A DNA stretch of 64,000 nucleotides from NCBI GenBank assembly GCA_021785355.1, contig JAJYFR010000001.1, positions 66,976-130,975 on the forward strand. Reading direction: 5' to 3'. Positions within the stretch are counted from its first letter, which is position 1. Each line of letters begins with the position of its first letter. Source of the DNA: a bacterium. Its GTDB lineage: Bacteria; Patescibacteriota; Dojkabacteria; JAKAPS01; JAJZLI01. Below are positions 1 to 64,000 of this stretch, one piece after another. The position numbers and the translations under genes were made by a program. Under the pieces are notes generated by a model. That model did not search any database and was not told where the DNA came from. It saw nothing but the letters and a program-made list of their open reading frames with translations.

Positions 1-31
1 TTACGATTTGTTATGTTGAGGATTTGATGTC

Positions 32-400
32 ATGTATACTTATTTTAATAAAACAGCTTATATTCCTAAGATTTTAGTGAAATCTATGATTTCTGTAAAT
101 CCTAATATTTTAATAACAACTTTAATTGATTTTATGTTTGTTTTAGTGGGTTTTATTTTTTTTATAACTGTATTAATCTCTGGGGTTGAGTGGATGGTAT
201 CTGGTTCTGATAGTAAAAAAAATGAAAATGCTAAAAAAAGATTAATAAACTCAATAATAGGTATATTTATTATTGGAGGATCTTATTTAATCTTAGAAGT
301 TTTAGGAGGTATATTAGGGTTTAATAATTTTTTTAATAAAACTCTGTTTACGAATAAATGCAATAATACTACATATCAGAATCATATATGTCTAGGTTAA
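32..400 (+). CDS. VirB2/TrbC-like T4SS pilin family small membrane protein (paralog 1, no cleavable signal peptide)
   Basis: 122 aa with two hydrophobic helices flanking a charged loop (GVEWMVSGSDSKKNENAKKRLINSIIGIFIIGGSYLILEVLGG), strongly paralogous to the next ORF. C-terminal tail carries two Cys. An in-frame TGA lies upstream at 17-19, so the ORF starts inside the window. Confidence 0.4.
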   Translation: MYTYFNKTAYIPKILVKSMISVNPNILITTLIDFMFVLVGFIFFITVLISGVEWMVSGSDSKKNENAKKRLINSIIGIFIIGGSYLILEVLGGILGFNNFFNKTLFTNKCNNTTYQNHICLG

Positions 401-471
401 TATTGCAAAAATATTAGAAATCTTATATAGTCTATGTTATAATAGTATAAGTTTAGTCTATAAGAACAAAT

Positions 472-927
472 ATGAAAAGAATTAAAAATAAAATATTAAG
501 TTTAATTTTAACTTTATCAGCTCTAATCTCAGCAACATTAGTTCCTGTGTTTGCAGCTACTAGTTATGTTCCTGCATCTATATCAGGTTCTACTCTATCT
601 ACAAATCCAAATGGAATAATATCTACAATTATTAATTTTCTTTTTATAATAGTAGGTTTAATATTCTTTGTTATTCTTGTTATTGCAGGAATACAGTGGG
701 TAACAGCAGGTGGAGAAGAGAAAGGAAAAGAGGAAGCTCAAAAAAGAATTATTAATGCAATCATAGGAGTTGCTATTGTAGCAGGATCTTACTTGATAGT
801 AGAAATAGTATCAGGATTATTAGGAATAGGTGGAATATTTGGAAATAATCTATTTACTCATAATTGTGGTACTACTACAAATTCTTCTGGATCAAGTGTT
901 TGTCTTAATGGTACATTAGGAAATTAA
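472..927 (+). CDS. VirB2/TrbC-like T4SS pilin family small membrane protein (paralog 2, N-terminal signal peptide)
   Basis: 151 aa. Signal-peptide-like N-terminus (MKRIKNKILSLILTLSALISATLVPVFAAT), then the same two-helix core as ORF 32..400 (IAGIQWVTAGGEEKGKEEAQKRIINAIIGVAIVAGSYLIVEIVSG) and a C-terminal Cys pair. Confidence 0.4.
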   Translation: MKRIKNKILSLILTLSALISATLVPVFAATSYVPASISGSTLSTNPNGIISTIINFLFIIVGLIFFVILVIAGIQWVTAGGEEKGKEEAQKRIINAIIGVAIVAGSYLIVEIVSGLLGIGGIFGNNLFTHNCGTTTNSSGSSVCLNGTLGN

Positions 928-943
928 TTTAGATTTATAAAGT

Positions 944-975
944 AAAAAAAAGGAAGCTTTTGCTTCCTTTTTTTT
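944..975. terminator. Bidirectional rho-independent terminator between convergent pilin-like gene (+) and hsp20 (-)
   Basis: A-run 944-950, stem aggaagc (951-957), loop tttt, stem gcttcct (962-968), T-run 969-975. Confidence 0.6.
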
Positions 976-976
976 G

Positions 977-1387
977 TTATTTTACTGAAATACTCTTAGG
1001 TTTTGATTGTTCTGATTTTGGAAGAATAAGAGTAAGTACTCCATTTTTATATTCAGCTTGAGATTTATCATTTTCTACTCTTGATGGTAGAGTAATAGAT
1101 CTTGCTATGCTTTGATGTTTAATCTCTTTTCTGTAATATTTTTTTCCTTTATCTTCATTTTCTTCTTTAGCTTCCGCTTTTATAGTTAAAGTATCTCCTT
1201 CTACAGTTAGGGAGAAGTCTTCCTTTTCAAAACCTGGAGCTTTCATTTTCACTACAACATTGTCTTTTTCTTCATAAATATCTAATGATCCTGTTCCTGT
1301 TTGAAAAAAATTATCCAAATCAAAATCATCGTCATCAAAAAATTTAGGAAAGACTATGTTATAAGGATTCCATCTTGTTATTGCCAT
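977..1387 (-). CDS. Hsp20/alpha-crystallin family small heat-shock protein
   Basis: 136 aa. Alpha-crystallin domain features (KAPGFEKEDFSLTVEGDTLTIKAE ... GVLTLILPK). Good SD aggaggtg upstream on minus strand. Confidence 0.8.
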   Translation of the reverse strand: MAITRWNPYNIVFPKFFDDDDFDLDNFFQTGTGSLDIYEEKDNVVVKMKAPGFEKEDFSLTVEGDTLTIKAEAKEENEDKGKKYYRKEIKHQSIARSITLPSRVENDKSQAEYKNGVLTLILPKSEQSKPKSISVK

Positions 1388-1471
1388 AAATATTCACCTC
1401 CTTTTATCACTCATTAGTGATGTCTGCCAATATTTTACAACTAGTTTTTTCATTTGTCAACACATCTTTGT

Positions 1472-1477
1472 TATAAT
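1472..1477 (+). promoter_or_regulatory. Candidate extended -10 promoter (TGtTATAAT) for the sbcD-sbcC-spoIID-like operon
   Basis: ctttgtTATAATg 10 nt upstream of ATG 1487. Weak -35. Confidence 0.3.
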
Positions 1478-1486
1478 GATTAAATA

Positions 1487-2611
1487 ATGAATAATATTAC
1501 TTTTATACATACAGCAGATATACATTTAGGACGTAAGTTTCTTTACTTAAAAGATAAATCAATTGAGGCTAGAGAACATTTATTCGATATTTTAGAAAAA
1601 ATTGTAAATATAGCTATAGAGAAGAATGTTAAATTTTTAATAATATCAGGAGATCTTTTTGATTCTAATAATCCTTCAATGTATGTAGTAGCAAAATTTT
1701 TAGATAGTGTTTCTTTATTAGAAAAACATAAGATAAAGATAATCTTACTTCCAGGAACTCATGATTATTTAAAAGCAAATGGAATATATTCTAATAGTAT
1801 TTTCAATTCATATAAAAATCTATATATCTTTAATGATCCTAGTAAGAAATCTATTGAATTTGAAGATTTATCTTTAGGTTTTTATGCCTATCCTCCTATT
1901 TCTAATAAAATGAAAGACTCTCCCATTGTAGGTTTTGATTTTAATAATAATCTAAAGTACAGGATCATTCTTGCTCATGGATCAGTTCAAATTACAGGAA
2001 AATCTGCTTTTGATGATAGCCCAATAACTCTTGATGAAATTAAGAATTCAAATGCTTCATATATTGCATTAGGTCACTGGCATCAGAACATAGATTTTTC
2101 CAACACAGTACCATGTTTTTACAGTGGATCACCTGAATTAATAGATTTAGATCAAATTAATTCTGGTTTTGTTATGTATGGAGATCTAAATAATAATAAA
2201 TTTGAAAAAATTAAAGTAGGAGAAAGATTTTTTGATGAAATAATTATACCTATAGATAGTATTAAATCTAGAGAAAAATTAATTGAACAAATCATATCAA
2301 ATGCAGATAGAAATCTTATAAGAAAAGTTAATATAATAGGTAAAAAGAACGAAAGTACCTTAGGTTTGAATTTTGATTTAATTAGAGATGAGATATATAA
2401 GTATTTCTATTATCTTATTATTGATGATAAATCATATTTGGATATAGATCTTTCTATAGATTATGATAATTTATCAAGCATAGAGAAAGCTTATATAGAT
2501 AAAATGAAAAATTTAATAGATAATTCTAAAACTGAAGAAGAGAAAGATCTATATAAAGAGTCTTTAGAATTAGGTTATGCATTATTACAAGGGAGGTTTG
2601 ATTTACTATGA
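1487..2611 (+). CDS. sbcD: Mre11/SbcD-family DNA repair exonuclease (calcineurin-like metallophosphoesterase)
   Basis: 374 aa. Phosphoesterase motifs HTADIHLG, ISGDLFD, LPGTHD, ILAHGS, ALGHWHQ. Stop overlaps next start (ATGA). Confidence 0.8.
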   Translation: MNNITFIHTADIHLGRKFLYLKDKSIEAREHLFDILEKIVNIAIEKNVKFLIISGDLFDSNNPSMYVVAKFLDSVSLLEKHKIKIILLPGTHDYLKANGIYSNSIFNSYKNLYIFNDPSKKSIEFEDLSLGFYAYPPISNKMKDSPIVGFDFNNNLKYRIILAHGSVQITGKSAFDDSPITLDEIKNSNASYIALGHWHQNIDFSNTVPCFYSGSPELIDLDQINSGFVMYGDLNNNKFEKIKVGERFFDEIIIPIDSIKSREKLIEQIISNADRNLIRKVNIIGKKNESTLGLNFDLIRDEIYKYFYYLIIDDKSYLDIDLSIDYDNLSSIEKAYIDKMKNLIDNSKTEEEKDLYKESLELGYALLQGRFDLL

Positions 2612-4668
2612 AGCTTAAAAATATAGATATACAAAATTTTAGACAAATAGAGAATAAAAAATATGAGTTTAAAGATGATATAAACATAATATATGGTAAA
2701 AATGAATCTGGAAAAACCACTTTATTTTATTCAATAATATCTGCTTTTTTTGATAATCCTAAAAAAATAAGAAAAACTTTACTTGAAAGTTATAAGCCTT
2801 GGGGTAAAGATGTTTATCCTGTAATAAAATTTTTATTACAAAAAGATAATGACAAATTCTATATTACTAAAGATTTTAATCAGAAAAAAACTTATTTGAA
2901 TGATAATGAAGTCGAAAATGTAGACAAATTAATACTAGATCTACTAGGACTTAATAAAGATTTATTTGAAAAATTATCATGTGTATACCAAAATCAAATA
3001 TCTTCTATTGAGGATAATCCAAAAGCTTTAGAAAAGTCCATATTAGATATAATATCTTCAAATTCTTCACAAGGAGTAAATGTTTTAGAAGTTGAAGATA
3101 AAATACAGAAAAAAGTTCAAAATATGAAATTAGGTTTAGATAGAGCATCTAAAAATATAGGAATATTAAAAAAATTAGATTTAGAAATAGAAGATTTAGA
3201 ACAAAAAATATTATTTGATAAAAAAGAGTTATCTTCATATTCTGAGAAGATAGATGATTTGAGTAAGAAAAAGAAAGAGAGAAGTGATATAGAAAAAAGA
3301 TTCAATGAAAATAAATCTTTTATAGAAAAATCACAAAAAGCAAAAACTTTAGTATCTCAACTAAAGAATATAGAAGAAGAAATGAAATCTTTAGAATCTA
3401 AATTAAATAGATTGAATAATTTAAATAAAGATTTTGAAAGAGTACAAAGTGAATACCAAAAAGATTTATTAGAAAAAATGGATAAAGCTCAGGACAAGAT
3501 AATAAATCTAAGAAATTCAATAGATTTAAGAAAAAATGATTTGAAGTTATTAGAAGTAGAGAAAGGAAACATAGATAATATGAAGTTAAAACCGATTAGG
3601 ACTAATTCTCCTATAATAATTATTGTAAGTTTATTTCTTCTTCTTCTTACATTTATATCAGCATTCTTTTCTTTTTATATACTTATAAGTTTATTTTTAG
3701 ATATAGTGTTTGTAGCCTTCTATTTACGATTTGTGGATTATAATAGGCTTGAAAAATTTCATAATCCAGCTATAGAAGGAATTAGTTCTCTTCAAAAAGA
3801 TATTTTAGATAAAGAAACGGAACTAAATTTAATATTAAGTGAATTTCATCTAACAAATATTAATGAATTTTTTAAAAAAAGAACGAAAATGCTTTCTTTA
3901 AAAGAAGAGTTTATCAAATTAGATTCAACTATAAGAGGACTTTTAGGTACAGATTCTTTAGAAATATTTGAGAATAAATTAAGTGAATTTTCCATGAAAA
4001 AGAGGGATATAAATACAGAATTAGATCAAGGATTGAGAGATTTTATGGATATAGATAAAATTCTTTTAAATAGAAAGATTTTAGAAAATGAAGACTTAGA
4101 TCTAGATCTTTTTTCTTTAAATGAAGATATTATTGCACTGGAGTCTAGAGTAGGTGATAATTCTATTACAGAAGAAGATATTGAGAATTTAGAATTGTTA
4201 TTAGAAAATAAAAAGGAAGAAAAAAGTTTTTATTCAAAAAGATTGAATGTATTAAATATCATAGTAAACAATTTGTCTGGAGCAAAAGATACTGTTATAA
4301 AAACAATATCTGAAGATTTAGTTAAACTAGGGAGTGAGTGGATAGAAAAAATAACGGAAGGTAAATATTCTAAAATAGATTTATTAAATAATGAAAAATT
4401 TACAATTTTTGACAGAGGAACGAGTAAATATGTAGATTCATCTCAGTTTCTTTCTACAGGTCTTAAAGATCAAATATATTTATTATCTAGGCTTTCTATA
4501 TTAAATGTTGTTTTAGAAGGGAAATCTTCAGTTATGTTTTTTGATGATCCATTTATTAATTTTGATATAGAGAGATTAACTATATTAATAGATCTTTTAA
4601 AAAACTTTTCCTCTAATAATCAAATTTTCATATTTACTTGTCATAAAATATTAAAAGATTTGGCATGA
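2608..4668 (+). CDS. sbcC: Rad50/SbcC-family SMC-like ATPase with a central transmembrane hairpin in place of a zinc hook
   Basis: 686 aa. N-terminal Walker A GKNESGKTT. C-terminal signature LSTGLKDQ, Walker B VMFFDDPF. Long coiled-coil-like K/E/L-rich arms. About 40 hydrophobic residues at aa 334-373 (nt 3607-3726); no CxxC in the middle. Confidence 0.75.
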   Translation: MKLKNIDIQNFRQIENKKYEFKDDINIIYGKNESGKTTLFYSIISAFFDNPKKIRKTLLESYKPWGKDVYPVIKFLLQKDNDKFYITKDFNQKKTYLNDNEVENVDKLILDLLGLNKDLFEKLSCVYQNQISSIEDNPKALEKSILDIISSNSSQGVNVLEVEDKIQKKVQNMKLGLDRASKNIGILKKLDLEIEDLEQKILFDKKELSSYSEKIDDLSKKKKERSDIEKRFNENKSFIEKSQKAKTLVSQLKNIEEEMKSLESKLNRLNNLNKDFERVQSEYQKDLLEKMDKAQDKIINLRNSIDLRKNDLKLLEVEKGNIDNMKLKPIRTNSPIIIIVSLFLLLLTFISAFFSFYILISLFLDIVFVAFYLRFVDYNRLEKFHNPAIEGISSLQKDILDKETELNLILSEFHLTNINEFFKKRTKMLSLKEEFIKLDSTIRGLLGTDSLEIFENKLSEFSMKKRDINTELDQGLRDFMDIDKILLNRKILENEDLDLDLFSLNEDIIALESRVGDNSITEEDIENLELLLENKKEEKSFYSKRLNVLNIIVNNLSGAKDTVIKTISEDLVKLGSEWIEKITEGKYSKIDLLNNEKFTIFDRGTSKYVDSSQFLSTGLKDQIYLLSRLSILNVVLEGKSSVMFFDDPFINFDIERLTILIDLLKNFSSNNQIFIFTCHKILKDLA

Positions 4669-6524
4669 ATATTATTAAAAGAAAATACATTTATATACTT
4701 TTATTCTTTATATTTATAGTGTCTATTAAAACTTTGTTTGCTCAAAGTGTAGGTAGTGTTAGTCAATATAATTCTCAAATCAATCAAGATAATCAACAAA
4801 TACAACAATTGCAAACTCAAGAAACTTCTCTACAGAATGCGTTAAATTCTCAAATTGCAAATAAAAATACAATACTTTCTAATTTATATAATATTAATTC
4901 TAATATATATACTTATGAAAGTAATATAAGTAAGATAAAAATCTTAATCTCAAATCTTAATTCATTAAATATCAAAAATAGGGAAAAGATAAAAAAAGAT
5001 ATTATTGTTAGAAATAATATAGAAAGTTCTATTTATATAAATATGCAAACAAACCCTATATATTATATTTTTTCTTCTAAAGATTTTAATAATGCAATTG
5101 TAACTATATATTTAAGTCTTTCTCAATTGTCTTCATATAAAAACAAGATAATATCTATAAATAATGAGATTAATACAATAAAAACTGACCTTTTGAAGCA
5201 GAAGAATTTTGAAAATACTCTTATTACAGAAGAAAATAATCTTAAACCTGTTCAACAAACCCTATATTCCAATCTGAATCAATATAATAATTCTATAAAT
5301 AGTACAAACAACACACTTAATCAAGTTGGAGGTCAAATCTCTGCACTTCAAGCCGATATTCAAAGACTTAATAATCTTGAAACTTTAGCTCAAGCAAAAG
5401 CTTCAACTCAAACATCTTCACCTCCTAGTGAAATAAATCCAAATCCATTATCCAGTTGTAATAATAATCAATGTAATTTTCAATTTACATCATATGGTTT
5501 TGGTAATCCTATGGGAATGTCTCAATATGGAATGTTAGGGATGGCAAATCAGGGCAGTAATGCATCTCAGATAGCTACTAACTATTATCAAGGAAGTAGT
5601 ATTTCTGCTGTAGCAAATTTAGATAATACTATAGTTAATGTTCCAGGATATGGAAAAATGACACTACAGAATTATTTAGCGGGAATAGGAGAAGTTCCAA
5701 ACTCTTGGCCCAATCAAGCTATTGAGGCCCAAATAATAATATCTAGAAGTTATGTTCTATATAGGCTAGATTCTTGTTCTGATTATTCATCTTGTACTCC
5801 TACTGTACCTACAAATATAAATATACCTTCAACAGGAACCGATTTTCAAGTATATGACGGTGGGACCGCTAAAATGAGTGAAGTTATAGCTAGTGAAAAT
5901 CAAGTGCTAACATATAATGGATCTTTAGTTAATGCCTTTTTTTCTTCTTCTAATGGAGGATACGAAGAGAGTATAGGTACTGTAGAGTGTGTTTTATGGA
6001 ATAATTGTAATTACAGTTCTTTTCTTTCGAATTATCTTAAAGCTCAACCAGACCCATATGATACCTCAACTGCTAATGTAGACCCTTCTTATCAATATGC
6101 AAATCCTGCTATGAATACGACACAACTTATTAATATAGTAAATACAGCACAAGCTTTGTGTGCAGGTGTAAATTCTTGTTATTTATTTAATAATAATAAT
6201 GGGTCGAATTCTTTTGATAATGCTTATTCAACGGATAATTCTAATACTAATTATAATAATTCTTCAAATGATACATTTACCAATATCAATCAATACCTTA
6301 CATCTAATGGTATATCTCCGATAAATTCTATTGTAAATTTTTCAATATCTACAATGGGACATATGCCATCTGAGATTAATGTAGTAAGTCTTCATCATAA
6401 TATAACAATAAATGCGGGAGTGTTTTGGTTAGCATTTTTATTAGTTTCTCCTAATTATTCTAATTTTAATGATGATTTAGTCGGTTTTAGATATACAGTT
6501 AATATAACAGGTACTACACCATAG
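4665..6524 (+). CDS. Secreted coiled-coil protein with C-terminal SpoIID/LytB-like domain
   Basis: 619 aa. N-terminal signal/anchor (ILLFFIFIVSIKTLFAQS), Q/N-rich coiled-coil region. SpoIID-like motif GFGNPMGMSQYGMLGMANQG ... YYQGSS. Start overlaps sbcC stop (ATGA). Confidence 0.5.
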   Translation: MNIIKRKYIYILLFFIFIVSIKTLFAQSVGSVSQYNSQINQDNQQIQQLQTQETSLQNALNSQIANKNTILSNLYNINSNIYTYESNISKIKILISNLNSLNIKNREKIKKDIIVRNNIESSIYINMQTNPIYYIFSSKDFNNAIVTIYLSLSQLSSYKNKIISINNEINTIKTDLLKQKNFENTLITEENNLKPVQQTLYSNLNQYNNSINSTNNTLNQVGGQISALQADIQRLNNLETLAQAKASTQTSSPPSEINPNPLSSCNNNQCNFQFTSYGFGNPMGMSQYGMLGMANQGSNASQIATNYYQGSSISAVANLDNTIVNVPGYGKMTLQNYLAGIGEVPNSWPNQAIEAQIIISRSYVLYRLDSCSDYSSCTPTVPTNINIPSTGTDFQVYDGGTAKMSEVIASENQVLTYNGSLVNAFFSSSNGGYEESIGTVECVLWNNCNYSSFLSNYLKAQPDPYDTSTANVDPSYQYANPAMNTTQLINIVNTAQALCAGVNSCYLFNNNNGSNSFDNAYSTDNSNTNYNNSSNDTFTNINQYLTSNGISPINSIVNFSISTMGHMPSEINVVSLHHNITINAGVFWLAFLLVSPNYSNFNDDLVGFRYTVNITGTTP

Positions 6525-6568
6525 ATAGTGTATATTTGATTTTTTAAATATGGTATCATTTTTATATA

Positions 6569-7657
6569 ATGAAATTAGATGTAAAAATAAAGACATATAT
6601 ACCTAAGAATAATGAAAAAGATTCATTTTCTCATGTATATATGCATGATCCACAAGAAGAAAGTCTTCTTGAAACAAGAGGAAAACTATTTTCAGCTATA
6701 GATGTAAGGACTAAGAATAGAGATGTAGATATAGAATCTTTAGTAAATGAGTTTCTAGATAATATAGAGTTAGAATATTTTAGTAATGATGTCTCTAGTA
6801 TTATAAATATTCTTGATAAATCAGTAAATATAGCTTATTCAAAATTATCACAAAAGATTATAGATATGGAATTGAGTGGGAATATAGATTTTAATGTAGG
6901 TTGTTTTGTAATTTGGGGTGATATTGCTTATATGGCAAGAATAGGGGAAACAAAGATTTATCTTTTTAGAGACGGTAAGTTTATGAATTTATCAGATCAT
7001 TTATTAGCAGTTGGAAAGAGTATTGTCTCTACAGCTAGTGGATATGCTAAAAATAAAGATATTTTTTTTATGTCCACATCTTTGATTAAAAACTATTTAG
7101 ATGAGAAAAAAATAAAAGATATTTGTAATTCATCTCAAGAAGAAATTTCACAAATGGAATTAGGGAATAAGAATATATCATTTATTGTAATGCAAATAGA
7201 AACAACAGAGGAAGATATAAAAGATGAAGAATTAGAAAAAGATGAAGAGGTAGTAGTTGAATTAAATGATTCTTCTGATAATATAGAGAGTGAAGAACAT
7301 ATAGATAATATTCAGAAAAGATCTCTTAATGATTTTGATTTAAAAAATAAAGCGAAAAAAATGACCTCTTATATTATAAATTCAACAAAAAATACTTCTT
7401 CTAATATATACAAAAATATAAATACTAATGTAAAGAAAGTGGATTGGAAATCTTTAATGAAATCTATTTTAACTGTTATATTAACTTTTTTTGAATGGAT
7501 ATTTTATTCACTAGTATACCTAAAAGATAGATCCCAAAAACAATATAAATTAAAAATTAATAGAGATATAGAGATTTTAAAAAAAGAGAAAAAAACAGTT
7601 ATTGGTATAGTAATATTTCTTATATTATTTATACTAATATATAATTTTTTTTTTTAA
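6569..7657 (+). CDS. Hypothetical membrane-anchored protein with PP2C-phosphatase-like core (possibly degenerate), acidic linker and C-terminal TM
   Basis: 362 aa. NVGCFVIWGDIAYMARIGETKIYLFRDGKFMNLSDH resembles the PP2C motif (VANVGDSRAYL.RDG...LT.DH) with D-to-E change. DE-rich linker. C-terminal hydrophobic helix. Confidence 0.3.
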   Translation: MKLDVKIKTYIPKNNEKDSFSHVYMHDPQEESLLETRGKLFSAIDVRTKNRDVDIESLVNEFLDNIELEYFSNDVSSIINILDKSVNIAYSKLSQKIIDMELSGNIDFNVGCFVIWGDIAYMARIGETKIYLFRDGKFMNLSDHLLAVGKSIVSTASGYAKNKDIFFMSTSLIKNYLDEKKIKDICNSSQEEISQMELGNKNISFIVMQIETTEEDIKDEELEKDEEVVVELNDSSDNIESEEHIDNIQKRSLNDFDLKNKAKKMTSYIINSTKNTSSNIYKNINTNVKKVDWKSLMKSILTVILTFFEWIFYSLVYLKDRSQKQYKLKINRDIEILKKEKKTVIGIVIFLILFILIYNFFF

Positions 7658-7799
7658 AGCTCTAAAAAATCAAAAAAATACATATAGTAGTAATATTGTA
7701 TCAAAAAAAATTTTATCTGAGATTGCTACTAATATTAAATCTATAAATAATCAAAATTCTATATCTTCAAAAGATATTATTATAAATAGAACTTATTCT

Positions 7800-8711
7800 T
7801 TGATTAATAAATTAAAAGATAATTCTTCTAGTAAATCTTACCTTAATGAATTGAACAATATATATTATTCTTTAAATGATGTAATTCCTATAAATAATTA
7901 TACAATCCTGTCAGACATAGGGATTTCTTATCCTGGAGCTGAAATTAGTTCTTTACAAAACTTATCTGGAAATATATATCTAACTGATCCTAAACTGCAA
8001 TATGTATATTCAATATCAGATACTACTCAATCAACTCCAACTCAGTTTGAGAGATTGTCTTCAGGTATATCCATTCCTCAATCAATTACATATTCATTGT
8101 CAAAGAATTCCTTATTTTTATATGACACAGATAGAGGTCTTTTTAGTGTAGCACTAAATGGAACTTTATCTCCAATAATAGGTCCTGTACCAAATTCAAA
8201 TATATCAAGTATTCAATCATATATGGGGAACATCTATATGTTAGATAGCTCTAAAGGTATAATATATAATGTAAACACAACAACTCTTTCATATACTAAT
8301 GGATTAAAATCCAAATATTTAGTAGGTGCAAGGTCGTTTGCTGTAGATGGAAATATTTTTGTTATAGATAAATCTGGTAATATTGTACGTTTTTATGCAA
8401 ATACATATACTCCATTTGCAATTTCTAATTCTCAAGCTATGGAATATTCTTTGAATAAGAGTTCATATATTTATGATAATCAGTACTCTAATTATATATA
8501 TATTGTAGATCCAGCTCATTACAGAATAGTAGTTTTACAAAAACCTGCAGCAGGTTCAGTAAATACAACGGATTATAAATTTGTAAAGCAGTATGTATAT
8601 ACAGGAAGTAATAAAAGCTTATTTTCAAATATAACAGATTTATCGATATCAGCATCTGGAAAGAGTTTTTATTTATTATCTGGAACTAAAATAATTAAAA
8701 TATTTATATGA
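7800..8711 (+). CDS. Hypothetical protein with repeated beta-propeller-like (NHL/YVTN-type) blades
   Basis: 303 aa. Repeats GNIYLTDPK, GNIYMLDSSKGIIYNV, DGNIFVIDKSGNIVRF, NYIYIVDPAHYRIVVL. The only start available is TTG at 7800: frame open from 7638, no ATG/GTG, no SD. Start uncertain. Confidence 0.3.
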   Translation: MINKLKDNSSSKSYLNELNNIYYSLNDVIPINNYTILSDIGISYPGAEISSLQNLSGNIYLTDPKLQYVYSISDTTQSTPTQFERLSSGISIPQSITYSLSKNSLFLYDTDRGLFSVALNGTLSPIIGPVPNSNISSIQSYMGNIYMLDSSKGIIYNVNTTTLSYTNGLKSKYLVGARSFAVDGNIFVIDKSGNIVRFYANTYTPFAISNSQAMEYSLNKSSYIYDNQYSNYIYIVDPAHYRIVVLQKPAAGSVNTTDYKFVKQYVYTGSNKSLFSNITDLSISASGKSFYLLSGTKIIKIFI

Positions 8712-9163
8712 AATTAATAGTATCTAATAAAAAGGTCTCCCATAACTATGAGATTATACAAAAATATATATCAGGTATAATACTTTATGGTTATGAAGTA
8801 AAATCTGTGAAATCAGGAAGTATAAGTTTGTCAGAATCATTTATTACTCTAAGAGAGGAAGAATTATTCATTTTACATATGTATATTGCTCCAATAGCAG
8901 AGATAAAGAATATGGAAAGATATAATTCTTTGAGAGAAAGAAAACTTTTATTAAATAAAAATGAAATAAATGAAATAGGGAAGTATTTAAAGCAATCAGG
9001 GTATACAATAGTACCTCTTTCTGTTTTTTTGAAAAATGGGTTAATAAAATTAAATATTGCTGTAGTTAAAGGTTTAAAGCAGTATGATAAACGAGAAAAA
9101 GAGAAGAAAAGATCTCATGAAATGGATATAGAAAGATCTCAGAATATAAAATATAAATTATAG
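8708..9163 (+). CDS. smpB: SsrA-binding protein SmpB
   Basis: 151 aa. Typical SmpB layout (N-terminal KKVSHNYEI...GYEVKS, C-terminal basic tail KREKEKKRSHEMDIER). Confidence 0.85.
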   Translation: MKLIVSNKKVSHNYEIIQKYISGIILYGYEVKSVKSGSISLSESFITLREEELFILHMYIAPIAEIKNMERYNSLRERKLLLNKNEINEIGKYLKQSGYTIVPLSVFLKNGLIKLNIAVVKGLKQYDKREKEKKRSHEMDIERSQNIKYKL

Positions 9164-9202
9164 GATATTTACAAAAATAAATATAAGTGATATTATTATA
9201 CT

Positions 9203-9460
9203 ATGAGTCCAATTGAAAGAATAGAAAATAAACCTAATATAGATGAAAGCTTAATAAATGCTGGATCTACGATTGATACTGGTATAAAAATAGATTCTTC
9301 TTTGAATGAGGGTGTTACAGTAGAAGCAGGTAGTCCAGTGGAATTGGCAAGAAAAAAAGCTGATGATTATGCAAGAGAGAATTCATTAAGTGGAAATAAA
9401 GAGAAAGGTTATAATACAACTTCTTCTTGGAGAGGATTAAGAGCAGTTATTTCAAAATAA
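9203..9460 (+). CDS. Hypothetical small protein
   Basis: 85 aa ORF with no recognisable motif. Sits between smpB and the conjugation-type ATPase. Confidence 0.2.
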   Translation: MSPIERIENKPNIDESLINAGSTIDTGIKIDSSLNEGVTVEAGSPVELARKKADDYARENSLSGNKEKGYNTTSSWRGLRAVISK

Positions 9461-9515
9461 TACAGATATTTCTATCTATTTTATATTAAACATCTTTACT
9501 GTATAATTCCTTTAT

Positions 9516-11948
9516 ATGGTTTCTCATTTAGTTATTAACACAAATTATATCCATACTCTATATTCTAATATGATTAGTGTCATTACAATAGTTTTTATTG
9601 TACTGGTTATTTTACTTATAATAGTAGTAATTTTTCTTATAACAGCATTTTTTCTTCTAAGAGATATTAAAATTTCTAATTTTATTAAAAATAGCAAGAA
9701 ATTAGTAACTTTTGAAGTAACACTTCCTATGGATAATGAAGTAGAGATTGCTGCAGCTGAACAAATGTATTTAGCATTATCAGGTATTAAAGGGGGGAAG
9801 AAATTTGAAAGATTAGTAGGAAAATTTGACTATATAACATTTGAAATATTAGCAACTTCAGAATTAATAAATTTCTATGTAACTTGTAGTGAAAAAATGT
9901 CTGATTTTATTGAAAAACAGATACATTCAAGTTATCAAACAGCTGAAGTTGTTAAAATTGAACATCCTGATATTTTTGAGAAAGATGCTTATGTTGAATA
10001 TGCATCCTTAGTTTTTTCAAAAGAATCATATTATCCTATAAAAACTTATGGAGAAGAAGTAAAGGTTGATACAATATCTAACATAACTAGTGTTATAAGT
10101 AAGTTATCAAAAGATGAATATGCTTCTTTTCAATTAGTTATATACCCTTCAACTGGTAAATGGATTAAGAATGGGAATAATCATACTAAACCAAAGAGTG
10201 TGAAAAAAGATGAGGCTCCAAAACCTGAGAGTAATTCTAAGCAATATCAGAATCAAAAGATAGATGACAAGACAAAAAACCCTGGATTTGTTTCTACAAT
10301 AAGACTTTTAGCTGTAAGTGAAAATGAAGAAAAAGCTAAAGCATTACTTAATAATATGGTTTCAAGTTTTTCTCAATTTACTGAGATAGGTGGAAATAAA
10401 TTTAAAAAAGCTAAATTAAGGTTCTTTAATAAAAAAGATTTTCAATTGGGTTATTTGTTTAATTTCCCATCTTTGTATGAAGAATACAAATCTACATCAA
10501 CAATACTTAATACTACAGAATTAGCAACTATTTTTCATTTTCCAAATAAGGATGTACAAACCCCTCATATACATAGATTAAATGCCAAGAGAGCACCTGT
10601 TTCGGCTGATATTCCATATGAAGGTCTATTCTTAGGTAATGGTATTTATAGAGGGCATACTAGACCTGTATATATAGGAGATGATGATAGAAGAAGACAT
10701 ATGTATATGGTAGGTAGAACTGGTACAGGAAAATCAACATTTTTAGAATCTTTAGCTTTACAGGATATACAAAATGGAAAAGGTGTTGCATTTCTTGATC
10801 CTCATGGTCAGTCTGCCGAAAATATTATTGCAAGAATACCTCCTGAGAGAGCAGGTGATGTGATTTATTTTAATGCAGGAGATTATGATAGACCTATGGG
10901 AATAAACATAATGGAGTATTATTCTGAGGAAGATAAGCACATGATTGTAAATTCTTTTTACCATATGCTTGAAAAGCTTTTTGATCCAAATAGAACAGGA
11001 ATTACAGGTCCTAGATTAGAAAGAGCTGTTAGAAATTGTATGTTAACTGCTATGTCAAAACCAGGTAGTACACTCATAGAAGTATTCAGATTAGTTTTAT
11101 TAGATCAAAAATTCATAGATGAAGTATTACCTTATGTAAAAGATGATTTAGTTAGAAAATATTGGACAGAAGAGATAGCAAATACTTCTGATTATCATAA
11201 ATCAGAAACATTAGGTTATTTTGCATCAAAATTTGATAGATTTGTTGTTAATAAGATGATGCGAAATATTTTAGGTCAGAGTAAATCATCCTTTAATTTA
11301 AGAGAAATAATGGATAATCAGAAGATATTAATTGTAAATCTTGATAAAGGTAAGATAGGAGAAGAAAATTCTCAGTTTTTAGGTTTATTATTAGTGCCAA
11401 AAATACTTTCTGCTGCAATGTCTAGATCAAATATTCCAGAAGATCAGAGAAAAGATTTTTACTTATATGTTGATGAATTTCAGAATTTTGCAACAGAAGA
11501 TTTTGCTCAAATTTTATCTGAGTCAAGAAAATATAGACTTAATTTAATTGTAGCAAATCAATATATAAATCAAATGATAGATGAAGTTAAGAATGCTATA
11601 TTTGGAAATGTTGGTTCTTTAGTAAGTTTTAAAGTGGGTGTTTCTGATGCTGAATTTCTAGAGAAAGAATTTGAACCAATTTTTAATCAACAAGATCTAA
11701 TTAATTTAGAGAATAGATATGCTTATGTTAAAATTATATCTAAAGGAGAAGCTCAGCCTCCTTTTTCTATGCAGACCGTAATGAGTTCTGCGAAGCCAGA
11801 TAATGAAATAGCTGAGTCTATAAAGCATTTATCTAGAATAAAATATGGAAGAGATATTAATGAAATAGAGGATGAAATTAAATCTAGAGGTCTTTTAGAT
11901 AATACTCTAAATCCATCTGCTCTTGAAGATATATTGAAGCAGAAGTAA
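9516..11948 (+). CDS. Membrane-anchored FtsK/HerA-superfamily conjugation-type ATPase (VirD4/TraG/TraD coupling-protein-like, possibly VirB4-like)
   Basis: 810 aa. N-terminal hydrophobic segment. Walker A MVGRTGTGKST followed by VAFLDPHGQS (the DPxG box typical of TrwB/VirD4-type proteins). Walker B YLYVDEF and SRKYRLNLIVANQ. About 340 aa between the TM and the NTPase domain. Confidence 0.55.
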   Translation: MVSHLVINTNYIHTLYSNMISVITIVFIVLVILLIIVVIFLITAFFLLRDIKISNFIKNSKKLVTFEVTLPMDNEVEIAAAEQMYLALSGIKGGKKFERLVGKFDYITFEILATSELINFYVTCSEKMSDFIEKQIHSSYQTAEVVKIEHPDIFEKDAYVEYASLVFSKESYYPIKTYGEEVKVDTISNITSVISKLSKDEYASFQLVIYPSTGKWIKNGNNHTKPKSVKKDEAPKPESNSKQYQNQKIDDKTKNPGFVSTIRLLAVSENEEKAKALLNNMVSSFSQFTEIGGNKFKKAKLRFFNKKDFQLGYLFNFPSLYEEYKSTSTILNTTELATIFHFPNKDVQTPHIHRLNAKRAPVSADIPYEGLFLGNGIYRGHTRPVYIGDDDRRRHMYMVGRTGTGKSTFLESLALQDIQNGKGVAFLDPHGQSAENIIARIPPERAGDVIYFNAGDYDRPMGINIMEYYSEEDKHMIVNSFYHMLEKLFDPNRTGITGPRLERAVRNCMLTAMSKPGSTLIEVFRLVLLDQKFIDEVLPYVKDDLVRKYWTEEIANTSDYHKSETLGYFASKFDRFVVNKMMRNILGQSKSSFNLREIMDNQKILIVNLDKGKIGEENSQFLGLLLVPKILSAAMSRSNIPEDQRKDFYLYVDEFQNFATEDFAQILSESRKYRLNLIVANQYINQMIDEVKNAIFGNVGSLVSFKVGVSDAEFLEKEFEPIFNQQDLINLENRYAYVKIISKGEAQPPFSMQTVMSSAKPDNEIAESIKHLSRIKYGRDINEIEDEIKSRGLLDNTLNPSALEDILKQK

Positions 11949-12004
11949 AAAAATGATGAAAAAATTATTTTTTTCTGATACAATATTTACTATTCTTAAT
12001 TTTA

Positions 12005-12078
12005 GGGCACATAGCTCAGTTGGTTAGAGCACCGTTCTTATAAAGCGGGGGTCGATGGTTCAAATCCATCTGTGCCCA
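12005..12078 (+). tRNA. tRNA-Ile (anticodon UAU, reads AUA)
   Basis: Cloverleaf: acceptor gggcaca/tgtgccc, D-arm agctcagttggttagagc (Ile-like), anticodon stem ccgtt/agcgg, loop cTTATAa, T-arm gatggttcaaatccatc. No encoded CCA. Confidence 0.8.
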
Positions 12079-12084
12079 ATTTAA

Positions 12085-12945
12085 TTATAAAATAGGTAAA
12101 TTGGGTAATCTTTCTGTATCAATTTTTATTTTTCCTAGATATTTTTCTGTAGTAGCAATTCTTTTGTGTCCTATTATTTTTGATAATGCATATATATTAG
12201 TTCCTCTAGATAAATGATGTGCTATAAAAGTATTTCTTAAATCATTAACTTTTGCATTTTCAATTCCAGCTTTTCTAAACATTCCATCTATAGAAGTTCT
12301 TATATTTCTAACTAATAAAGGATTTCCATTTTTAGTTATAAATAAATTATCTGTTTTAGCATTTTTAGGTCTTATACTTATATACTGTCTTATTACATCT
12401 AATGATTGGTCATTTAGAGGTACTTCTCTAGAAGGTGTAGTTCCATATTCTATTATATGAATATATTTTTCCTCACCTGTCATGTGAAGATCTGTTGTTT
12501 TTATTCTACATAATTCTCCTATTCTAATACCTGTTTGTAAAAGTATTTCGATTATAAGAGCTGTTCTTGTATCATTTTTTGCTGTATCTCTTAAAGCTTT
12601 AAATTCTACTTCTGTAAGAATTCTAGGTATAACGTTTTTTATCTTAGGATGAGCAATTAAGATTGCGGGGTTCTTATCTACAATATTTAGAGTTTGAAGA
12701 TATTTAAAAAAAGTTCTAGTACTATTAATCTTTCTAGAAACAGTTTTTGCTGATAAATTTTGTTTTTTTAATTCATCAAAATATTTAACGAGTATATCCT
12801 CTGTTACATCTGCAGGATTTTTTATATTTGAGAGTTTAATATATTCATCTAATTGCTCTAAATCCTTTTTATAAGCTATAATAGTATGTATGGATTTTTT
12901 GTCTTTATCCAATTCTTCTGTAAAATTTTTTATGTACTGATCCAT
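12085..12945 (-). CDS. Tyrosine site-specific recombinase (XerC/XerD-family or integrase)
   Basis: 286 aa. N-terminal SAM-like core-binding domain. Catalytic boxes (GIRIGEL with R; HxxR region; IGHKRIATTEKYLG with C-terminal Tyr). Stop only 7 nt from the tRNA-Ile(UAU) 3' end. Confidence 0.8.
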   Translation of the reverse strand: MDQYIKNFTEELDKDKKSIHTIIAYKKDLEQLDEYIKLSNIKNPADVTEDILVKYFDELKKQNLSAKTVSRKINSTRTFFKYLQTLNIVDKNPAILIAHPKIKNVIPRILTEVEFKALRDTAKNDTRTALIIEILLQTGIRIGELCRIKTTDLHMTGEEKYIHIIEYGTTPSREVPLNDQSLDVIRQYISIRPKNAKTDNLFITKNGNPLLVRNIRTSIDGMFRKAGIENAKVNDLRNTFIAHHLSRGTNIYALSKIIGHKRIATTEKYLGKIKIDTERLPNLPIL

Positions 12946-13025
12946 AAGATAGACTTATAATGTATTTATATATGATTTTATCACCTGTTATTGCTTTTTG
13001 TCAAATATAATGAATATAATAAAAT

Positions 13026-13424
13026 ATGCCTAGAAGAAGAAAAAATTTTAATAGAACAGGAAATTTGAGTAAATATTTTTTCTCAATAATATTATTATTT
13101 TTTATATCCCTCCTTTCATTCAATTTGGTAAGGACTTATGGAAGATATGTTTCTATAAAATCCCAAATTAACAAGATATCTTCTTTAGTAAATAATCAAA
13201 AAAAACAAAATAATACATTAAAAAAAGAATATGCTTACTATAGTAGTAATTATTATAAAAATAATATAGCAACAAATGACTTAAATTTATATAAGAAAAA
13301 TTCTTCAGAGATAGTTTTGCCAAAAAATCCTCCATCTAGTTATATAAATTTACCATCTCAGAGTAAAAGCAAAAAAACGACCCAAAAAACTTCTTTAATA
13401 GAATGGATTAATCTCTTATTTTAA
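13026..13424 (+). CDS. Hypothetical bitopic membrane protein, FtsB/DivIC-like (TM plus coiled coil)
   Basis: 132 aa. Basic N-terminus, one TM (FFSIILLFFISLLSF), then a heptad-like segment. Weak resemblance only. Confidence 0.25.
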   Translation: MPRRRKNFNRTGNLSKYFFSIILLFFISLLSFNLVRTYGRYVSIKSQINKISSLVNNQKKQNNTLKKEYAYYSSNYYKNNIATNDLNLYKKNSSEIVLPKNPPSSYINLPSQSKSKKTTQKTSLIEWINLLF

Positions 13425-13559
13425 TATAAAAACATTAAAATTTAATCCAAATTCTTTTACAAAGTATTAAGTTAAAAGAAAAAAAATATTGTTAATTATA
13501 GCTTTAATATTTTAATTAAAATTTAATAAGTACAAATTATAATATTACGATTGTTTAAA

Positions 13560-13588
13560 TTGACTACATGATGAAAATGTTGTAACAT
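13560..13588 (+). promoter_or_regulatory. Sigma70-type promoter for the tRNA-fMet/tRNA-Met pair
   Basis: TTGACT (13560-13565), 17 nt spacer, TAACAT (13583-13588), about 24 nt upstream of the tRNA. Confidence 0.4.
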
Positions 13589-13611
13589 CAATAACAGTAG
13601 ATATTTTATTC

Positions 13612-13686
13612 CGTGGGGTGGAGCAGTGGTAGCTCATCAGGCTCATAACCTGAAGGTCGTTGGTTCGAATCCAACCCCCGCAACCA
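13612..13686 (+). tRNA. Initiator tRNA-fMet (CAU), CCA encoded
   Basis: Near-identical to E. coli tRNA-fMet. C1:A72 mismatch, three G-C pairs in the anticodon stem (ggctCATaacc), ends gcaaCCA. Confidence 0.85.
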
Positions 13687-13709
13687 AATTGATTCTGAAT
13701 TTAACTTTT

Positions 13710-13782
13710 GGCGACGTAGCTCAGTCGGTAGAGCAAAGGACTCATAAGCCTTAGGTCACAGGTTCGATTCCTGTCGTCGCTA
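13710..13782 (+). tRNA. Elongator tRNA-Met (CAU)
   Basis: ggcgacgtagctcagtcggtagagc ... loop ctCATaa ... T-arm acaggttcgattcctgt. Resembles E. coli tRNA-Met elongator. Could formally be a lysidine-type tRNA-Ile2, though a tRNA-Ile(UAU) already exists at 12005. Confidence 0.75.
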
Positions 13783-13808
13783 TATACTTAATATGATATA
13801 ATTTATAT

Positions 13809-15638
13809 ATGAATAACAAAAAAAAATTTTCACTAAATAAACCAAAAAAAAATAACACATTTGTATGGATTTTTTTTATATTTGTAGTTGTTTTTTTTCT
13901 GATATATCTTTTTATTCCAACACTAAATAATGGAAAATCTGTTCCTATAAGTACTTTAATTGTTGATTTAAAGTCTAATAAAATAAAACAATTAACCATA
14001 TATCAAACATATGCTACAGCTACTTTAAAAAATGGAACATTAATTAACTCTAATCTAGGTAGTCCTACTAATCCTACAAGTATTTTTACTAGTAATGGAG
14101 TTAATTTAAGTAAGTATAATAATATTACAATTGCACAGAATCCGACTTTAAGTGCAAGTGATATCATAACCTTAATCTTTATACTAGTTATTGTATTAAC
14201 TACTTGGTATACAGTAAGGCAATTCAAGTCAGCAGGTAATGGAGGAGGCATTTTTTCCATGGGAGAGAGTAAAGCTAAACTATTTATAGGTTCAAAGCAA
14301 TCTATTAAATTTGATGGTATAGCAGGTTTAGTTGAAGCTAAAGAAGAAGTATTTGAAATTGTAGATTTTTTGAAAAATCCTAAGAAATATTCAGATTTGG
14401 GGGCAAGAATTCCCAAAGGAGTATTATTAGTTGGTCCTCCAGGGACAGGGAAAACTTTGTTAGCAAAAGCTATTGCAGGAGAAAGTGGTGTATCTTTTTT
14501 TTCTACTTCAGGTTCTGAGTTTGAGGAGATGTTGGTAGGTGCTGGTGCATCTAGGGTAAGAGATCTTTTTTCAAAAGCAAGAAAATCTTCTCCTTCTATT
14601 ATTTTCATAGATGAAATTGATGCTGTTGCAAGAAAAAGAGGTTATTCTATTGCAGGAGCTCATACAGAACAAACCTTAAATCAAATATTGGTAGAAATGG
14701 ATGGTTTCGATACTTCAACAAATGTTATTGTTATAGCTGCTACTAATAGACCAGATGTTTTAGATCCTGCTCTATTAAGACCTGGTAGATTTGATAGGAC
14801 TATTATGTTGAGTTTGCCTGATTTAGAAGAGAGAAAAAGTATACTAAGACTTCATTCTAAGAATAAACCAATGGGTAAAGATTTAGATTTTGATAAAATA
14901 GCTAAAAGAACAATAGGTTTCTCTGGAGCTGATCTAGAAAATGTTTTAAATGAAGCCGCTATATTAACTGCTAAAAAAGAACTAAAAACTATTACAGAAG
15001 TTGAAATTGAAGAAGCTGCAACAAAAGTTGTTATGGGTCCTGCAAAAAAGACATCTAGAACAGAAGATGAAAAGAAAATAGTTTCTTATCATGAAGCTGG
15101 ACATGCTCTGGTTTCGAAATTTCTACCAGAATCAGATCCTGTACATAGAATTTCTATAGTTCCAAGAGGTATGTCAGGTGGAGCAACAATGTATCTTCCT
15201 ACACAAGATAATTATTTATATACAAAAACTAAATTTCAAACAATGATTACTCATATGTTTGGTGGAAGAGCAGCTGAGAAAATAATTTTTGATGATATTA
15301 CCAATGGTGCTTCAGATGATATAAAAAAAGCTAGTGAAATGGCTAGACGTATGGTTACTGAATTCGGAATGAGTGATTTGATAGGTCCTATTGAGTTTGG
15401 GAATGACGAAGAAGCTGGTTATTATGGAAATGTAGAGAAAAACTATAGTGAAGAAACTTCATCCATTATAGATAAAGAGGTCTCTAAAATATTAAATTCT
15501 TCATACAAGAAAGCTTTAGATATATTATCAAAGCATAAAAATATATTAGATGCTATTGCTTCAAAACTTATTGAAGAAGAAGTATTAGAAGGAGAAGATT
15601 TTAACAAAATAGTAGATTCAATGCTTAATGTCGGATAA
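13809..15638 (+). CDS. ftsH: ATP-dependent zinc metalloprotease FtsH
   Basis: 609 aa. Two TMs. AAA motif GVLLVGPPGTGKT. Zinc site HEAGHAL. Confidence 0.9.
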   Translation: MNNKKKFSLNKPKKNNTFVWIFFIFVVVFFLIYLFIPTLNNGKSVPISTLIVDLKSNKIKQLTIYQTYATATLKNGTLINSNLGSPTNPTSIFTSNGVNLSKYNNITIAQNPTLSASDIITLIFILVIVLTTWYTVRQFKSAGNGGGIFSMGESKAKLFIGSKQSIKFDGIAGLVEAKEEVFEIVDFLKNPKKYSDLGARIPKGVLLVGPPGTGKTLLAKAIAGESGVSFFSTSGSEFEEMLVGAGASRVRDLFSKARKSSPSIIFIDEIDAVARKRGYSIAGAHTEQTLNQILVEMDGFDTSTNVIVIAATNRPDVLDPALLRPGRFDRTIMLSLPDLEERKSILRLHSKNKPMGKDLDFDKIAKRTIGFSGADLENVLNEAAILTAKKELKTITEVEIEEAATKVVMGPAKKTSRTEDEKKIVSYHEAGHALVSKFLPESDPVHRISIVPRGMSGGATMYLPTQDNYLYTKTKFQTMITHMFGGRAAEKIIFDDITNGASDDIKKASEMARRMVTEFGMSDLIGPIEFGNDEEAGYYGNVEKNYSEETSSIIDKEVSKILNSSYKKALDILSKHKNILDAIASKLIEEEVLEGEDFNKIVDSMLNVG

Positions 15639-18282
15639 TAAAAAATTTTTTATTATAGATTCTCATGCACTGATATATCGTGCTTATCATGCTGTACCTC
15701 AACTTACGTCTAAAAATAGAAATGTTAATGCTGTATATGGGTTCTTTTCAATATTACTTAGATTAATAGATAAATATGAACCAGCTTATATAGTATGTGC
15801 TTTTGATTCTCCAACAAGTACTTTTATTAAAAAAAAGAAATTTACATGGTATAAAGCTAATAGAGAAAAAGTCCCTGATGAATTAATTGAACAATTTGAG
15901 TATGTAAAAGAAATATTAAGAGCTTTTAATATTAGTATAATAGAATCTTTAGATTATGAGGCAGATGATGTTGTTTCTTCTATAGCTAAAAAATTTAAAA
16001 AAGATTTTGATATCTTTGTTATTACAGGTGATAAAGATTTACTACAACTTGTAGATGATAAGGTATCTTTAATAATGCCAGGGAAATCTTTTTCTGATCC
16101 TAAAGAAATAAATAATTCAAATGTAGAAGAAATTCTAGGTTTTAAGAATAAATATCTTTTAACTTTTAAAAGTTTAAAAGGTGATCCTTCTGATAATATA
16201 CCTGGAGTACCTGGTATAGGAGATAAAACAGCTCAAGATTTAATTCTTCTTTATGGAGATCTTTTTGGTATATATGAAAATATAGATAATGTTAAAGAAT
16301 CATTAAAGCAAAAACTTATAAAAGGAAAGCAGTCAGCATATGATTCTTTTGAAGCTGCAAAATTATTTTATGATATTGATGTTAATCTTGATGTTAGTAA
16401 AATAAAAATAGCATTTGATTATGATAAGATTGTTGAAAAATTGAATGAATATGATTTTAATAGTCTAAAAAATAAATATTTTTCTAAATATAAGATAGAG
16501 GAGAATTCGGGAGTAGAATATAAAGCTCCTAAAGAAATTAATGATGATAATATAAAAACAATATCTAAGGATTTAGAGGAATTAAAAATAGTATATTTTT
16601 ATATACTCAATAATCATACTAATAACTCTATATACAGCATCTTTTTTCTTGTTAAAGATACTATTTATTATATAGATGATTTTAAGAAAGATTCTAATAT
16701 AAAGATTTTAAAAGATATTTTTTCTGATATTAATATAGAAAAAGTTTCTTTTCAGAGTAAAGATGATATGCACTCTCTAAACAACATAGGTATACCTTTT
16801 GAGGGTAAGTATTTTGATATAAATCTAGGTTATTTTATTCTAAAAGGTAAAAATACAACAATTAAATCTATTATTTATGAAATTTTTTCAGTAGAAATTG
16901 AAGATATATCTCTATTAACAATGAATGGTAAGTTTAGTTTAGATGATATAGATAAAGAAAAGTTATTAAAAAACTCTTTTTATTATATATATTATCTTCC
17001 TCTTTTGTATGAAAATATTGTACATAATCTTGAAAAAGATGATTTAAATAATTCTGTATTTAGGAATATTGATTTACCTTTAATTAAAGTACTTTTTGAC
17101 ATAGAAAAGACAGGGATAGAAATAGATGTTGAATATTTAAAAAATCTTTATAAAGAAATTAATGAAAAGATACTTTTGTTAGAGAACAAGATTTTCAAAT
17201 CTGTAGGTAAAGATTTTAATATATCTTCATCTTTACAATTAAGTAATGTGTTATATGAAGACTTAAAATTACCTTACTTTAAAAAATTAAAAAGTGGTAT
17301 ATTTCCTACAGATGATATAACACTGGAAGGTTTGTCTAAAAGAAATCCAGTAGTTGATGATATTCGTAAATACAAAGAATTAAAAAAACTTAATAGTACA
17401 TATACATTAAGTTTAGTTAAATTTGTAGATGATAAATTAAGAATACATACTACATATAACATAACAGGTGTAAGTACAGGTAGATTATCATCAAAGAATC
17501 CTAATTTACAAAATCTTCCAAATAAAACAGAATTAGGTAGAGATATAAGAAAGGCTTTTATTCCTAGTAAAAATCATATATTTATATCTTTTGATTATTC
17601 TCAGATAGAACTGAGGTTGATGGCTTTCTTTTCTCAAGATGAAAATATGAAAAAAGCATTTAATGAAGGTTTAGATATACATACATATACAGCTTCTCAG
17701 ATTTTTAATAAATTAGAAAAGGATATTACTAAAGATGAAAGAAACAAAGCTAAGACAATTAATTTTGGAGTAATATATGGCATATCTTCATATGGTTTAT
17801 CTCAACAGTTAGGTATTACAAGGAAAGAAGCTAATGATTTTATAGAGAATTATTTTAAAAGATTTTCTTCAATAAAAAATTATTACAAATATATAGAAAC
17901 TTTTGTTGAAAAAAATGCATTTGTAGAAACTTTGTTTGGAAGAAAAAGACATTTTGATACTACTTCTGGAAGTTATATAGTTAAGAGTCACATATTTAGG
18001 GAAGCTATCAATATGCCAATTCAAGGTACTTGTGCTGATATAATAAAAATATCTATGAATAAAATTTTCAATAATAATGAATATTTGAAATATAAAGCCA
18101 AAATATTAATGCAGATCCATGATGAATTAGTGTTTGAAGTGCCAAAGAATGTTGATAAAGAGGCATTTATAAAATTAATTAGTTCTTTAATGACAGATTT
18201 TAAGGAAATCGATATTCCTTTGAGGGTAGATTCTAAATATGGAGATAATTTAAGAGATTTAGTTGTATATGAAAATAAATAA
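15628..18282 (+). CDS. polA: DNA polymerase I
   Basis: 884 aa. N-terminal 5'-3' exonuclease domain. Polymerase motifs DYSQIELR (A), RNKAKTINFGVIYG (B), QIHDELVFE (C). Confidence 0.9.
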   Translation: MSDNKKFFIIDSHALIYRAYHAVPQLTSKNRNVNAVYGFFSILLRLIDKYEPAYIVCAFDSPTSTFIKKKKFTWYKANREKVPDELIEQFEYVKEILRAFNISIIESLDYEADDVVSSIAKKFKKDFDIFVITGDKDLLQLVDDKVSLIMPGKSFSDPKEINNSNVEEILGFKNKYLLTFKSLKGDPSDNIPGVPGIGDKTAQDLILLYGDLFGIYENIDNVKESLKQKLIKGKQSAYDSFEAAKLFYDIDVNLDVSKIKIAFDYDKIVEKLNEYDFNSLKNKYFSKYKIEENSGVEYKAPKEINDDNIKTISKDLEELKIVYFYILNNHTNNSIYSIFFLVKDTIYYIDDFKKDSNIKILKDIFSDINIEKVSFQSKDDMHSLNNIGIPFEGKYFDINLGYFILKGKNTTIKSIIYEIFSVEIEDISLLTMNGKFSLDDIDKEKLLKNSFYYIYYLPLLYENIVHNLEKDDLNNSVFRNIDLPLIKVLFDIEKTGIEIDVEYLKNLYKEINEKILLLENKIFKSVGKDFNISSSLQLSNVLYEDLKLPYFKKLKSGIFPTDDITLEGLSKRNPVVDDIRKYKELKKLNSTYTLSLVKFVDDKLRIHTTYNITGVSTGRLSSKNPNLQNLPNKTELGRDIRKAFIPSKNHIFISFDYSQIELRLMAFFSQDENMKKAFNEGLDIHTYTASQIFNKLEKDITKDERNKAKTINFGVIYGISSYGLSQQLGITRKEANDFIENYFKRFSSIKNYYKYIETFVEKNAFVETLFGRKRHFDTTSGSYIVKSHIFREAINMPIQGTCADIIKISMNKIFNNNEYLKYKAKILMQIHDELVFEVPKNVDKEAFIKLISSLMTDFKEIDIPLRVDSKYGDNLRDLVVYENK

Positions 18283-20014
18283 ATACAGTTTTGATTCACT
18301 TTGTGAACATTTAATTTTATTAGAAAAAATTTCATCTAGAAATCAAATTACAGAGGTTATATCAAACCTATTAAAAGAGATACCTCAAGAGTATGTGGAG
18401 GAATTTATGTATTTGATAAATGGTAGGGTAGCTCCATTTTATGTGAAATCTGATTTTAATATAGGAGATAAAATGATAACAGATGTTCTTAGTGAAGTTC
18501 TTTTACTAGATAATGCTCAGGTAGTATCATATCTAAATGAATATGGAGATTTAGGTACTGTTTTTTATAATAACAAAAAAGGAGATATTCAAAACTATGA
18601 ATTCATAGATATATTTAATTTTTTAAAAGAGATTTCCTTAATTGAGGGGAAAGATTCAAATAAAATAAAGCGAGATCGACTTATTGAAATGTTAAAAACA
18701 TTATCTCCTAATTCTGGAAAATACCTAATTAGAATAGTCTTAGGGAAACTAAGGTTAGGGTTTAGTAATAAAACTTTATTAGATGCAATATCATACTCAA
18801 TAAAAGGTGATAAATCTTTAAGGAAACCTTTAGAATCTGCATATTCTAGATGTTCAGATATTGGAATAGTAGCAAAATATGCTTTTTTAGATATAAATTC
18901 TTTAAATGATTTTTCAATAAAGATAGGTATCCCTATATTTCCAAAATTAGTAGAACGTTCATCATCTATAAATGATGGTATTAAAAGATTTAAAGAAGTT
19001 TATGCCCAACCTAAATTTGATGGATTAAGGTGTCAGATCCATATATTAGATTCAGGAGAAATAAAACTATTCTCAAGAAATCTTAATGATATAACTGATT
19101 TATTTCCTCAATTTATAGAAAGCTTTCAAAAACTAAATGTTAAAAATGCTATTTTTGATTCAGAAATAATAGGAATAAATCTTATTACAAATAAATTTTT
19201 ATTGTTTCAAGATACGGTTAAAATGAAGAGAAAGAACAATCTAATAGTAGATGATAACAATGAGATGAAAGCTTTTATATTTGATGTAATATATCTTAAT
19301 TCCAAATCTTTTTTAAATGAACCTTTCAAAAATAGAATTATGGTTTTATCAGGTCTTTTTTCTGATAATAATTATAAAAATATAGAATTAACAGAAACGA
19401 AAATTTTTTCTAAAGAAGAAGATGTCTACGATTATTTTGAAGAAAATATTAATAAAGGTTTGGAAGGTGTAGTCCTTAAGAATCCCAATAGTTTATATAC
19501 TCCAGGCACACGTAATTTTGATTGGCTAAAACTGAAAAGAGATTCTTTGAAAGATGTTGTTGATACAATTGATGCTGTAATAATGGGGTATTACAAAGGT
19601 AGTGGTAGTAGAGCAAAGTTAGGGATAGGTGGGGTTTTAGTAGGTATATATAATTCTAATAAAAATAAATTTGAAACTATATGTAAATTAGGAAGTGGTT
19701 TTTCAGAAGAAGAACTGGTAGATTTAAAAGCATCTTTAGATTTAAATATCATTAATAATCCAGATAAATTCTATGTTTTCAATAAAGATATCACTCCAGA
19801 TGTATGGGTGGATCCTAAGATAGTAGTAGTTATAAGATCTGATGAAATAACAAAAAGTCCTATACATACATCAGGTATGGATCAGGATAAAGATAAGAAA
19901 GGTTTTGCTTTAAGATTTCCTAGATTTATAAGTTTTAGAGTCGATAAAGGGGCTTATGATTCAACAAGTGTCTCTGAGGTGGAATCTATGTATAAAATTG
20001 AAAAAAATATATGA
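18263..20014 (+). CDS. ATP-dependent DNA ligase
   Basis: 583 aa. Motif I KFDGLR, motif IV EGVVLK, motif V DAVIMGY, motif VI FPRFISFRVDK. Start overlaps the polA end (alternative ATG at 18269). Confidence 0.8.
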   Translation: MYMKINKYSFDSLCEHLILLEKISSRNQITEVISNLLKEIPQEYVEEFMYLINGRVAPFYVKSDFNIGDKMITDVLSEVLLLDNAQVVSYLNEYGDLGTVFYNNKKGDIQNYEFIDIFNFLKEISLIEGKDSNKIKRDRLIEMLKTLSPNSGKYLIRIVLGKLRLGFSNKTLLDAISYSIKGDKSLRKPLESAYSRCSDIGIVAKYAFLDINSLNDFSIKIGIPIFPKLVERSSSINDGIKRFKEVYAQPKFDGLRCQIHILDSGEIKLFSRNLNDITDLFPQFIESFQKLNVKNAIFDSEIIGINLITNKFLLFQDTVKMKRKNNLIVDDNNEMKAFIFDVIYLNSKSFLNEPFKNRIMVLSGLFSDNNYKNIELTETKIFSKEEDVYDYFEENINKGLEGVVLKNPNSLYTPGTRNFDWLKLKRDSLKDVVDTIDAVIMGYYKGSGSRAKLGIGGVLVGIYNSNKNKFETICKLGSGFSEEELVDLKASLDLNIINNPDKFYVFNKDITPDVWVDPKIVVVIRSDEITKSPIHTSGMDQDKDKKGFALRFPRFISFRVDKGAYDSTSVSEVESMYKIEKNI

Positions 20015-20027
20015 TATAATATTTCCC

Positions 20028-21128
20028 ATGATTCCATTAGGTAAAGATAAGAAAGTTTTAGTAGCAATGTCTGGGGGAGTAGATAGTTCCGTAGCTGCAT
20101 ATATTTTAAAAGAACAAGGTTTTGATTTAATTGGGGTTCATATGAAATTTTGGACAGAAGAACAGGGAGATGAATATGGACATCTTTCAGCAAAAGATAA
20201 TAAATGTTGTTCTATAGAAGGGGTTGAAGATGCTAGAAATCTTTGTGATCAACTAAATATTCCTTTTTATGTATTAAATTTTAGAGATGATTTTAAGGAA
20301 GATATTGTTAATTACTTTATATCTTCTTTTAAAAATGGTTTAACTCCAAATCCTTGTGTTATGTGTAATAAAAAAATAAAATTTGGACTTTTATATGAAA
20401 AAATGAAAGATTTTAATGCTCAATATGTTGCTACAGGTCATTATGCTAGAATAATCAAAGAAGATGGTGAATTTAAGCTTTCTAGAGCCCTAGATTTATC
20501 TAAAGATCAATCATATTTCTTACACAGTATTAATAAAAACAATCTTGCAAGTACTTTATTTCCTATAGGAGAGATTAAGAGTAAAGATGAAGTAAGAGAT
20601 ATTGCGCATAAAGCAGGATTGAGAGTATCAGCTAAAAAAGATTCTCAAGAAATATGTTTTATTCCTGGAAATGATTATAAAGGTTTTATAGAAAGAAATG
20701 TAAATATAGATCATACTCCTGGGGATATTGTAGATTTATCTGGTAATATAATAGGAAAGCATAATGGTCTGTCATATTACACTATTGGTCAGAGGAAGGG
20801 TATAGAAACTGTTTTAATAAAGCCATTATATGTAATTAAAAAAGATTTTAGAAATAACAGATTAATAGTAGGTGATATAGAAGATTGTAAGACATATAAT
20901 TTAACCTTGTCGAATATCAATATGTTGAGTGATGATGATAAAATGAATAAAGGGACTAGAATTCAGGTAAGATATAGGGGTAAAATATTAGATATAAAAG
21001 ACTTGCATAAAGAAGGTGATGATCTAAAAATTTTACTAAAAGATGGTGAAATAGGTGTAGCTCCTGGTCAATATGGAGTTTTGTATAATGAAAATATAGT
21101 TATAGGAGGAGGTGTTATTAGTATATGA
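20028..21128 (+). CDS. mnmA: tRNA 2-thiouridylase MnmA
   Basis: PP-loop VLVAMSGGVDSSVAAY. The conserved family N-terminus begins at the second in-frame ATG (20028); the track ORF begins at 19956 overlapping the ligase. Confidence 0.85.
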   Translation: MIPLGKDKKVLVAMSGGVDSSVAAYILKEQGFDLIGVHMKFWTEEQGDEYGHLSAKDNKCCSIEGVEDARNLCDQLNIPFYVLNFRDDFKEDIVNYFISSFKNGLTPNPCVMCNKKIKFGLLYEKMKDFNAQYVATGHYARIIKEDGEFKLSRALDLSKDQSYFLHSINKNNLASTLFPIGEIKSKDEVRDIAHKAGLRVSAKKDSQEICFIPGNDYKGFIERNVNIDHTPGDIVDLSGNIIGKHNGLSYYTIGQRKGIETVLIKPLYVIKKDFRNNRLIVGDIEDCKTYNLTLSNINMLSDDDKMNKGTRIQVRYRGKILDIKDLHKEGDDLKILLKDGEIGVAPGQYGVLYNENIVIGGGVISI

Positions 21129-21571
21129 AGAGTATTTTGAATATTAATCTAAAAGAATTAATTAATTTATCTTATCTAACGGCAAATCCTTTGCCTAAGT
21201 TTATATATATTAATTATTTTATAATTTTATCTATAGATTTATTCTTAGTATGGGTTATTTTTTTATACTTATATATTTTAAAGAAAACCTATAAAACTCC
21301 TATATATAATGTGTTTAGAAAGATTTCTTGGATTTCATTTTATCTTTGTATTTTATTATTAGTATTATTATACTCTAGAGCTTTTGGAATAGCATTTCTT
21401 TCAATGAGGTTATTTTTAGAAATCTATTTATTAATTTTAATAGTATTTATAGTATATTTTGCTATATACTTTCTTTTCTTTCTAAAAAAGGATAATATAG
21501 AGTATTATAAAAAAATAACAAGAGAAAAGTATCTTCCTAAGAAGAAAAGAAATAAGTCAAAAAAGTCTTAA
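21125..21571 (+). CDS. Hypothetical polytopic small membrane protein
   Basis: 148 aa, 3-4 hydrophobic helices, basic C-terminus. Overlaps the mnmA stop (ATGA). Confidence 0.3.
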   Translation: MKSILNINLKELINLSYLTANPLPKFIYINYFIILSIDLFLVWVIFLYLYILKKTYKTPIYNVFRKISWISFYLCILLLVLLYSRAFGIAFLSMRLFLEIYLLILIVFIVYFAIYFLFFLKKDNIEYYKKITREKYLPKKKRNKSKKS

Positions 21572-21588
21572 GCTATAGGTTTTTTTGT

Positions 21589-21649
21589 TTGACTTTTTCC
21601 ATTTATCATGGTATAAGAATTAAGTTTATAATGCTCTTTTTACAATTTA
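21589..21649 (+). promoter_or_regulatory. rrn promoter (TTGACT-17-TATAAG) plus boxA-like antitermination element
   Basis: TTGACT 21589-21594, TATAAG 21612-21617. TGCTCTTTTTACAATTTA (21632-21649) resembles rrn boxA (TGCTCTTTAACAATTTA). Confidence 0.45.
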
Positions 21650-21713
21650 AAAGTAGTAGGTCTCTAAAATTCTGGATTTTTAATGTTGATCCTACAAATA
21701 ACATTTTTTTTGA

Positions 21714-23210
<1,497 letters not shown>

Positions 23211-23322
23211 TTAAGGAGATATTTATAAAAACCTAAATAGAAAATTAGAGTTCCTGCTACTTTTAAATTGTAAAAAACATTACAAAGAATGATCTTTAAA
23301 ATATTTTATTGTATGGAGTAAG

Positions 23323-23396
23323 GGGCGACTAGCTCAGTTGGTTAGAGCGCAGTCCTGATAAGACTGAGGTCCATGGTTCGATTCCATGGTCGCCCA
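23323..23396 (+). tRNA. tRNA-Ile (GAU) in the 16S-23S spacer
   Basis: gggcgac...agctcagttggttagagc...ctGATaa...ggttcgattcc...gtcgccca. Confidence 0.9.
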
Positions 23397-23408
23397 GTTT
23401 TAATCAGT

Positions 23409-23481
23409 GGGGACGTAGCTTAGTTGGTATAGCGCTTCATTTGCACTGAAGAGGTCAGGAGTCCGAATCTCCTCGTCTCCA
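23409..23481 (+). tRNA. tRNA-Ala (UGC) in the 16S-23S spacer
   Basis: ggggacgtagcttagttggtatagc, anticodon loop ttTGCac, T-arm aggagtccgaatctcct. Confidence 0.9.
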
Positions 23482-23546
23482 AAAATAAAATATGGTGCTC
23501 TTTTAAAAGTGAATAGAAAAGTGGGTATTTAATATTTAAATTACTC

Positions 23547-26658
<3,112 letters not shown>

Positions 26659-26742
26659 AATTAATATTAAATACAAGACTTTCTATTCACTTTTAAAGGA
26701 GTATTCTCTTTTTGAGAAATTTCTGTTAAAATACTTTTAAAT

Positions 26743-26848
26743 TCTTGGTGATTGTAGCAAAGTGGAACTACCTCTTCCATTCCGAACAGAGTCGTAAAAC
26801 GCTTTAGCTCCGAAAATACTGTAAGGGAAGATAGGTCATTGCCAAGAT
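26743..26848 (+). rRNA. rrf: 5S ribosomal RNA
   Basis: cttggtgattgtagcaaagtggaactacctcttccattccgaacagag...gtaagggaagataggtcattgccaag, matching the bacterial 5S pattern. Confidence 0.8.
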
Positions 26849-26859
26849 TTTTTTTATAT

Positions 26860-27975
26860 ATGGTTGTAACAAAAAAAGAAACAATAAATAAATTTTCAGA
26901 TCTGATAAAAGATAGCTCTGTTTCTATAAAATATCTCAAAAGAGGTGATATAGTACAGGGTGAAGTTGTTAAGATAATGAAGGGTGTTGTTTTAGTTGAT
27001 CTAAAGCATAAATCTGAAGGTTTAATCTCTGGATCAGAATTAAGAAGTCCTGGATTTTTATTAAAAGATATGAAAATAGGTGATGATCTAACCCTTTTTG
27101 TATTGAATCCTGAGAACGATAAAGGTCAAATAGAATTATCCCTAAGAAGAACAGAAGATATTAGGAAATGGAGTGTATTAGAGAACTCTTGGAAAAATGG
27201 AGAGGTAATAGAAGTAACTGTGATGGATTATAATAATGGAGGTTTACTAGTAGATATAGAGGGTTCATTGTCAGGTTTTGTTCCAATTTCTCAATTAGAC
27301 TTTGCAAGAATATACAAGGATAATGCTGTAGAAAATAATATTTCAGAAAGTTTAAATAAATTAATAGGTCAAAAACTATTAGTTAAAGTAATAGAATTAG
27401 ATAAAACTAAAGATAGAATTATACTTTCTGAAAAATTAGTTTCTAGTAATGATGATGTTTTATTAAGAAATGAAACTATAAAAAACATAAAAGTAAATGA
27501 TATATTAGAAGGAGTAGTCACAAGTGTTACTCCTTATGGACTATTTGTCACAGCACAAGGGTTAGAGGGATTAGTTCATTTATCTGAAATTTCTTGGGAT
27601 AAAGTTGCTAATCCAAGTGATTTTTATAAAATAGGAGATGAAGTAAAAGTGCAATTGATAAGTATGGGTGATGATGGAAAGAGAGTTGCATACTCAATAA
27701 AGAGATTACAACAAGATACATGGGATTCAATAATATCTAACTATAAAGTAGGTCAAATAGTAAAAGGTACTGTTCAAAAAATTGTAGATTATGGTGTATT
27801 TGTAAGAATAGCAGAAGGTGTGAATGGTTTAATTCACATATCTGAATTATCTGATGAACCTATTGATGATGTATCTAAAATAATATCAATTGGTCAAGAG
27901 TTAGAATTGAAAGTACTCTCAATTTCCCCAGTAGAAAGACATTTAGGTCTTAGTTTAAAAAAAGCTTCAATATAA
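26860..27975 (+). CDS. rpsA: 30S ribosomal protein S1 (short, four S1 domains)
   Basis: Repeated S1-domain signatures (GDIVQGEVVKI...VDL, GEVIEVTV, EGVVTSVTPYGLFV, GTVQKIVDYGVFV). First ATG at 26860 lies 12 nt after the 5S 3' end; the track ORF begins at TTG 26839 inside 5S. Confidence 0.75.
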   Translation: MVVTKKETINKFSDLIKDSSVSIKYLKRGDIVQGEVVKIMKGVVLVDLKHKSEGLISGSELRSPGFLLKDMKIGDDLTLFVLNPENDKGQIELSLRRTEDIRKWSVLENSWKNGEVIEVTVMDYNNGGLLVDIEGSLSGFVPISQLDFARIYKDNAVENNISESLNKLIGQKLLVKVIELDKTKDRIILSEKLVSSNDDVLLRNETIKNIKVNDILEGVVTSVTPYGLFVTAQGLEGLVHLSEISWDKVANPSDFYKIGDEVKVQLISMGDDGKRVAYSIKRLQQDTWDSIISNYKVGQIVKGTVQKIVDYGVFVRIAEGVNGLIHISELSDEPIDDVSKIISIGQELELKVLSISPVERHLGLSLKKASI

Positions 27976-28017
27976 TATAAAGATTTCATATTTTAAGTAT
28001 ATGATATAATATATATT

Positions 28018-30495
28018 ATGGATTTAGATTCAAGTATAGATAAATTTTCAAAAAATGCTATTAGTGCTATTAATTTAGCATATGAATATGCTAATAATAA
28101 TAATTCTGTTTTAGATGTAAAACATTTATTTTTAGGTATAATTAATCAAAAAGAAGGTTTTGTATTTAAAGCGCTTGAAAGTGTAAATTTTAATGCATCT
28201 ATATCTTTTGATGAAATAATATTTGAAGAAAATAAAAAGAATAATGTAGAAATAACGGTCTCTGAAGATTTCAAGAAAGCACTTGTAAACGCGTTCTATG
28301 TTTCTCGTAAAATGGGGCATGTCTACGTTGGTACAGAACATTTAATGTTAGGAATACTTCAGTTAGTAAATAATTCTTTTGTTAAAGAATTACAAAATTT
28401 TGGTTTAGATTTTGAATATTTTCAAAATCTCATATATTCATATGGTAATTATCCTCCTGGAGTATTTTTCCATAATAATGCAACTCTAGATTCTTCAATG
28501 AACATAGATTATCTAAATAGATCAACTCTGTCTTTTATGGCTCAGAATATGGTTGAAAATGCTTCTAAGAATAAAAACATTGAGATTGTAGGTAGAAGTG
28601 AAGAGTTAAATAGAATGATCCATATCTTATCGAGAAGAAATAAAAATAATCCTATTTTAATTGGAGAAGCTGGGGTAGGAAAGACATCTTTGGTAGAATA
28701 TTTGGCATATAAAATATATAAGAAAGATGTCCCTGAGAATATTCAAGATTTTGAAATATGGAATTTAGATTTAGCTAAGTTAATGATGTCAACTGAAATG
28801 AGAGGTGAATTAGAGTCGAAGATTAATAATATCATGGAAGAGATTAAATCAAGGAAAAATGTTATTCTATTTATAGATGAAATACATATGATTTTTAATC
28901 TAGGAAACAATGGTAGTAATAATGATATAGCTAACATGTTAAAACCCCATCTTACAAGTGAATATTTAAGATGTATAGGTGCTACAACTTTATATGAATA
29001 TCAAAGGTTTTTTGAGAATGACACTGCTCTAAATCGCAGATTCTTACCAGTTAAAGTGGATGAATTATCAAAAGAAGATTCAGTTAAAGCTATTCGTAAT
29101 ATAAAGTCAAATATAGAGAAATTTCATAATGTAGTGATAACCGATGAATCAATAAATGAAGCCGTTAATCTTTCAGATCGTTTTATAGTAGATAGATTTC
29201 TTCCGGATAAGGCAATTGATCTGCTAGAAGAATCTGCAACTACAAAAAATTTAGAAGAAAATAAGACGGCAAATAAACTTAGGAATATAAAAAGTAGTTT
29301 AGATAAAGTGTCTATTAAGAAAGAAAGTTATTTGGAAAATAGAAGGTACATGCAATCTTTGTATTATCAAGAAAAAGAGAATGACTTGAAAATGAAGATT
29401 AGTACTTTAAATAATGAAATTAAATCAAACAGTAAAAAAGTTTTTAAAGAAGATATTGTAGATGTTGTATCAAAATGGACAGGAATCCCTGTATATAATA
29501 TAACTAATTCAAATTTAAAATCTGTAAAAAATATAGATTTAAAAATAAAGAAAGAAATAATAGGTCAGGATAATGCAGTAGAGAGAGTGGTAAGTGTTTT
29601 AAGAAGCGCTAGAGTAGGATTTAGAGATGAGACTAGACCCTTAGGCATATTCTTGTTTGTAGGCCCTACAGGAGTAGGTAAGACTGAATTAGCAAAACAA
29701 ATAGCATTGAAATATATGGGAAGCTCAAAATCTCTTGTTCAAATAGATATGAGTGAATACATGGAAGCCCACAGTGTATCTAAGTTTATAGGTTCTCCCC
29801 CTGGATATGTTGGATATCAAGATGGAGGGCAACTCACTGAAAAAGTTAAAAATAAACCTTATTCAGTAGTTCTTTTTGATGAAATAGAAAAAGCTCATCC
29901 AGAAGTTTTAAATATATTATTGCAAATGATGGAAGAAGGTCATTTAACTGATAGTAGAGGTCGATTTATCAATTTTAAGAATACTATAATAGTAATGACT
30001 TCTAACATAGGCTCAGATATTATTGAGAACAATTCTTTGCTTGGATTTAATGTTAGTAATGATATTTCTTCTGCTACTGATAAAGAAATAGAGAGTGAAT
30101 ATGATTCTATAGAGGATGATACTTTAATAAAACTTAAAGATTATCTTTTACCCGAATTTTTAAATAGAATTGATGACATAGTTGTATTTAAGTCTCTTAA
30201 TAGGACCGATGCGCTTAAAATAGTGAAGAAAATAGCTAAGAAATATATAGAAAAATTAAATAAAATTAATATAGAGATAGAGTTTTCTGATAACTTCTTA
30301 AAATTTATATCAGAAAAAGGATTCAGCGAAGAATTTGGAGCTAGGCAATTAAGGAGAATCTTTACTAAATATACAGAAACAAGTCTATCGTCATTCTTTA
30401 TAGAAAACTCAAACTTCTCTATAGTTGAAAACTCTTCAAAGAAATTAATATTAGATATAGATAAAGACTCAAAGGTCAATATTAGTATTCTTTAA
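28018..30495 (+). CDS. clpC: ATP-dependent Clp protease ATP-binding subunit ClpC
   Basis: 825 aa. Two Clp_N repeats, AAA1 GEAGVGKT, middle coiled-coil, AAA2 GPTGVGKTELAK, sensor-2 region. Confidence 0.85.
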   Translation: MDLDSSIDKFSKNAISAINLAYEYANNNNSVLDVKHLFLGIINQKEGFVFKALESVNFNASISFDEIIFEENKKNNVEITVSEDFKKALVNAFYVSRKMGHVYVGTEHLMLGILQLVNNSFVKELQNFGLDFEYFQNLIYSYGNYPPGVFFHNNATLDSSMNIDYLNRSTLSFMAQNMVENASKNKNIEIVGRSEELNRMIHILSRRNKNNPILIGEAGVGKTSLVEYLAYKIYKKDVPENIQDFEIWNLDLAKLMMSTEMRGELESKINNIMEEIKSRKNVILFIDEIHMIFNLGNNGSNNDIANMLKPHLTSEYLRCIGATTLYEYQRFFENDTALNRRFLPVKVDELSKEDSVKAIRNIKSNIEKFHNVVITDESINEAVNLSDRFIVDRFLPDKAIDLLEESATTKNLEENKTANKLRNIKSSLDKVSIKKESYLENRRYMQSLYYQEKENDLKMKISTLNNEIKSNSKKVFKEDIVDVVSKWTGIPVYNITNSNLKSVKNIDLKIKKEIIGQDNAVERVVSVLRSARVGFRDETRPLGIFLFVGPTGVGKTELAKQIALKYMGSSKSLVQIDMSEYMEAHSVSKFIGSPPGYVGYQDGGQLTEKVKNKPYSVVLFDEIEKAHPEVLNILLQMMEEGHLTDSRGRFINFKNTIIVMTSNIGSDIIENNSLLGFNVSNDISSATDKEIESEYDSIEDDTLIKLKDYLLPEFLNRIDDIVVFKSLNRTDALKIVKKIAKKYIEKLNKINIEIEFSDNFLKFISEKGFSEEFGARQLRRIFTKYTETSLSSFFIENSNFSIVENSSKKLILDIDKDSKVNISIL

Positions 30496-30603
30496 ACAAC
30501 TTATCCACACTAATACAATTGTGTTAAACTTATCCACAATTTTTAATTAAAGCCTTTAAATCAATGTTTTTGAATGCATTTTGAGAGATAAATATCTATG
30601 GGG

Positions 30604-30632
30604 TTGACATAAATAACTTTATAGGTTAGAAT
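30604..30632 (+). promoter_or_regulatory. Strong sigma70 consensus promoter P1 (TTGACA-17-TAGAAT) driving a short structured transcript
   Basis: TTGACA 30604-30609, TAGAAT 30627-30632. Confidence 0.45.
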
Positions 30633-30759
30633 ATAAATGTTCTTAAAAAAATTAATAAAATAAACTTACATCCCTGGGTCTGGTTAGTAAAAGAAGCTTT
30701 GCTGGTCCCATGGATGTGAGTTTATAATAATAAGTTAATTTTTTTTTTAATTTATTATT

Positions 30760-30795
30760 GGGATCGGTGGGGGGCAGTACCGATCCCTTTTTTTT
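30760..30795 (+). terminator. Rho-independent terminator/attenuator upstream of rplJ
   Basis: Stem gggatcggt (30760-30768) / accgatccc (30779-30787), G-rich loop, then 8 T (30788-30795). Confidence 0.6.
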
Positions 30796-30799
30796 GTGT

Positions 30800-30828
30800 T
30801 TGACTAATTCTATATTTTTGTATAGAAT
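30800..30828 (+). promoter_or_regulatory. Second consensus promoter P2 (TTGACT-17-TAGAAT) immediately downstream of the terminator, about 80 nt upstream of rplJ
   Basis: TTGACT 30800-30805, TAGAAT 30823-30828. Leader contains the hairpin gtaggat...atcctac (about 30857-30890). Confidence 0.45.
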
Positions 30829-30907
30829 ATAGTTCGTACACTTTTTAGTTAAAGACAGTAGGATCCAATCTGGATTAAAAGTTCATCCTACAGAAACTAC
30901 AAAATCT

Positions 30908-31432
30908 ATGGCAATAAATAAACAAAGAAAGCAAGATTTATTAAAATTATATGATATAGAAATATCTAATTCTGAATGTATATTTTTTATAAATACTAAT
31001 GGTTTAAATGTTATAACTATTGATAACTTAAGAAATTCATTAAGTGAGTTTGAAGGTGCAAAATATAAACTGATAAAAAATACTCTATTTAAAAAATCTC
31101 TTAAAGAATTAAAGTTTACAGATGATGTTATAGATTCTATATCAGGATATAACGCAGTTATTTTTGCTCATAAAGATAGTAATCTTTTAGCAAAATTAAT
31201 AATTAAATTTTGTGAAGACAATAGTGTTAATGTAAATTTTGCTATTTTAGATAAGCAAAAATTGTTAGTTGATGATGTTGTTAAACTAAGTAATATTAAA
31301 TCAAAGGAAGTATTAGTACTTAATATGATATATATACTTAAGGATGGAATTAATAATGTGGTTCATTCATTAAATTATAATACTAATTTATTAGTTAATA
31401 CTTTAGATTTAATTGAAAATAAAAGGGGGTGA
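30908..31432 (+). CDS. rplJ: 50S ribosomal protein L10
   Basis: 174 aa. Followed 8 nt later by rplL, the canonical rplJ-rplL pair. L10-like N-terminus. Confidence 0.75.
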   Translation: MAINKQRKQDLLKLYDIEISNSECIFFINTNGLNVITIDNLRNSLSEFEGAKYKLIKNTLFKKSLKELKFTDDVIDSISGYNAVIFAHKDSNLLAKLIIKFCEDNSVNVNFAILDKQKLLVDDVVKLSNIKSKEVLVLNMIYILKDGINNVVHSLNYNTNLLVNTLDLIENKRG

Positions 31433-31440
31433 ATTAACAA

Positions 31441-31845
31441 ATGAAAGACAATGATAAAAAATTAAGTTCTATTGTTTCTGAGATAGAGAAGTTAAATATA
31501 GTAGAAGTTTCAGAATTGGTAAAACTTTTAGAAGAAAAATTCGATGTAAAAGCTAATAATCAAATGCAATTTGTTGCTGCAAATAATCAGTCTGTTGCAA
31601 GTGGTGAAACAGAAGAAGCTACTGAAGAGAAAGATGTGTTTGAAGTCGTATTAGAAAGTGCTGGAGATAAAAAAATTGAAGTTATTAAAGCTTTAAGAGT
31701 CGTAAGTCCTGAATTAGGATTAAAAGAAGCAAAAGATTTGACAGAATCTACTCCAAAAACAATAAAGGAGTCTGTTAATAAAGAAGAAGCTGAAAAAATA
31801 AAGAAATTATTTGAAGATGCTGGTGCTAAAATAACTTTAAAGTAA
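31441..31845 (+). CDS. rplL: 50S ribosomal protein L7/L12
   Basis: 134 aa. Ala/Glu-rich hinge and the conserved C-terminal domain (IEVIKALRVVSPELGLKEAKDL ... AEKIKKLFEDAGAKITLK). Confidence 0.9.
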   Translation: MKDNDKKLSSIVSEIEKLNIVEVSELVKLLEEKFDVKANNQMQFVAANNQSVASGETEEATEEKDVFEVVLESAGDKKIEVIKALRVVSPELGLKEAKDLTESTPKTIKESVNKEEAEKIKKLFEDAGAKITLK

Positions 31846-31870
31846 TAAGCGTTTTTAGTAAATCAATTAT

Positions 31871-31903
31871 AAAGAAAGGGGATTTTTAAGAATCCCTTTC
31901 TTT
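31871..31903. terminator. Candidate bidirectional terminator hairpin between rplL (+) and the convergent membrane-protein gene (-)
   Basis: aaagaaaggg (31871-31880) / ccctttcttt (31894-31903), 13-nt loop. Weak flanking U-runs. Confidence 0.35.
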
Positions 31904-33206
31904 ATATTGTAGATATAGCTAAAGTTATTCCCATAAATTCCCATACAAATAGTAATGTAAAGTATGAATGAAATAAGTTCGCAATAATAATACCAATGAA
32001 TCCTGCCAATAGAGATATAACAACTACATCTTTTTCTTTTTTTATATATAATAAAACTTTCCTTAAAAATACAGATAAAAAAGAAATATAAGATAAAAAA
32101 CCTATCAACCCAATCTCAGATAACCATAATAAGAATAAAGGAGGTGTATCTATATTGTTATAATAATAGTGGATGTAAGGTTTTATATAAGTTCCAAAAT
32201 AATAAGTAAAAGTACCTATTCCTGTTCCAAATAGAATATGTTTTGTAAATATTATAAAGCTATATTTTGTTAATATAAAATGTTCTATATAAGTAAATTT
32301 TTCTTTTATATATAAATAATATAAAAAATTATATTTAATTTCTATTAATAATAATATTAAAATAGAAGTAATAAGTGTATATATAAATTTCTTTTTATTA
32401 TATATTTTAAATACATAAACAATATATGCTACAGAAAATAAGAGTCCTATAATCGAACTCTTAGAAAATGTAGTGATAAAGTAAAATATTATGAAAGGGA
32501 GCATGTAATTGTATAGAGTGCCAATGATCTTTGTTTTATCTTTTATTACAAGATAATAACTTATTATTAGGGGTATTATTAGTAATATAAAACCTGAAGC
32601 AGTATTTACATCTGTAAATGTAGAATTAGGTCTCAGTAGAAGAATATGATGAATATATAACGTAAATGCTGTTGGGTTAATAGTCGAAGAATGTAATATT
32701 TTTGATATATGGAAAGAGTCTATTTTGAAAAATAAGAAACCAAAGAATTGTAATATTCCATATATGGAAACTATAAAAGTTGAAACTATAAAAGTATTAA
32801 TAATTTGGATTTTATTTTTGTAATATAGTATATACATATATGCATATAAAAATATAAAGAAACTTAATATTACATAAGGAGTAGATTTTAAAGATAGAAA
32901 CTTATTTATAGAAAAAATGTCTGATAAGAAAATACTTAATATGATAATAATTAATGTTATATAAAGTAAATTATCTTTTTTTGATAAAACTCTTTTTTTA
33001 AATAATTGAAATATATCTTTATTAATATATAAAGAGAGTACTATTATTGGAATATATAAAAGTAAAGGTTCTAATGTAAATCCAATATAGAGATTGAATC
33101 TTTCCAAAGGCATAAGTATTATAGAAATAGGTAGTATTACCTTAGGGTAATTAATGCTAATTAATCCTACTATTAAATAAATAATTATTATTATTATAAA
33201 AAACAT
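31902..33206 (-). CDS. Polytopic membrane protein, O-antigen ligase/Wzy_C-like
   Basis: 434 aa, about 10-12 TM helices. C-terminal LFLLWLSEIGLIGFL resembles the Wzy_C/WaaL L..L.E.G.IG segment. SEDS/RodA identity not supportable by eye. Confidence 0.35.
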   Translation of the reverse strand: MFFIIIIIIYLIVGLISINYPKVILPISIILMPLERFNLYIGFTLEPLLLYIPIIVLSLYINKDIFQLFKKRVLSKKDNLLYITLIIIILSIFLSDIFSINKFLSLKSTPYVILSFFIFLYAYMYILYYKNKIQIINTFIVSTFIVSIYGILQFFGFLFFKIDSFHISKILHSSTINPTAFTLYIHHILLLRPNSTFTDVNTASGFILLIIPLIISYYLVIKDKTKIIGTLYNYMLPFIIFYFITTFSKSSIIGLLFSVAYIVYVFKIYNKKKFIYTLITSILILLLIEIKYNFLYYLYIKEKFTYIEHFILTKYSFIIFTKHILFGTGIGTFTYYFGTYIKPYIHYYYNNIDTPPLFLLWLSEIGLIGFLSYISFLSVFLRKVLLYIKKEKDVVVISLLAGFIGIIIANLFHSYFTLLFVWEFMGITLAISTI

Positions 33207-33216
33207 ATCTGTATCA

Positions 33217-34236
33217 TTAAAAATTCTTTATATTTTTTTGTAGTGTATCTATGAACTTTAGAGCCTCTGATGCACCATACGCAACTGTATCCATAGGATT
33301 ATCACTTATATATACTGGTATGCCAATAGCCCTTGATATTAAAGTATCTATGTTTCTTAGTAAAGAAGTACCTCCGCTTATTAGAATGCCTCTATCCATT
33401 ATATCTGAAGATAATTCTGGAGGAGTTTTTTCCAATACATGCCTTGAAGTCTGTATTATTAAATTTAAGGGATTTTTTATTGCATCTACAATCATATTGC
33501 TATCTATACTTATAGATTTAGGCATTCCTGTTATTACATCTCTTCCTTTTATATTCATAGATAATGGGGAAGTCAGAGGTAGTGCCGATCCAATCTCAAG
33601 TTTAATTTTTTCTGCCATTTGATCTCCAATTAAAACACCTCTGTTTTTCTTTAAAAAATTTATAATAGATTCATTTATATATTCTCCACCAACTCTAATA
33701 GAATCGGATACAACTATTCCATTAAGAGATATTACTGCAAATTCAGCAGTTCCACCACCTATATTGATAACCATATTCCCAGAAGATGTTCCAATAGGAA
33801 GATTTGCACCTATTGCAGTTAATAATGCTTCAGGCATAAGGTATATTTTTTTTGCTCCGGAATTTAGTATAGATTCATATATTGCTCTTTTTTCTACGGA
33901 TGTTAACCCTGAAGATATACTTGCAATAACTTGAGATCCTGTTAAAAATCTTGTTTTAGACACTTTAGAAAAAAAATATTTTATCATTAACTCAGATATT
34001 TTATAATTGGAAATAGCTCCTCCTATTAAAGGTTTTCTCGATATAATACCTTCAGGAGTCCTTCCTAACATTTCTTTAGCTTCGTGTCCAATAGCTATTA
34101 TTGTTTTATCTTCTATTGATATTGCTATTACAGAAGGTTCGTTCAATATTATTCCTTTATTTAGAGATGATATTAGGGAATTTGATGTGCCAAAATCCAG
34201 TCCGAATTTATTTGTGTTAAACATTTTATAATACAA
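33217..34236 (-). CDS. Divergent MreB-family actin-like protein (second paralog)
   Basis: 339 aa. FGLDFGTSNSLI...NEPSVIAI and GRTPEGIISRKPLIGGAISNY parallel the MreB phosphate-1 and GRTP...P.KDGVI.D motifs. C-terminal GG.S motif ILISGGTSL. Confidence 0.7.
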   Translation of the reverse strand: MYYKMFNTNKFGLDFGTSNSLISSLNKGIILNEPSVIAISIEDKTIIAIGHEAKEMLGRTPEGIISRKPLIGGAISNYKISELMIKYFFSKVSKTRFLTGSQVIASISSGLTSVEKRAIYESILNSGAKKIYLMPEALLTAIGANLPIGTSSGNMVINIGGGTAEFAVISLNGIVVSDSIRVGGEYINESIINFLKKNRGVLIGDQMAEKIKLEIGSALPLTSPLSMNIKGRDVITGMPKSISIDSNMIVDAIKNPLNLIIQTSRHVLEKTPPELSSDIMDRGILISGGTSLLRNIDTLISRAIGIPVYISDNPMDTVAYGASEALKFIDTLQKNIKNF

Positions 34237-34297
34237 TATATATTAATTTTTATGATATAATTCTATCATATACTAACTAATTATAAAAATTATTTTA

Positions 34298-35740
34298 ATG
34301 GTTAAATCAAAGTTCAATCTGAAGAAATTATATTCTAAAGTCTTTTCAATATTAATAATCCTATTAATATTGGTTATAACCTTTATAATAATTTTATATG
34401 CTAGAGGTTATCAATTTAATTTTAAAAATTTTACCCTTACAAGTAGTGGGATAATTAGGGTTAATTCGACTCCTCAAAATGCCAAGATATATTTAAAAGG
34501 TAAGTATCTAGGAACATCCCCTTTAATTATAAACTCCTTGAGTCCTGGTACCTACAAGGTGAGTCTCTCTTTAAGTAATTATACGAATTGGAGCAGTATG
34601 GTTACTGTTAAGACGGGAGATATAACTAATGTGGACGCATTTCTGATACCAAATAATGCTCAAGAGAATCCTGCTGTAACAAATGCTAATATATATAAGG
34701 TTATATATAGCAATAGCAGTAACTATATATATGTGATAAATGATATTAATAATATCTATAAATTGTATTATATTGACACTGCTTCTCAACAAGGAACTTT
34801 TCAGTTAAGTTATATTGCTAATCTTACTAGTCTAATTAAATTTAATGGAAAAGGTAGTATTAATGTTGTAATAAGTAATACTCTTAATTATGCAATTATT
34901 CAATATAATAATGAAAATTATCTATATGACATTGTAAGTAATAAGATGATTAATTTATATAAGTTAACGTACTTTAATAATCTGAGTGATATAAGTATAG
35001 AATCTTATTATATAATATTTGAAGAGAATTCAATGCTTGTAAGCTTTAATATATTAACAGGGCAGACTTATTTATTATCAACAGGATTACCATCCTCTAG
35101 TTCTTATTATTCTTATGAAATTCTCAACTATAATCAGATAATTTTTTATAAGTACAATTCTATTACAAATGAAACTTCTATTTTCATTTCAAATTTAGAT
35201 GGAAGTAGCAGAAGAGTAATTAGTTCTATAAAAGGAAATGTTGTAAAAATATTTTTAAATAATTACTCTAGTTATATTGCAGTTTCTAATAATTTAGGAG
35301 AAAACTATTTAATACAAATAAAACAAGCTTCTATGTCAGCCCCTGTTAAGTTTGCTAATGGATATTCTCTTGTTAATTTTGAGGGAGAAAGTGACTATGT
35401 TTTGGCTGTTAAGAATAACGTACTATATGGGTTTTATGTGAATGATTTATCAGAGATAAAGATTCTTGATAATTATTCCAGATTATATGGACTTCAGCAG
35501 TATGTATTAGGTAGTTATATCTTTTTTCAATTAAAGAATAAAAATAATACATTTTCTGTATACCAAAGATCTATAGGTTCTAAAACTAATCATTTATTAA
35601 CTAGTAACAGTAATGGAACATATTTTATATCTAATGGAGGGAATTATCTGTTTTTCAATTATCCTTACCTAAAAGATCAATATTATTTATACTTTATTAC
35701 TTTAATACAGAATACTAATATATTACCTTTTTCACTATAA
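34298..35740 (+). CDS. Hypothetical surface protein with N-terminal TM anchor and PEGA-like domain
   Basis: 480 aa. TM at the N-terminus. GIIRVNSTPQNAKIYLKGKYLGTSPLIINSLSPGTYKVSL fits the PEGA-domain pattern. N/Y-rich repeats follow. Confidence 0.4.
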   Translation: MVKSKFNLKKLYSKVFSILIILLILVITFIIILYARGYQFNFKNFTLTSSGIIRVNSTPQNAKIYLKGKYLGTSPLIINSLSPGTYKVSLSLSNYTNWSSMVTVKTGDITNVDAFLIPNNAQENPAVTNANIYKVIYSNSSNYIYVINDINNIYKLYYIDTASQQGTFQLSYIANLTSLIKFNGKGSINVVISNTLNYAIIQYNNENYLYDIVSNKMINLYKLTYFNNLSDISIESYYIIFEENSMLVSFNILTGQTYLLSTGLPSSSSYYSYEILNYNQIIFYKYNSITNETSIFISNLDGSSRRVISSIKGNVVKIFLNNYSSYIAVSNNLGENYLIQIKQASMSAPVKFANGYSLVNFEGESDYVLAVKNNVLYGFYVNDLSEIKILDNYSRLYGLQQYVLGSYIFFQLKNKNNTFSVYQRSIGSKTNHLLTSNSNGTYFISNGGNYLFFNYPYLKDQYYLYFITLIQNTNILPFSL

Positions 35741-35744
35741 AATA

Positions 35745-35818
35745 TGTCTCTGATAGGATTCGAACCTATGACCTTCTCGTTAGGACCGAGACACTCTATC
35801 CAACTGAGCTACAGAGAC
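35745..35818 (-). tRNA. tRNA-Arg (CCU)
   Basis: Reverse complement folds: acceptor gtctctg/cagagac, D-arm gctcagttggatagag, anticodon stem tctcg/cgaga, loop gtCCTaa, T-arm ataggttcgaatcctat. Confidence 0.75.
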
Positions 35819-35883
35819 ACCTTTGAATAAAATACAATTATATAGTAAAATTCAGATTATGTTAAATTTATGAAATTATTATT

Positions 35884-36492
35884 ATGAATGACGTATATCA
35901 AAAAACTTTAGTATTAATTAAGCATGATGGGGTATCAAGAGGGTTGGTAGGAGAAATATTATCTCGATTTGAAAGAATCGGGTTGAAAATAGTTGCTTTA
36001 AAAATGGTTCTTCCTAGTAAAGAATTAGCAGATAAACATTATTTAGCTTCAGAAGAATGGTGTATCAATATAGGGAATAGGATCTTAGAAGATTATAGTA
36101 AATCAGACACAAAAAATATAATAGAAGATTTTGGGACAAACAATGCTAAAGATATTGGTATGAAAATAAAAGAATGGAATAATGAGTTTTTAATTGCAGG
36201 TCCTGTAATAGCTATCGTTTTAGAAGGTCCAGAAGCTATTGATTTAGTTAGAAAGATGGTTGGATCTACTAGTCCATTGGAATCACCTATGGGTACTATT
36301 AGAGGTGATTATACTTGGGATAATAGAGATATTTCTAGTAAACAGAAAAGACCTATGTACAATTTAATACATGCTTCAAGTTCTATAGAAGATTCTAAAT
36401 ACGAAGTAAATCTCTGGTTTTCTGATTCAGAAATATGTAATTATAAGACTTCTGACCAAGATTTCATGGGATGGAGTAGTAAATTAAAATAA
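35884..36492 (+). CDS. ndk: Nucleoside diphosphate kinase, with an internal insertion
   Basis: 202 aa. KTLVLIKHDGVSRGLVGEILSRFERIGLKIVALK and NLIHASSSIEDSKYEVNLWF match Ndk N- and C-terminal signatures. About 50 extra residues in the middle relative to typical 140-150 aa Ndk. Confidence 0.75.
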   Translation: MNDVYQKTLVLIKHDGVSRGLVGEILSRFERIGLKIVALKMVLPSKELADKHYLASEEWCINIGNRILEDYSKSDTKNIIEDFGTNNAKDIGMKIKEWNNEFLIAGPVIAIVLEGPEAIDLVRKMVGSTSPLESPMGTIRGDYTWDNRDISSKQKRPMYNLIHASSSIEDSKYEVNLWFSDSEICNYKTSDQDFMGWSSKLK

Positions 36493-36500
36493 TATATAGA

Positions 36501-37766
36501 TTAATTTATATTTTCATGTAGTGTAGAAAGGAATTCTGAGTTATTCTTTGTTTTCTTTAATCTATCTATCAATAATTGACTACTTTCTGTAGATTTTAAT
36601 GTATCTAACATTCTTCTGATTAACCAAGATTGACTAAGAACTTCAGATGATAAAAGTTGTTCTTCGTGTCTAGTACCTGATTTTATAACATCTATTGCTG
36701 GATACACTCTTCTTTCAGAAAGTTTTCTATCTAAGTGAAGTTCCATATTTCCTGTTCCTTTGAATTCTTCAAAAACTAAATCATCCATTCTACTTCCTGT
36801 ATCAACCAATGCCGTAGCTATTATAGTTAAACTTCCATACTCTTCTAAATTTCTAGCTGATCCAAAGAATTTCTTAGGAGGGTATAGAGCAATTGGGTCA
36901 AAACCTCCTGATAAAGTTCTTCCTGACGGAGGTACTGTTATATTATATGCTCTAGCTAGTCTTGTTAAACTATCCATTAATATTATTACATCCTTTCCTT
37001 CTTCAACAAGTCTCTTTGCACGATCAAGTGCTATTTCTGCTACTTTTATTTGATTGTCAGGTTGCTCATCAAAATTAGAGGCAAAAACTTCTGCGGAGGT
37101 GGATTTCCTTATATCTGTAACCTCTTCAGGTCTTTCACCTATAAGTAAAATCATTAAATGTATATTTTTGTCATTTCTAGTGACTCCATCGGCTATATCT
37201 TTCAATAATGTTGTTTTACCAGACTTAGGAGGTGAGACTATCATACCTCTTTGCCCTTTGCCGATAGGCGCCAATAAGTCTATAATTCTGTTAGAAAGTC
37301 GAAATTGATCAATTTCTAAAATTATTTGTTCATTTGGAAAAATAGGAGTTAATCTTTCAAAAGGAGTTCTTTTTGCAGCTTCATTTGGGTCTCTATCATT
37401 AATAGATTCTATTTTTAAAACACTTAAGTACCTTTCATTATCTTTTGGTAATCTTGCTTTACCTTTTACATAATCACCTTGTTTTAAATTAAATTTCTTT
37501 ATTTGAGAACCTGAAACATAAACATCATTTTCTCCAGGTAGTAGAGTATATGATCTGAGAATTCCGTGTATTCCGTCATTTATTATTTCAAGAATTCCTT
37601 CTATACTTATATCAGCTTCATCCTTATCAATAGACTTTAAAATACTAAAAATCAAATCTTTTTTATTTAGTTCTTGATAATTATCAATTTTTTGTTTTTC
37701 AGCTATTATTCTTAAGTCCGCTATACTTTTAGAATCTAAACTTTGTAGTGAGAATGTTTCTTTCAT
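36501..37766 (-). CDS. rho: Transcription termination factor Rho
   Basis: 421 aa. N-terminal RNA-binding domain. Walker A GKGQRGMIVSPPKSGKTTLL. RecA-like core. Confidence 0.9.
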   Translation of the reverse strand: MKETFSLQSLDSKSIADLRIIAEKQKIDNYQELNKKDLIFSILKSIDKDEADISIEGILEIINDGIHGILRSYTLLPGENDVYVSGSQIKKFNLKQGDYVKGKARLPKDNERYLSVLKIESINDRDPNEAAKRTPFERLTPIFPNEQIILEIDQFRLSNRIIDLLAPIGKGQRGMIVSPPKSGKTTLLKDIADGVTRNDKNIHLMILLIGERPEEVTDIRKSTSAEVFASNFDEQPDNQIKVAEIALDRAKRLVEEGKDVIILMDSLTRLARAYNITVPPSGRTLSGGFDPIALYPPKKFFGSARNLEEYGSLTIIATALVDTGSRMDDLVFEEFKGTGNMELHLDRKLSERRVYPAIDVIKSGTRHEEQLLSSEVLSQSWLIRRMLDTLKSTESSQLLIDRLKKTKNNSEFLSTLHENIN

Positions 37767-37803
37767 GTTAAGTAATTTTTTAATATATAAAATATAATAG
37801 GTA

Positions 37804-38499
37804 CTATATAACTTTGATAATATCTTCTATATTTAGTTTTAGAGATGCACCCATTGTAGGACATATATAGATAGTTTTAAAAACTGATTGAGAAGGTTTC
37901 CCTGTTATATTAATTATCGATTTTATTATTTCAATAAAATTATCATACAATTCTTCTTTTGTATTGTCTATATTTCCTATAATAGTATGAATTGTGCCAG
38001 TTTGATCTGATTTATAGTCATATTTACCACTTTTATATTTTTCAACAGTGCCTTCTAAATCTTCTGTAACTGTACCAAGTTTAGGGTTTGGCATCAGAGA
38101 TTTTGGTCCTAATATTTTTCCTAAAATAGCTATTTTAGGCATTACATTTGGAGTTGCTATAACTAGGTCAAAATCAGTCCATCCTGATTGAATTTTTTCT
38201 ATATATTCATCTAATCCTATGTAATCAAATTCTTTTTTTAATTTTTCGCTAAGATCTTTTCTGTCAGTTAATAATAATATTTTTTTATCTTTTCCAACCT
38301 TATTTTTATAAAAAACACTACCTCTAATAATCTGTTTATTATCCTTTTTACTAGATAATGTAGATATATGAACTTCAATACTTCCTTTGAAGTTAGATAT
38401 AGAAAGATTTTTTACTGTATCAAAGATATCAATATTAAATACATTATTTATTGTATTTTCTTTTAATTTTGTTATATATTTTTTACTTCTTTTTTTCAT
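37804..38499 (-). CDS. rplA: 50S ribosomal protein L1
   Basis: 231 aa, downstream of rplK in the conserved order. L1-like composition. Confidence 0.8.
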   Translation of the reverse strand: MKKRSKKYITKLKENTINNVFNIDIFDTVKNLSISNFKGSIEVHISTLSSKKDNKQIIRGSVFYKNKVGKDKKILLLTDRKDLSEKLKKEFDYIGLDEYIEKIQSGWTDFDLVIATPNVMPKIAILGKILGPKSLMPNPKLGTVTEDLEGTVEKYKSGKYDYKSDQTGTIHTIIGNIDNTKEELYDNFIEIIKSIINITGKPSQSVFKTIYICPTMGASLKLNIEDIIKVI

Positions 38500-38512
38500 A
38501 ATGATTTAATGT

Positions 38513-38941
38513 CTATTCTTTTATAGTTATTCCCATATTTATAGCAGTTCCTGCTATAATTTTCTTTGCTTGATCTATATCATTTGTATTTAGATCTGCC
38601 ATTTTTGTTTTTGCAATTTCTTCTAATTGGTTTTGATTTAATTCACCTACTTTTTCTTTTAAACTGTCTTTAGAACCTTTTTCTAAGTTTAGTGCTTTTT
38701 TTATCAATATTGCTGCAGGAGGGGTTTTTATTATAAATTTAAAAGTTCTATCAGCATATATATCTATTATTACAGGAAATATAAGATCTCCTTTATCTTT
38801 TGTTATATTATTGAATTGATTGCAAAAATCCATAATATTAACTCCATGTTGACCAAGTGCTGGTCCTATAGGTGGAGTAGGTGAAGCTTTTCCTGCTTTA
38901 ATTTGTAATTTTACTTGTGCTGTTACTTTTTTATTATTCAT
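38513..38941 (-). CDS. rplK: 50S ribosomal protein L11
   Basis: 142 aa. [32 protein letters not shown] is the L11 N-terminal signature. Confidence 0.9.
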
Positions 38942-38950
38942 AAAAATATA

Positions 38951-39502
38951 TTATATTAATTTTATTTGCATTAAGTCTAATTCTACTGGAGTTTCTCTTC
39001 CAAATATTGAAATTAGAACCTTTACTTTTCCTTTTTCTTCATTAACTTCACTAACCTTACCATTGAAATCTTTAAAAGCTCCATCTGTAACGACAATAGC
39101 ATCATCTACATTAAATGTAGTTTGTACTGCTGGAGTATCCAATTCCATGAATTTCAATATAGCATTAACTTCTTGTTCTATAAGGGGAGATGGTTTATTA
39201 CCTGGTCCAACAAAACCTGTAACTCCTTGAGTATCTCTTACAATAGGCCAAGTATCTTTATTTAATTCCATTTTTATTAAAACATATCCAGGAAGAATCT
39301 TATCTTTTACTTGTCTCTTTTTACCATCAGATATGACTGTTTTATTTTGAGTTGGGATAACAATATCTTCTATATATTTAGATAAATTAGCTGTATCAGC
39401 TCTCTGTTTAATTATTATAGAAACTTTATTTTCATGACCAGTAAACACATTTACTGCATACCATTTAAAATTATATTTATTATTATCTTTTTTCTTTTCC
39501 AT
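38951..39502 (-). CDS. nusG: Transcription termination/antitermination factor NusG
   Basis: 183 aa. NGN domain (KWYAVNVFTGHENKV) and C-terminal KOW region (GKVSEVNEEKGKVKV). Confidence 0.85.
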   Translation of the reverse strand: MEKKKDNNKYNFKWYAVNVFTGHENKVSIIIKQRADTANLSKYIEDIVIPTQNKTVISDGKKRQVKDKILPGYVLIKMELNKDTWPIVRDTQGVTGFVGPGNKPSPLIEQEVNAILKFMELDTPAVQTTFNVDDAIVVTDGAFKDFNGKVSEVNEEKGKVKVLISIFGRETPVELDLMQIKLI

Positions 39503-39504
39503 TA

Positions 39505-39681
39505 CTATATAAATAACAATAATATTTTTTGAAATATTATATCAATACCAAACAATATCAAACTTATAACTAAAGATATTGTTATTACAACAAGGGTAGA
39601 ATTATATAACTCTCTACCAATATACCACTTAGTATTCTTCAACTCAACAAATACGTCTTTTAAAAATTTAAATAAGTTCAT
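39505..39681 (-). CDS. secE: Preprotein translocase subunit SecE (58 aa, absent from the ORF track)
   Basis: Manual translation: MNLFKFLKDVFVELKNTKWYIGRELYNSTLVVITISLVISLILFGIDIIFQKILLLFI. Has SecE-like KEL..V.WP.RKEL...T..V and a single TM. Stop 2 nt before the nusG start. Confidence 0.65.
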   Translation of the reverse strand: MNLFKFLKDVFVELKNTKWYIGRELYNSTLVVITISLVISLILFGIDIIFQKILLLFI

Positions 39682-39744
39682 GAATGATTATATAAAGGAT
39701 GATAACAAATATTTCATATTATATCAACAATCTATAATATGAAT

Positions 39745-39815
39745 CAGGTTCAGGGGGACTCGAACCCTCATTATTGGTTTTGGAGACCAATGTTTTACCC
39801 TTAAACTATGAACCT
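39745..39815 (-). tRNA. tRNA-Trp (CCA)
   Basis: Reverse complement aggttca...ttggtctCCAaaaccaa...gggttcgagtccccc...tgaacctg. Canonical position upstream of secE-nusG. Confidence 0.85.
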
Positions 39816-39816
39816 T

Positions 39817-39981
39817 TTATTTTACCTCCTTGTGAGAAGTATGCTTTTTACAAGTATTACAGAATTTATTAATTTCTATTTTTTCTGTACTATTTATAAA
39901 GTTTTTTTCAGTAGTATAGTTTTTATTTTTACATACACTACATTCTAAGTTAATATATCTTCTATTTTCTTTTTTTGCCAT
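39817..39981 (-). CDS. rpmG: 50S ribosomal protein L33 (54 aa, absent from the ORF track)
   Basis: Manual translation: MAKKENRRYINLECSVCKNKNYTTEKNFINSTEKIEINKFCNTCKKHTSHKEVK. Two CxxC pairs and a ...HKE.K terminus typical of L33. SD aggagg present on the minus strand. Confidence 0.75.
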   Translation of the reverse strand: MAKKENRRYINLECSVCKNKNYTTEKNFINSTEKIEINKFCNTCKKHTSHKEVK

Positions 39982-40020
39982 ATTCTTAATATTATTATAT
40001 ATAAAATTATATTTTAAGAT

Positions 40021-40093
40021 AGCCTAGAAGCGGATTTGAACCGCTGACCTTTCCCTTACCATGGGAATGCTCTGCCACCTGAGCTATCTAGGC
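40021..40093 (-). tRNA. tRNA-Thr (GGU)
   Basis: Reverse complement gcctagatagctcaggtggcagagc a ttccc atGGTaa gggaa ... ggttcaaatccgc...tctaggct. Confidence 0.8.
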
Positions 40094-40095
40094 TT

Positions 40096-40178
40096 TGCAG
40101 AGAGAAGGATTCGAACCTCCGTAGCCTATTGGCAACTGATTTACAGTCAGCCGCGATTGTCCACTCCGCCATCTCTGC
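40096..40178 (-). tRNA. tRNA-Tyr (GUA) with long variable arm
   Basis: Reverse complement gcagagatggcggagtggacaatcgcggctgactGTAaatcag...ggttcgaatccttctctctgca. Confidence 0.85.
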
Positions 40179-40191
40179 TTAAGCCTAAATT

Positions 40192-40263
40192 AGCCTCCTG
40201 TCAGATTTGAACTGACGACCTGCTGTTTACAAAACAGCTGCTCTACCACTGAGCTAAGAAGGC
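40192..40263 (-). tRNA. tRNA-Thr (UGU)
   Basis: Reverse complement gccttcttagctcagtggtagagcagctgttTTGTAaacagc...gttcaaatctgacaggaggct. Completes the thrU-tyrU-thrT-like cluster. Confidence 0.8.
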
Positions 40264-40564
40264 ATTTTACTTTATTTATTATCTAAGAGCTACTGAGATT
40301 TTATCTAATTAATACATATTTCGCAATAGATAAACATTAATAACCCATCAATATATTAAATTTGATTTCATAAATCAAATATTTAAAACTCAAATACATC
40401 CAATGGAAGATATTATATTGTTTTATAAAAAAGTAAATTGTTAAATCAATTAAGCAATATTGATGGGCTTGAATTATTATATCAATTTTATAAGGAATTG
40501 CATAATTTAACTTTTTATTATACTATATGTAAGTTAAATTATTTTTTCAGTATATTACAAGATT

Positions 40565-40780
40565 ATGTCAAAAGTATGTGATGTATGCAATAAGGGCTCA
40601 ATAATGGTTACTAATATAAGCCATAAGCAATCAGGTGGATGGGCAAAAAGAGCTCCAAAGACAAAACATAGATCTTATGCTAATTTAAGGCCATTAAAAA
40701 TTTATTATAATGGTGAAAGTAATGCTACAAGAATAAAGATCTGTATGACTTGCTATAAAACCATTGGTAAATCAAGTTAA
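40565..40780 (+). CDS. rpmB: 50S ribosomal protein L28
   Basis: 71 aa. MSKVCDVC...SHK and a basic core, as in L28 (MSRVCQVTGK...NRSHA). Confidence 0.75.
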   Translation: MSKVCDVCNKGSIMVTNISHKQSGGWAKRAPKTKHRSYANLRPLKIYYNGESNATRIKICMTCYKTIGKSS

Positions 40781-42784
40781 TTGTATAGGTAATACATCTA
40801 TACTCAAATATCTATCCTGGTTATAATTATTCCTTAAAATTTTCTTTATTAAACTTGAATTATTATTTACTTTTATTATTATATTTTTAGAATATAAGTA
40901 ATTATTCCTATAGGGATATGAATTTACTGGATAATATATTTTTATTCCGTCTATATTTTGATTAACTAGATTTTTATATATATCTTTTGATCTAGAGTTA
41001 AGTGTTTTTTCTGTTTTAGATTTAATTTGAATCTTTATTATTTCTGAAAAAGGTGGATATCCAAATAATTTTCTGTTTTTTATTTCTTCTTCAAAAAAAG
41101 ATTCATAGTTATTCTCAATAGCTTTTTTTAAGATATCATTTTCAGGATCATATGTCTGTATAAGTACTTTTCCTGAGTTTCCTTTTCTAGATGTTCTTCC
41201 AAATATCTGTACTAATTTTTGATAAGAATTTTCATAACCTCTATAGTCAGGAAAAGATAATTCTAGATCAGGATTGAGTAAACAAATTAGTTTTACTTTA
41301 TCTATGTCCCATCCTTTTATAATAAGTTGTGTTCCTATTATAATATTTATATTTTTATTATTTAATTTATCGTATATATTTTCATCTTTTGATAATTTAT
41401 TGTTCTTGTTATAATCTTTGTCCAATATAAAAATATTAAGATCACCTTTAATGGCAGAAAATTCTTTTTCTATTTCATTTTTTACATATTGAGTGCCAAA
41501 TCCATAAAATTTTATTTTCTTATTACCACATGACATACATTTCAGTTCTTTTATATTTTTTTGATAATCACAATGATGGCATTTATAATAAAAAGAATGA
41601 TTACCTGGATTTAATGTATGAATATTTAAAGGTATATTGCATCTTGGGCACTCTTCAGAATAACCGCATTGATCACATAATGTTATAGGGGAGTAGCCTC
41701 TTCTGTTAATATATAATATTAATTTACCATTTTCTTCTATTATATCCTGTATATATTTTTTTAGTTTATTTGAGAAAATAGATTTATTGTAATTAAGTTT
41801 TTCTTCTTTTAAGTCAATAATTTCAAAGGATGTCTCTCTGTTAAATTTATATTTTTCGTTAAGTTTTATGATTTTATATTCATTCTTATTGCTTAAATAC
41901 CTATAATACGTGTCAATTCTAGGTGTTGCACTACCTAATAATACCTTAATTTTTGAAAGATCAGAGATATATTCTGCTATTTCTATTGTGTCGTACCTTG
42001 GGTCTTGTTCTTGTTTATAGCTGTTGTCATGGAATTCATCCATGATTATTAGTCCTAAATTGTTAAATCTTGAAAAAATTGCAGATCTAGCCCCTATAAT
42101 AATTCTCTTTTTATTTTCATAGATCAGATTATTCTCTATGTTTTTATCTTTTTTTGAAATTTTACTATGAATTAATGAAATTATATTTTCATTAAATATA
42201 AGGTTAATTTTTAAAAATAGTTGAGAGGTCAATGTTATATCTGGAACCAAAATCAAAACTTGTTTATTTTCCTGTATATATTTCTTTATTAGATCTATGT
42301 AAATCTCAGTTTTTCCGCTACCAGTAACACCCAAGAGTATATATTTCTTTACATTAATTTCAGAAATAAATTCATTAACTACAAATGATTGTTTTTCTGT
42401 AAGAATTTTTTTTTCTATATTAACGGCTCTATTATAATCATTTACATCTTTTATTTCATCATTTTTTGAGTGGTAACGTTTTGTTATAAAAGGATTTATT
42501 GAATTACTTATCATACCGTTATAGTAAGTGATTAAATGTTTCAATATCTTTAATTCTGTGATACTTAAGGGTATATATTCTGTTTTAGAATCCTCTATTA
42601 TTTCTTTTATTTTAAAGTTGTAATTATGTTCATTTGTACTTAATTTATCTACTATAATACCAATAGTAGTTTCTTTTCCAAAAGGTACAGAAACTATATC
42701 TCCTATATTATATTTATTATTGCTTTTGTAAATGACAGGATCATTAATTTTTAATTTAGTCTTTACAAAAATTTTATATATCAT
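40772..42784 (-). CDS. priA: Primosomal protein N' (PriA helicase)
   Basis: 670 aa. Walker A GVTGSGKTEIY, DEFH box (IMDEFHD). Cys-rich zinc-binding insert (CDQCGY..CPRCN...CHHCDY...CMSCGN). Confidence 0.85.
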   Translation of the reverse strand: MIYKIFVKTKLKINDPVIYKSNNKYNIGDIVSVPFGKETTIGIIVDKLSTNEHNYNFKIKEIIEDSKTEYIPLSITELKILKHLITYYNGMISNSINPFITKRYHSKNDEIKDVNDYNRAVNIEKKILTEKQSFVVNEFISEINVKKYILLGVTGSGKTEIYIDLIKKYIQENKQVLILVPDITLTSQLFLKINLIFNENIISLIHSKISKKDKNIENNLIYENKKRIIIGARSAIFSRFNNLGLIIMDEFHDNSYKQEQDPRYDTIEIAEYISDLSKIKVLLGSATPRIDTYYRYLSNKNEYKIIKLNEKYKFNRETSFEIIDLKEEKLNYNKSIFSNKLKKYIQDIIEENGKLILYINRRGYSPITLCDQCGYSEECPRCNIPLNIHTLNPGNHSFYYKCHHCDYQKNIKELKCMSCGNKKIKFYGFGTQYVKNEIEKEFSAIKGDLNIFILDKDYNKNNKLSKDENIYDKLNNKNINIIIGTQLIIKGWDIDKVKLICLLNPDLELSFPDYRGYENSYQKLVQIFGRTSRKGNSGKVLIQTYDPENDILKKAIENNYESFFEEEIKNRKLFGYPPFSEIIKIQIKSKTEKTLNSRSKDIYKNLVNQNIDGIKIYYPVNSYPYRNNYLYSKNIIIKVNNNSSLIKKILRNNYNQDRYLSIDVLPIQLT

Positions 42785-42837
42785 TTTACTATATTATATT
42801 TAAGTGTTAAAATAATGTTGCTTTACGATTATATATT

Positions 42838-43896
42838 ATGGCATTTTCTGATTTTTTTTGGAACATATTCACTTTTGATATAGGTATAGACCTTGGGACG
42901 GCTAATACTTTAGTTCTTGTTAAAAATCAGGGAATCATTATTAATGAGCCTTCGGTTGTTGCATTAAATACAAGAACTAATGAAATTTTATCTGTAGGGA
43001 AAGATGCTCAAAAGATGTTAGGTAGAACTCCTGCTTCTATTACAGCAATAAGACCTTTAAAAGATGGAGTAATATCAGATTTTGATGCAACTAGAGAAAT
43101 GATACACTATTTTATAGAAAAAGTTCATGATAATTCTTCAAAATTTTTTAAAATAGCAAGACCTAGGATAGTAATAGGTATACCTTCTTCTATAACAGAA
43201 GTCGAGAGAAAAGCTGTAATTGATGCAGCTATATCTGCTGGAGCTAGAAGTGTTTATTTGATAGAAGAACCTATGGCAGCTGCTATTGGCGCTGGACTTC
43301 CTGTGTCAGAAGCACTGGGTTCTTTTATTGTAGATATAGGGGGAGGAACAACAGATATAGCTGTTATTTCTTTGGGTGGTATAGTAATAGATAAATCTAT
43401 TAGGGTTGCAGGAGATGAATTAACTCAAGATATAATAAATTACATTAGGAATAAATATAATTTATTAATAGGTGAAAGATCTGCAGAAGAATTAAAGATT
43501 ACTTTAGGTAATGCTTATCCTAGAAAAGAAAATAAAAAAGTGTCAATAAAAGGTAGAGATATATTCTTAGGTTTACCTAAGACAGTACTTATATCAGAGG
43601 CTGAAGTTAGAGAGGCTTTATCAAATTCATTAAATATAATCATTGATTCAGTATATGAAGCTTTAGAGGAAACTCCTCCAGAGCTTATTTCAGATATAAC
43701 AGAAAAGGGAATTTGTTTAACAGGAGGAGGATCTTTAATTCCTGGAATAAAAAAATTATTCTCAGATAAAATAAAAGTGCCTTTTTATGTTGCAGAAAAT
43801 CCATTAGAAAGTGTTGTAATAGGTACATCTATATTGTTAGATGATATAAGTATGTTAGAGAAAATTAATATATCTGATTCTCAGGATTATTTATAA
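42838..43896 (+). CDS. mreB: Rod shape-determining protein MreB
   Basis: 352 aa. DIGIDLGTANTLV...NEPSVVA, GRTPASITAIRPLKDGVISDF, DIGGGTTD, LTGGGSL. Confidence 0.9.
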   Translation: MAFSDFFWNIFTFDIGIDLGTANTLVLVKNQGIIINEPSVVALNTRTNEILSVGKDAQKMLGRTPASITAIRPLKDGVISDFDATREMIHYFIEKVHDNSSKFFKIARPRIVIGIPSSITEVERKAVIDAAISAGARSVYLIEEPMAAAIGAGLPVSEALGSFIVDIGGGTTDIAVISLGGIVIDKSIRVAGDELTQDIINYIRNKYNLLIGERSAEELKITLGNAYPRKENKKVSIKGRDIFLGLPKTVLISEAEVREALSNSLNIIIDSVYEALEETPPELISDITEKGICLTGGGSLIPGIKKLFSDKIKVPFYVAENPLESVVIGTSILLDDISMLEKINISDSQDYL

Positions 43897-43897
43897 T

Positions 43898-44704
43898 ATG
43901 TTAAGATCTAAAAAGAAGTATTCTCAATTATATTATTTTAAAATTATTAGTATTTATATTGTTATAGATCTATTTTTAATATTAATATTTAATCCAGGGA
44001 GTTTTATATATGCAGATATAGGAAAAATTTTTATTCCTGTAAAAAGTTATACTTCAAAAATCTCCAATAATGTTAGCAATTTTTTATTTTCATTGGGCAA
44101 TATAAGTTCTATAGAAACTAGTAATATGAAATTACAAAGGGAGAATTATAAATATAAATCAGAAATTATTAATATTAATAATTTAAAAAATCAAAATGTT
44201 CTTTTAAAGAAACAATTATATGGAAAATATTTACCTAGTAATTATAAATATCTTTATACAGAAATAATGTATTATGGTACAAATAATACATTAGGATATA
44301 CATATATTAATTCAGGAAAGAATGAAGGAGTTGTTAAAGGAGATTCTTTAGTCTTTCAGAATTATTTGATAGGTGTAGTTAGTTCTGTTTCTAATTACTA
44401 TTCTAAAGTATCTCTACTTTCTAATATTAATAGTAATATTCCTGTCCTTGTTAATAATGTAAATGGTATAATAACTGGGAGCCTTTCTAATTCACTAGTA
44501 TTAAATGATATTACTGAATTGAATAGTATTTCAAGAGGTGATGTAGTGCTTACTTCTGGTTTAGATGGTCTACCTAAAGACCTTATAGTTGGGTATGTTG
44601 AAAGTGTAGGTTCAGGAAATAGTAATATTTTTAAAAAGGTATTTGTAGACTCAGCTATTAATATAAATAGTATTAAATCAGCATTTATAGTTATCCATGA
44701 ATAA
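43898..44704 (+). CDS. mreC: Rod shape-determining protein MreC
   Basis: 268 aa. N-terminal TM and coiled-coil, then beta-rich domain. Immediately follows mreB. Confidence 0.7.
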   Translation: MLRSKKKYSQLYYFKIISIYIVIDLFLILIFNPGSFIYADIGKIFIPVKSYTSKISNNVSNFLFSLGNISSIETSNMKLQRENYKYKSEIININNLKNQNVLLKKQLYGKYLPSNYKYLYTEIMYYGTNNTLGYTYINSGKNEGVVKGDSLVFQNYLIGVVSSVSNYYSKVSLLSNINSNIPVLVNNVNGIITGSLSNSLVLNDITELNSISRGDVVLTSGLDGLPKDLIVGYVESVGSGNSNIFKKVFVDSAININSIKSAFIVIHE

Positions 44705-45200
44705 AATAATTGCAACAATCTATATAGTATATACAATAATATTACTACTTTTTAGCAATAACAATTTCTTATTGATAAGAATTGGATTTTTTACTTTTAA
44801 TATAGTTTTTATATTCTCTTGTTTGATCTTTTTTTTGAGTCAGAATAAAAATTTGTTATTTATATATTTGTTTATATATGGGATTATTTTTGATACGTAC
44901 ACTCTAAATAGAATAGGTTTAACCAGTTTAATATTTTTTATTCCATTATTTCTTGTACTATTAATGTCTATATTTAGGCTTAAATTCAATTATTTTATAA
45001 TGATGTATCTTTTTGTAGTGAGTTTACTGTTTAATTTATTTGTATACCTTTATTTCTACGGATTTGGGTCTTTTTATGCCATATCTCATTATTTACTGTA
45101 TATTCTTATATATTCAATTATAGATACCTTACTGGTATACATATTCTTCAAAAAACTTAATAAGTCTTCTGGTGTTAATGAATATAAAGTTAATATTTAA
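44697..45200 (+). CDS. mreD: Rod shape-determining protein MreD (positional call)
   Basis: 167 aa polytopic membrane protein overlapping the mreC stop, upstream of PBP2. Confidence 0.5.
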   Translation: MNKIIATIYIVYTIILLLFSNNNFLLIRIGFFTFNIVFIFSCLIFFLSQNKNLLFIYLFIYGIIFDTYTLNRIGLTSLIFFIPLFLVLLMSIFRLKFNYFIMMYLFVVSLLFNLFVYLYFYGFGSFYAISHYLLYILIYSIIDTLLVYIFFKKLNKSSGVNEYKVNI

Positions 45201-45212
45201 TTATAAATTTGT

Positions 45213-47066
45213 ATGAAAATATCTGATTATGAAATTTCAGACCTAAATAATCTTCCTGGAGAGGAGATTGATGCATCTAAAAATAATAATTTTTCGAGAT
45301 ACTATTTATTTGCTACTATTTTTATTTTTATATCTTTTATAATTTTCAGTTTTTATCTTTCATATTTTAAGTTTAATAAATATTCAGAATTATCTTTGCA
45401 AAATAGAGTAATAAAAATTCCGGTGATAGCTACAAGAGGAGTAATTTTTGACAGAAATATGAATCAATTATCTTTCAATGTTCCTAGCTTTGATTTGTAT
45501 ATAAATATATCAAATCTGTCTAATGAAGAAATAAAAACCGATGAATACTTTTTGTCGTCAATACTTAATATACCTGTAAAAAAGATTAAAAAAAATATTC
45601 AAAATCAAATTAAGTTAGGATATCAGAGTATACTTATTGCTAATAGTATAAGTAAGGAAAATGATATATTAATAACATCAAATAAGTCTACTAAAGGTCT
45701 ATATATAAAGCAATCTTATTATATAAAATATAGGTATAATAATTTGCTTTCTCATATTATAGGTTACACTGGTCCTGTTACTGAACAGGAACTTCTTGCT
45801 AATAAAAATCTAAATCCTGAGGATATTATAGGGAGGTATGGAATAGAACAAAGTTTCAATAATTATTTAATGGGGAAGGATGGAGTAGATATTACTCAAG
45901 TAAATACATTAGGAAATAGGGTCTCAAATTTTGGAGAGATATCTCCTGTGCCAGGGGATAATGTTCAATTGACTATTAATTCTAATATACAAAAAGAACT
46001 TCAAAGTTTAATAATTCAAAATATAAAAATTAATCCAAATCATGTTACAGGTGCTGTAGGTATTGTTGAAAATGTAAATACAGGGGGTATATTAGCTATG
46101 GTAAGTTATCCTACTTTTAATAATAATAATTTCGAAGCAGGAGGAATAAGCAGTGCTAATTATAGTAAGTTGATAAATAATCCTGAAGACCCACTCTTAA
46201 ATAGAGCTATTACAGAAGAACAGCCTGTGGGTTCAATTATGAAAACAATTTTACTTTTAGCTGGATTACAAGTTAAAGCTATTACACCTACTACTCAATT
46301 TTCTGTACCTGGTACATTTGTTTATGATGGTACTACATTTCAAAATTATGCAAAAATAAATTGGGGTGTTGCAGATATTGTTAAATGTTTACAATTTTCG
46401 ATTAATGTTTTTGCATTTAAATCAGCATTAAAGATTGGTATAAATAATTTTGTTAAGTTTGAAAAAGATTTTGGATTAGGTGCAAAGACTAATATTCAAT
46501 TACCAGGAGAGTTATCTGGTATAATTTCAGATCCTAAAAATAAATATTTAATTACTAAACAACCTTGGAATCCAGGAGATTTATTAAATGCTTCAATTGG
46601 TCAAGGATATACAGAAGTTACTCCTATTCAAGTTGTAAATTGGATAAGTGCTATAGCTAATGGAGGTAAATTAATGCAACCAAGAATTGTAAAAGCTATA
46701 TATTCTTCAAATAATAAATTAGTTAAAAGCTTTGGTCCTAAAATAATAAGACAGGGATTTGTTTCTCAAGCTAATTTATCTGTTATCAAGACTGGAATGC
46801 TTCAAGCTGTACAAAATGGTATAGATATTGCAGCAAAAAGTACATTAGCTGATAATGCAGGAAAAAGTGGAACAGCTCAATTTGGAGTAGAAAGTGTTGG
46901 AAATCAAAATAATAGATATACTCAAGCTCATTCATGGATGTCTTCATTTGCTCCATATAATAAACCTCAGATAGCTATGGTAGTATTTGAGGAGAATGGA
47001 GGATTGAGTACTTACTCCGCTGAGGTTGTAAAAAATTTTATGAACTGGTATTTTAAGACTTATTAA
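45213..47066 (+). CDS. mrdA: Penicillin-binding protein 2 (transpeptidase)
   Basis: 617 aa. N-terminal TM. Transpeptidase boxes SIMK (SxxK), SIN (SxN), KSGT (KTG-like). Confidence 0.8.
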   Translation: MKISDYEISDLNNLPGEEIDASKNNNFSRYYLFATIFIFISFIIFSFYLSYFKFNKYSELSLQNRVIKIPVIATRGVIFDRNMNQLSFNVPSFDLYINISNLSNEEIKTDEYFLSSILNIPVKKIKKNIQNQIKLGYQSILIANSISKENDILITSNKSTKGLYIKQSYYIKYRYNNLLSHIIGYTGPVTEQELLANKNLNPEDIIGRYGIEQSFNNYLMGKDGVDITQVNTLGNRVSNFGEISPVPGDNVQLTINSNIQKELQSLIIQNIKINPNHVTGAVGIVENVNTGGILAMVSYPTFNNNNFEAGGISSANYSKLINNPEDPLLNRAITEEQPVGSIMKTILLLAGLQVKAITPTTQFSVPGTFVYDGTTFQNYAKINWGVADIVKCLQFSINVFAFKSALKIGINNFVKFEKDFGLGAKTNIQLPGELSGIISDPKNKYLITKQPWNPGDLLNASIGQGYTEVTPIQVVNWISAIANGGKLMQPRIVKAIYSSNNKLVKSFGPKIIRQGFVSQANLSVIKTGMLQAVQNGIDIAAKSTLADNAGKSGTAQFGVESVGNQNNRYTQAHSWMSSFAPYNKPQIAMVVFEENGGLSTYSAEVVKNFMNWYFKTY

Positions 47067-47082
47067 TTTAAAAATAGTTATT

Positions 47083-49233
47083 ATGGCGAAGAATTTAATA
47101 ATAGTAGAATCTCCAACTAAAGCAAATACTTTATCTAAATTTTTGGATTCAAGCTATGATGTAATAGCAACTAAGGGACATATAGAAGATTTACCAAAGA
47201 GTAAATTTGGAGTAGATATTGAAAATCATTTTTCTCCTGAATACCAGATTTTAAAGGATAAAGTTAAATTATTAAAAGAAATACAGAAAAAAGCAAAAGA
47301 TGTAAGTAATCTTTATATTGCAACAGATCCTGATAGAGAAGGTGAAGCAATAGGTTGGCATATTTTAGAAAATTTAAAACTTAATAAAGACACAATAGTA
47401 CAAAGGATAGCTTTTCATGAAATAACAAAGAAGGCTTTATTGGAGTCTTTAAATAATCCGACAGAATTAAATTCTAATCTTATAAAATCTCAGCAAGCAA
47501 GAAGAATTCTAGATAGAATTGTAGGTTATAAACTTTCTCCTTTGATATGGGAAAAAATAAGATATGGTTTATCGGCGGGTAGAGTTCAGTCTGTAGCTTT
47601 AAACCTTATAGTTAAAAGGGAAAATGAAATAAAGAGCTTTATTCCAGAAGAGTATTGGGATATAAGTTCGATCATTGATATAGATAAGATTTCTATTAAG
47701 TTCTTATTATCTAAGTTAAATAACAAGAAAATCAAATTAAGTAATGAAAAAGATGTAGACAATGTAGTGAATGAAATAGAGAAAGGTGACTTAAAATTAA
47801 AGGATATAAAAATTTCTAGTTTGAAAAAATATCCCAAACCTCCTTATACAACATCTACACTTCAACAAGATGCAAATTTAAGATTAGGATTCTCTTCTAA
47901 AAAAACCATGTTATTAGCTCAACAGATGTATGAAGGAGTTAAAATTGATAATGAACAAGTGGGTATAATAACATATATGAGAACAGATTCTGTTTCTTTA
48001 TCTAGTGATTCTATTTCAGATATAAGAATTTTGGTAAATGATAAATATTCAGAAAAATATCTTCCATCAAAACCTAATTTATATAAAGTAAAAAGTAAAT
48101 TAGCTCAAGAAGCTCATGAAGCAATTAGGCCTTCTGTTGTAAGCAGAGACCCTGATTCAATAAAACAATATCTAACAAATGATCAATATAAAGTATATAA
48201 ATTAATTTGGGAGCGTACTGTAGCTTCTCAAATGAATCCTGCTGTATATGATAATAAAAAATTGATATTAGAGGTTTTATATAAAGAGAATATATATGAA
48301 TTATATGCTAGTTTTTCGTCATTAAATTTTGATGGCTTTAAGAAAGTTTATAATATAAAAGAGAAAGATATTGAAGAAATTAAATTTCCTTTTAGTTCTA
48401 TAGATGAGATAAAAAAAGCTGTTTTGAATATTGTAAAAATAAATAAAGATCAACATTTTACTGAACCTCCTGCTAGATATAATGATGCTTCCTTGATAAA
48501 AAAATGTGAATTAATAGGTATAGGAAGGCCTTCTACTTATTCTTCTATAATTTCAACTCTGCTTAATAGGGGGTATATAATAAGGAAAGATCGAAATTTT
48601 TTTCCTACTGACATCGGAATAGTAGTTAATGATTTTTTAGAAAAATATTTTTCTAATATAGTAGATGCAAATTTTACTTCAAAAATGGAAGATGATTTGG
48701 ATAAAGTAGCTTCTGGTAATCTAGATTGGGAAAAGGTAATAAAAGATTTTTATTTTCCTTTTGAGAAAGAAATTGAGAGTAATAAAGATAAAATTAACAA
48801 AAATGATATTACAAATTTGGGTGAATCTGAAGAAAAATGTCCAGATTGCGGGGCTCCCATGTTCTATAAATTAGGTAAATATGGTAAATTTTTGAGTTGT
48901 TCTAGATATCCTGAATGTAAAGGAATGAAAGCTATTTTATCCGATGAAGATAAAGATATAGTTAATATAGAAGAAAAATGTCCAGATTGTGGAGGAAATC
49001 TTATCTTGAAAAAAGGAAGATTTGGAGATTTTTATGCATGCAGTAATTACCCTGACTGTAAATATACTAGATCTTTAAAGAATAACCCAAAAAAAGTTTT
49101 AGAAATTAAGTGTCCAGATTGTGGAGAAGGTAATTTGGTGGAAATTAGAAATAAAAGAGGTCAAATATTTTATGGTTGTAGTAATTATCCTAAATGTAAA
49201 TTTACTACAAATAAATTAGATGATTTATCCTAA
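47083..49233 (+). CDS. topA: DNA topoisomerase I
   Basis: 716 aa. TOPRIM start LIIVESPTKA. Catalytic core. Four C-terminal C4 zinc ribbons (CPDCG...C..YP.C). Confidence 0.9.
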   Translation: MAKNLIIVESPTKANTLSKFLDSSYDVIATKGHIEDLPKSKFGVDIENHFSPEYQILKDKVKLLKEIQKKAKDVSNLYIATDPDREGEAIGWHILENLKLNKDTIVQRIAFHEITKKALLESLNNPTELNSNLIKSQQARRILDRIVGYKLSPLIWEKIRYGLSAGRVQSVALNLIVKRENEIKSFIPEEYWDISSIIDIDKISIKFLLSKLNNKKIKLSNEKDVDNVVNEIEKGDLKLKDIKISSLKKYPKPPYTTSTLQQDANLRLGFSSKKTMLLAQQMYEGVKIDNEQVGIITYMRTDSVSLSSDSISDIRILVNDKYSEKYLPSKPNLYKVKSKLAQEAHEAIRPSVVSRDPDSIKQYLTNDQYKVYKLIWERTVASQMNPAVYDNKKLILEVLYKENIYELYASFSSLNFDGFKKVYNIKEKDIEEIKFPFSSIDEIKKAVLNIVKINKDQHFTEPPARYNDASLIKKCELIGIGRPSTYSSIISTLLNRGYIIRKDRNFFPTDIGIVVNDFLEKYFSNIVDANFTSKMEDDLDKVASGNLDWEKVIKDFYFPFEKEIESNKDKINKNDITNLGESEEKCPDCGAPMFYKLGKYGKFLSCSRYPECKGMKAILSDEDKDIVNIEEKCPDCGGNLILKKGRFGDFYACSNYPDCKYTRSLKNNPKKVLEIKCPDCGEGNLVEIRNKRGQIFYGCSNYPKCKFTTNKLDDLS

Positions 49234-49358
49234 TTTAAATTTGTTTTATAACATATAACATGTTAGAATAAGCATATATAATTTTAGTATTACATAATCA
49301 ATATTTCTCTTTCCTTACTTATAAGGCTTGTTGATTAGGTGTAAAAAGGAGTAATTTT

Positions 49359-50033
49359 ATGAAAGAAATAACAGTTGAAAATTTATTAAAAGCAGGAGTT
49401 CATTTTGGACATCAAACAAAAAGATGGAATCCAAAAATGAAAAAATATATTTATACTTCAATAAATAATTCTCATATAATAAATTTAGATATGACTTTAG
49501 AGTATTTAGAGTTAGCTTTAAAATTTCTTAAGACAGTAAATCCTAAAAATATATTATTTGTGGGGACTAAAAAACAAATACAAGATATTGTAAAAGAAAA
49601 TGCTGAAAAATTGAATTCCTTTTATGTTACAGAAAGATGGCCAGGAGGTTTATTAACTAATTTTAAAACAGTAAGTTTAAGTTTGAGAAAATTGGATGAA
49701 TATGACTCAATTCTAAACTCAGAAGATGCAAGATCTAAAAGGACTAAGTTAGAATTATTGAAAATTTCTGAAGATAGAGAAAGATTATTACGATTATATG
49801 GTGGAATAAGAAAAATATCTAAGAAAATAGACGCAATATTTATTGTAGATGTAAAAACAGAGCAAGTTGCTCTAAAAGAAGCAAAAAAATTAGGAATACC
49901 TGTTGTTGCTATTGTTGATACTAATGTTGATCCAGATGACGTAGAGTACCCTATTCCAGGTAATGATGATGGTATTAAATCTGTAGAATTAATATTAAGT
50001 TATATTACAGATAATATTTTAAATTCTAAATAA
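49359..50033 (+). CDS. rpsB: 30S ribosomal protein S2
   Basis: LLKAGVHFGHQTKRWNPKM signature. SD aaaggag upstream. Confidence 0.9.
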   Translation: MKEITVENLLKAGVHFGHQTKRWNPKMKKYIYTSINNSHIINLDMTLEYLELALKFLKTVNPKNILFVGTKKQIQDIVKENAEKLNSFYVTERWPGGLLTNFKTVSLSLRKLDEYDSILNSEDARSKRTKLELLKISEDRERLLRLYGGIRKISKKIDAIFIVDVKTEQVALKEAKKLGIPVVAIVDTNVDPDDVEYPIPGNDDGIKSVELILSYITDNILNSK

Positions 50034-50035
50034 TT

Positions 50036-50632
50036 ATGAATATAAGTGTAGATTTAATTAAACAATTAAGAGAAATGACAAATGCTGGAGTTTCTGATTG
50101 TAAGAAGGCTTTGGTTGAAGCAAAAGGGAATATAGAAGAAGCTGTTAAAATTTTAAGAAAGAATGGAGCTTTAAAAACAATTTCTAGAAATTCTAGAGAA
50201 GTTTCAGAAGGTTGGATTGGAAGTTATGTTCATCATAATGGAAGACTTGCTTCTCTACTGGTTTTAAAATGTGAAACAGATTTTGTTGCTAGAACAGATT
50301 TATTTAAAGATTTGGCACATTCTTTGGCTGTTCAAGTTATAACTTCAAATCCTCTATATGTTTCAAGAGAAGATGTTCCAGAAGATGTTATAGAAAAAGA
50401 AAAAGCTATAATTTTGGAAGATAAAATGTTCTCAGGTAAAAATAAAGATGTTCAAGATAAAATATTAGAAGGTAAATTAGAAAAAGTTTTCGAAGAAATT
50501 TGTTTACTCGAACAATCTTTTTATAAAGACGGAGCCTTAAAAGTATCTGATGTTATAAATGAAATTGCTTCTCAAACAGGAGAAAATATTAAAGTTGAAA
50601 ATTTTGTTAGATTAGAACTTGGAAATTCATGA
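50036..50632 (+). CDS. tsf: Elongation factor Ts
   Basis: 198 aa. N-terminal UBA-like LIKQLREMTNAGVSDCKKAL. Follows rpsB. Confidence 0.85.
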   Translation: MNISVDLIKQLREMTNAGVSDCKKALVEAKGNIEEAVKILRKNGALKTISRNSREVSEGWIGSYVHHNGRLASLLVLKCETDFVARTDLFKDLAHSLAVQVITSNPLYVSREDVPEDVIEKEKAIILEDKMFSGKNKDVQDKILEGKLEKVFEEICLLEQSFYKDGALKVSDVINEIASQTGENIKVENFVRLELGNS

Positions 50633-51177
50633 CAATAGATGAATTTAAATCTAAAATCTCAAAGAATATAGAGTTTTTTAAACAAGAAATTAAATCTTTG
50701 AGGTCGAGTTCTGCAAATATTGGAATAGTTGAAGATATAAAAGTGAATGTATATGGTTCTAATATGCCTATATCTCAGATAGCAACTATTACAGTTCCAG
50801 ATGTTAATTTAATTTTAATACAACCTTGGGATAGTTCTAATATAGATCCGATATGTAATGCTATTACAAATCTTAATATAGGTATTAATCCTATAAAATC
50901 TGTTAATGAAATAAAACTACCTATACCACCTTTAAGTGAAGAAAGAAGAAAGGATTTTATTAAAATTTTAAATTTAAAAATGGAAGAAAGTAAGATCTCT
51001 ATGAGAAATTTACGTAAAGAATATCTAAATAAAATAAAAAAAGATTTTGATAATTCAGAAATAAGGGAAGATGATTTTAAACGAGATGAAGAAATGGTAG
51101 ATTCAATAATTAAAGAAAAAACAAAAGAATTGCAAGATATTCATGACGAAAAGAGGGAAGATTTACTAAAAGTTTAA
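50629..51177 (+). CDS. frr: Ribosome recycling factor
   Basis: 182 aa. RRF-like (IKVNVYGSNMPISQIATI ... NLRKEYLNKIKK). Confidence 0.85.
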   Translation: MTIDEFKSKISKNIEFFKQEIKSLRSSSANIGIVEDIKVNVYGSNMPISQIATITVPDVNLILIQPWDSSNIDPICNAITNLNIGINPIKSVNEIKLPIPPLSEERRKDFIKILNLKMEESKISMRNLRKEYLNKIKKDFDNSEIREDDFKRDEEMVDSIIKEKTKELQDIHDEKREDLLKV

Positions 51178-51180
51178 TAT

Positions 51181-52332
51181 ATGAGTTATATAATCACATT
51201 AATAATATTTATTATACTATTAAGTTTACTTATAGTAGTTCATGAATTGGGTCATATGATTGTGGCTATTAAACGAGGAGTAATAGTTAATAGCTTTGCT
51301 TTAGGATTTGGTCCGAAATTATATTCTTTTAATCACAATAATATTGAATATAGAATTAATTTATTGCCCTTTGGAGGATATGTAAGTTTATTTGGAGATG
51401 ATGATCCTGGTAATAAAATAAAAGGATCGCTCTCAGCAGCTACAGCTTTATCGAAATTTATGATAACAATTGCTGGTGTTTTCATGAATTTAATTTTAGC
51501 TTTAATATTTTTATTTATATTTCTTTTTTCTATAAATTTCAAATTCTATTATTCAAATATTATACCTAACTTTAAATTTACTTTTGGCCAAAATGTAAAT
51601 AATATTCTATTTTCAAGAATAAATAGTGATAAAACTTCAACTTTATCAAAAGATAATATTAATGGATTATATTTAATAAAAAGTATAAATAATGTTCCTA
51701 TTCATTCTATATCTCAAATACAAAAAATTGTAGATCAGAATAAGGGAAAGTATCTTTACTTTAATTATAGTTATGTCAAAAATATTAATTTATATGGTAT
51801 AGACTTAGGAAAGGTTTCCAGAGCTAAATTTCTGGCAAGAAAAAATTTCCCAAAAAACTCAGGATCTATAGGTATATCTATTCAATCTATTTCTCATATA
51901 GAATTTACTTCTGTTCAGAGTAAAATATTTTCAGTAATAGCATTTCCATATGATGTTCTTCAATTAACTTTTCAAGGATTTGGTTATCTTATTAATCAAT
52001 CTATTGTTCAAAAAAATTCTAAAATAATAACTACTCAAATAGCAGGTCCTATTGGTATATATATGTATACTAATATTTTATTTCAAAATGATGGATTTAC
52101 AGGATTATTATTTATATTTGGAATAATATCTCTATCTTTAGCATTTATGAATTTATTACCTATACCTCCTTTGGATGGATTCTATGTTTTATTATCTATT
52201 TTAGAAGGATTTTTTTCTATTAAAATTAATGAAAAATGGATGTACTATATTTCTATGGCTGGTGTAATATTTTTTATTATATTAATGATCTTTGTTACAT
52301 TTAATGATTTAATAAATTTTAAAATAATCTAA
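51181..52332 (+). CDS. rseP: RseP-type site-2 zinc metalloprotease (M50)
   Basis: HELGHMIVA (HExxH) in TM1, PDZ-like middle, NLLPIPPLDGF motif. Confidence 0.8.
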   Translation: MSYIITLIIFIILLSLLIVVHELGHMIVAIKRGVIVNSFALGFGPKLYSFNHNNIEYRINLLPFGGYVSLFGDDDPGNKIKGSLSAATALSKFMITIAGVFMNLILALIFLFIFLFSINFKFYYSNIIPNFKFTFGQNVNNILFSRINSDKTSTLSKDNINGLYLIKSINNVPIHSISQIQKIVDQNKGKYLYFNYSYVKNINLYGIDLGKVSRAKFLARKNFPKNSGSIGISIQSISHIEFTSVQSKIFSVIAFPYDVLQLTFQGFGYLINQSIVQKNSKIITTQIAGPIGIYMYTNILFQNDGFTGLLFIFGIISLSLAFMNLLPIPPLDGFYVLLSILEGFFSIKINEKWMYYISMAGVIFFIILMIFVTFNDLINFKII

Positions 52333-52387
52333 TTTGTTGATTATTTTTTTTTATGTTATACTTTTATGTTATTTATTTTTATTATTT

Positions 52388-52729
52388 ATGAATTCTAACT
52401 GTGTATTTTGTAGTATTATAAATAGAGATATACCTGCACAGATTATTTATGAAGATGAGGATTTTTTAGTTTTTGATGATATTAATCCTTCATCTAAAAT
52501 ACATAAATTAATAGTACCTAAAAAACATATTAAAAATTTGTCAGAAATAGGTATAGAAGAAAATAAATACTTATGGAATAAATATATTGATATTATTAAT
52601 ATATTAAAAACAAGTCTTAAAGTATTAAATTTTAAGATAGTTATTAATAATGGAGATAAATTACAATTAGTAAAACACTTACATTTTCATTTTCTTAGTG
52701 GAGATGATGTAAATGATAAGTTGAATTAG
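52388..52729 (+). CDS. HIT-family (histidine triad) protein
   Basis: Starts MNSNCVFCSII and ends with the histidine triad VKHLHFHFL. The track ORF start (52334) adds a hydrophobic extension, probably spurious. Confidence 0.7.
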   Translation: MNSNCVFCSIINRDIPAQIIYEDEDFLVFDDINPSSKIHKLIVPKKHIKNLSEIGIEENKYLWNKYIDIINILKTSLKVLNFKIVINNGDKLQLVKHLHFHFLSGDDVNDKLN

Positions 52730-52743
52730 GAGGTGAAATATAT

Positions 52744-52971
52744 ATGGCTATAATAGTAAGAGATAATGAAGTTTTTGAATCTGCATGGAGGAGATTTATG
52801 CGTGAATTGATAAGTAATGGAGTACTAGATGAGATAAAAGATCGTACTTATTATAAAAAACCTTCAGTTGAAAGAACTGCTATTAGAAGAGAATTTAAAA
52901 AAAGGAAAACAAGACATCATAGAGCTATGAGAAGAATTCGTAGTAAATATGGTAAAGGTTTTTCGGTGTAA
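52744..52971 (+). CDS. rpsU: 30S ribosomal protein S21
   Basis: 75 aa basic protein. VRDNEVFESAWRRFMR ... KKPSVERTAIRRE resembles S21. SD ggagg upstream. Confidence 0.75.
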   Translation: MAIIVRDNEVFESAWRRFMRELISNGVLDEIKDRTYYKKPSVERTAIRREFKKRKTRHHRAMRRIRSKYGKGFSV

Positions 52972-52979
52972 TATCAATA

Positions 52980-53420
52980 GTGTACAATACTTTATTAGAA
53001 GATATAAAATCTGCAATGAAAACGAAGGATAGTGAAAAGCTCTCTGTCCTTCGTTTGTTATATGCCAACATAAAAAATTCTCTTATTGATAATAGTTCAA
53101 AGCAAGTAGATGATAAATTTTTTTATAATATATTATCAAAATATATAAAAGAGTTAGAAGAAAATATAGAGAATTACAGTAAATTAGGGAGAGTAGATCT
53201 TGTAGATAAGGAAGAATATGAACTTAAGGTTTTAAAGAATTATTTACCTACTCAGCTTACAGACGAAGAGATATATTCATTAGTAAAATCAGAAGTAGAC
53301 AAGATATCTGATTTTTCAATAAAAAATATGGGTGAAGTGATAAATAATATATCAAAAGAATATGAATATAGAGTTACATCTAAAAAAATATCAGAAATAA
53401 TTCGTTCTAAATTTTTATGA
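52980..53420 (+). CDS. GatB/YqeY-domain protein
   Basis: 146 aa. DIKSAMKTKDSEKLSVLRLLYANIKN matches the YqeY N-terminus. Confidence 0.65.
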   Translation: MYNTLLEDIKSAMKTKDSEKLSVLRLLYANIKNSLIDNSSKQVDDKFFYNILSKYIKELEENIENYSKLGRVDLVDKEEYELKVLKNYLPTQLTDEEIYSLVKSEVDKISDFSIKNMGEVINNISKEYEYRVTSKKISEIIRSKFL

Positions 53421-53824
53421 TATACAATTCATATAAAAATTCATATGATATCAATCATTATAAATTATTAAAAATATCAAAAATTTTATTCAAAGAATTA
53501 GGATTAAAGGAAAAAAATTTTTCTATTTTTATAGTAGGAGATAAAAAAATAAAAGATATCAATTATAAATTTAGAAATATTAATACTACTACAGATGTAG
53601 TATCTTTAGAATATAAGGATCCTTTTTATATAGGAGATATATATATATCCCCTAACAATATTTTAAAGAATGCTAGAAAGTACAATATCTCTTTTAAAGA
53701 TGAGTTTGATAGGACTTTTATACATGGACTATTACATTTATTAGGTTTTGATCACAAATCAAGCTTAAATTTAAATGAAAAAATGTTTATAATACAAGAA
53801 GATATATTATCTAAAATTATATGA
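53417..53824 (+). CDS. ybeY: rRNA maturation endoribonuclease YbeY
   Basis: HGLLHLLGFDH zinc-binding motif. Confidence 0.8.
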   Translation: MIYNSYKNSYDINHYKLLKISKILFKELGLKEKNFSIFIVGDKKIKDINYKFRNINTTTDVVSLEYKDPFYIGDIYISPNNILKNARKYNISFKDEFDRTFIHGLLHLLGFDHKSSLNLNEKMFIIQEDILSKII

Positions 53825-54354
53825 ATCATTTGATAGTGGGATTGGGAAATCCTGATAAAGAGTATCACAATAATAGACATAATGTGGGTTTCTTATTCTT
53901 AGATTTTATTGTTAATCAAGAAGGAATAAAAGAAAAATTTTTATTTAATAAGGATTTTTCAGGGGAAATATTAAAACATGATAATTTGTTTTTACTTAAA
54001 CCTTCTACTTATATGAATAATTCAGGGTTATCAGTAAAAAAAGTAATAAATTTTTATAAAAATTCTTTTGAAGAAGTTACTATAGTATATGATGATTTAG
54101 ATATATTATTTAAACAATTTAAAATAGGAGATAAATCTCCTAGAGGACATAATGGTATAAAATCTATATTAAGTCATATTGATAATATTAATATTAGAAA
54201 TATAAGAATTGGAGTAGAGAATCGTTTTAATAGAGATCTAATTAATGGGGCAGATTATGTATTAGATAATTTTACTAAAGATGAAATGTATTATTTATTG
54301 AACACTTTATTTCCCCAAATTTATATAGAAATAAAAAATATATACAGTGAATAA
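53821..54354 (+). CDS. pth: Peptidyl-tRNA hydrolase
   Basis: LIVGLGNPDKEYHNNRHNVGF N-terminal signature. Confidence 0.85.
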   Translation: MNHLIVGLGNPDKEYHNNRHNVGFLFLDFIVNQEGIKEKFLFNKDFSGEILKHDNLFLLKPSTYMNNSGLSVKKVINFYKNSFEEVTIVYDDLDILFKQFKIGDKSPRGHNGIKSILSHIDNINIRNIRIGVENRFNRDLINGADYVLDNFTKDEMYYLLNTLFPQIYIEIKNIYSE

Positions 54355-56734
54355 TTCATCACTAGAAATCCAAGATACTTTTAGAGGGGATAGTAATTTT
54401 CTGTCAATTATAAAAAAGATAGAGAATAATAGTAATTCTTTATTAAATATTTCAGGTTTAGATAAATATTTAATTGATTATTTTCCTTCTTTTTTAAATA
54501 CTTTTTTTGATAATTTTAGTTTTCTATATTCATATAAGGAACAGAATTTTGATTCATTTTTATTAAAGAATGATACTACTCGAAGTGATTTAATTACTAT
54601 ATTAGAAAGTCTTGATTTTTATACAAAGGTAGATATCATAAATGATAATTATGAATATTCTGTATTAGGAGATAAGGTCGATATTTGTCTAAATAAGATT
54701 ATTTACAGATTTATTTTTTTTGGAAATATACTTGAAAGTATTTCAGTAAGAGATTTTTTGACATTTAAAAATATATTATTCTTAGATAAGTTATATTTGC
54801 CAAAAAATAAGGATGTATTTTTCTCATCATATGAAAAAGAATTATCTAAAACTCATATCTATTTCAATTTAGGTATAGATGGAGATATAAATTTAGATTA
54901 TAATTATTTTTCAGATTATCATATTTCTTTTAATACCTTGTTTAAGTCGATAGAAGCTAATGTTGACACTTTTATAATATTTACTTCAAGAGGTATATTT
55001 GAGAGTAATTTATTGAATGGAAAAAAAGTTATTTATTCTAATATAGAATTTCCGAGAGGATTTTTTTCTGCAAATGGTAGATTTGCTGTATTTACAGATG
55101 TTGAACTATATGGAGAATTTAACCTTAATCAATATAGAAAGAAAAAAAGTAAAAGAATTGTAACAGATTTTACTGATGGTAAAATTTATGAAGGAGACTA
55201 TATTGTTCATATAAACCACGGTATTGGTATTTTTAGGGGTATAAAATCGAAAAATATAAAAGGTATTAATAAGGATTTTATAGAAATAGAGTATAGTAAT
55301 AATGATAAATTGTACTTGCCTTTAGAAATTTCAGATAGAATAACTAAATATATTTCAGATACTAATAAACCCCCTAAATTAACTAAATTAGGTACAAGGG
55401 AATGGGAGAATGTTAAGTCTAAAATAAAAAAAGAGATTCAAAATATAGCTAAAGATATAATATTGGTTCATGCCCAGAGAATTTCTGTAAAAAAGGTTCT
55501 AGATAATAATATAAATTATGAACTTGAAGAGGAATTTAATAATCAATTTGAACATATAGAAACAAGTGATCAATTAGAGGCTATTAAGGATGTAAGGAAT
55601 GATTTATTATCTGAGAAAGTAATGGATAGGTTGATAGTTGGTGATGTTGGTTTTGGTAAAACAGAAGTCGCAGTAAGGGCTGCTTTTATTTCTGTTATGA
55701 TGAATAAACAAGTCTTATTTGTTGCTCCGACAACAATATTGGTAGAACAGCATTATAAAGTTTTTAAAAAAAGGTTTAAAAATTTCCCAGTAAAAATAGC
55801 TTATTTGAATAGAAATATAACTAAAAAAGAAGAAAAGGCTATTTTTGCAGAAGTTGAGAGAGGTAGTCTTGATATATTGATAGCAACACATAAAGCATTT
55901 TCTAATAATCTAAAATTCAAAAAATTAGGATTAGTAATAGTCGATGAAGAGCAAAGATTTGGAGTTAAGCAAAAGGAAAAATTAAAAAAGATAAAAGCAG
56001 ATATTGATTATCTTTCTATGACGGCTACACCTATTCCTAGAACTTTATACTCTTCTTTTACAGGGATAAAAGATATTAGTATTATTGCTTCTCCTCCTTT
56101 AGGAAGAAAACCTATTTATACTGAAATTATAGATTTTGACGTTGATAGAATGAATAATATTATTATGAGGGAAATCAAAAGATTGGGGCAAGTGTTTTTC
56201 TTACACAATAATATATCTACGCTATATAATATTAAAACTTTACTTATAGAAAAAATCCCTAATATTAGAATAGAGATAGCTTATGGTTCATTACCAGGTT
56301 TAGATAAATTATTATATAAATTCAAAAATAAAGAATTTGATGTATTATTGTCAACTTCAATTATAGAAAATGGTATAGATTTTCCAAATGTTAATACTAT
56401 TATTATAAATCAGGCATTTAGATTTGGATTAGGACAATTGTATCAAATTAGAGGTAGAGTAGGGAGATCAGATAGAGATGCTTATTGTTACTTAGTTTGC
56501 CCTCCTAGTATTATAAATAATAATGGAGTGGTAAAAGATAGGTTAGAAACTCTTGTAAAAAATCAAAATGTAGGAAGTGGTTTTACAATTTCTCTAAAAG
56601 ATTTAGAAATTAGAGGAGCAGGTGAGATTTTAGGTGTAAACCAACATGGTAATGTATCTAGAATTGGATTTGATTTGTATTCTCAGTTATTACAAAAAGC
56701 TATTGATGATATCAATATTTTTAGTAATAAATAG
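54347..56734 (+). CDS. mfd: Transcription-repair coupling factor Mfd (short form)
   Basis: 795 aa. RNAP-interaction/CarD-like domain (GDYIVHINHGIGIF...KLYLPL). Helicase motifs GDVGFGKTEVA, VIVDEEQRFGV, TATPIPRTL. N-terminal 350 aa not recognisably UvrB-like. Confidence 0.7.
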   Translation: MNNSSLEIQDTFRGDSNFLSIIKKIENNSNSLLNISGLDKYLIDYFPSFLNTFFDNFSFLYSYKEQNFDSFLLKNDTTRSDLITILESLDFYTKVDIINDNYEYSVLGDKVDICLNKIIYRFIFFGNILESISVRDFLTFKNILFLDKLYLPKNKDVFFSSYEKELSKTHIYFNLGIDGDINLDYNYFSDYHISFNTLFKSIEANVDTFIIFTSRGIFESNLLNGKKVIYSNIEFPRGFFSANGRFAVFTDVELYGEFNLNQYRKKKSKRIVTDFTDGKIYEGDYIVHINHGIGIFRGIKSKNIKGINKDFIEIEYSNNDKLYLPLEISDRITKYISDTNKPPKLTKLGTREWENVKSKIKKEIQNIAKDIILVHAQRISVKKVLDNNINYELEEEFNNQFEHIETSDQLEAIKDVRNDLLSEKVMDRLIVGDVGFGKTEVAVRAAFISVMMNKQVLFVAPTTILVEQHYKVFKKRFKNFPVKIAYLNRNITKKEEKAIFAEVERGSLDILIATHKAFSNNLKFKKLGLVIVDEEQRFGVKQKEKLKKIKADIDYLSMTATPIPRTLYSSFTGIKDISIIASPPLGRKPIYTEIIDFDVDRMNNIIMREIKRLGQVFFLHNNISTLYNIKTLLIEKIPNIRIEIAYGSLPGLDKLLYKFKNKEFDVLLSTSIIENGIDFPNVNTIIINQAFRFGLGQLYQIRGRVGRSDRDAYCYLVCPPSIINNNGVVKDRLETLVKNQNVGSGFTISLKDLEIRGAGEILGVNQHGNVSRIGFDLYSQLLQKAIDDINIFSNK

Positions 56735-56771
56735 ATTTCATTTTTTTATAGTCTATTATATAATCAATTTT

Positions 56772-57773
56772 ATGAAACAAAGAATGTTAACAGGCGATAG
56801 ACCTACAGGATTACTTCACATTGGTCACTATGTAGGGTCTTTAAGCGCTAGAGTAAAATTCCAAGATGATTTTGATGTTATTGTTTTAATTGCAAATATA
56901 CAGGCTTTAACTGATAATTTTGAAAATCCCAAAAAGGTTAATCTCAATATAATGGAGGTTTTAAAAGATTATATTGCTATTGGATTAGATCCCAAAAAAG
57001 TAACTTTTGTTTTGCAATCTGATATATCTGAAATTGCAGAATTAACTGTTATTTATTCTAATTTAGTTACTATATCTCGATTAATGAGAAATCCTACTGT
57101 AAAAAGTGAGGTAATACAGAAGAAAAATACATTTTCTAATGATAATATTACATATGGATTTTTAGGTTATCCTGTAAGTCAGGCTGCTGATATTACTGCA
57201 TTTATGGCAGATATAGTCCCCGTAGGAGATGATCAATCTCCTATGTTAGAGCAGACCATAGAAATAGTTAGAAAGTTTAATAAGATTTATGGAGATGTTC
57301 TTAAATCACCTAAAATATATTTAAGTGAGGTTCCTAGATTGGTTGGTTTAGATGGAAAGAATAAGATGTCAAAAAGTTTAAATAATGTTATTACTTTTAA
57401 AGATACTGAGTCAGAATTAAAAAAGAAAGTAATGAGTATGTATACTGATCCTACTCGAATACATAAAAATGATCCAGGGCATACAGAAAATAACCCTGTT
57501 TTTATATATCATAATATATTTAATAATAATAAGGATGAAGTAAAAGAAATGGAATCTCTTTATAGGGAAGGTAAAATAAGTGATTTAGAAGTAAAAGAAA
57601 GATTATTTTCTGTATTGAATGACTTTCTATTGCCTATAAGGGAAAAAAGATGTAGTTTAGAAGGAGAAGAAGATTCATTATATGAAATTTTAAAAGAAGG
57701 AACTAAGAAAGGTCAAAATATAGCAAAAGATACATTAAAACGAGTTAAGGATTCAATGTTTTTAACTTATTAA
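56772..57773 (+). CDS. trpS: Tryptophanyl-tRNA synthetase
   Basis: HIGH motif (TGLLHIGHYVG), VPVGDDQ, KMSKS. The track ORF start (56646) overlaps mfd; ATG at 56772 gives the canonical N-terminus. Confidence 0.85.
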   Translation: MKQRMLTGDRPTGLLHIGHYVGSLSARVKFQDDFDVIVLIANIQALTDNFENPKKVNLNIMEVLKDYIAIGLDPKKVTFVLQSDISEIAELTVIYSNLVTISRLMRNPTVKSEVIQKKNTFSNDNITYGFLGYPVSQAADITAFMADIVPVGDDQSPMLEQTIEIVRKFNKIYGDVLKSPKIYLSEVPRLVGLDGKNKMSKSLNNVITFKDTESELKKKVMSMYTDPTRIHKNDPGHTENNPVFIYHNIFNNNKDEVKEMESLYREGKISDLEVKERLFSVLNDFLLPIREKRCSLEGEEDSLYEILKEGTKKGQNIAKDTLKRVKDSMFLTY

Positions 57774-57793
57774 GAATTATAGGAAAGATTATT

Positions 57794-59020
57794 ATGGTAT
57801 TTAAAAATTTAAAAGGTTTTAAGGATTATTATCCAGAAGAATTTAAAAAGAAGGAGTATATATTAAATATATTTAATGAAGTATCTATATCTTTTGGATA
57901 TATTCAGTATGATGGACCTATTATAGAAGAAGCATCTTTATATGAAGCTAAATCAGGTGAAAGTCTATTAGAAGAAGTATATTCTTTTACAGATAGAGGA
58001 GATAGAAGAGTTATATTAAGACCAGAGATGACACCAACTTTAGCCAGGATGTTAGCGGAAAAATCTTCTCAATATAAGAAACCCATTAGATGGTTTTCTG
58101 TACCGGATTTATTTAGAAATGAAAAACCTCAAAAAGCTAGATCGAGACAATTTACTCAATATAATGCTGATATTATAGGTGCAAATTCTAATTTATCTGA
58201 AATAGAAATATTGAATATCAGTATAAATATATTAGAGAGATTAGGTTTTAGTAGAGATGATTTTGATATATTAATAAATAATAGAGACGTAGCATTTAAG
58301 TTTCTATCCAATTTCACAGAAGATGTAAACAATCTGTTGAGAGTAATAGATAAAAAAGGAAAAATTAAAGAAGAAGATTTCAATAGATCAGTAGAAGCTT
58401 TATTAAAAGATAAGAAATTTCTTAAAGATGTATTAGTTTATATTAATGATTCAGATAGTAATAAATTTGAAGAAATAAAAGATATTACAGATAAAGCAAG
58501 AGATTTTGGATTATCATTAAAGTATGACCCTAGTATTGTTAGAGGTTTAGATTATTATACAAGTACAGTTTTTGAGATATGGGATAAGAAAAGGTTAATA
58601 AAAAGGTCTTTATTTGGAGGTGGGAGATATTCAGATCTTATATCTAGTTTAGGAGGAGAAGATATTGTTGCAGTGGGTATAGCTTGTAGTATAGAAGGTC
58701 TTACTTCTTTAATAAAAGAGTATAATAAAGAGATACCTTCTTTAATAGAATACGATTATTTTATATTAACTTTTGGAAATGTTGAACTTTCTCATTATTC
58801 TAATATTGCAAATACTCTTAGAAGTAAAGGGTATTCTGTATTAATGAATATAAGTGAAGATTGGAATATTTCAAAACAAATTGAATTTGCATTAAAAATG
58901 AATGTGAAAAATTTAGTCATATTAGGGGAGAAGGAATTAGAAAATAAATCACTGATTATTAAAAATCTTAAATTAAAAAAAGAATCGATTATAAATATTA
59001 AAGATCTTGAAAATATATGA
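57794..59020 (+). CDS. hisS: Histidyl-tRNA synthetase
   Basis: 408 aa. Class II motifs, GFKDYYPEE, RPEMTP, FGGGRYSDL (motif 3). Confidence 0.85.
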   Translation: MVFKNLKGFKDYYPEEFKKKEYILNIFNEVSISFGYIQYDGPIIEEASLYEAKSGESLLEEVYSFTDRGDRRVILRPEMTPTLARMLAEKSSQYKKPIRWFSVPDLFRNEKPQKARSRQFTQYNADIIGANSNLSEIEILNISINILERLGFSRDDFDILINNRDVAFKFLSNFTEDVNNLLRVIDKKGKIKEEDFNRSVEALLKDKKFLKDVLVYINDSDSNKFEEIKDITDKARDFGLSLKYDPSIVRGLDYYTSTVFEIWDKKRLIKRSLFGGGRYSDLISSLGGEDIVAVGIACSIEGLTSLIKEYNKEIPSLIEYDYFILTFGNVELSHYSNIANTLRSKGYSVLMNISEDWNISKQIEFALKMNVKNLVILGEKELENKSLIIKNLKLKKESIINIKDLENI

Positions 59021-60498
59021 GTAATAATACTATTTTATACCAAAAATATAGACCAAAAAAATTTTCTGAAGTTATTGGTCAAGACAATGTAGTGCGCATA
59101 TTAATAAATGAAATATTATTAAGTAATATAGCAAATGCATATATATTTTTTGGTTCAAGAGGTACGGGTAAAACCTCTGTTGCAAGAATTTTTGCAAAAG
59201 CAATAAATTGTGAAAATCTTTCAGATAAAGGAGATCCCTGTAATAAATGTTTAAATTGTAAAGAGATTAATTCTGGGAGTTATTTAGATCTGATTGAAAT
59301 AGATGCAGCATCGAATAGAGGAATAGAGGATATAAGAGAGTTAAAAAATAAAATACAATTCTCTCCTGTATCAGGAAAATTCAAAGTTTATATAATAGAT
59401 GAAGTGCATATGTTAACAAATGATGCATTTAATTCTCTTTTAAAAACATTAGAGGAACCTCCCAAAAATGTTATTTTTATATTTGCTACTACAGAGATTA
59501 ATAAAGTTCCTCAAACAATAGTTTCTAGATGTCAGAGATTTGATTTTTTGAAGGCTTCATATAAAGATATAATGACTCAAATAAATTTTGTTTTAAAATC
59601 TGAAAAAACAGAATTAAATGATGATATTAAAGATCTTGTAGTTACCATTGCAGATGGAAGTTTTAGAGATTCAATGACTAATTTGCAAAAAATATTATCT
59701 ATATATAAGCATGATATGTCTTATAATGAAGTAATAAGTATATTAAATTTCCCAGATATTGAATTTGTGAAAATGATATGGACATCTGTTATATCAGGAG
59801 ATTTAGAAAAAGTATTAGAAAATATTAAAAGTAACAATATAAATGTGTCAGTTTTTATAAAGAATTCACTAGATTTTATTAGAAAGTCAATGATAAATAA
59901 GACTTTAAATTATAACTATTATTCAATAGATGATAGTGTTTTTGAAAATATTGAGTCTAGAGATCTTATTAAAATAGTTAATATTTTACTCAATACATTA
60001 GAAAAAATAAAAATATCATATTTAGATGAAATTAATTTAGAAATAAGTTTTGTTTCTGTTATAGATCAGTTAGGAATTGATGTATTGAAGTCTAAAGAAG
60101 AAGTTAATGAAAAAAAAACTAGAGATATGCAAGTAGAAAATAAAACAAAAAAATCTATAACTATAGATGAAAATAAAGATTTAAATTTAAATCTTTATTG
60201 GGGTGAGATAATAGATAAATCTAAAACATTTAATCACCATATGAGTGCATTTCTATCAAAATCTTCTTTTATGATTGAAGAAAATAAAATCATAATAATA
60301 GTGCCATTTTCCTTTTATAAAGATATGTTGATTGAAAAAAGAAGTAAAGAGTTTTTATCTAATTTGATAAAAGATATTGTTGGAAAGAAATATATATTAG
60401 ATTGTATTGTTGATAAAGATATAAAACCTATATTTAAAAATATAAATAAGATAAATAACATTGATAATGAAATAAAAGAAGTCTTTGATTTAGAATAA
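59017..60498 (+). CDS. dnaX: DNA polymerase III subunit gamma/tau
   Basis: Walker A GSRGTGKTS. Zn module CENLSDKGDPCNKCLNC. SRC/sensor motifs. Confidence 0.85.
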   Translation: MSNNTILYQKYRPKKFSEVIGQDNVVRILINEILLSNIANAYIFFGSRGTGKTSVARIFAKAINCENLSDKGDPCNKCLNCKEINSGSYLDLIEIDAASNRGIEDIRELKNKIQFSPVSGKFKVYIIDEVHMLTNDAFNSLLKTLEEPPKNVIFIFATTEINKVPQTIVSRCQRFDFLKASYKDIMTQINFVLKSEKTELNDDIKDLVVTIADGSFRDSMTNLQKILSIYKHDMSYNEVISILNFPDIEFVKMIWTSVISGDLEKVLENIKSNNINVSVFIKNSLDFIRKSMINKTLNYNYYSIDDSVFENIESRDLIKIVNILLNTLEKIKISYLDEINLEISFVSVIDQLGIDVLKSKEEVNEKKTRDMQVENKTKKSITIDENKDLNLNLYWGEIIDKSKTFNHHMSAFLSKSSFMIEENKIIIIVPFSFYKDMLIEKRSKEFLSNLIKDIVGKKYILDCIVDKDIKPIFKNINKINNIDNEIKEVFDLE

Positions 60499-60567
60499 TA
60501 AGTGATAGAATTTACTTTATGAGCTTATAGTGATATAATATACGACAAATTTAGGTGTAATATATAA

Positions 60568-61362
60568 ATGACTGAAATGGAATCTACACAATTTGAAAAT
60601 TTTGATTCTTTTGAGAAGAGAGTTTCTGCTTTATGGGAAGAATATGCTAAAGTGTATCCTTTTCTGATTCATTCTAGTGCATATAAAGGTTTAGTCCATG
60701 ATTTTTTAGAAGGTTCTAATGTAGAAAATTTAAGAACAGGAGGTGAAGTATTAGATTTAGGTGCAGGAACAGGAAATATTACAAATGCATTATTAGAAAA
60801 AAATCCGGCTATTAAAATTACAGCAGTGGATAATAATGATGCAATGGTTCAATATTTGAATAATAGATTTTCTGAGGACAGTAGGGTTAGTGTAAAAAAA
60901 GAAGACATAGGAGATTTAGATGTATGGAAAAAAAGAGAAGAAGTATTTAATATTGTAGCTTCAAATCTTGTTTTACCTTATATAACACATCTTAATGGAA
61001 ATAAGGGGAAAGACGTTTTACCAGAATTAATAAAATATGTATATGGCAGTTTATCTGAAGATGGTACTTTTGTATGGTCTAGTCCAAAAAATGAAGTGAA
61101 TTTTGGAAAAGTATTTAAAGATGCAGTAACACATTTAGATTTTGCTAGAGTTCCAGGACATTCTCCAATAAAAGGTTTAAAATCTGCAAAAAGAATTCTA
61201 TCTCACGCAAATGAAATAGCTGAATTAGGAAGATTAGGCATTTTTTATTTTCCTAAAGAAGAAGATATAATTGATATTATGAAAGAGAGTGGGTTTAGGA
61301 AAATTACTATCAAAGAAAGTTTTGTTAAACAGTCCAATGTTATTACTGGTAAAAAAATTTAA
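60568..61362 (+). CDS. Class I SAM-dependent methyltransferase
   Basis: Motif I VLDLGAGTGNIT. Acidic motif II region. Confidence 0.6.
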   Translation: MTEMESTQFENFDSFEKRVSALWEEYAKVYPFLIHSSAYKGLVHDFLEGSNVENLRTGGEVLDLGAGTGNITNALLEKNPAIKITAVDNNDAMVQYLNNRFSEDSRVSVKKEDIGDLDVWKKREEVFNIVASNLVLPYITHLNGNKGKDVLPELIKYVYGSLSEDGTFVWSSPKNEVNFGKVFKDAVTHLDFARVPGHSPIKGLKSAKRILSHANEIAELGRLGIFYFPKEEDIIDIMKESGFRKITIKESFVKQSNVITGKKI

Positions 61363-61381
61363 AATATTATAAAGTTGGCAT

Positions 61382-63577
61382 ATGATATATGCTTTATCTT
61401 TATTATTATTTGTATCTATAATATGTTTTTTTGTTGGTATATCTATACTTGTAAAAAGTAAAGATAATATTCTTTATAAGAGATTCTCCTTTTTAATAAT
61501 TAGTTCGAGTACTTGGGCATTATTTATTTTTTTGTTTTTTATAACAAAATTTAGCTATTCATTTGCTTACCTATATTATTTATCAGCAATATCAATATTG
61601 ATATTTATGATTAAGTTCACAAAAGGTTTCCCTTTTTATAAAAATGAAAATTCGATTATTGATCTTTTATTGTATTTATTATTGTTATTTTTTACAATAA
61701 TTCTTCCATTTAAAGAATTTAGTTTTATATATAATATAAATTATCCTTTATTCACACCCAACATACTTTATATAATATACAGTATTATTTTTATTCTGTT
61801 AGCTTTATATTCAATTTTAAATCTTGTGAATTCTTATAGATCTCTTGTAGGTATATATAAAATGCAAGCAAAATATATTCTAGGTTCTATACTGCCAGCT
61901 CTTTTTATAGGGTTAGTTTTTAATTTAGTATTACCTTTATTTCATAATTATTCTTTGATTATGTTAGGCCCTATTGGTTTATTAGTGTTTGTATTTCTTA
62001 TTTATATATCCATGTCAAAATATCAATTTTGGGGAGGTACATACTTATTTAATAAAATAGCGGAGTACTTTTTTTTAATTATATTGGCTTTTGGTTTATT
62101 TTATCTTTCTATTTTTATAGAAAGATATTTATTTGGAACAGTTTTTGGAATATATTCATACACATTAGGATTTTTTTTGGCTTTTTTATTTGTACTTCTT
62201 TTTAGTATTATTTCTAAAAAATTTGAAAAAGTAAAATTTAAAAATGAATTAATATTTGATCAATTAAAAGATTATTTATTAATTGAAATAGATGTATCAG
62301 ATATTATAAATAATATATCTGAAAAAATGAAAAAAGCTTTAGATGTAAAACTTATTGAAATCTTTTTCCAGAATAATTTTAGTTATAAAATTGATGGTTT
62401 AAACGAACTACTAGAAGAATATCATGGTGTTCTCTTTTTAGATGAAATATCTATTAATAAAAATTATAAAATTAATGATAATGTTCAGGTTATAATAAGG
62501 AAACTTTTGAAAGAAGATATATTAGTATTAATATCGAATAAAGATATTTCTCTTTTTATTCACAATAAATTAGATCTAAAACCTCTTAGTAAACAAGAAA
62601 AATATATGATAACAGATTTTTCTAGATACCTTTTTATTACTTTTCAAAAAATAGACCTCATTGTTAATCTAAAATCTAAAGTAGAAGAAGCTACAAAAGA
62701 ATTAGAGCATAATAATAAAGAATTGGAGAAGGTTAATGAAGATTTAAAAGGATTAGATCAATTAAAAGATGATTTAATTTCAATTTCTTCTCATGAACTT
62801 AGAACTCCCGCAAGTATAGTAAAAGGAAATATTTATATGGCTCAAAGTGCTATAAATGAATATATAAAAAAACTACCTTTATCAAAGAAAAATAATGAAT
62901 ATTTAGAAAAATTAAAGAGATATATTCAAAGAAGTATTGAAAGTATTGAAAATGAAATTAGAATTATTAATACACTTCTTGAAGCTTCAAGGATGGGTAG
63001 ATCAGATGTCCCTATACTCCCAGAAAATTTAGATTTATCTTCAATGATTGAGTCACAAGTAGATGGCTTTTCTAAAGAAGCTAATAATAAAGGTTTGAAA
63101 ATAGTATATATAAAAACAAATATAGATAGAGTCTTTGGAGATAGATCAAAAGTAGAAGAAATTATTGGGAATTTAATATCAAATTCTATAAAATACTCAG
63201 AAAGGGGTGTAATAAAAATTTTCACTACACAGGATAAAAATTTTGTTACAGTAAATATTAAAGATCAAGGTGTAGGAATTCCAGAAAAAGAAATTCCTAA
63301 TTTATTCCAAAAATTTCATAGACTTAATAATTATATAGGAAATCCTAATGATCCAAAAGACACGAAACATCTTTTAGTAAGACCAGGTGGAACAGGATTA
63401 GGTCTTTATGTTGTCAAAGGATTAGTTCAAAGAATGGGTGGAGATATTTGGATTAATAGTACAGTAGGAAAAGGATCAACTTTTTCTTTTACTATTCCTG
63501 TATCAAAGAATGTAGATACATATAAATCAAATAAGTTTGAAACTCAAGATATTTTTAAAAAAATGAACCTTAAATAA
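61382..63577 (+). CDS. Membrane sensor histidine kinase
   Basis: About 7 N-terminal TMs. H-box SHELRTP. N/G boxes (GGTGLGLYVVKGLVQRMGG). Confidence 0.8.
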   Translation: MIYALSLLLFVSIICFFVGISILVKSKDNILYKRFSFLIISSSTWALFIFLFFITKFSYSFAYLYYLSAISILIFMIKFTKGFPFYKNENSIIDLLLYLLLLFFTIILPFKEFSFIYNINYPLFTPNILYIIYSIIFILLALYSILNLVNSYRSLVGIYKMQAKYILGSILPALFIGLVFNLVLPLFHNYSLIMLGPIGLLVFVFLIYISMSKYQFWGGTYLFNKIAEYFFLIILAFGLFYLSIFIERYLFGTVFGIYSYTLGFFLAFLFVLLFSIISKKFEKVKFKNELIFDQLKDYLLIEIDVSDIINNISEKMKKALDVKLIEIFFQNNFSYKIDGLNELLEEYHGVLFLDEISINKNYKINDNVQVIIRKLLKEDILVLISNKDISLFIHNKLDLKPLSKQEKYMITDFSRYLFITFQKIDLIVNLKSKVEEATKELEHNNKELEKVNEDLKGLDQLKDDLISISSHELRTPASIVKGNIYMAQSAINEYIKKLPLSKKNNEYLEKLKRYIQRSIESIENEIRIINTLLEASRMGRSDVPILPENLDLSSMIESQVDGFSKEANNKGLKIVYIKTNIDRVFGDRSKVEEIIGNLISNSIKYSERGVIKIFTTQDKNFVTVNIKDQGVGIPEKEIPNLFQKFHRLNNYIGNPNDPKDTKHLLVRPGGTGLGLYVVKGLVQRMGGDIWINSTVGKGSTFSFTIPVSKNVDTYKSNKFETQDIFKKMNLK

Positions 63578-63684
63578 AAAAAATATTTATAATTTAATGT
63601 TATTTTCTTTTATTCTATATATATAGTTAATAAAATTTTAGTTTTATGTTATTATATTAATATATATTTTAGTATTTTTTTATC

Positions 63685-63990
63685 ATGGCAAATCCTTTTT
63701 CACAAGCAAAAGATTTATATAAATTACAAAGTGAGGCTCGAAAATTACAAAAAGATTTGGAGTCAAAAATCTTTATAGGAGAATCAAAAAAATCTTTAGT
63801 AAAAATATCTTTAAATGGTACAGGGGAAATTATTAACATAGAAATGGATGATTTATTATTCGACAAAGATAGAAAATCAGATTTCATAGAACATATAAAA
63901 GATGCGTATAAAGATGCTCAGAAAAAAATAGCTAAAGATATGTCTAAAGATATGGATTTATCTAAACTTAAAAGTATGATGGGTATGTAA
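63685..63990 (+). CDS. ybaB: Nucleoid-associated protein YbaB/EbfC
   Basis: 101 aa. Q/K-rich N-terminus. Typically follows dnaX. Confidence 0.75.
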   Translation: MANPFSQAKDLYKLQSEARKLQKDLESKIFIGESKKSLVKISLNGTGEIINIEMDDLLFDKDRKSDFIEHIKDAYKDAQKKIAKDMSKDMDLSKLKSMMGM

Positions 63991-64000
63991 TTGAAGCTTA

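Follow-up and report, generated by a model that had tools for sequence, protein, structure and literature searches.

Two adjacent VirB2-like pilin homologues, one of them secondarily leaderless, at the end of a chromosomal array of seven pilin-like genes in a probable patescibacterium

Two small neighbouring genes at the very beginning of the window, by which we mean the whole stretch of 64,000 nucleotides (64 kb) analysed here, raise the question of whether they encode pilins of a type IV secretion system (T4SS) and, if so, how only one of them comes to carry an export signal. On the forward strand, positions 32..400 form an open reading frame (ORF) of 122 amino acids, hereafter paralog 1, and positions 472..927 form one of 151 amino acids, paralog 2. 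An initial annotation, made from the letters alone, took the two ORFs to be paralogs, and a full-length BLASTP alignment bears this out, with 42% identity and 69% positives over the whole shared length (E 1e-34). The motifs that it quoted are found verbatim, SGVEWMVSG...AKKRLINSIIG...GSYLILE and FTNKCN...ICLG in paralog 1 and AGIQWVTAGG...AQKRIINAIIG...GSYLIVE and FTHNCG...VCLNG in paralog 2. The reading that we consider likely is that these genes, called g6 and g7 below, close a chromosomal array of seven VirB2-like pilin genes of the Patescibacteria monoderm-type T4SS kind, g7 encoding an exported pilin and g6 being a derived, leaderless copy.

Profile searches against T4SS-pilin and TrbC/VirB2 families had been proposed as the way to check the assignment, and the two gave different answers. 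Against the Pfam T4SS_pilin profile (PF18895, curated gathering cut-off 26.6 bits), both proteins scored above the cut-off, paralog 1 with 41.2 bits and paralog 2 with 39.2 bits. With the TrbC/VirB2 profile (PF04956, cut-off 27.9 bits), the outcome was divided: the window proteins miss the cut-off, with 16.7 bits (E 0.0088) for paralog 1 and no match for paralog 2, but ten of the 21 family members scanned match at E≤0.01, the best at E 7.3e-7. This set consisted of the two window proteins and 19 homologues from the protein database. PF18895 matches were present in all 21, and three homologues (P0012, P0013 and P0018) are annotated with PF04956 in precomputed Pfam. A search with the family profile collected 53,480 representative clusters at E≤1e-3, which makes the family a very large one, and 9,135 at E≤1e-10. 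When the family sequence profile was compared with all PDB chains, no solved pilin was found. Judged from these profile matches, both genes are VirB2-like secretion-system pilin homologues.

The VirB2-type architecture of a leader, two hydrophobic helices and a short charged loop is complete in paralog 2; in paralog 1 the hairpin is present and the leader absent. In paralog 2, positions 472..555 (forward strand) encode a predicted signal peptide of the Sec type, MKRIKNKILSLILTLSALISATLVPVFA↓A (the arrow marking cleavage), recognised from its hydropathy segment 8-26. By hydropathy, this leader (residues 1-28) is made up of MKRIKNK, a 17-residue hydrophobic core and PVFA↓A, and all orthologues of paralog 2, which are 73-78% identical to it, keep the cleavage motif VPxFA↓Q. 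The earlier statement that only paralog 2 has a signal peptide is thus correct, a Sec-type leader being present there and none in paralog 1. Mature paralog 2, encoded at 556..927 (forward strand), consists of an uncharged N-tail, a first transmembrane (TM) helix, the charged loop GGEEKGKEEAQKR, a second TM helix and a C-tail. AlphaFold2 modelled the mature protein with helices at 18-50 and 55-88 joined by a four-residue turn (pLDDT 79-90) and a C-tail of pLDDT < 53, reproducing the two-helix core that had been described from the letters. Charged residues are absent from the mature N-tail and C-tail, and the loop holds four K/R and four D/E. In VirB2 and TraA, both termini are outside and the loop is inside, and the charge pattern of paralog 2 fits a predicted topology of this same kind.

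The C-terminal tails of the two proteins each contain a pair of cysteines, C110 and C120 in paralog 1 and C132 and C144 in paralog 2, where the pair is followed by an NGT sequon. The pattern C-x(4-11)-C, located 8-12 residues past the second helix, occurs in the C-tail of both paralogs and is shared by the g6 orthologues and by all 19 close homologues; the conserved Cys pair noticed at the outset is therefore real. It recurs in four of 12 more distant single-domain relatives. Since Cys accounts for only 0.48% of the codons of the 49 window genes, this conservation is meaningful, and its natural reading is that the pair would close the exposed tail into a disulfide loop. To our knowledge, a C-terminal disulfide tail is not a known feature of VirB2 or TraA. 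As a separate observation, in g7-type proteins an N-x-S/T sequon usually comes after the second Cys, as in CLNGT, CLNST or CINGS.

The window start cuts the locus, and five more pilin-like genes lie directly upstream of base 1. The array was seen through contigs carrying identical or 99%-identical proteins, with seven tandem genes in L010, L011 and L012; in the 99%-identical strain L010, paralogs 1 and 2 are genes 6 and 7 of seven. PF18895 is matched by g1 (253 aa, 34.2 bits), g2 (123 aa, 35.3 bits), g4 (156 aa, 43.1 bits) and g5 (104 aa in L010, 30.3 bits), as well as by g6 (122 aa, 41.2 bits) and g7 (151 aa, 39.2 bits) of the window, and g3 (242 aa) reaches 16 bits, below the cut-off. Both g1 and g3 have a large Cys-rich N-terminal domain, an extracellular portion of ~170 aa fused to the hairpin. 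Within the array, the pilin domains share a mean pairwise identity of 28% and a maximum of 44% (g6/g7). The numbers of Cys in g1 to g7 are 6, 0, 4, 4, 0, 2 and 2, all even, and all of these residues fall in segments predicted to be extracytoplasmic. Upstream, the array is preceded by genes for MurJ, GroES, GroEL and a UvrD/PDDEXK helicase, and downstream it is followed by a convergent HSP20 gene, SbcD and SbcC. In the sister MAGs L005 and L007, the same array of seven genes likewise sits between the helicase gene and HSP20/SbcD. In all three genomes (this species, L005 and L007), g5 (104-113 aa) is naturally without a leader, which indicates that a leader is not obligatory in this pilin family.

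The locus is chromosomal, as the same window contains an rRNA operon (16S at 21707-23211) and ten tRNA genes; it further encodes SmpB, FtsH, PolA, the ribosomal proteins L10, L7/L12, L11, L1 and S2, MreB/C, PBP2 and TopA. No similar sequence was found when plasmid and phage collections were searched with the pilin-like proteins. The GC content is about 25-26%; together with a genome of roughly 0.76 Mb, the standard genetic code and the pilin family itself, this low value makes membership in Patescibacteria probable. Among the 49 window genes, 32 end in TAA, 11 in TGA and six in TAG, and in-frame TGA codons number zero, in keeping with the standard genetic code; TGA is a true stop in this genome because it terminates 11 of the 49 genes and is never found in frame.

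This last point bears directly on paralog 1 (PF18895 41.2 bits, as above), which has an N-tail of ~25 aa, a pair of hydrophobic helices with a KK..KKR loop, and a C-tail. The initial annotation had paralog 1 starting directly at its first TM helix, which is wrong: the ~25-residue tail comes first, and it has its homologue in the N-terminus of mature paralog 2. Upstream of its ATG at position 32, the frame is closed by an in-frame TGA at 17-19. The positional orthologues in L005, L007 and P0011 have a normal leader, MRFSKFFEIVYIFIALFVLGASPIFA↓SAAYIP, and DNA alignment with L005 and L007 identifies positions 1..31 (forward strand) as a decayed leader-coding remnant that now forms the 5' UTR. In the same alignment, a ~38-nt gap in this species takes out the ancestral ATG and the n-region; DNA homologous to the h-region remains, in frame with paralog 1 and broken by TAA and TGA (L002 1622-1624 and 1643-1645, of which the second corresponds to window 17-19). 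Paralog 1 is therefore secondarily leaderless, its orthologues having a leader where this species has a ~38-nt deletion and two stops. The remnant also contains a GAGGA Shine-Dalgarno sequence at 18-22, 9 nt before the ATG at 32, and as read from the sequence, translation would now begin at this new ATG behind GAGGA. Recoding of TGA (code 4 or 25), by which paralog 1 would extend upstream, was considered and rejected on the grounds of the stop-codon usage given above, and it is also ruled out by the TAA further upstream.

The truncated paralog 1 evolves much faster than its relatives. Its identity to the g6 orthologues is 45-49%, compared with 69-85% among those orthologues themselves, which were recognised solely via synteny. 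In the indexed homologue search, paralog 1 retrieved only its own strain variant and no orthologue outside this species. Of the five Lys that it has gained, three belong to the N-tail and two to the C-tail, and they fall in segments that should cross the membrane and face outward if the expected topology applies.

Is this fast-evolving copy simply dying? On that account, loss of the leader ended export and the ORF is drifting towards a pseudogene without function. The destruction of the leader by a deletion and two stops, the strongly accelerated divergence, the gain of five Lys in stretches of the chain that have to pass through the membrane, and the want of an orthologue beyond this species in the indexed search would all be expected of a gene in decay. 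Against this, the ORF is intact in two strains, with the leaderless state common to both and a strong GAGGA at the right spacing, and neither the core residues of the family nor the two Cys have been lost. Between this strain and L010, paralog 1 shows four synonymous and two non-synonymous differences, which gives p roughly 0.04 against neutrality by a binomial estimate, and g5 provides a naturally leaderless precedent in all three genomes. We regard decay as somewhat unlikely, although it keeps a real share of our expectation; expression and some degree of constraint probably persist in paralog 1, whose membrane insertion and role are uncertain. A more speculative thought, to which we give little credence, is that paralog 1 has been repurposed. 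Its charge bias is balanced (+5 in N-tail plus C-tail, five K/R in the loop), making it conceivable that the protein inserts the other way round or in both orientations; alternatively, it could stay on the cytoplasmic face, where a protein derived from a pilin might regulate or cap pilus assembly. The same conjecture extends to the exposed tail of g6/g7-type pilins, whose conserved disulfide loop and N-x-S/T sequon could together form a glycosylated epitope for host recognition, convergent with the C-terminal disulfide loop of type IV pilins.

The genetic context expected of a VirB2-type pilin, namely proximity to virB4 and mating-pair-formation genes, was not found in the window or its 10 kb flanks. 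A search for VirB4-, VirB6- and VirB8-like partners had been suggested together with the pilin assignment. With Pfam profiles for VirB3, VirB4, VirB6 and VirB8, no match was obtained among ORFs ≥90 aa of the 64 kb window, within 10 kb upstream, or within 10 kb past the window end (~73 kb downstream). The unannotated stretches 6569-7657, 7800-8711, 21125-21571 and 44697-45200 likewise yielded no T4SS partner at relaxed thresholds. Linkage of the array to a T4SS is accordingly not demonstrated here. A VirD4-like ATPase 8.6 kb downstream had been put forward as a hint of a T4SS-like apparatus. The gene is indeed there, at 9516..11948 on the forward strand, and encodes a membrane-anchored P-loop ATPase of 810 aa with an N-terminal TM segment and weak VirD4/T4CP-like matches; its match to coupling proteins is marginal and the functional link weak. 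The profile matches (TrwB_AAD_bind with 23.2 bits over 41 residues, TraG-D_C with 23.9 bits and DUF87 with 22.6 bits) are short and marginal, the similarity to TrwB in the PDB (E 9e-4) covers only residues 390-433, that is, 44 residues of the Walker A region, and the precomputed Pfam annotation gives DUF8128. VirD4-like homologues number 5,713 in 2,918 Patescibacteria genomes, about two per genome, and 148 of them lie near virB4 (PMC12102498); in S. epibionticum, the only species tested, the VirD4-like homologue is non-essential (PMC12102498). Because such homologues are common and rarely near virB4, a distance of 8.6 kb is weak evidence of a functional link, and the association of this gene with the pilin array is doubtful.

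Arrays of this kind have been described before in Patescibacteria. Using PF04956 and PF18895, Quinonero-Coronel et al. (2025) found VirB2-like pilins in 1,948 assemblies, of which 1135 have the pilin near virB4, and reported 441 arrays, each with 2-11 of these genes; the arrays had a mean identity of 25% and a maximum of 54% and came especially from Microgenomatia and Saccharimonadia (PMC12102498). A pilin array inside a T4SS cluster is essential in Southlakia epibionticum (ML1) (Wang et al. 2023, PMC10633639; PMC12857230), and TM7x has a "Sec secreted array" (PMC12102498; PMC10633639). The array analysed here belongs to the same Pfam family, PF18895; its seven genes are within the published 2-11, and its divergence (mean 28%, maximum 44%) resembles the published values. 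It is also chromosomal, with no relaxase or plasmid context, and with a coupling-protein homologue unlinked to virB4. Unlike the array of ML1, which is inside the T4SS cluster, the present one does not adjoin virB4 or other T4SS genes, and its terminal pair has a C-terminal Cys pair and one secondarily leaderless member, neither of which is mentioned in PMC12102498 or PMC10633639. The present locus thus fits the published Patescibacteria arrays in every tested respect save virB4 linkage.

With the TrbC/VirB2 pilins of diderm T4SSs (A. tumefaciens VirB2, RP4 TrbC and F TraA), the family shares small size, a leader, a two-helix hairpin and a short charged loop, along with the PF04956 matches in ten of 21 members. 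It differs in that the window proteins are below the PF04956 cut-off, that VirB5, VirB7, VirB9 and VirB10 do not occur in its context, and that the organism is presumably monoderm. Tandem VirB2 paralogs are also present in the T4SSs of Bartonella and Anaplasma, as cited in PMC12102498, where tandem amplification with sequence variation, likewise seen here, is read as host-facing surface variation. Those bacteria are diderm intracellular animal pathogens whose paralogs are linked to a complete virB operon; here, the linkage is absent and the proposed host is another bacterium. A further comparison is with the Mbov_0395 / MMCAP2_0565 protein of Mycoplasma ICEs (NF045849, pilin-like conjugal transfer protein). 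This membrane protein has two helices in ~80 residues and comes from a monoderm conjugation system of the MPF_FATA class; 18 of the 21 family members match it at E≤0.01 along almost the whole model (best E 5.7e-6). All of these scores are far below the 40-bit cut-off, and the Mycoplasma protein is ICE-borne, single-copy and without a Cys tail.

The array may serve a pilus, and the following proposed route would account for the features of paralog 2. Its precursor would be directed to the membrane by the Sec leader and cut by signal peptidase I after VFA, so that the mature protein would sit in the cytoplasmic membrane as a hairpin of two helices, its termini outside and the charged loop inside. 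A disulfide between C132 and C144 would tie the end of the C-tail into a short loop. If the parallel with VirB2 and TraA applies, the subunits may then be drawn out of the membrane by an ATPase of the VirB4 type, encoded elsewhere in the genome, and polymerised into a surface filament, in which the termini and the disulfide loop would point outward and the charged loop would line the lumen. The divergent paralogs, two of them with large Cys-rich N-terminal domains, might provide alternative or minor (tip or adhesin) subunits for host-cell contact.

It could instead be that the proteins, though VirB2-homologous, form no filament and act as structural or channel subunits in the membrane, in a monoderm-type T4SS or another envelope complex, some of them anchoring the N-terminal domains of g1 and g3. 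The many matches to the Mycoplasma protein speak for such a role, as does a weak match (E 0.0047) between paralog 2 and the small membrane protein TcpD, which belongs to a Gram-positive conjugation system; Gram-positive T4SSs are generally without a pilus (PMC10633639). Many members of the family are polyproteins with 2-17 tandem hairpin domains, hard to square with a simple helical pilus subunit, and the fusion of large extracellular domains to the hairpin in g1 and g3 points the same way. The Mbov_0395 and TcpD matches nevertheless all fall short of the curated thresholds (40 and 100 bits), the best-supported relatives of the family are TrbC/VirB2 pilins, and a conserved exposed disulfide tail with rapid diversification of the paralogs fits a surface-exposed subunit. 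We therefore judge a purely membrane-bound role to be unlikely, and a membership in some unrelated two-TM family (holins, bacteriocin immunity proteins or type IV, PilA-like, pilins) to be highly improbable. Small size and two hydrophobic helices are admittedly widespread, and generic hairpin folds dominate structure searches. Yet holin and immunity-protein families gave no match to the pilin-like proteins in Pfam, NCBIfam or PHROGs, the class III prepilin motif of type IV pilins (G↓FTLxE) is absent from both paralogs, no type IV pilin family appeared in their Pfam or NCBIfam output, and the PF18895 matches are specific and above the cut-off. On these profile results, and with no phage or plasmid matches, a holin, immunity-protein or phage origin was rejected, and the original preference for a T4SS or conjugative pilin over a PilA pilin has stood up.

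VirB2-like pilin arrays of Patescibacteria have already been published, and this locus adds one more. What is new here is the leader loss and fast evolution of paralog 1, its Lys gains, the true extent of the array and the Cys-pair tail of the subfamily. The locus establishes no new principle and is best seen as a clean natural example of pilin-array evolution, with seven-gene synteny in three genomes, an exposed Cys-pair tail conserved in one subfamily, and a recent, mechanistically traceable leader loss followed by rapid divergence. It also illustrates that an array can lie far from any T4SS ATPase gene, so that annotation relying on virB4 linkage would miss such arrays. In Patescibacteria, the T4SS and its pilin arrays are essential in the one species tested. 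In the literature on these systems (PMC12102498, PMC10633639 and PMC12857230), no VirB2-type pilus has been visualised and no substrate or function shown, and a review credits Patescibacteria with just a "potential to elaborate conjugative pili" (PMC12857230).

Some features of the DNA around the two genes may relate to their transcription. A -35-like TTGACT upstream of paralog 1 is conserved in all three genomes. A consensus scan found a promoter-like site ahead of paralog 2 at 415..443 (forward strand; TAGAAA-17-TATAAT with an upstream TG), which is weak evidence, as this AT-rich DNA shows no significant excess of such sites. Behind paralog 2, a terminator scan, with two found against 0.3 expected, located a GC-rich hairpin between an A-run and a T-run at 941..978, likely a bidirectional terminator. 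The same hairpin element is present in strain L010, and it is likely a terminator common to the pilin array and the convergent HSP20 gene (977-1387, reverse strand), marking the end of the array.

In a search with the pilin family profile, most of the best 150 family representatives proved to be one polypeptide chain in which the two-helix pilin domain is repeated in tandem 2 to 17 times. Examples of such "poly-pilins" are the database homologues P0027 (552 aa, 6 copies), P0028 (1775 aa, 17 copies), P0034 and P0042. In-frame fusions and tandem gene arrays thus coexist in this family, and the publications on Patescibacteria pilin arrays cited here (PMC12102498, PMC10633639, PMC12857230) make no mention of this. 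The pilin-like domain was also observed in ORFs of 900 and 1500 aa and in a five-gene pilin array on contigs of MAGs titled "uncultured Gammaproteobacteria" (L009 7872-10622, L009 10634-15196 and L008 677-2368); either these bins are mislabelled or the pilin family extends past Patescibacteria.

In most pilins of the g7 type (paralog 2 and its homologues P0002-P0016), the second tail cysteine is directly followed by an N-x-S/T sequon, the variants being CLNGT (window positions 904-915 in paralog 2), CLNST, CLNTT, CINGS and TLNSS. This motif could be a glycosylation site or could reflect mere compositional bias. The sole candidate glycan-handling gene in the window is a Wzy_C-like gene at 31902-33206, which scores under the Pfam cut-off.

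A secreted protein of 619 aa, encoded 3.7 kb downstream of the pilin array (4665-6524, + strand), combines a long Q/N-rich coiled coil at its N-terminus with a SpoIID (lytic transglycosylase) domain. Because VirB1 is missing from most Patescibacteria that have VirB2 homologues, it is conceivable that the protein acts as a partner of the array by opening the cell wall. On one metagenome contig from the same species (L002), an 842-aa ORF (3113-5641) fuses the SbcD phosphoesterase with the SpoIID-domain protein, and SbcC is therefore deleted there; on either side, this contig matches the window with 100% identity in its pilin and HSP20 genes.

Just downstream of the T4CP-like gene, a tRNA-Ile gene (12005-12078, +) directly adjoins a XerC/D-type tyrosine recombinase gene (12085-12945, -). 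The tRNA carries the anticodon UAU, a rarity in bacteria. Immediately 3' of polA, and overlapping it, lies a DNA ligase gene (18263-20014, +); the encoded enzyme is ATP-dependent and has the three-domain layout (DNA_ligase_A_N/M/C) of the archaeal/eukaryal type. The 23S rRNA gene (23547-26657, +) is 3111 nt long against a model of 2925 positions, so that about 190 extra nucleotides represent an insertion or expansion, whereas the 16S rRNA gene is of normal length. This genome of only ~0.76 Mb encodes MreC, PBP2 and two MreB paralogs (33217-34236, -; 42838-43896, +).

Follow-up and report, generated by a model that had tools for sequence, protein, structure and literature searches.

A YhaO/YhaN-type nuclease-ATPase pair overlapping the gene of a probably secreted SpoIID-type protein: probable juxtaposition of two modules

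Three consecutive genes in the window (the whole 64-kb stretch of DNA that was analyzed) encode an Mre11-like nuclease, a Rad50-like ATPase with a hydrophobic apex, and a SpoIID-type protein that is very likely secreted. This arrangement raises the question of whether a nuclease complex held at the membrane and a wall-acting enzyme work together, as the first-pass annotation suggested, or are only neighbors on the chromosome. The explanation that we consider probable is a lineage-specific juxtaposition of two modules in a compact, apparently patescibacterial (CPR) genome of about 25% GC, which would be co-transcribed but functionally separate. Genes 1 and 2 would form module A, and gene 3 together with genes 4 and 5 would form module B.

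Gene layout and junctions

The three ORFs and the ATGA at both of their junctions were all confirmed as annotated. The features of the locus and its immediate neighbors are as follows.

32..927, + strand: two VirB2-like T4SS pilin genes (PF18895; Pfam T4SS_pilin, E=1.7e-10 and 7.4e-10)
977..1387, - strand: HSP20 gene, between the pilin array and gene 1 (Pfam HSP20, E=2e-21)
1469..1477, + strand: possible extended -10 promoter element TGTTATAAT, 5' of gene 1, read from the sequence
1487..2611, + strand: gene 1, YhaO/SbcF-type Mre11/SbcD-like phosphoesterase, 374 aa, putative cytoplasmic nuclease subunit
2590..2596, + strand: Shine-Dalgarno AGGGAGG of gene 2, within the end of gene 1, read from the sequence
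2608..4668, + strand: gene 2, YhaN/SbcE-type SMC/Rad50-like ATPase, 686 aa
3592..3741, + strand: hydrophobic helical hairpin of gene 2 at the coiled-coil apex, aa 329-378, predicted two-pass membrane anchor (hydropathy)
4665..6524, + strand: gene 3, coiled-coil SpoIID/LytB-type putative peptidoglycan hydrolase, 619 aa, very likely secreted
4665..4742, + strand: predicted signal peptide of gene 3, aa 1-26, with a KRK n-region, a 14-residue h-region, and an LFA|QS cleavage-type site
4743..5405, + strand: Q/N-rich antiparallel coiled-coil hairpin of gene 3, aa ~27-247 (AF2 model, profile matches)
5463..6104, + strand: SpoIID catalytic domain of gene 3, permuted motif order (structure alignment, family alignments)
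6569..8711, + strand: genes 4 and 5, a TM-bearing cytoplasmic domain followed by a beta-propeller-like domain

The ATGA lies at 2608-2611 between genes 1 and 2 (context '...ctATGAagc') and at 4665-4668 between genes 2 and 3 (context '...gcATGAata'). Exact 4-base overlaps are found in eight of the 41 same-strand neighbor pairs in the window, and overlaps of any length in 14 of the 41. Because 4-base overlaps are thus common and include unrelated genes, those at this locus are weak evidence of coupling. Co-transcription of genes 1-3 is nevertheless plausible, since the genes overlap and lie on the same strand, and a sequence scan found no terminator-like sites between them or 3' of gene 3. The earlier expectation of likely co-expression therefore stands as plausible, although little of it can be credited to the overlaps. 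In a consensus scan of this AT-rich DNA, promoter-like sites were fewer than in shuffles. Downstream, the frame changes from gene 4 to gene 5 inside a poly-T tract (7645-7655).

The nuclease and its ATPase partner

Gene 1 matches Pfam Metallophos (E=2.8e-13), and its alignment with NCBIfam Mre11_Sulfo spans aa 6-337 at a score below the cut-off. Its scores are also below the cut-offs of the NCBIfam subfamily model sbcd TIGR00619 (70.3 bits; cut-off 77.65) and of NCBIfam SbcD PRK10966 (58.7; cut-off 450). In an 84-member family alignment, gene 1 retains the Mre11 phosphoesterase motifs I-V (I, D11 and H13; II, G55 and D56; III, G90-T-H92-D93; V, G196-H197-x-H199). Motif III has T replacing N, as in 25 of the 84 family members. 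A hydropathy scan found no TM segment in gene 1.

Gene 2 scores above the cut-offs of Pfam AAA_27 (PF13514; 31.7 bits, cut-off 22), SMC_N, and AAA_23, and PF13514 is present in all 120 homologues listed. The family alignment shows a split head with Walker A (GKNESGKT), signature (LSTGLKDQ), Walker B (MFFDDP), and H-loop (FTCH). Both head halves match a YhaN-like ORF of Aeribacillus (E=4e-14 and 1e-6), and relatives with 56% identity are named 'uncharacterized protein YhaN' in the JGI source. The score against Rad50 PRK03918 (NCBIfam) is 58.5, with a cut-off of 700. Gene 2 has no CxxC zinc hook and contains only two Cys (...LSCVYQ... and ...FTCHK...). The apex is instead a 50-residue hydrophobic stretch, the only one in the protein, with a Kyte-Doolittle maximum of 2.97, K/R on both flanks (KLKPIR... 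and ...YLRFVDYNR), and almost no external loop. Hydropathy and conservation predict that this hairpin is inserted in the membrane. The call of a membrane-anchored Rad50/SbcC-like ATPase thus agrees with the SMC_N/AAA_27 matches and the hairpin, the anchoring itself being predicted.

Like canonical SbcCD/Mre11-Rad50, the pair combines phosphoesterase motifs I-V with an ABC-type coiled-coil ATPase, in the typical gene order and with an overlap, but gene 2 differs in lacking the zinc hook and in having a predicted membrane hairpin at its apex. Of the description as a bona fide SbcD/SbcC pair, the Mre11-like and Rad50-like identities hold, whereas the label is imprecise given the absence of CxxC and NCBIfam SbcCD/Rad50 scores far under the cut-offs. 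By family, genes 1 and 2 belong with YhaO/YhaN (SbcF/SbcE), known before from Bacillus subtilis. In that species, the SbcD-like SbcF (YhaO) is encoded adjacent to SbcE (YhaN), which has a conserved, hydrophobic, and insoluble central domain without CxxC; SbcE and SbcF form polar foci in competent cells and have roles in DSB repair and transformation (PMC2811018). The family is poorly studied, and the experimental literature found on SbcE/SbcF is limited to this report. The location at the competence pole is a real envelope-linked role of the pair and a counterpoint to the separation of the modules.

The B. subtilis proteins and the present pair share the split ABC head, two long coiled coils, a hydrophobic center replacing the CxxC hook, and an ATPase gene directly 3' of an SbcD-like Metallophos nuclease gene. 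There are also differences. B. subtilis YhaN has 963 aa, and the Bacillaceae homologues retrieved (L048 and L069) have about 1000 aa, whereas gene 2 is shorter and falls in a size class (600-720 aa) common to Clostridia-type homologues. Walker B is hhhhDD in the gene 2 clade rather than hhhhDE, and the gene 3' of yhaN is of the SpoIID type here but the yhaM exoribonuclease gene in B. subtilis. Across the family, a central TM-like segment occurs in 82 of 86 full-length YhaN members, and a Metallophos gene abuts yhaN on the 5' side in 69 of 89 loci. The TM-like apex is near-universal across Bacillota, Chloroflexota, and an apparently patescibacterial clade, a census that supports the view of the family as a membrane-tethered counterpart of Rad50 and SbcC. 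The membrane-type apex is a trait of the YhaN family and no peculiarity of the present locus. The idea that the pair is specially linked to the envelope here consequently gives way to that of a generic YhaO/YhaN pair.

In the preferred explanation of two modules, module A would place two parts in the cytoplasm, the Mre11-like nuclease and the head of the Rad50-like ATPase. The two arms of gene 2, of roughly 180 coiled-coil residues each, would end in a membrane-inserted hairpin in place of the zinc hook, so that the head would be tethered at the inner membrane face and the module may process DNA ends there. By B. subtilis precedent, its functions could include double-strand-break repair and the handling of transforming DNA.

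The probably secreted SpoIID-type protein

Gene 3 exceeds the cut-offs of TIGR02669 SpoIID_LytB (113.4 bits; cut-off 83.3) and Pfam SpoIID PF08486 (33.4; cut-off 23) and matches the solved SpoIID structures 4RWR and 5I1T. The motif GMSQYG...YYQGSS is present at aa 284-312. Motif order is permuted, with GMSQYG (aa 284) preceding the Glu motif (E343) and FSSSNGG (aa 425); against 4RWR, aa 272-318 align with SpoIID residues 278-322, and aa 332-436 align with residues 66-179. The canonical order starts with the Glu motif and has GMSQ at the C-terminal end. The order with GMSQ before Glu is found in 37 of 81 scorable SpoIID-family matches and marks a subfamily, and the L003 orthologue of gene 3 does not have it. 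In the alignment with the structures, the counterpart of E343 is the Glu of 'SEM' (4RWR) or 'GEM' (5I1T), and E343 is invariant in alignments A2 (gene-3 family) and A4. The Glu of the SpoIID V/I-x-E motif is catalytic. Gene 3 shares with SpoIID/LytB proteins the V/I-x-E Glu motif, AQ..A.R.Y, SSSNGG, and GMSQYG, but differs in its circular permutation, in carrying an extra coiled coil of 220 residues at its N terminus and about 140 further residues at its C terminus, and in an organism without sporulation context. These motifs suggest that gene 3 is a SpoIID-type lytic transglycosylase that cleaves glycan strands.

An A-x-A/Q-type site occurs at the same place in 11 aligned gene-3 family members. 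Hydropathy and the conservation of this motif point to cleavage of the signal peptide, and gene 3 is very likely extracytoplasmic. The earlier characterization of gene 3 as SpoIID-like and secreted is thus borne out by the TIGR02669 score, the coiled coil, the signal-like segment, and the GMSQYG motif.

The AF2 model of gene 3 has helices at aa 3-127 and 141-247 (pLDDT about 75-87), and the kink at aa ~124-140 carries the conserved motif Y..(6)P..F.S...F; the C-terminal region is poorly modelled. Among PDB sequences, the coiled-coil profile matches EnvC of FtsEX-EnvC best (8i6o_E, E=7.5e-7, whole length), although the composition bias of this match is 21 bits and the E-values of generic coiled coils go down to 1e-5, so that the likeness to EnvC is barely better than that to generic coiled coils. 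Foldseek returned nothing at E<=0.001 for gene 3, with EnvC and the RipA N-domain among the non-significant matches. In architecture, gene 3 resembles EnvC, PcsB, CwlO, and RipA in having a signal peptide, a kinked antiparallel coiled-coil hairpin, and a C-terminal peptidoglycan hydrolase domain, but its catalytic domain is SpoIID rather than LytM, CHAP, or NlpC/P60. No FtsEX was found among the scanned ORFs of the window.

Gene neighborhoods and competing readings

The neighborhood comparison, named beforehand as a refuting check on the triad as a conserved unit, went against it. An HMM search found no SpoIID gene within 8 kb of yhaN in any of 83 loci outside the window's clade, and no YhaN or Metallophos gene was found near gene-3 family members in any of 49 loci. 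SpoIID HMM matches near yhaN were restricted to the window and loci L001-L005, with none in the annotated contigs L006-L008. Only the window's clade has the triad, and its members share synteny over about 18 kb in the order pilin array, hsp20, yhaO, yhaN, SpoIID, g4/g5, smpB, and an 810-aa TrwB/TraG-like ATPase. Because this whole stretch is syntenic, conservation of the triad within the clade is uninformative on the triad itself. Four species-level lineages retain the tight gene 2/gene 3 junction, as an overlap or with 4 bases between the genes, although identity among them falls to 38% for gene 2 and is 29-41% for gene 3, and some selection for co-expression of these two genes is possible. 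The surroundings of the locus are syntenic and hold housekeeping genes (rRNA operon, PolA, FtsH, and SmpB); they are not a variable island.

That the triad is one envelope-associated DNA-processing machine, in which a membrane-tethered nuclease and a wall-cutting enzyme serve DNA uptake or host scavenging, is unlikely. The translationally coupled junctions kept in four related lineages would fit such a machine, as would SbcE and SbcF at the B. subtilis competence pole with their effect on transformation and the natural competence of Patescibacteria (PMC10633639). However, the association is missing in the 83 other YhaN loci and 49 other gene-3 family loci, the entire neighborhood is syntenic in the clade, and overlaps are generic in the genome. 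No contact surface is evident either, because the gene 2 hairpin, with essentially no external loop, would expose nothing outside the cytoplasm for gene 3 to bind, and gene 3 has a conserved cleavage-type signal peptide. With a triad not conserved beyond the clade and a generic YhaO/YhaN pair, the proposed dedicated envelope module was not supported, and the claim of a new envelope DNA-processing system does not hold up.

A defense-type system had been offered as another option, and it is extremely improbable that the triad is an anti-phage system in which an SMC/Rad50-like ATPase and a nuclease (Lamassu-, Gabija-, or Septu-like) act with an envelope effector. Gene 2 has weak PADLOC/NCBIfam matches to LmuB, PtuA, GajA, and Ppl, and gene 1 has a weak match to an anti-phage phosphoesterase. 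Yet the gene 2 matches are far under the NCBIfam cut-offs and lie mainly in the N-terminal P-loop region (about aa 1-100) common to all ABC/SMC ATPases, although some partial, weak ones fall in other parts of the head (AriA, aa 525-677). PADLOC returned nothing for gene 3, and the components gave no full-length match to a set of defense-system models. The housekeeping location and the membership of the pair in a widely conserved chromosomal family also argue against defense.

The gene-3 family was sampled as 49 loci (31 clusters at 60% identity; GC 31-53%), and at least one of its members is labelled Patescibacteria; we infer that this coiled-coil SpoIID family is patescibacterial. A divergent VirB2-like pilin gene abuts the gene-3 homologue in 22 of 33 loci (15 of 22 clusters), and a g4/g5-like ORF lies 3' of it in 17 of 24 loci (13 of 18 clusters), whereas controls with the SpoIID domain alone gave 0/26 (pilin abutting) and 0/15. 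Genes 4 and 5 are one ORF in distant relatives and form the conserved 3' partner of gene 3, and smpB lies 3' of the homologue in 15 of 24 loci. In relatives, the pilin genes form an array of six to seven, of which the two in the window are the end, 3.7 kb 5' of gene 3. HSP20 and genes 1-2 are a clade-specific block that parts the pilins from the SpoIID gene; HSP20 has an identical position in L001-L005 and is missing there in L089-L092. In the explanation by two modules, module B would comprise a secreted SpoIID-type glycan-strand cleaver on an EnvC/PcsB-like coiled coil. Across diverse related lineages, its genomic partners are the array of VirB2-like pilins and a membrane protein whose beta-propeller-like domain would be external. 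The task of the module may be local peptidoglycan remodelling, for pilus/T4SS assembly or wall growth.

T4SS pilin genes flank the locus on one side and the gene of a VirD4-like ATPase on the other, which is a further counterpoint to separate modules. It is improbable that YhaO/YhaN was recruited into the T4SS-pilin/SpoIID cluster of the clade to process DNA moved by the T4SS, with the VirD4-like ATPase as coupling protein; co-expression of the recruited pair with the cluster, and processing of DNA ends at the membrane while SpoIID opens the wall, are given the same low odds. The clade gene order, running from the pilin array through yhaO/yhaN and SpoIID to the TrwB/TraG-like ATPase, is consistent with recruitment, and patescibacterial T4SS clusters are described in the literature as lacking relaxases and an assigned substrate. 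Nonetheless, this gene order occurs in one clade only, pilin genes are found in none of the 83 other YhaN loci, virB4 is absent from the 64-kb window, and T4CP homologues in CPR genomes are mostly unlinked to virB4 (patescibacterial T4SS survey).

Likelier than full recruitment, but still tentative, is the possibility that the patescibacterial T4SS pilus has its missing VirB1-type wall hydrolase in the coiled-coil SpoIID family. In the survey of patescibacterial T4SS, VirB1 homologues were poorly linked to virB4, and other glycosidases may substitute. Its consistent place beside VirB2-like pilin arrays and the gene of a beta-propeller-like membrane protein makes the gene-3 family a testable candidate wall-remodelling factor of the essential, ill-defined patescibacterial T4SS, a role to which the survey assigned no protein. 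Unlike the VirB1-type hydrolases (VirB1, TrsG, and CD419), gene 3 has no SLT or CHAP homology, with the SpoIID domain alone detected, and the family is linked with pilin arrays and not, so far, with virB4. The role is suggested by gene neighborhood. In common with these hydrolases, the family places a putative wall-cleaving enzyme beside T4SS genes (the pilin array) in 15 of 22 assessable clusters.

Gene order, genetic code and transcription

The window is part of a core chromosome and is very AT-rich (about 25% GC). It contains an rRNA operon, the MreBCD/PBP2 cluster, tRNA synthetase genes, and genes for PolA, FtsH, an ATP-dependent DNA ligase, SmpB, and Rho. It also encodes PF18895 "T4SS pilin" genes and a VirD4/TraG-like ATPase. 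One distant gene 3 homolog is labelled "Patescibacteria group bacterium", which, with this gene content, suggests a patescibacterial (CPR) genome. Genetic code 25 (UGA = Gly) was considered in view of the low GC content and the TGA stops at both junctions of genes 1–3. However, table 11 is appropriate because the ORFs for SmpB, PolA, FtsH, and others are long and intact under it, and the sole tRNA-Trp in the window has the anticodon CCA. Among the other genes, a tRNA-Ile (12005–12078) has a TAT anticodon, an uncommon one for bacteria, most of which read AUA with a lysidine-modified CAT tRNA. The 23S rRNA match (23547–26657) is 3111 bases long, whereas the model has 2925 positions, which suggests insertions totalling about 190 bases. 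The DNA ligase gene (18263–20014), of the ATP-dependent rather than the NAD-dependent type, lies directly after polA and overlaps it by 20 bases.

Features of the locus
941–978: strong bidirectional terminator between the pilin genes and hsp20 (terminator scan)
1469–1477: possible extended -10 element, TGTTATAAT, upstream of gene 1 (sequence reading)
1487–2611, + strand: gene 1, 374 aa, YhaO/SbcF-type nuclease
2608–4668, + strand: gene 2, 686 aa, YhaN/SbcE-type ATPase
4665–6524, + strand: gene 3, 619 aa, coiled-coil SpoIID/LytB protein
6569–8711: genes 4 and 5

The three ORFs and the ATGA overlap at each of their junctions are as described in the first-pass annotation. A Shine-Dalgarno sequence (AGGGAGG) was read 11 bases 5' of the gene 2 start; none like it precedes the gene 3 start, which fits termination-reinitiation. 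Exact 4-base overlaps occur in 8 of the 41 same-strand neighbor pairs in the window and overlaps of any length in 14 of 41, including HisRS/DnaX, MnmA/unknown, and propeller/SmpB. The ATGA junctions thus reflect genome compaction. Co-expression had been proposed from these overlaps, and that argument is weakened by their frequency, but co-transcription of genes 1–3 is likely given that the scan of this region found no terminator-like site between them; there was also none just after gene 3. The transcript probably extends onward to smpB. The promoter scan was uninformative, with fewer matches in this AT-rich sequence than in shuffled versions.

The YhaO/YhaN pair

By their sequences, genes 1 and 2 form a pair of the YhaO/YhaN (SbcF/SbcE) type. 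Gene 1 encodes a calcineurin-like phosphoesterase (Pfam Metallophos, E = 2.8e-13) that can be aligned over its full length to an archaeal Mre11 model and falls just short of the sbcd subfamily cut-off (70.3 vs 77.65 bits). Motifs I, II, III, and V are retained in an 84-member family alignment, and the GTHD form of motif III seen here occurs in 25 of the 84. Gene 2 has a split ABC head in which Walker A (GKNESGKT), signature (LSTGLKDQ), Walker B (MFFDDP), and H-loop (FTCH) motifs align. It scores above the gathering threshold of Pfam AAA_27 (YhaN-type head), both halves of the head match a Bacillaceae homolog, and relatives with 56% identity are named "uncharacterized protein YhaN" by a JGI source. 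The CxxC hook is absent from gene 2, which has only two cysteines, and the apex of its coiled coil is a 50-residue hydrophobic stretch (aa 329–378).

In Bacillus subtilis, SbcE (YhaN) has a conserved, hydrophobic, and insoluble central domain without CxxC, and its gene adjoins that of the SbcD-like YhaO (SbcF); SbcE is reported to have roles in double-strand-break repair and in transformation, and to gather in polar foci when cells are competent (PMC2811018, the one paper found on SbcE/SbcF). Gene 2 resembles this SbcE in its hydrophobic center, its lack of CxxC, and its SbcD-like partner gene. The earlier description of genes 1 and 2 as a bona fide SbcD/SbcC pair is therefore imprecise: the Mre11-like and ABC identities stand, and the pair belongs to the sister family SbcF/SbcE.

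The YhaN census included at least 80 YhaN-like loci taken from a collection of species-representative genomes, together with eight metagenomic loci. The listed collection matches to the YhaN alignment are all distant homologs from Chloroflexota, Clostridia, Paenibacillus, other Bacillales, and a few others; the window's clade is not among them, and they served as an outgroup. Among the matches listed, 82 of 86 full-length YhaN proteins have a central TM-like segment, and a Metallophos gene abuts upstream in 69 of 89 loci. The membrane-type apex, as read from these proteins, is a trait of the YhaN family and is not peculiar to the window locus. In gene 2, about one residue joins two hydrophobic helices, and Lys/Arg flank the apex on both sides (KLKPIR... 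and ...YLRFVDYNR). With this near-absent loop and these flanks, the hairpin is predicted from hydropathy to be in-in, without an extracytoplasmic domain.

The first-pass annotation had also raised a defense-type system. PADLOC does return matches for gene 2, but almost only at its P-loop end; together with those of NCBIfam they hardly extend past the P-loop region that such ATPases share (for the most part aa 1 to about 100). Gene 3 has no PADLOC or NCBIfam defense match. Defense was accordingly rejected as very improbable. As a separate observation, the Walker B motif of gene 2 (aa ~643–650, window 4540–4560) is Asp-Asp in the window's clade, vs ILDE in most distant YhaN family members. Walker B usually has Asp-Glu, with the Glu being catalytic, and the substitution may slow ATP hydrolysis.

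The permuted SpoIID protein

Gene 3 scores above the curated TIGR02669 SpoIID/LytB cut-off (113.4 vs 83.3 bits) and matches the solved SpoIID structures 4RWR and 5I1T, which bears out its earlier assignment as SpoIID-like. The order of its segments is permuted relative to these structures: aa 272–318 (GMSQYG...YYQGSS) align with the C-terminal end of SpoIID (residues 278–322), and aa 332–436 with the N-terminal half (residues 66–179). E343, the active-site-type Glu, does not vary across the gene 3 family. The permuted order also occurs in 37 of 81 scorable SpoIID-family hits and thus marks a subfamily. The ortholog in L003, a locus of the window's own clade, is only 29% identical (10066–12225, 719 aa), though gene 2 there is 56% identical. 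It has GMSQ at the C-terminus, which is the canonical order, and the N-terminal position is degenerate; circular permutation therefore varies within one clade.

Other parts of the gene 3 product, N-terminal to the catalytic domain
Signal peptide: KRK n-region, 14-residue h-region, LFA|QS (hydropathy and family alignment)
Coiled coil: antiparallel helical hairpin of 220 residues, rich in Q/N, its kink conserved (AF2 helices 3–127 and 141–247)

The extracytoplasmic location proposed for gene 3 holds as a prediction, as the signal peptide is read from hydropathy and its A-x-A/Q-type site is conserved across eleven family members. The AF2 model has a mean pLDDT of 70.9. The hairpin profile finds its best PDB match, over its whole length, in EnvC of the FtsEX-EnvC complex (8i6o_E, E = 7.5e-7). 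However, generic coiled coils reach about 1e-5, and a Foldseek search of the model against the PDB, dominated by the long coiled coil, returned nothing at E <= 0.001 and was of no help for the SpoIID domain. The EnvC/PcsB-like reading is thus only suggestive.

Neighborhoods and possible roles

Genes 1–3 are retained together in the loci of the window's clade (L001–L005; gene 2 identity 56%, 56%, and 38%). The entire 18 kb is syntenic there, in the order of a UvrD/PDDEXK helicase-nuclease, six or seven pilin genes, hsp20, yhaO, yhaN, SpoIID, genes 4 and 5, smpB, and a VirD4-like ATPase, such that this conservation is not specific to the three genes. Among the matches listed, none of the 83 YhaN loci outside the clade has a SpoIID HMM hit within 8 kb of YhaN, and none has pilin genes. 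In the annotated contigs of three loci outside the clade (L006–L008), the genes downstream of YhaN are unrelated ones. Conversely, three more distant proteins with the gene 3 architecture (P0148, P0173, and P0161) directly adjoin a divergent PF18895 pilin array and are followed by small membrane proteins, a 480–620 aa unknown protein, and smpB, and no Metallophos or YhaN gene is found at these loci.

A metagenome scan with the gene 3 family alignment gave 49 loci (31 clusters at 60% identity; GC 31 to 53%), compared with 34 control loci that have the SpoIID domain only.

Neighbors of the gene 3 family and of the controls
Neighbor; family loci; clusters; controls
Pilin gene abutting upstream; 22/33 assessable; 15/22; 0/26
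Gene 4/5-like ORF within 4 kb downstream; 17/24; 13/18; 0/15
smpB in locus; 15/24; –; 0/15
YhaN or Metallophos anywhere; 0/49; –; 0/34

These counts indicate that the conserved unit is the pilin array, the coiled-coil SpoIID gene, (small membrane proteins), the gene 4/5 protein, and smpB, without yhaO-yhaN. In the window's clade, an hsp20-yhaO-yhaN block lies between the pilins and the SpoIID gene. The three genes are thus not conserved as a unit, and the dedicated envelope DNA-processing module that had been proposed gives way to a generic YhaO/YhaN pair. That they form a single envelope DNA-processing machine is improbable, and recruitment of YhaO/YhaN to a T4SS cluster slightly more so, even though the tight junction retained in four lineages, the competence-pole behavior of SbcE and SbcF, and the T4SS-flavored neighborhood favor both. 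At the window locus, additional members of known families stand side by side in an arrangement particular to this clade. Of greater use as leads are the membrane apex shared across the YhaN/SbcE family and the coiled-coil SpoIID family linked to pilin genes.

We infer the following functional steps for genes 1 and 2 and for gene 3 with genes 4 and 5. YhaO would be a nuclease dimer and YhaN an ATP-driven clamp, both cytoplasmic; the apex hairpin would anchor them to the membrane, and arms of roughly 180 residues would set how far from it they sit. By the B. subtilis precedent, the pair would process DNA ends during repair and also handle incoming DNA. Gene 3 would be exported and its signal cleaved, after which the SpoIID domain would make local cuts in glycan strands. 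A membrane partner probably takes hold of the protein by its coiled coil, and the gene 4/5 protein is the obvious candidate for that partner. Because VirB2-like pilin arrays lie beside its genes, this SpoIID family may play a VirB1-like role, allowing a T4SS pilus to cross the wall. Such arrays belong to an essential T4SS cluster in Southlakia, and a survey of patescibacterial T4SS explicitly leaves the VirB1-like role open. No paper linking SpoIID to Patescibacteria, CPR, or Saccharibacteria was found.

Several further features of these neighborhoods were observed. At two distant loci, the coiled-coil SpoIID gene is followed by genes for a bPH_2-domain membrane protein and a 70-aa DUF5657 protein (L089, 9709–10598; L091, 9703–10584), both absent at the matching position in the window's clade. 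A membrane ATPase of 810 aa (9516–11948) is, by domain matches that pass the TrwB_AAD_bind and TraG-D_C cut-offs marginally, T4SS-coupling-protein-like. It also matches PADLOC "mad8" (E = 5e-17), and its position downstream of smpB is kept in all close relatives.

Genes 4 and 5 correspond to one ORF of 600–700 aa in distant relatives, with an N-terminal cytoplasmic domain, a TM segment, and a beta-propeller-like domain. In the window, a +1 frame shift lies inside a T10–T11 run in the TM-coding segment (7645–7655), as in L001 (13118–13128) and L005 (13176–13185); in L003, where the gene 4/5 overlap alone was read, two ORFs likewise overlap out of frame. No canonical gene 5 start lies 5' of TTG 7800, and deleting one T from the run yields a single 713-aa ORF. 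This could reflect slippage during transcription or programmed frameshifting, a split that has been conserved, or an assembly error in the homopolymer. Pfam at relaxed thresholds gave no informative family for genes 4 and 5, their fused homologs, or the large proteins beside the L089 and L091 pilin arrays. From its sequence, the N-terminal domain of gene 4 gives the impression of a PP2C-like fold.

Follow-up and report, generated by a model that had tools for sequence, protein, structure and literature searches.

A short-armed YhaN/SbcE-family ATPase with a predicted membrane hairpin in place of the zinc hook, encoded next to an Mre11-like nuclease

The window, by which we mean the whole 64,000-nt stretch of DNA analysed, codes for a Rad50/SbcC-like split ABC ATPase of 686 aa. 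It belongs to the YhaN/SbcE family, in which it is a representative with short arms, and it does not constitute a new type of protein. In the preferred model, to which we assign a probability of roughly 0.78, the apex of this ATPase would be a membrane hairpin replacing the zinc hook, and the protein would work together with the Mre11/SbcD-type nuclease encoded directly upstream. We regard it as a new member of a known, mechanistically uncharacterised family, with no new principle involved, although its compact, short-armed build may ease structural work.

The Rad50/SbcC-like character proposed in the first-pass annotation agrees with a profile search of the PDB, where P. furiosus Rad50 was retrieved (E 2.5e-25), and with the best Foldseek match, Rad50 from the C. 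thermophilum MRN complex. NCBIfam scores stay under the equivalog cut-offs (58.5 bits against 700 for PRK03918, and 44.6 against 1000 for Rad50_Sulf). Pfam AAA_27 (PF13514) matches residues 1-132 with 31.7 bits, above its cut-off of 22, pointing to a P-loop of the YhaN type. The full split-ABC motif set, comprised of Walker A, Q-loop, signature, Walker B, D-loop and H-loop, is present in the two head halves (Table 1). Residues G30, N32, E33, G35, K36, and T38 are invariant in the N-terminal head (alignment A1), and Y587, S616, G618, Y624, R628, D646, D653, R656, Q672, and C678 in the C-terminal one. In Walker B the catalytic Glu is changed into Asp (FFDDPF), and an identical DDPF was observed in Sporosarcina YhaN. 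The protein is not an SMC proper, as Pfam gave no SMC_hinge match and only two hydrophobic helices are located at the midpoint of the AF2 model.

Table 1. Features of the nuclease-ATPase gene pair, in window coordinates.
Feature	Position	Strand	Evidence or remark
YhaO/SbcF-like Mre11/SbcD-family metallophosphoesterase, 374 aa	1487..2611	+	Pfam Metallophos E 2.8e-13
YhaN/SbcE-family Rad50-like ATPase, 686 aa, whole gene	2608..4668	+	Pfam SMC_N, AAA_23, AAA_27, AAA_21; homologues; AF2
ABC head, N-terminal half, aa 1-175	2608..3132	+	aligns to Rad50 heads; pLDDT ~90
Walker A GKNESGKT, aa 30-37	2695-2718	+	inside N-terminal head half
Q-loop Q128	N-terminal half of ATPase head (2608..3132)	+	
Ascending coiled-coil arm, aa 186-323, ~20 nm if extended	3163..3576	+	AF2 helices 186-282, 285-323; heptad score
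Predicted TM1 of apical hairpin, aa 335-353, PIIIIVSLFLLLLTFISAF	3610..3666	+	KD19 to 2.97; Hessa-type -5.0; AF2 helix 336-353
Predicted TM2 of apical hairpin, aa 355-376, SFYILISLFLDIVFVAFYLRFV	3670..3735	+	KD19 2.0-2.4; AF2 helix 355-375; holds D365
Juxtamembrane motif YLRF(V/I)DY(N/H)(R/K)L..F.NP, aa 372-387, TM2-to-descending-arm linker	3721..3768	+	identity; AF2 loop 376-387
Descending helical arm, aa 388-582, four short breaks	3769..4353	+	AF2 helices 388-411, 418-446, 451-471, 484-516, 522-582
ABC head, C-terminal half, aa 583-686	4354..4665	+	aligns to P. furiosus Rad50 C lobe
Signature motif LSTGL, aa 615-619	4450-4464	+	C-terminal head half
Walker B MFFDDP, aa 641-646	within 4354..4665	+	
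D-loop D653/R656	within 4354..4665	+	
H-loop TCH, aa 677-679 (H679)	within 4354..4665	+	

The upstream nuclease is matched by the NCBIfam models Mre11_Sulfo (E 6.7e-21, residues 6-337) and sbcd (E 2.1e-19), in both cases under the equivalog cut-off. Its metal-ligand motifs are kept (D11, H13, D56, H92/D93, H164, H197, and H199), and motif III reads GTHD in place of GNHD. Because of this replacement and of the Asp in Walker B, catalytic rates of the nuclease and the ATPase may differ from those of the canonical enzymes. The stop codon of the nuclease overlaps the start codon of the ATPase by 4 nt (ATGA), and the two genes are translationally coupled. In about 70 of 80 genomes, the gene directly preceding that of the ATPase codes for a homologue of the nuclease. 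A promoter and terminator scan of positions 900-7800 gave 45 promoter-like sites, fewer than the 56.5 in shuffled sequences, and carries no information in DNA this AT-rich. Visual inspection pointed to a -35/-10-like pair ahead of the nuclease gene, which was dropped because its spacer is too short.

Nucleotides 3607-3726 translate exactly into aa 334-373 (SPIIIIVSLFLLLLTFISAFFSFYILISLFLDIVFVAFYL), the stretch which the first-pass annotation described as a hydrophobic hairpin at the coiled-coil apex. The hydrophobic block as delimited here is comprised of 42 residues (aa 335-376), is nearly without charge (a single charge in ~40 consecutive residues), and is centred at 0.52 of the protein length. 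Kyte-Doolittle means over 19 residues are at least 1.2 across windows covering aa 327-379, with a peak of 2.97, against a maximum of 1.0 elsewhere in the protein. The best 40-residue mean is 2.43, compared to 0.94 ± 0.25 after shuffling. Sums on a Hessa-type apparent free-energy scale are -5.0 kcal/mol for TM1 (336-354) and about 0 for TM2, while the minimum elsewhere in the protein is +9.7. TM2 is only marginal on this scale because of D365, a residue invariant in the clade. Membrane insertion of the block is thus a well-founded prediction from sequence, and we also infer a two-span topology. The 120-nt segment coding for the block is 55% T, in a genome of ~25% G+C.

With such a base composition, the block could have arisen as a by-product of very high AT content, T-rich codons resulting in Phe, Ile, and Leu, or it could have been created by an assembly or frameshift error. 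However, the observed 40-residue hydropathy was not attained in any of 20,000 shuffled versions of the protein, and the ORF is the same or almost the same on at least 16 independent contigs. In addition, GC-rich homologues from Paenibacillus, Myxococcota, and Chloroflexota have the block too, made up mostly of A/L/G/V in their case, and its relative position is unchanged. Its presence in phyla of both low and high G+C content cannot be accounted for by composition, and in the light of its conservation across phyla we consider both by-product and error as already refuted, with next to no probability left to them.

The AF2 model of the ATPase (mean pLDDT 79) was read from secondary structure and pLDDT only. 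Its elements succeed one another as head, helix, loop, helix pair, loop, further helices, and head. The block corresponds to the two central helices, placed between the N-terminal helix (186-323) and the C-terminal arm (388-582), in accordance with the earlier proposal that the stretch is long enough for two membrane helices. The final ~40 residues of the descending arm are probably already part of the head. The coiled coil assumed in the first-pass annotation held for the N arm, where, from aa 187 to 316, a home-made heptad score lay above the 99th percentile of shuffled sequences; the C arm remained unflagged by this score, which is too crude for it, although this arm is helical in the AF2 model.

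The break between the two block helices is limited to a single residue (354), with pLDDT of 55-69 in this place, and the predicted secondary structure seems to fit a hairpin and a single kinked 40-residue helix alike. We propose that the turn of the hairpin is at F354-Y357, in an aromatic cluster of the form (S/G)-(F/Y)-Y. A break this short, together with a turn that has no polar loop in the window lineage, would also suit a monotopic block, that is, a re-entrant hairpin or an in-plane helix in the inner leaflet that does not cross the bilayer, and the invariant Asp of the marginal TM2 would be in line with it. Nevertheless, helices of 18-21 residues suffice to span a bilayer, and the charged loops (K, N, D) found in other clades would fall into the bilayer core if it were left uncrossed. 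We therefore consider monotopic insertion improbable and retain the two-span hairpin.

Kinship with Bacillus YhaN (SbcE), named in the first-pass annotation as a protein with central TM helices, could be established on several grounds besides the AAA_27 match. PF13514 is present in all 120 homologues listed, PGAP names the relatives "YhaN family protein", and JGI names relatives of 56% identity "YhaN". Bacillales orthologues residing in the yhaO-yhaN...yhaM context share the central block. This block was detected in 117 of the first 120 matches, in 190 of 200 once genome loci were added, and in 116 of 116 cluster representatives of full length, where its fractional position is 0.508 ± 0.015; an apical CxxC was seen in none of them. 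It is thus a hallmark of the whole YhaN/SbcE family and not a specialty of the window protein. The family amounts to ~10,500 clusters (50% identity, E ≤ 1e-30) distributed over many phyla. More than 10,000 sequence clusters with a membrane hairpin putatively in place of the hook would imply that membrane-tethered machines for DNA-end processing are widespread.

In relatives, the block has a median length of 45 aa, fitting two helices of ~20 residues and a short loop, and in many of them a polar loop of 3-8 residues separates two distinct hydrophobic segments. Across clades, the sequence of the block is hardly conserved, while its length and hydrophobicity are. Its flanks are rich in K/R (4.5 and 4.9 per 15 aa), but this carries little weight, since Lys is abundant along the whole of the arms. 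YhaM-like genes occur in 9 of 80 loci, all of them in Bacillales, and the yhaONM structure is therefore lineage-specific and does not define the family. No yhaM (HD/OB exoribonuclease) was found downstream of the window pair, where the next gene codes for a SpoIID-domain protein. We know of no structure or biochemistry for any YhaN/SbcE protein.

The function of Rad50/SbcC depends on the zinc hook at the tip of the coiled coil. E. coli SbcC, examined with the same scripts, has its CxxC (PCPLCG) at residue 506 of 1048 (0.48), a maximal hydropathy of 1.54, and no hydrophobic segment, unlike the window ATPase, in which the block is located at the corresponding midpoint and CxxC is absent. Only two cysteines, C125 and C678, exist in the window protein, and all residues between them are Cys-free, as the first-pass annotation had noted for the central region, so the block stands instead of the hook and not alongside it. 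Loss of the hook is also seen in the Bacillales orthologues. Otherwise, the pair shares with E. coli SbcCD and Mre11-Rad50 homologous head halves, antiparallel arms, a phosphoesterase with Mre11 motifs, and adjacency of the two genes, in the nuclease-first order of sbcDC.

Compared to B. subtilis SbcE/SbcF, the order of segments is the same (a Rad50-like split head of the ABC type, a pair of helical arms, and a hydrophobic centre without CxxC), AAA_27 and the DDPF form of Walker B are common to both, and in both an Mre11-like gene lies directly upstream. Differences are in size, as Bacillales YhaN proteins have ~950-1100 aa and the window ATPase is ~30% shorter, with ~135 residues in each arm instead of ~300. 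Heads of the two are only 21-26% identical. The host of the window is a very AT-rich, small-genome bacterium, unlike B. subtilis; its ~25% G+C, nearest contigs no longer than 757 kb, and T4SS_pilin arrays would suit a member of CPR/Patescibacteria.

A literature survey disclosed one functional paper on the family, from 2009, and none joining Rad50/SbcD, transmembrane, and zinc hook, although unrelated acronyms dominated the results for SbcE/SbcF. In that paper, the central domain of B. subtilis SbcE is described as "unique", hydrophobic, insoluble, and devoid of CxxC, without discussion of the membrane, so that this aspect was missed (PMC2811018). Interaction of SbcE with YhaO was detected by yeast two-hybrid, and mutants had phenotypes in double-strand break repair and transformation (PMC2811018). 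SbcE-YFP was described as polar or nucleoid-associated foci, and not in terms of membrane staining (PMC2811018).

Such foci would be expected if the block were outside the membrane, forming a buried core for oligomerisation, such as a four-helix bundle built from two hairpins, which joins the tips in the cytoplasm as a protein-only substitute for the hook. Good conservation of TM2 and the juxtamembrane segment is what a specific protein interface should show, and insolubility of the isolated central domain fits a soluble core and a membrane hairpin equally. On the other hand, the near absence of charge and the hydropathy values given above, including that of TM1, are far above those of soluble bundle cores, since a helix in such a bundle would have half of its surface turned to water. 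Preservation of length and hydrophobicity but not of sequence among clades is the signature of lipid-facing helices, and the polar loop that divides two ~20-residue segments in many members also speaks against a bundle. A cytoplasmic core is accordingly held to be very unlikely, and we proceed with the membrane hairpin.

Conservation within the lineage is uneven. Among its five members, mean identity is highest of all regions in the juxtamembrane segment (66%), followed by 62% in TM2, and is 56-57% in the heads. Stronger conservation of TM2 and the juxtamembrane segment than of the heads suggests that they make specific contacts and are more than a greasy anchor. This ranking of regions appears to be a new detail. 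In the same five sequences, no conservation peak near 3.5-3.6 residues was observed in TM1 and TM2, and we do not claim a conserved helical face; invariant residues of the TM1/TM2 region are spaced 3-4-3.

According to the model, the chain would run from the N-terminal head half through a coiled-coil arm of ~138 residues and a Pro-containing linker of ~12 residues, and would then enter the cytoplasmic membrane as a tight hairpin of two helices. On its way back it would pass through the conserved juxtamembrane linker and the other helical arm and finish in the C-terminal half of the head. Heads, ATP binding, DNA binding, and the nuclease would all be cytoplasmic, ~20 nm off the membrane. The hairpin, located where the zinc hook is expected, would most likely do the job of the hook by fixing the apex; two hairpins would associate laterally, so that the arms of the dimer are held together and the complex is confined to the membrane surface. 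On ATP-driven engagement, the heads would clamp ends or hairpins of DNA so that the nuclease can cleave them. SbcCD and Mre11-Rad50 work likewise, but here only DNA near the envelope would be reached. In this scheme, hairpin-hairpin dimerisation and the DNA substrate are predictions.

Concerning the genomic surroundings, the chromosomal context is of housekeeping type (FtsH, PolA, ligase, rRNA operon, PriA, TopA, and Mfd). That a reduced genome has kept the pair suggests a function that cannot be dispensed with. A mobile-element origin was rejected, as the family is found in 2 of 72,556 plasmid records and the window represents core chromosome. T4SS_pilin paralogues flank the pair in the window as well as in three related genomes, and a gene for a TraG/TrwB/DUF87-like ATPase follows 4.8 kb downstream. 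In Clostridia (two lineages and seven GTDB loci), YhaO-YhaN directly follows a gene for a TraG/VirD4 coupling protein, which is itself preceded by three small ORFs. Orthology of the window TraG-like ATPase and the Clostridial coupling protein was not accepted, since their similarity is at the superfamily level only (E 0.034). Recurrent nearness of the gene pair to TraG/VirD4-like genes seems to be a new detail, and offers a genomic lead in the form of a link to T4SS coupling-protein-like ATPases.

This proximity raises the question of whether the same architecture could have another role, in which the pair acts on envelope-crossing DNA instead of serving general chromosomal break repair, the hairpin setting the nuclease beside a TraG/VirD4-type pump. 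Such DNA could be on its way in by uptake, could be moved by conjugative or T4SS-like transfer, or could be incoming foreign DNA under surveillance. Both sets of loci would favour such a role, as would the polar gathering of SbcE and SbcF in competent B. subtilis cells and the mild transformation defect of the mutant (PMC2811018). The link to TraG is, however, missing from Chloroflexota, Bacillales, and most other loci. In the window itself, the TraG-like gene is found at a distance of five genes, and the pilin genes are parted from the pair by a gene on the opposite strand. Synteny in the three close relatives could be due simply to common descent. The superfamily-level relationship of the two ATPases, the scarcity of the family in plasmid records, and PADLOC matches restricted to a generic P-loop also weigh against it. 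We consider an envelope-DNA role possible but unlikely.

More specifically, the hairpin may truly replace the hook, with pairing through a TM2 face (D365, F368, Y372) and YLRFxDY into a bilayer-closed clamp of the Rad50 type, stationed beside a TraG/VirD4-type translocase and processing the ends of envelope-crossing DNA. This detailed version is doubtful and should be viewed as a tentative idea. If true, a clamp beside a translocase could serve DNA uptake or exchange with a host in small-genome bacteria.

SMC-like defence ATPases (Lamassu LmuB, PARIS AriA, Septu PtuA, and Gabija GajA) have in common with the window pair a head of the ABC/SMC type and pairing with a nuclease, but an apical membrane hairpin is absent from Lamassu, PARIS, Septu, and Gabija. 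Foldseek and PADLOC matches to them are weak and limited to the P-loop region (residues 1 to ~100). An anti-phage system was rejected as an explanation (the best PADLOC match is LmuB with 43 bits over residues 1-104 only, and the nuclease matches a generic "Effector" with 28 bits), and so was a defence island, the locus being situated among housekeeping genes. PF13514 relatives without TM segments, from Marinobacter and Thermoplasmata, belong to the same head family and are also preceded by an Mre11-like gene. Their midpoint is occupied by a beta-rich soluble insert, with neither a hydrophobic block nor CxxC, which indicates that the apex module is exchangeable in the wider family.

The gene of the Rad50-like ATPase (2608..4668, + strand) encodes a 686-aa product in a window of ~25% G+C. 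The first-pass annotation placed at its coiled-coil apex a hydrophobic hairpin of about 40 residues instead of a CxxC zinc hook. The hydrophobic stretch was confirmed exactly at nt 3607-3726, which correspond to aa 334-373 and read SPIIIIVSLFLLLLTFISAFFSFYILISLFLDIVFVAFYL. Windows covering aa 327-379 have Kyte-Doolittle 19-residue means of at least 1.2, with a maximum of 2.97, and the rest of the protein never exceeds 1.0. The top 40-residue hydropathy mean is 2.43, compared with 0.94 ± 0.25 in shuffled sequences, and was matched in none of 20,000 shuffles. A position-independent, Hessa-type insertion scale gives sums of -5.0 kcal/mol for TM1 (336-354) and about 0 for TM2, the latter because of D365; the minimum outside the block is +9.7. 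A scan of the whole sequence revealed no CxxC, the only cysteines being C125 and C678. The protein thus lacks the hook that defines canonical Rad50/SbcC, as claimed, and carries the block instead, whereas in E. coli SbcC, used as a control of the script, PCPLCG occurs at 0.48 of the length (residue 506 of 1048) and hydropathy reaches no more than 1.54.

N-terminal Pfam matches comprise SMC_N, AAA_23 and AAA_27 (31.7 bits, gathering cut-off 22), and AAA_21 matches the C-terminal end, while NCBIfam matches to Rad50 and RecF were sub-threshold. A 51-member family profile searched against PDB matched Rad50 heads (3qku, E 2.5e-25), with both head halves aligned, and found no solved YhaN-type structure. 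The AlphaFold2 (AF2) model built on the 51-member alignment has a mean pLDDT of 79. Foldseek places it closest, among PDB entries, to C. thermophilum Rad50 from the MRN complex (E 4e-15), with SMC-type proteins next. In the alignment, Walker A GKNESGKT, Q-loop Q128, signature LSTGL, Walker B FFDD, D-loop D653/R656 and H-loop H679 are intact. Asp replaces the catalytic Glu as the second acidic residue of Walker B (window 4531-4548, aa 642-647), a feature shared with Sporosarcina and Bacillales YhaN, whereas Clostridial members carry LDE and, in most cases, Thr instead of the H-loop His.

Features of the ATPase, its neighborhood and related loci
Feature	Position	Remark
N-terminal head	aa 1-175	AF2, pLDDT about 90
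Helix	aa 186-323	AF2
Loop	aa 324-335	AF2
Two block helices	aa 336-353, 355-375	AF2, pLDDT 55-69
Loop	aa 376-387	AF2
Helices with four breaks	aa 388-582	AF2
C-terminal head	aa 587-686	AF2
T4SS_pilin (PF18895) paralogues	window 32-400, 472-927	five more farther upstream in the window's genome (L081)
SpoIID/LytB-domain protein, 619 aa	window 4665-6524	N-terminal hydrophobic segment, Q/N-rich coiled-coil region
ORFs of 362 aa and 303 aa	window 6569-7657, 7800-8711	between SpoIID-like gene and smpB
TraG/TrwB/DUF87-like ATPase, 810 aa	window 9516-11948	flanks YhaO-YhaN pair on side opposite pilins
ATP-dependent DNA ligase, three ligase domains	window 18263-20014	directly after PolA, ORF ends overlap
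rRNA operon (16S, two tRNAs, 23S, 5S)	window 21707-26847	
23S rRNA	window 23547-26657	match of 3111 nt, model of 2925 positions
Blockless relatives, Marinobacter	L035 5001-7652; L067 5001-7631	
Blockless relative, Thermoplasmata	L065 5001-7694	
Blockless relative, Seohaeicola	L069 2442-5873	
Clostridial loci with TraG/VirD4	L088 3133-7965; L089 3315-7884; L014, L030, L047, L060, L063, L072, L073	

Both arms have ~135 helical residues, roughly 20 nm, after deduction of breaks and of the last ~40 residues of the final helix, which probably belong to the head. Because the head halves must rejoin in the cytoplasm, the arms have to be antiparallel, with the midpoint block as the apex; the predicted AF2 layout agrees with the apical position proposed initially. 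A two-span hairpin is the best-supported model, in which TM1 (335-353) and TM2 (355-376), with the (S/G)-(F/Y)-Y cluster as the turn, would be connected to the arms by Pro-containing linkers of ~12 residues, leaving both heads and the nuclease cytoplasmic. Two spans are favored indirectly, because the head halves meet only after an even number of crossings, because the helices are 18-21 residues long, and because charged loops separate the two segments in other clades. Only one residue separates the block helices in the AF2 model, so the block may be re-entrant or kinked. Among five sequences of the lineage (38-56% identical), TM2 (62% identity) and the juxtamembrane stretch (66%) are the best-conserved parts, compared with 56-57% in heads and 41-46% in arms; D365 and the motif YLRF(V/I)DY...NP are among the invariant residues. 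This conservation pattern suggests specific contacts of TM2 and the juxtamembrane stretch. As the most economical proposal, we infer that two hairpins could pair, taking over the apex-joining role of the zinc hook.

The partner ORF (1487..2611), which shares 4 nt with the start of the ATPase gene, encodes a 374-aa calcineurin-like phosphoesterase closest to Mre11/SbcD (Mre11_Sulfo, E 6.7e-21, residues 6-337; sbcd, E 2.1e-19). Every metal-binding motif is present; motif III is GTHD (window 1754-1765, YhaO aa 90-93), and GNHD is found in 73% of homologues.

The same architecture extends throughout the family. The block lies at 0.47-0.56 of length in 117 of the 120 best database homologues, all with PF13514 and none with CxxC. 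Relatives with 56% identity are labelled “uncharacterized protein YhaN” by JGI, and PGAP labels a Sphingomonas relative “YhaN family protein”, adjoining a “DNA repair exonuclease”. A locus scan with one genome per species returned 80 loci, including Chloroflexota, Clostridia, Bacillales, Actinomycetota, Armatimonadota, Myxococcota, Hydrogenedentota and other groups; an Mre11-like gene is directly upstream on the same strand in ~70 of them, and the central block is present in nearly all. In pooled sets the block was detected in 190 of 200 sequences (median length 45 aa; three of the ten exceptions are fragments), with K/R-rich flanks on both sides and, in many members, a short polar loop separating two ~20-residue segments. 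When 1.84 billion cluster representatives were searched exhaustively with an HMM, 10,571 clusters passed E <= 1e-30. The top 150 include 116 full-length sequences, every one of which carries the block, at 0.508 ± 0.015; the five CxxC strings in this set are at C-termini, in the head or within a TM helix, none of them forming a hook at the apex. The block is absent in a few relatives from Marinobacter, Thermoplasmata and Seohaeicola. These PF13514-type proteins, with an Mre11-like gene upstream, have neither block nor CxxC, and in Marinobacter and Thermoplasmata the midpoint is a soluble, probably beta-structured Gly/Val/Thr-rich insert, which would represent a third kind of apex.

YhaN of Bacillus was named SbcE by Krishnamurthy et al. 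2009 (PMC2811018), who described a “unique central domain” common to all homologues, hydrophobic in its first half and completely insoluble when expressed, and the lack of the CxxC of SbcC and Rad50. The same paper reported interaction with YhaO (SbcF) in yeast two-hybrid, polar foci of both proteins in competent cells, and a mutant affected in DSB repair and mildly in transformation; the membrane was never invoked (PMC2811018). As late as 2019, a survey (PMC6452273) termed the role of SbcEF “poorly characterized”, in line with the initial view of a mechanistically uncharacterized family, and none of the papers searched brings together Rad50, SbcD, transmembrane and zinc hook. What is on record is therefore the architecture and the family's name, not the membrane-anchor reading or its mechanism. 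The suggested link to Bacillus YhaN/SbcE holds, given the AAA_27 score, the YhaN-named relatives and the SbcE paper, and the first-pass annotation was right in both observation and interpretation. The window ATPase is a new, short-armed member of the known, very large, mechanistically uncharacterized YhaN/SbcE family, sharing its P-loop domain, central block and adjacent Mre11-like gene but not the Bacillales-specific yhaM linkage, seen in Peribacillus as yhaO, yhaN, two inserted genes and a YhaM-like HD/OB protein. What a membrane-tethered Rad50-like machine does is a testable question at the family level, to which this locus contributes only incrementally.

The surrounding 64 kb is core chromosome, with FtsH, PolA, ATP-dependent ligase, MnmA, an rRNA operon, Clp ATPase, PriA, PBP, TopA and Mfd. 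Neither a dedicated defence role nor one on mobile elements is supported, given this setting, the purely generic P-loop matches from PADLOC and the near absence of the YhaN family from plasmids. The length of the 23S match indicates ~190 extra nt, in one or more insertions. Three relatives share the order AddA-like helicase-nuclease, six or seven T4SS_pilin genes, HSP20 (opposite strand), YhaO and YhaN, continuing with a SpoIID-domain protein, two genes of unknown function and SmpB; the TraG/DUF87-like ATPase then follows in the window's genome and in one relative (L083). The order is kept in relatives at 38-56% identity, with the TraG-like ATPase seen in L083 only. The start of the SpoIID/LytB gene overlaps the end of YhaN by 4 nt (ATGA); a gene of this kind comes after YhaN in each of the three related genomes examined and in no other phylum. 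The 362-aa ORF, with a hydrophobic segment at its C-terminal end, and the 303-aa ORF have no match in Pfam or NCBIfam; related genomes have ORFs without Pfam matches at the same two places, a correspondence of position only.

Independently of this lineage, YhaO-YhaN is directly preceded by a bona fide T4SS coupling protein of TraG/VirD4 type (PF02534, PF12696 and PF10412) in two clades of Clostridia and in seven further GTDB loci from that class. The window TraG-like ATPase resembles it only at the superfamily level, and most phyla lack the association, which is thus a lead towards a role at DNA translocation sites rather than evidence for one. YhaN-like proteins at these loci are short (about 590-690 aa), and the cassette context is housekeeping, with Ddl or MurF and DnaJ upstream and RF1 or SpoIIE downstream. 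Three small ORFs (172, about 90 and 160 aa) precede the coupling protein in the gene-called loci L088 and L089, where the 160-aa ORF overlaps its start; at least this ORF recurs in the seven GTDB loci.

Follow-up and report, generated by a model that had tools for sequence, protein, structure and literature searches.

T4CPs of the TrwB (R388)/TraD type carry no domain between the membrane anchor and the nucleotide-binding domain (NBD), and TrwB has two TM helices. In VirB4, the N-terminal domain makes the VirB4-VirB4 dimer contact as well as contacts with VirB3 and VirB8. The CPR/Patescibacteria, which are epibionts and comprise a large part of bacterial diversity, possess a chromosomal T4SS, one of a small number of machineries with demonstrated essentiality for their lifestyle, and a full monoderm-type T4SS is carried in CPR genomes at sites other than the locus described here (PMC12102498). 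In a 2025 survey, 2,918 of 3,035 CPR genomes had homologues of VirD4-type T4CPs, calls that may not include the DUF8128 family described below, and VirB4 was present in fewer genomes (2,417); 148 of the 5,713 T4CP homologues were near virB4 (PMC12102498). Because T4CP homologues occurred in more genomes than VirB4, some carriers may lack a T4SS. In the same survey, relaxases were near-absent (109 in 3,035 genomes) and the T4CP homologue was regarded as dispensable (PMC12102498), whereas the earlier study of Candidatus Southlakia epibionticum described its T4SS as lacking a recognisable coupling protein (Wang et al. 2023, PMC10633639).

We analyzed a 64-kb stretch of DNA (the window) containing a complete gene at 9516..11948 (+ strand; ATG start, TAA stop) for an 810-aa DUF8128/T4CP-like membrane ATPase. 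The original prediction regarded this ORF as an orphan membrane-anchored conjugation-type ATPase in which an insert of ~340 aa of unknown function separated the anchor from the NTPase domain. The anchor was borne out: the hydropathy scan (Kyte-Doolittle, 19-residue window, maximum 3.8) identified one hydrophobic segment, a single N-terminal TM helix at residues ~19-48 (9570..9659), and residues 12-60 formed one long helix in the AF2 model (pLDDT 86.6, pTM 0.74). Because a K/R-rich segment, RDIKISNFIKNSKK, follows this helix, the positive-inside rule predicted an N-out/C-in topology. The spacing was also correct, with ~320-340 residues between the TM helix and the NTPase core, and homologues were of comparable size (780-850 aa). 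The intervening region is assignable to a type, being the DUF8128 N-terminal domain (NTD; residues ~61-370, 9696..10625), with two alpha/beta sub-domains and a predicted fold similar to the VirB4 NTD. The two sub-domains are joined by a variable Lys-rich linker (residues 213-255, 10152..10280; mean identity ~20%), at which pLDDT decreased to 64-75 and around which the phmmer matches of the NTD broke into two blocks. All these features, and those of the ATPase described below, are on the + strand.

The motifs of the NBD were located in the predicted order. Its first half (10626..10925), delimited by profile and alignment matches, contains a beta-hairpin, Walker A (MVGRTGTGKST; residues 398-408, nt 10707-10739), and the DPHG motif (VAFLDPHGQS; residues 424-433, nt 10785-10814). 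The second half (11325..11795) contains Walker B (YLYVDEF; residues 649-655, nt 11460-11480), the motif SRKYRLNLIVANQ (residues 670-682, nt 11523-11561), and a region similar to Pfam TraG-D_C. The catalytic residues were unchanged across 62 homologues, and D653, E654, and Q682 were invariant. Between Walker A and Walker B lies an all-alpha insert (residues ~471-603, 10926..11324) at the place occupied in TrwB by the all-alpha domain. The AF2 model showed eight helices at residues 471-600 with strands 449-453 and 604-608 on either side, and the hhalign alignment with TrwB continued across the insert. In an alignment of Microgenomates/Dojkabacteria-type homologues, mean identity was 66% in the insert and 62-68% in the catalytic core, indicating at the sequence level that the two are conserved to the same degree. 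The insert does not discriminate T4CPs, since helical inserts are also found in VirB4 and HerA. At the C-terminus are helices and a tail modelled with low confidence (residues 761-810, 11796..11945; mean identity 40%, pLDDT <50 at residues 795-810).

Profile comparisons upheld the proposal of a VirD4/TrwB/TraD-like motor. The top matches in Pfam and NCBIfam were TrwB_AAD_bind (23.2 bits; cutoff 20.5), TraG-D_C (23.9 bits; cutoff 22; residues 649-716, E 4.3e-5), and SXT_TraD, although the scores for curated families were all far under their cutoffs (e.g., SXT_TraD, 54.8 bits against 366). In the PDB profile search, the best sequence matches were TrwB (2.7e-5) and DotL (5.6e-5), and VirB4, FtsK, and HerA were not among the matches with significant E-values. 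The hhalign comparison with TrwB gave 94.6% (E 6.6e-8, 270 columns), compared with 16-25% for TraD and 1-3% for the monoderm T4CP PcfC; the values for VirB4s were 2.4% (TrwK), 7% (PrgJ), and 11-21% (TraC). Searching with TrwB by phmmer retrieved 79 ORFs, every one inside the 85-member family cluster, whereas PrgJ, TrwK, and TraC retrieved none of the 85 members while detecting a genuine CPR VirB4 at one locus. Thus, on sequence grounds, the assignment of the motor to the TrwB/TraD type (VirD4-family T4CP-like) holds. The ATPase has the TrwB/VirD4-homologous NBD with Walker A and B and the all-alpha domain of T4CPs, but its NBD does not directly follow the TM anchor, a folded domain of ~320 residues with VirB4-like character being interposed, and it has one TM helix where TrwB has two.

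The original prediction had named FtsK/SpoIIIE or HerA as the top matches that would contradict it; neither came out first, FtsK_SpoIIIE reaching E 0.037 and DUF87 falling slightly under its own cutoff. The PADLOC mad8 profile matched the motor alone (residues 372-716, E 5.4e-17). Another reading is a HerA/DptH/mad8-like ATPase of anti-phage defence or DNA processing. We consider this the least probable of the explanations. Nuclease, methylase, dnd, NurA, and other mad genes were not found nearby, no defence-like gene was present among the Pfam-scanned neighbours, and the HAS barrel that accompanies a nuclease partner in HerA was likewise not found. The C-terminal domain of DptH (DndH), mad8, and HerA are soluble or otherwise anchored, act together with nuclease or modification proteins, and have a patchy distribution. 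A membrane anchor and a VirB4-like NTD are foreign to these systems, and a universal, apparently vertical family with an essential counterpart is the opposite of typical defence genes. A defence system was therefore rejected, as the motor alone matched and partner genes were not found.

VirB4 had been named as a further possibility, and this was sustained for the fold of the NTD and not for its sequence or for the motor. The NTD is predicted to adopt a VirB4-NTD-like fold, with moderate TM-scores (0.42-0.49), so that a VirB4-type N-terminal domain is present in the model; among its structural matches, VirB4 was represented by one family alone (TrwK). No sequence-level homology was detected between the NTD and single VirB4 templates (hhalign <1%), the VirB4 Pfam domain was absent from the window ATPase and from the 240 homologues listed, and the ATPase did not belong to the VirB4 sequence family by VirB4 HMMs or CagE_TrbE_VirB. 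Nor is the gene next to VirB3 in a T4SS operon, its neighbours being housekeeping genes and its upstream ORF having no TM segment. The VirB4 likeness thus appears to be confined to the NTD and, within it, to the modelled fold; moreover, a separate bona fide VirB4 is present in CPR genomes (PMC12102498).

Far from being an orphan, the gene is an ordinary member of the DUF8128 family. The precomputed Pfam annotation of exactly this protein contains PF26449/DUF8128 without a "weak" mark, and PF26449 was carried by all 240 homologues listed. At least 2,645 homologues were obtained at E<=1e-3 (8,000 candidates scored), the family was present at no fewer than 552 species-representative loci, and residues 50-385 matched 1,445 cluster representatives by phmmer. 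Saccharibacteria members showed class-level identities of 36-41% to the window ATPase. The family occurs throughout the CPR/Patescibacteria, and its distribution looks vertical and housekeeping-like. An origin from mobile elements was considered and rejected, because relatives on viral contigs and plasmids were ATPase-only (~400-430 aa) or had unrelated N-termini, with identities of <=46%. Unlike these other relatives, phrog_5156 spans the full length of the ATPase.

Next, we focused on the genomic context. As described originally, the gene is flanked by smpB (8708..9163) upstream and tRNA-Ile(UAU) (12005..12078) downstream, the Rfam scan yielding rRNA and tRNA and nothing else, and VirB6, VirB8, and relaxase genes are not adjacent; neither these nor VirB4 were found in the window among ORFs of >=100 aa, nearly all of which were scanned. 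The window begins with two VirB2-like T4SS pilin genes (32..400 and 472..927, together 32..927, + strand; Pfam T4SS_pilin, E 1.7e-10 and 7.4e-10), which form the 3' end of a four-gene array, as four pilin genes are present in locus L107. This array lies 8.6 kb upstream of the ATPase gene, pilin genes were located 6-8.6 kb upstream of the ATPase at three of the loci, and the layout of pilins followed by Hsp20 on the minus strand is the one with which the T4SS cluster of S. epibionticum ends. The window pilins are possibly part of a T4SS served by the ATPase.

The minimal T4SS for DNA uptake or export that was first suggested fares poorly against these data. It is unlikely to be minimal, given the full CPR T4SS encoded elsewhere (PMC12102498) and the pilin array, and DNA uptake or export is unsupported, since relaxases are few in CPR and Saccharibacteria require comEC for competence, as its deletion demonstrated, this competence being ascribed to type IV pili (PMC12857230). 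The T4CP-type motifs and profile matches would suit a coupling protein of the canonical conjugative kind, or a VirB4, in such a system; however, no relaxase/Dtr module, oriT-associated gene, or T4SS cluster association was found in the 64 kb, the family is chromosomal, pan-CPR, and apparently vertical, and in canonical T4CPs no 320-aa NTD separates the TM helix from the NBD. Together with the near-absence of CPR relaxases and the comEC requirement, these observations make this reading quite improbable.

A convergent gene for an Xer-like tyrosine recombinase, followed by DivIC and FtsH, lies downstream at 21 of the 81 loci, the window among them. This arrangement, and the membrane-anchored character of an ATPase of the FtsK-HerA superfamily, would suit an FtsK/SpoIIIE-like chromosome translocase acting with adjacent Xer and division genes. 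We regard this as highly improbable: the alpha/beta motor with gamma domain and polytopic N-terminus of FtsK were not found in the ATPase, and a substitute for FtsK working with Xer was rejected because the synteny is lineage-limited, FtsK similarity is weak, and S. epibionticum has a canonical essential FtsK.

A stronger competitor, although still rather unlikely in our estimation, is a self-sufficient translocase or remodelling motor of the membrane, formed by the ATPase and a small partner protein (see below). Such a machine would serve the transport of proteins, nucleic acids, or envelope components peculiar to CPR cell biology and, having been exapted from an ATPase of a T4SS, would have ceased to work with the T4SS. 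Exaptation has been raised by the authors of the 2025 survey, in which the T4CP-type gene was mostly far from virB4 and commoner than VirB4 (PMC12102498). VirB4 was encoded within 10 kb of the family ATPase at 1 of 81 loci, the neighbours were housekeeping genes that varied among lineages with a small upstream ORF as the sole constant, and, for a component of a secretion system, the mean motor identity of 62-68% is very high. Conversely, no alternative channel partner recurred beside the gene, loci of the Dojkabacteria-like lineage have pilin arrays no more than 6-9 kb away, and the VirB4-like NTD is best read as a module that docks on inner-membrane components of the T4SS.

The constant neighbour is represented in the window by an 85-aa ORF (9203..9460, + strand) with a low-complexity body and a conserved C-terminal motif (…TSSWRGLRAVISK). 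A small, adjacent, same-strand ORF was found upstream at 60 of 80 family loci, compared with 99 of 328 other large genes. At two loci with an ORF at the same position, identity was 79% and 67% for the ATPase and 24-32% for the small ORF, and the C-terminal modules of these ORFs were lineage-specific. The ATPase is thus co-encoded with a small, fast-evolving protein, its candidate partner. Neither a TM segment nor a Pfam match above threshold was found in the small ORF. VirB3 was ruled out by the missing TM segment, and homology to PcfB/DUF3801 was rejected (hhalign <1% for 4/4 lineage profiles; one sub-threshold DUF3801 match, E 0.017).

The apparent counterpart of the window ATPase in Ca. Southlakia epibionticum ML1 is SEML1_0142, as judged from synteny, size, and domain boundaries. 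It shares gene order and sizes with Saccharibacteria family members, including a 139-aa ORF directly upstream, SEML1_0141, the counterpart of the small window ORF; the order YifB(-)…139 aa–1019 aa–(-)(-)–gyrB is common to S. epibionticum and six of the loci. Its P-loop domain (381-800) is preceded by a region of ~310 aa without an assigned domain. Its C-terminus is ~200 aa longer than that of the window ATPase, and it adjoins gyrB/gyrA, whereas the window gene adjoins smpB/xer. No Southlakia-labelled match was present among the best 120 Saccharibacteria homologues, and the window ATPase could stand in a co-orthologous relation to both paralogues of S. epibionticum, the second of which, SEML1_0293, is dispensable.

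In published transposon data, insertions in SEML1_0142, which was marked as core and Patescibacteria-enriched, decreased from 114 in the input to 11, 11, and 9 (called ES/ES/ES), and those in SEML1_0141 from 9 in input DNA to 0 at T0-T2 (GD/ES/ES) (Wang et al. 2023, PMC10633639). According to these data both genes are essential for epibiotic growth in co-culture, although a function is not thereby indicated, and SEML1_0142 was not discussed in that study. Such essentiality fits conjugation poorly. Essential T4SS genes, such as the virB4-like SEML1_0008 (80 input insertions to 9; PMC10633639), were depleted to a similar extent, and this quantitative likeness argues against a motor independent of T4SS; in favor of such a motor, SEML1_0142 was already ES at T0, when most T4SS genes were GD (PMC10633639). 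Overall, the evidence points to a second T4CP-like ATPase, CPR-wide, highly conserved, and apparently essential, with a putative VirB4-like docking domain and an apparently co-essential small partner.

On balance, we lean toward a single-pass, cytoplasm-facing protein that combines a VirB4-type NTD with a TrwB/TraD-type motor and probably serves as a T4SS-docking coupling or energising ATPase. It would oligomerise as do other ATPases of the VirB4/VirD4/HerA clade, and its NTD would attach it to the inner-membrane platform of the CPR T4SS, a chromosomal system without a relaxase. The ATPase may then be the "missing" coupling or energising ATPase of this system, acting on a non-conjugative substrate, and the small partner would be its adaptor or regulator, working through a C-terminal helix. 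A bolder version is doubtful, yet deserves mention: DUF8128 might constitute a third, hitherto unrecognised class among T4SS ATPases, in which a VirB4 NTD and a T4CP motor are combined. CPR-universal and essential, it would be the "missing" coupling protein docked in a VirB4-like manner via its NTD, and it may retain an ancestral architecture from which VirD4 was derived by loss of the VirB4-type NTD; the ATPase and its small partner would then provide a handle on T4SS cargo moving into or out of host bacteria. The family bears on the divergence of VirB4 and VirD4. If the ATPase works with the T4SS, it is an obvious bait both for finding substrates and for resolving the structure of the CPR machine; if it works without the T4SS, it would be an essential CPR-specific membrane motor.

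Among known systems, PcfB-PcfC of pCF10 (monoderm MPF-FATA) resembles this locus in that a small gene (27856-28341) abuts the T4CP gene (28341-30170) as the small ORF does here, a likeness that is positional only, homology between PcfB and the small partners of any lineage being undetected. T4CPs differ from the DUF8128 ATPase, which has no relaxase or relaxosome partner; they are plasmid- or ICE-borne, whereas the DUF8128 ATPase is chromosomal, pan-phylum, and apparently essential.

The ORF at positions 9516..11948 (+) of the window was complete, with an ATG start and a TAA stop codon, and encoded an 810-aa protein. The motifs described in the original prediction were all located in this product (Walker A at residues 398–408, DPHG at 424–433, Walker B at 649–655, and the fourth motif at 670–682), and their key residues were invariant in 62 homologues. 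The proposed TM anchor corresponded to a single hydrophobic helix around residues 19–48 followed by a K/R-rich stretch, and was separated from the NTPase core by about 320–340 residues, as had been noted. This N-terminal region had been regarded as an insert of unknown function; precomputed Pfam annotation, however, identified it as PF26449/DUF8128, for which no mention was found in the literature searched. When only residues 50–385 were searched against 1.84 billion cluster representatives, 1,445 matched; in the 150 matches listed, DUF8128 nearly always began no further than ~120 residues from the N-terminus and aligned as two blocks with a variable linker between them. Within the family, mean identity was 62–68% for the motor and helical insert (the most conserved parts), 42–46% for the N-terminal domain (NTD), and ~20% for the TM segment and linker.

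The predicted architecture of the ATPase is a TM helix followed by a VirB4-type NTD and a TrwB/TraD-type motor. Pfam, NCBIfam, PDB, and hhalign all favored a TrwB/TraD-type motor, in line with the VirD4/TrwB/TraD pattern originally proposed. Neither FtsK/SpoIIIE nor HerA, named beforehand as the top matches that would speak against a type IV secretion system (T4SS) ATPase, came out first: TrwB_AAD_bind and TraG-D_C were just over the Pfam cutoffs, DUF87 was just under, and FtsK_SpoIIIE had an E-value of 0.037. The NCBIfam match was SXT_TraD (5.7e-15), and the only PDB matches were TrwB and DotL. In hhalign, the family profile matched TrwB with 94.6% probability (E-value, 6.6e-8) over 270 columns covering the nucleotide-binding domain and helical insert, versus 2.4% over 72 columns for TrwK/VirB4; the other templates were TraD (16–25%), TraC (11–21%), PrgJ (7%), and PcfC (1–3%). 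A phmmer search with TrwB on the ORFs of 85 loci detected 79 ORFs, all inside the 85-member family cluster, and the same search with PrgJ, TrwK, and TraC detected no family members, although all three found the genuine VirB4 in one locus (L030). These single-sequence and profile searches place the motor nearest to type IV coupling proteins (T4CPs), and the recognition of DUF8128 as VirB4-NTD-like and of the motor as T4CP-like seems to be new.

The description of the gene as an orphan did not hold, because 2,645 proteins matched at E ≤ 1e-3 among just 8,000 scored candidates. It is a typical member of a CPR-wide family, catalogued but uncharacterised. Nearly all members were 780–850 aa long, and identity was 48–58% even between Microgenomates classes and Dojkabacteria. 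Scanning one genome per species, we found at least 552 loci with a family member, in Microgenomates, Dojkabacteria, WWE3, Saccharibacteria, Berkelbacteria, Parcubacteria, and Gracilibacteria; some labels of TPA MAGs, e.g., 'Gammaproteobacteria', were evidently mis-assigned. Judged by labelled relatives, the window belongs to the CPR/Patescibacteria, with Dojkabacteria and Microgenomates as the nearest groups. Two contigs carried two family members each: direct neighbours of 819 and 858 aa in L048, and a pair with two ORFs in between in L070. This fits the approximately two T4CP homologues per CPR genome (PMC12102498).

The window had a G+C content of ~25% and held housekeeping genes and an rRNA operon. 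Nearly all ORFs of at least 100 aa were scanned against Pfam or carried precomputed annotation, and the matches were all housekeeping except two VirB2-like T4SS pilins (32..927, +). These form the 3′ end of an array of four, which is complete in L107 (802..2553). In both, the pilins precede an Hsp20 gene of opposite orientation (977..1387, −, in the window). The essential T4SS cluster of Ca. Southlakia epibionticum ML1 (Saccharibacteria) ends in the same way, with pilins SEML1_0014–0019 followed by Hsp20 (SEML1_0020, −). Given this shared ending, the other core components of a T4SS are probably encoded immediately 5′ of the window. The 23S rRNA match (23547..26657, +) spanned 3,111 nt versus 2,925 model positions, indicating ~190 nt of extra sequence, and the 16S–23S spacer contained tRNA-Ile(GAU) and tRNA-Ala(UGC). 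Two MreB paralogues, MreC, PBP2, and an ATP-dependent DNA ligase were also encoded (33217..34236, −, and 42838..43896, +; 18263..20014, +); the ligase is of the archaeal/eukaryotic type and adjoins polA. Two ORFs of 362 and 303 aa (6569..7657 and 7800..8711, +) together corresponded to one ~735–920-aa protein in relatives (L003, L005, L006, L017, and L103), the first to its N-terminal and the second to its C-terminal half; by eye, this protein looks like a PP2C-like N-terminus, a TM segment, and a beta-propeller-like C-terminus. The split is shared by close relatives L101 and L102 and is therefore a trait of the lineage, not a sequencing error.

Next to the ATPase gene, the claimed smpB (5′) and tRNA gene (3′) were present, the latter being tRNA-Ile(UAU) (12005..12078, +, 57 nt past the stop codon); such a tRNA is an uncommon means of reading AUA and fits the extreme A+T richness. 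Further downstream were a convergent Xer-like tyrosine recombinase (12085..12945, −), DivIC (13026..13424, +), two tRNA-Met(CAU) genes (13612..13783), and FtsH (13809..15638, +). Neighbours varied by lineage across 81 related loci: SpoIID…SmpB upstream in Dojkabacteria-type loci, gyrB-gyrA downstream in Saccharibacteria, and Xer(−)/DivIC/FtsH downstream in Microgenomates-type loci (recombinase in 21 and a DivIC-like gene in 15 of the 81). The Xer/DivIC synteny is a feature of Microgenomates-type loci, with no family-wide link. A role as FtsK substitute was rejected, given this limited synteny, the weak similarity to FtsK, the presence in S. epibionticum of a complete, essential FtsK as well as a XerC, and the annotated ftsK of TM7x. 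VirB4 occurred within 10 kb of the ATPase gene at only one of the 81 loci, in agreement with a 2025 survey of 3,035 CPR genomes, which reported VirB4 in 2,417 genomes and VirD4-type T4CP homologues in 2,918 (5,713 homologues, of which only 148 were near virB4; PMC12102498).

Relatives of the motor (L086 7950..9248; L092 2383..3618; L098 7971..9158; L099 7179..9395) look like a broader uncharacterised clade of TrwB-like ATPases outside conjugation. ATPase-only relatives of 395–432 aa with at most 46% identity were found on IMG/VR viral contigs and plasmids, the latter from Alphaproteobacteria, Actinobacteria, Firmicutes, and haloarchaea; a Rhodococcus relative (738 aa) had an unrelated ~270-aa N-terminus and a DUF5663 gene downstream. 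Recent acquisition from mobile elements was rejected, as these relatives are mostly ATPase-only and at most 46% identical, and the plasmids mostly non-mobilizable (299 of the 370 matching records), although the match to phrog_5156 covers the full ATPase length. A defence or HerA-like system was likewise rejected, mad8, DptH, and HerA being matched by the motor only and partner genes being absent among the neighbouring genes scanned.

The sole constant neighbour was a small ORF on the same strand that adjoined the start of the ATPase gene and often overlapped it by 1–11 nt. Such an ORF preceded the ATPase gene at 60 of 80 family loci, versus 99 of the 328 other large genes of these loci (binomial p ~2e-16, for phylogenetically non-independent loci). 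The window copy (9203..9460, +; 85 aa) was kept in L101 and L102, where ATPase identity was 79% and 67%, with only 24–32% identity of its own except at the initial 'MS' and in a TSSW/F-R-x-L/M-R/K motif at the C-terminus. Behind a low-complexity N-terminal part, every lineage had its own conserved C-terminal module: S-x-R/K-W-L-A-x-W…K/R in Microgenomates, T-W-x(3)-L-L-D-R-L-L-K-K in Dojkabacteria, EKEWVxKAK…DPY…ADYLKKRYGK in Saccharibacteria, and DPYILDxxHDxL in Parcubacteria. The small ORF matched no Pfam family, and no TM segment was found in it, which excludes a VirB3-like protein. This conserved partner seems to be new.

Published Tn-seq data for S. epibionticum (Wang et al., 2023; PMC10633639) bear on function. 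In Table S1 of that study, the gene order is 0138 YifB(−), small ORFs, 0141 (+, 139 aa), 0142 (+, 1019 aa), 0143(−), 0144(−), and 0145 gyrB; SEML1_0142 is a 'TraM recognition domain-containing' protein with a P-loop region at 381–800 and residues 71–380 unassigned. This order, with its orientations and sizes, matches six Saccharibacteria loci (L051, L056, L064, L068, L077, and L078), the ATPases of which all carry DUF8128. Synteny thus points to SEML1_0142 as a probable ortholog of the family. It was flagged as core and Patescibacteria-enriched and was called essential at all three time points, insertions falling from 114 in input DNA to 11, 11, and 9 (PMC10633639); those in SEML1_0141 fell from 9 to 0. 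Essential T4SS genes show a similar loss of insertions, e.g., virB4-like SEML1_0008 (80 to 9; PMC10633639). That the ATPase and its small partner were exapted into an essential machine independent of the T4SS is the main rival explanation, and we consider it rather unlikely. SEML1_0293, with the same layout (PF10412 at 402–719), was non-essential (PMC10633639), and presumably corresponds to the 't4cp homologue… not found to be essential' in the survey (PMC12102498); the window ATPase may be co-orthologous to both paralogues. Wang et al. described the T4SS as lacking a recognisable coupling protein (PMC10633639). No mention of SEML1_0142 was found in the literature searched, this essential gene and the co-essential 139-aa gene before it seem to be discussed nowhere in searchable literature, and the link of the DUF8128 ATPase and partner to this pair seems to be new.

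In the most simple reading, a T4CP-type motor with a VirB4-like NTD and its own TM helix would constitute a coupling or energising ATPase. We regard it as moderately probable that this ATPase docks on the inner-membrane platform of the CPR T4SS by VirB4-like contacts; in R388, the NTD of VirB4 links the two protomers of a dimer, is embedded in the membrane, and makes contacts with VirB3 and VirB8 (PMC12857230). A canonical conjugative T4CP was rejected on the basis of the lack of a relaxase gene among the window ORFs scanned, the pan-phylum, chromosomal family, the essential counterpart, and the departure from canonical architecture. As CPR have almost no relaxases (PMC12102498), conjugative DNA is unlikely as the substrate. 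The strongly conserved helical insert and the C-terminal helix of the small partner may handle substrate or regulation. No homology was found between the small ORF and PcfB; in pCF10, the pcfB gene abuts the T4CP gene just as the small ORF abuts the ATPase gene.
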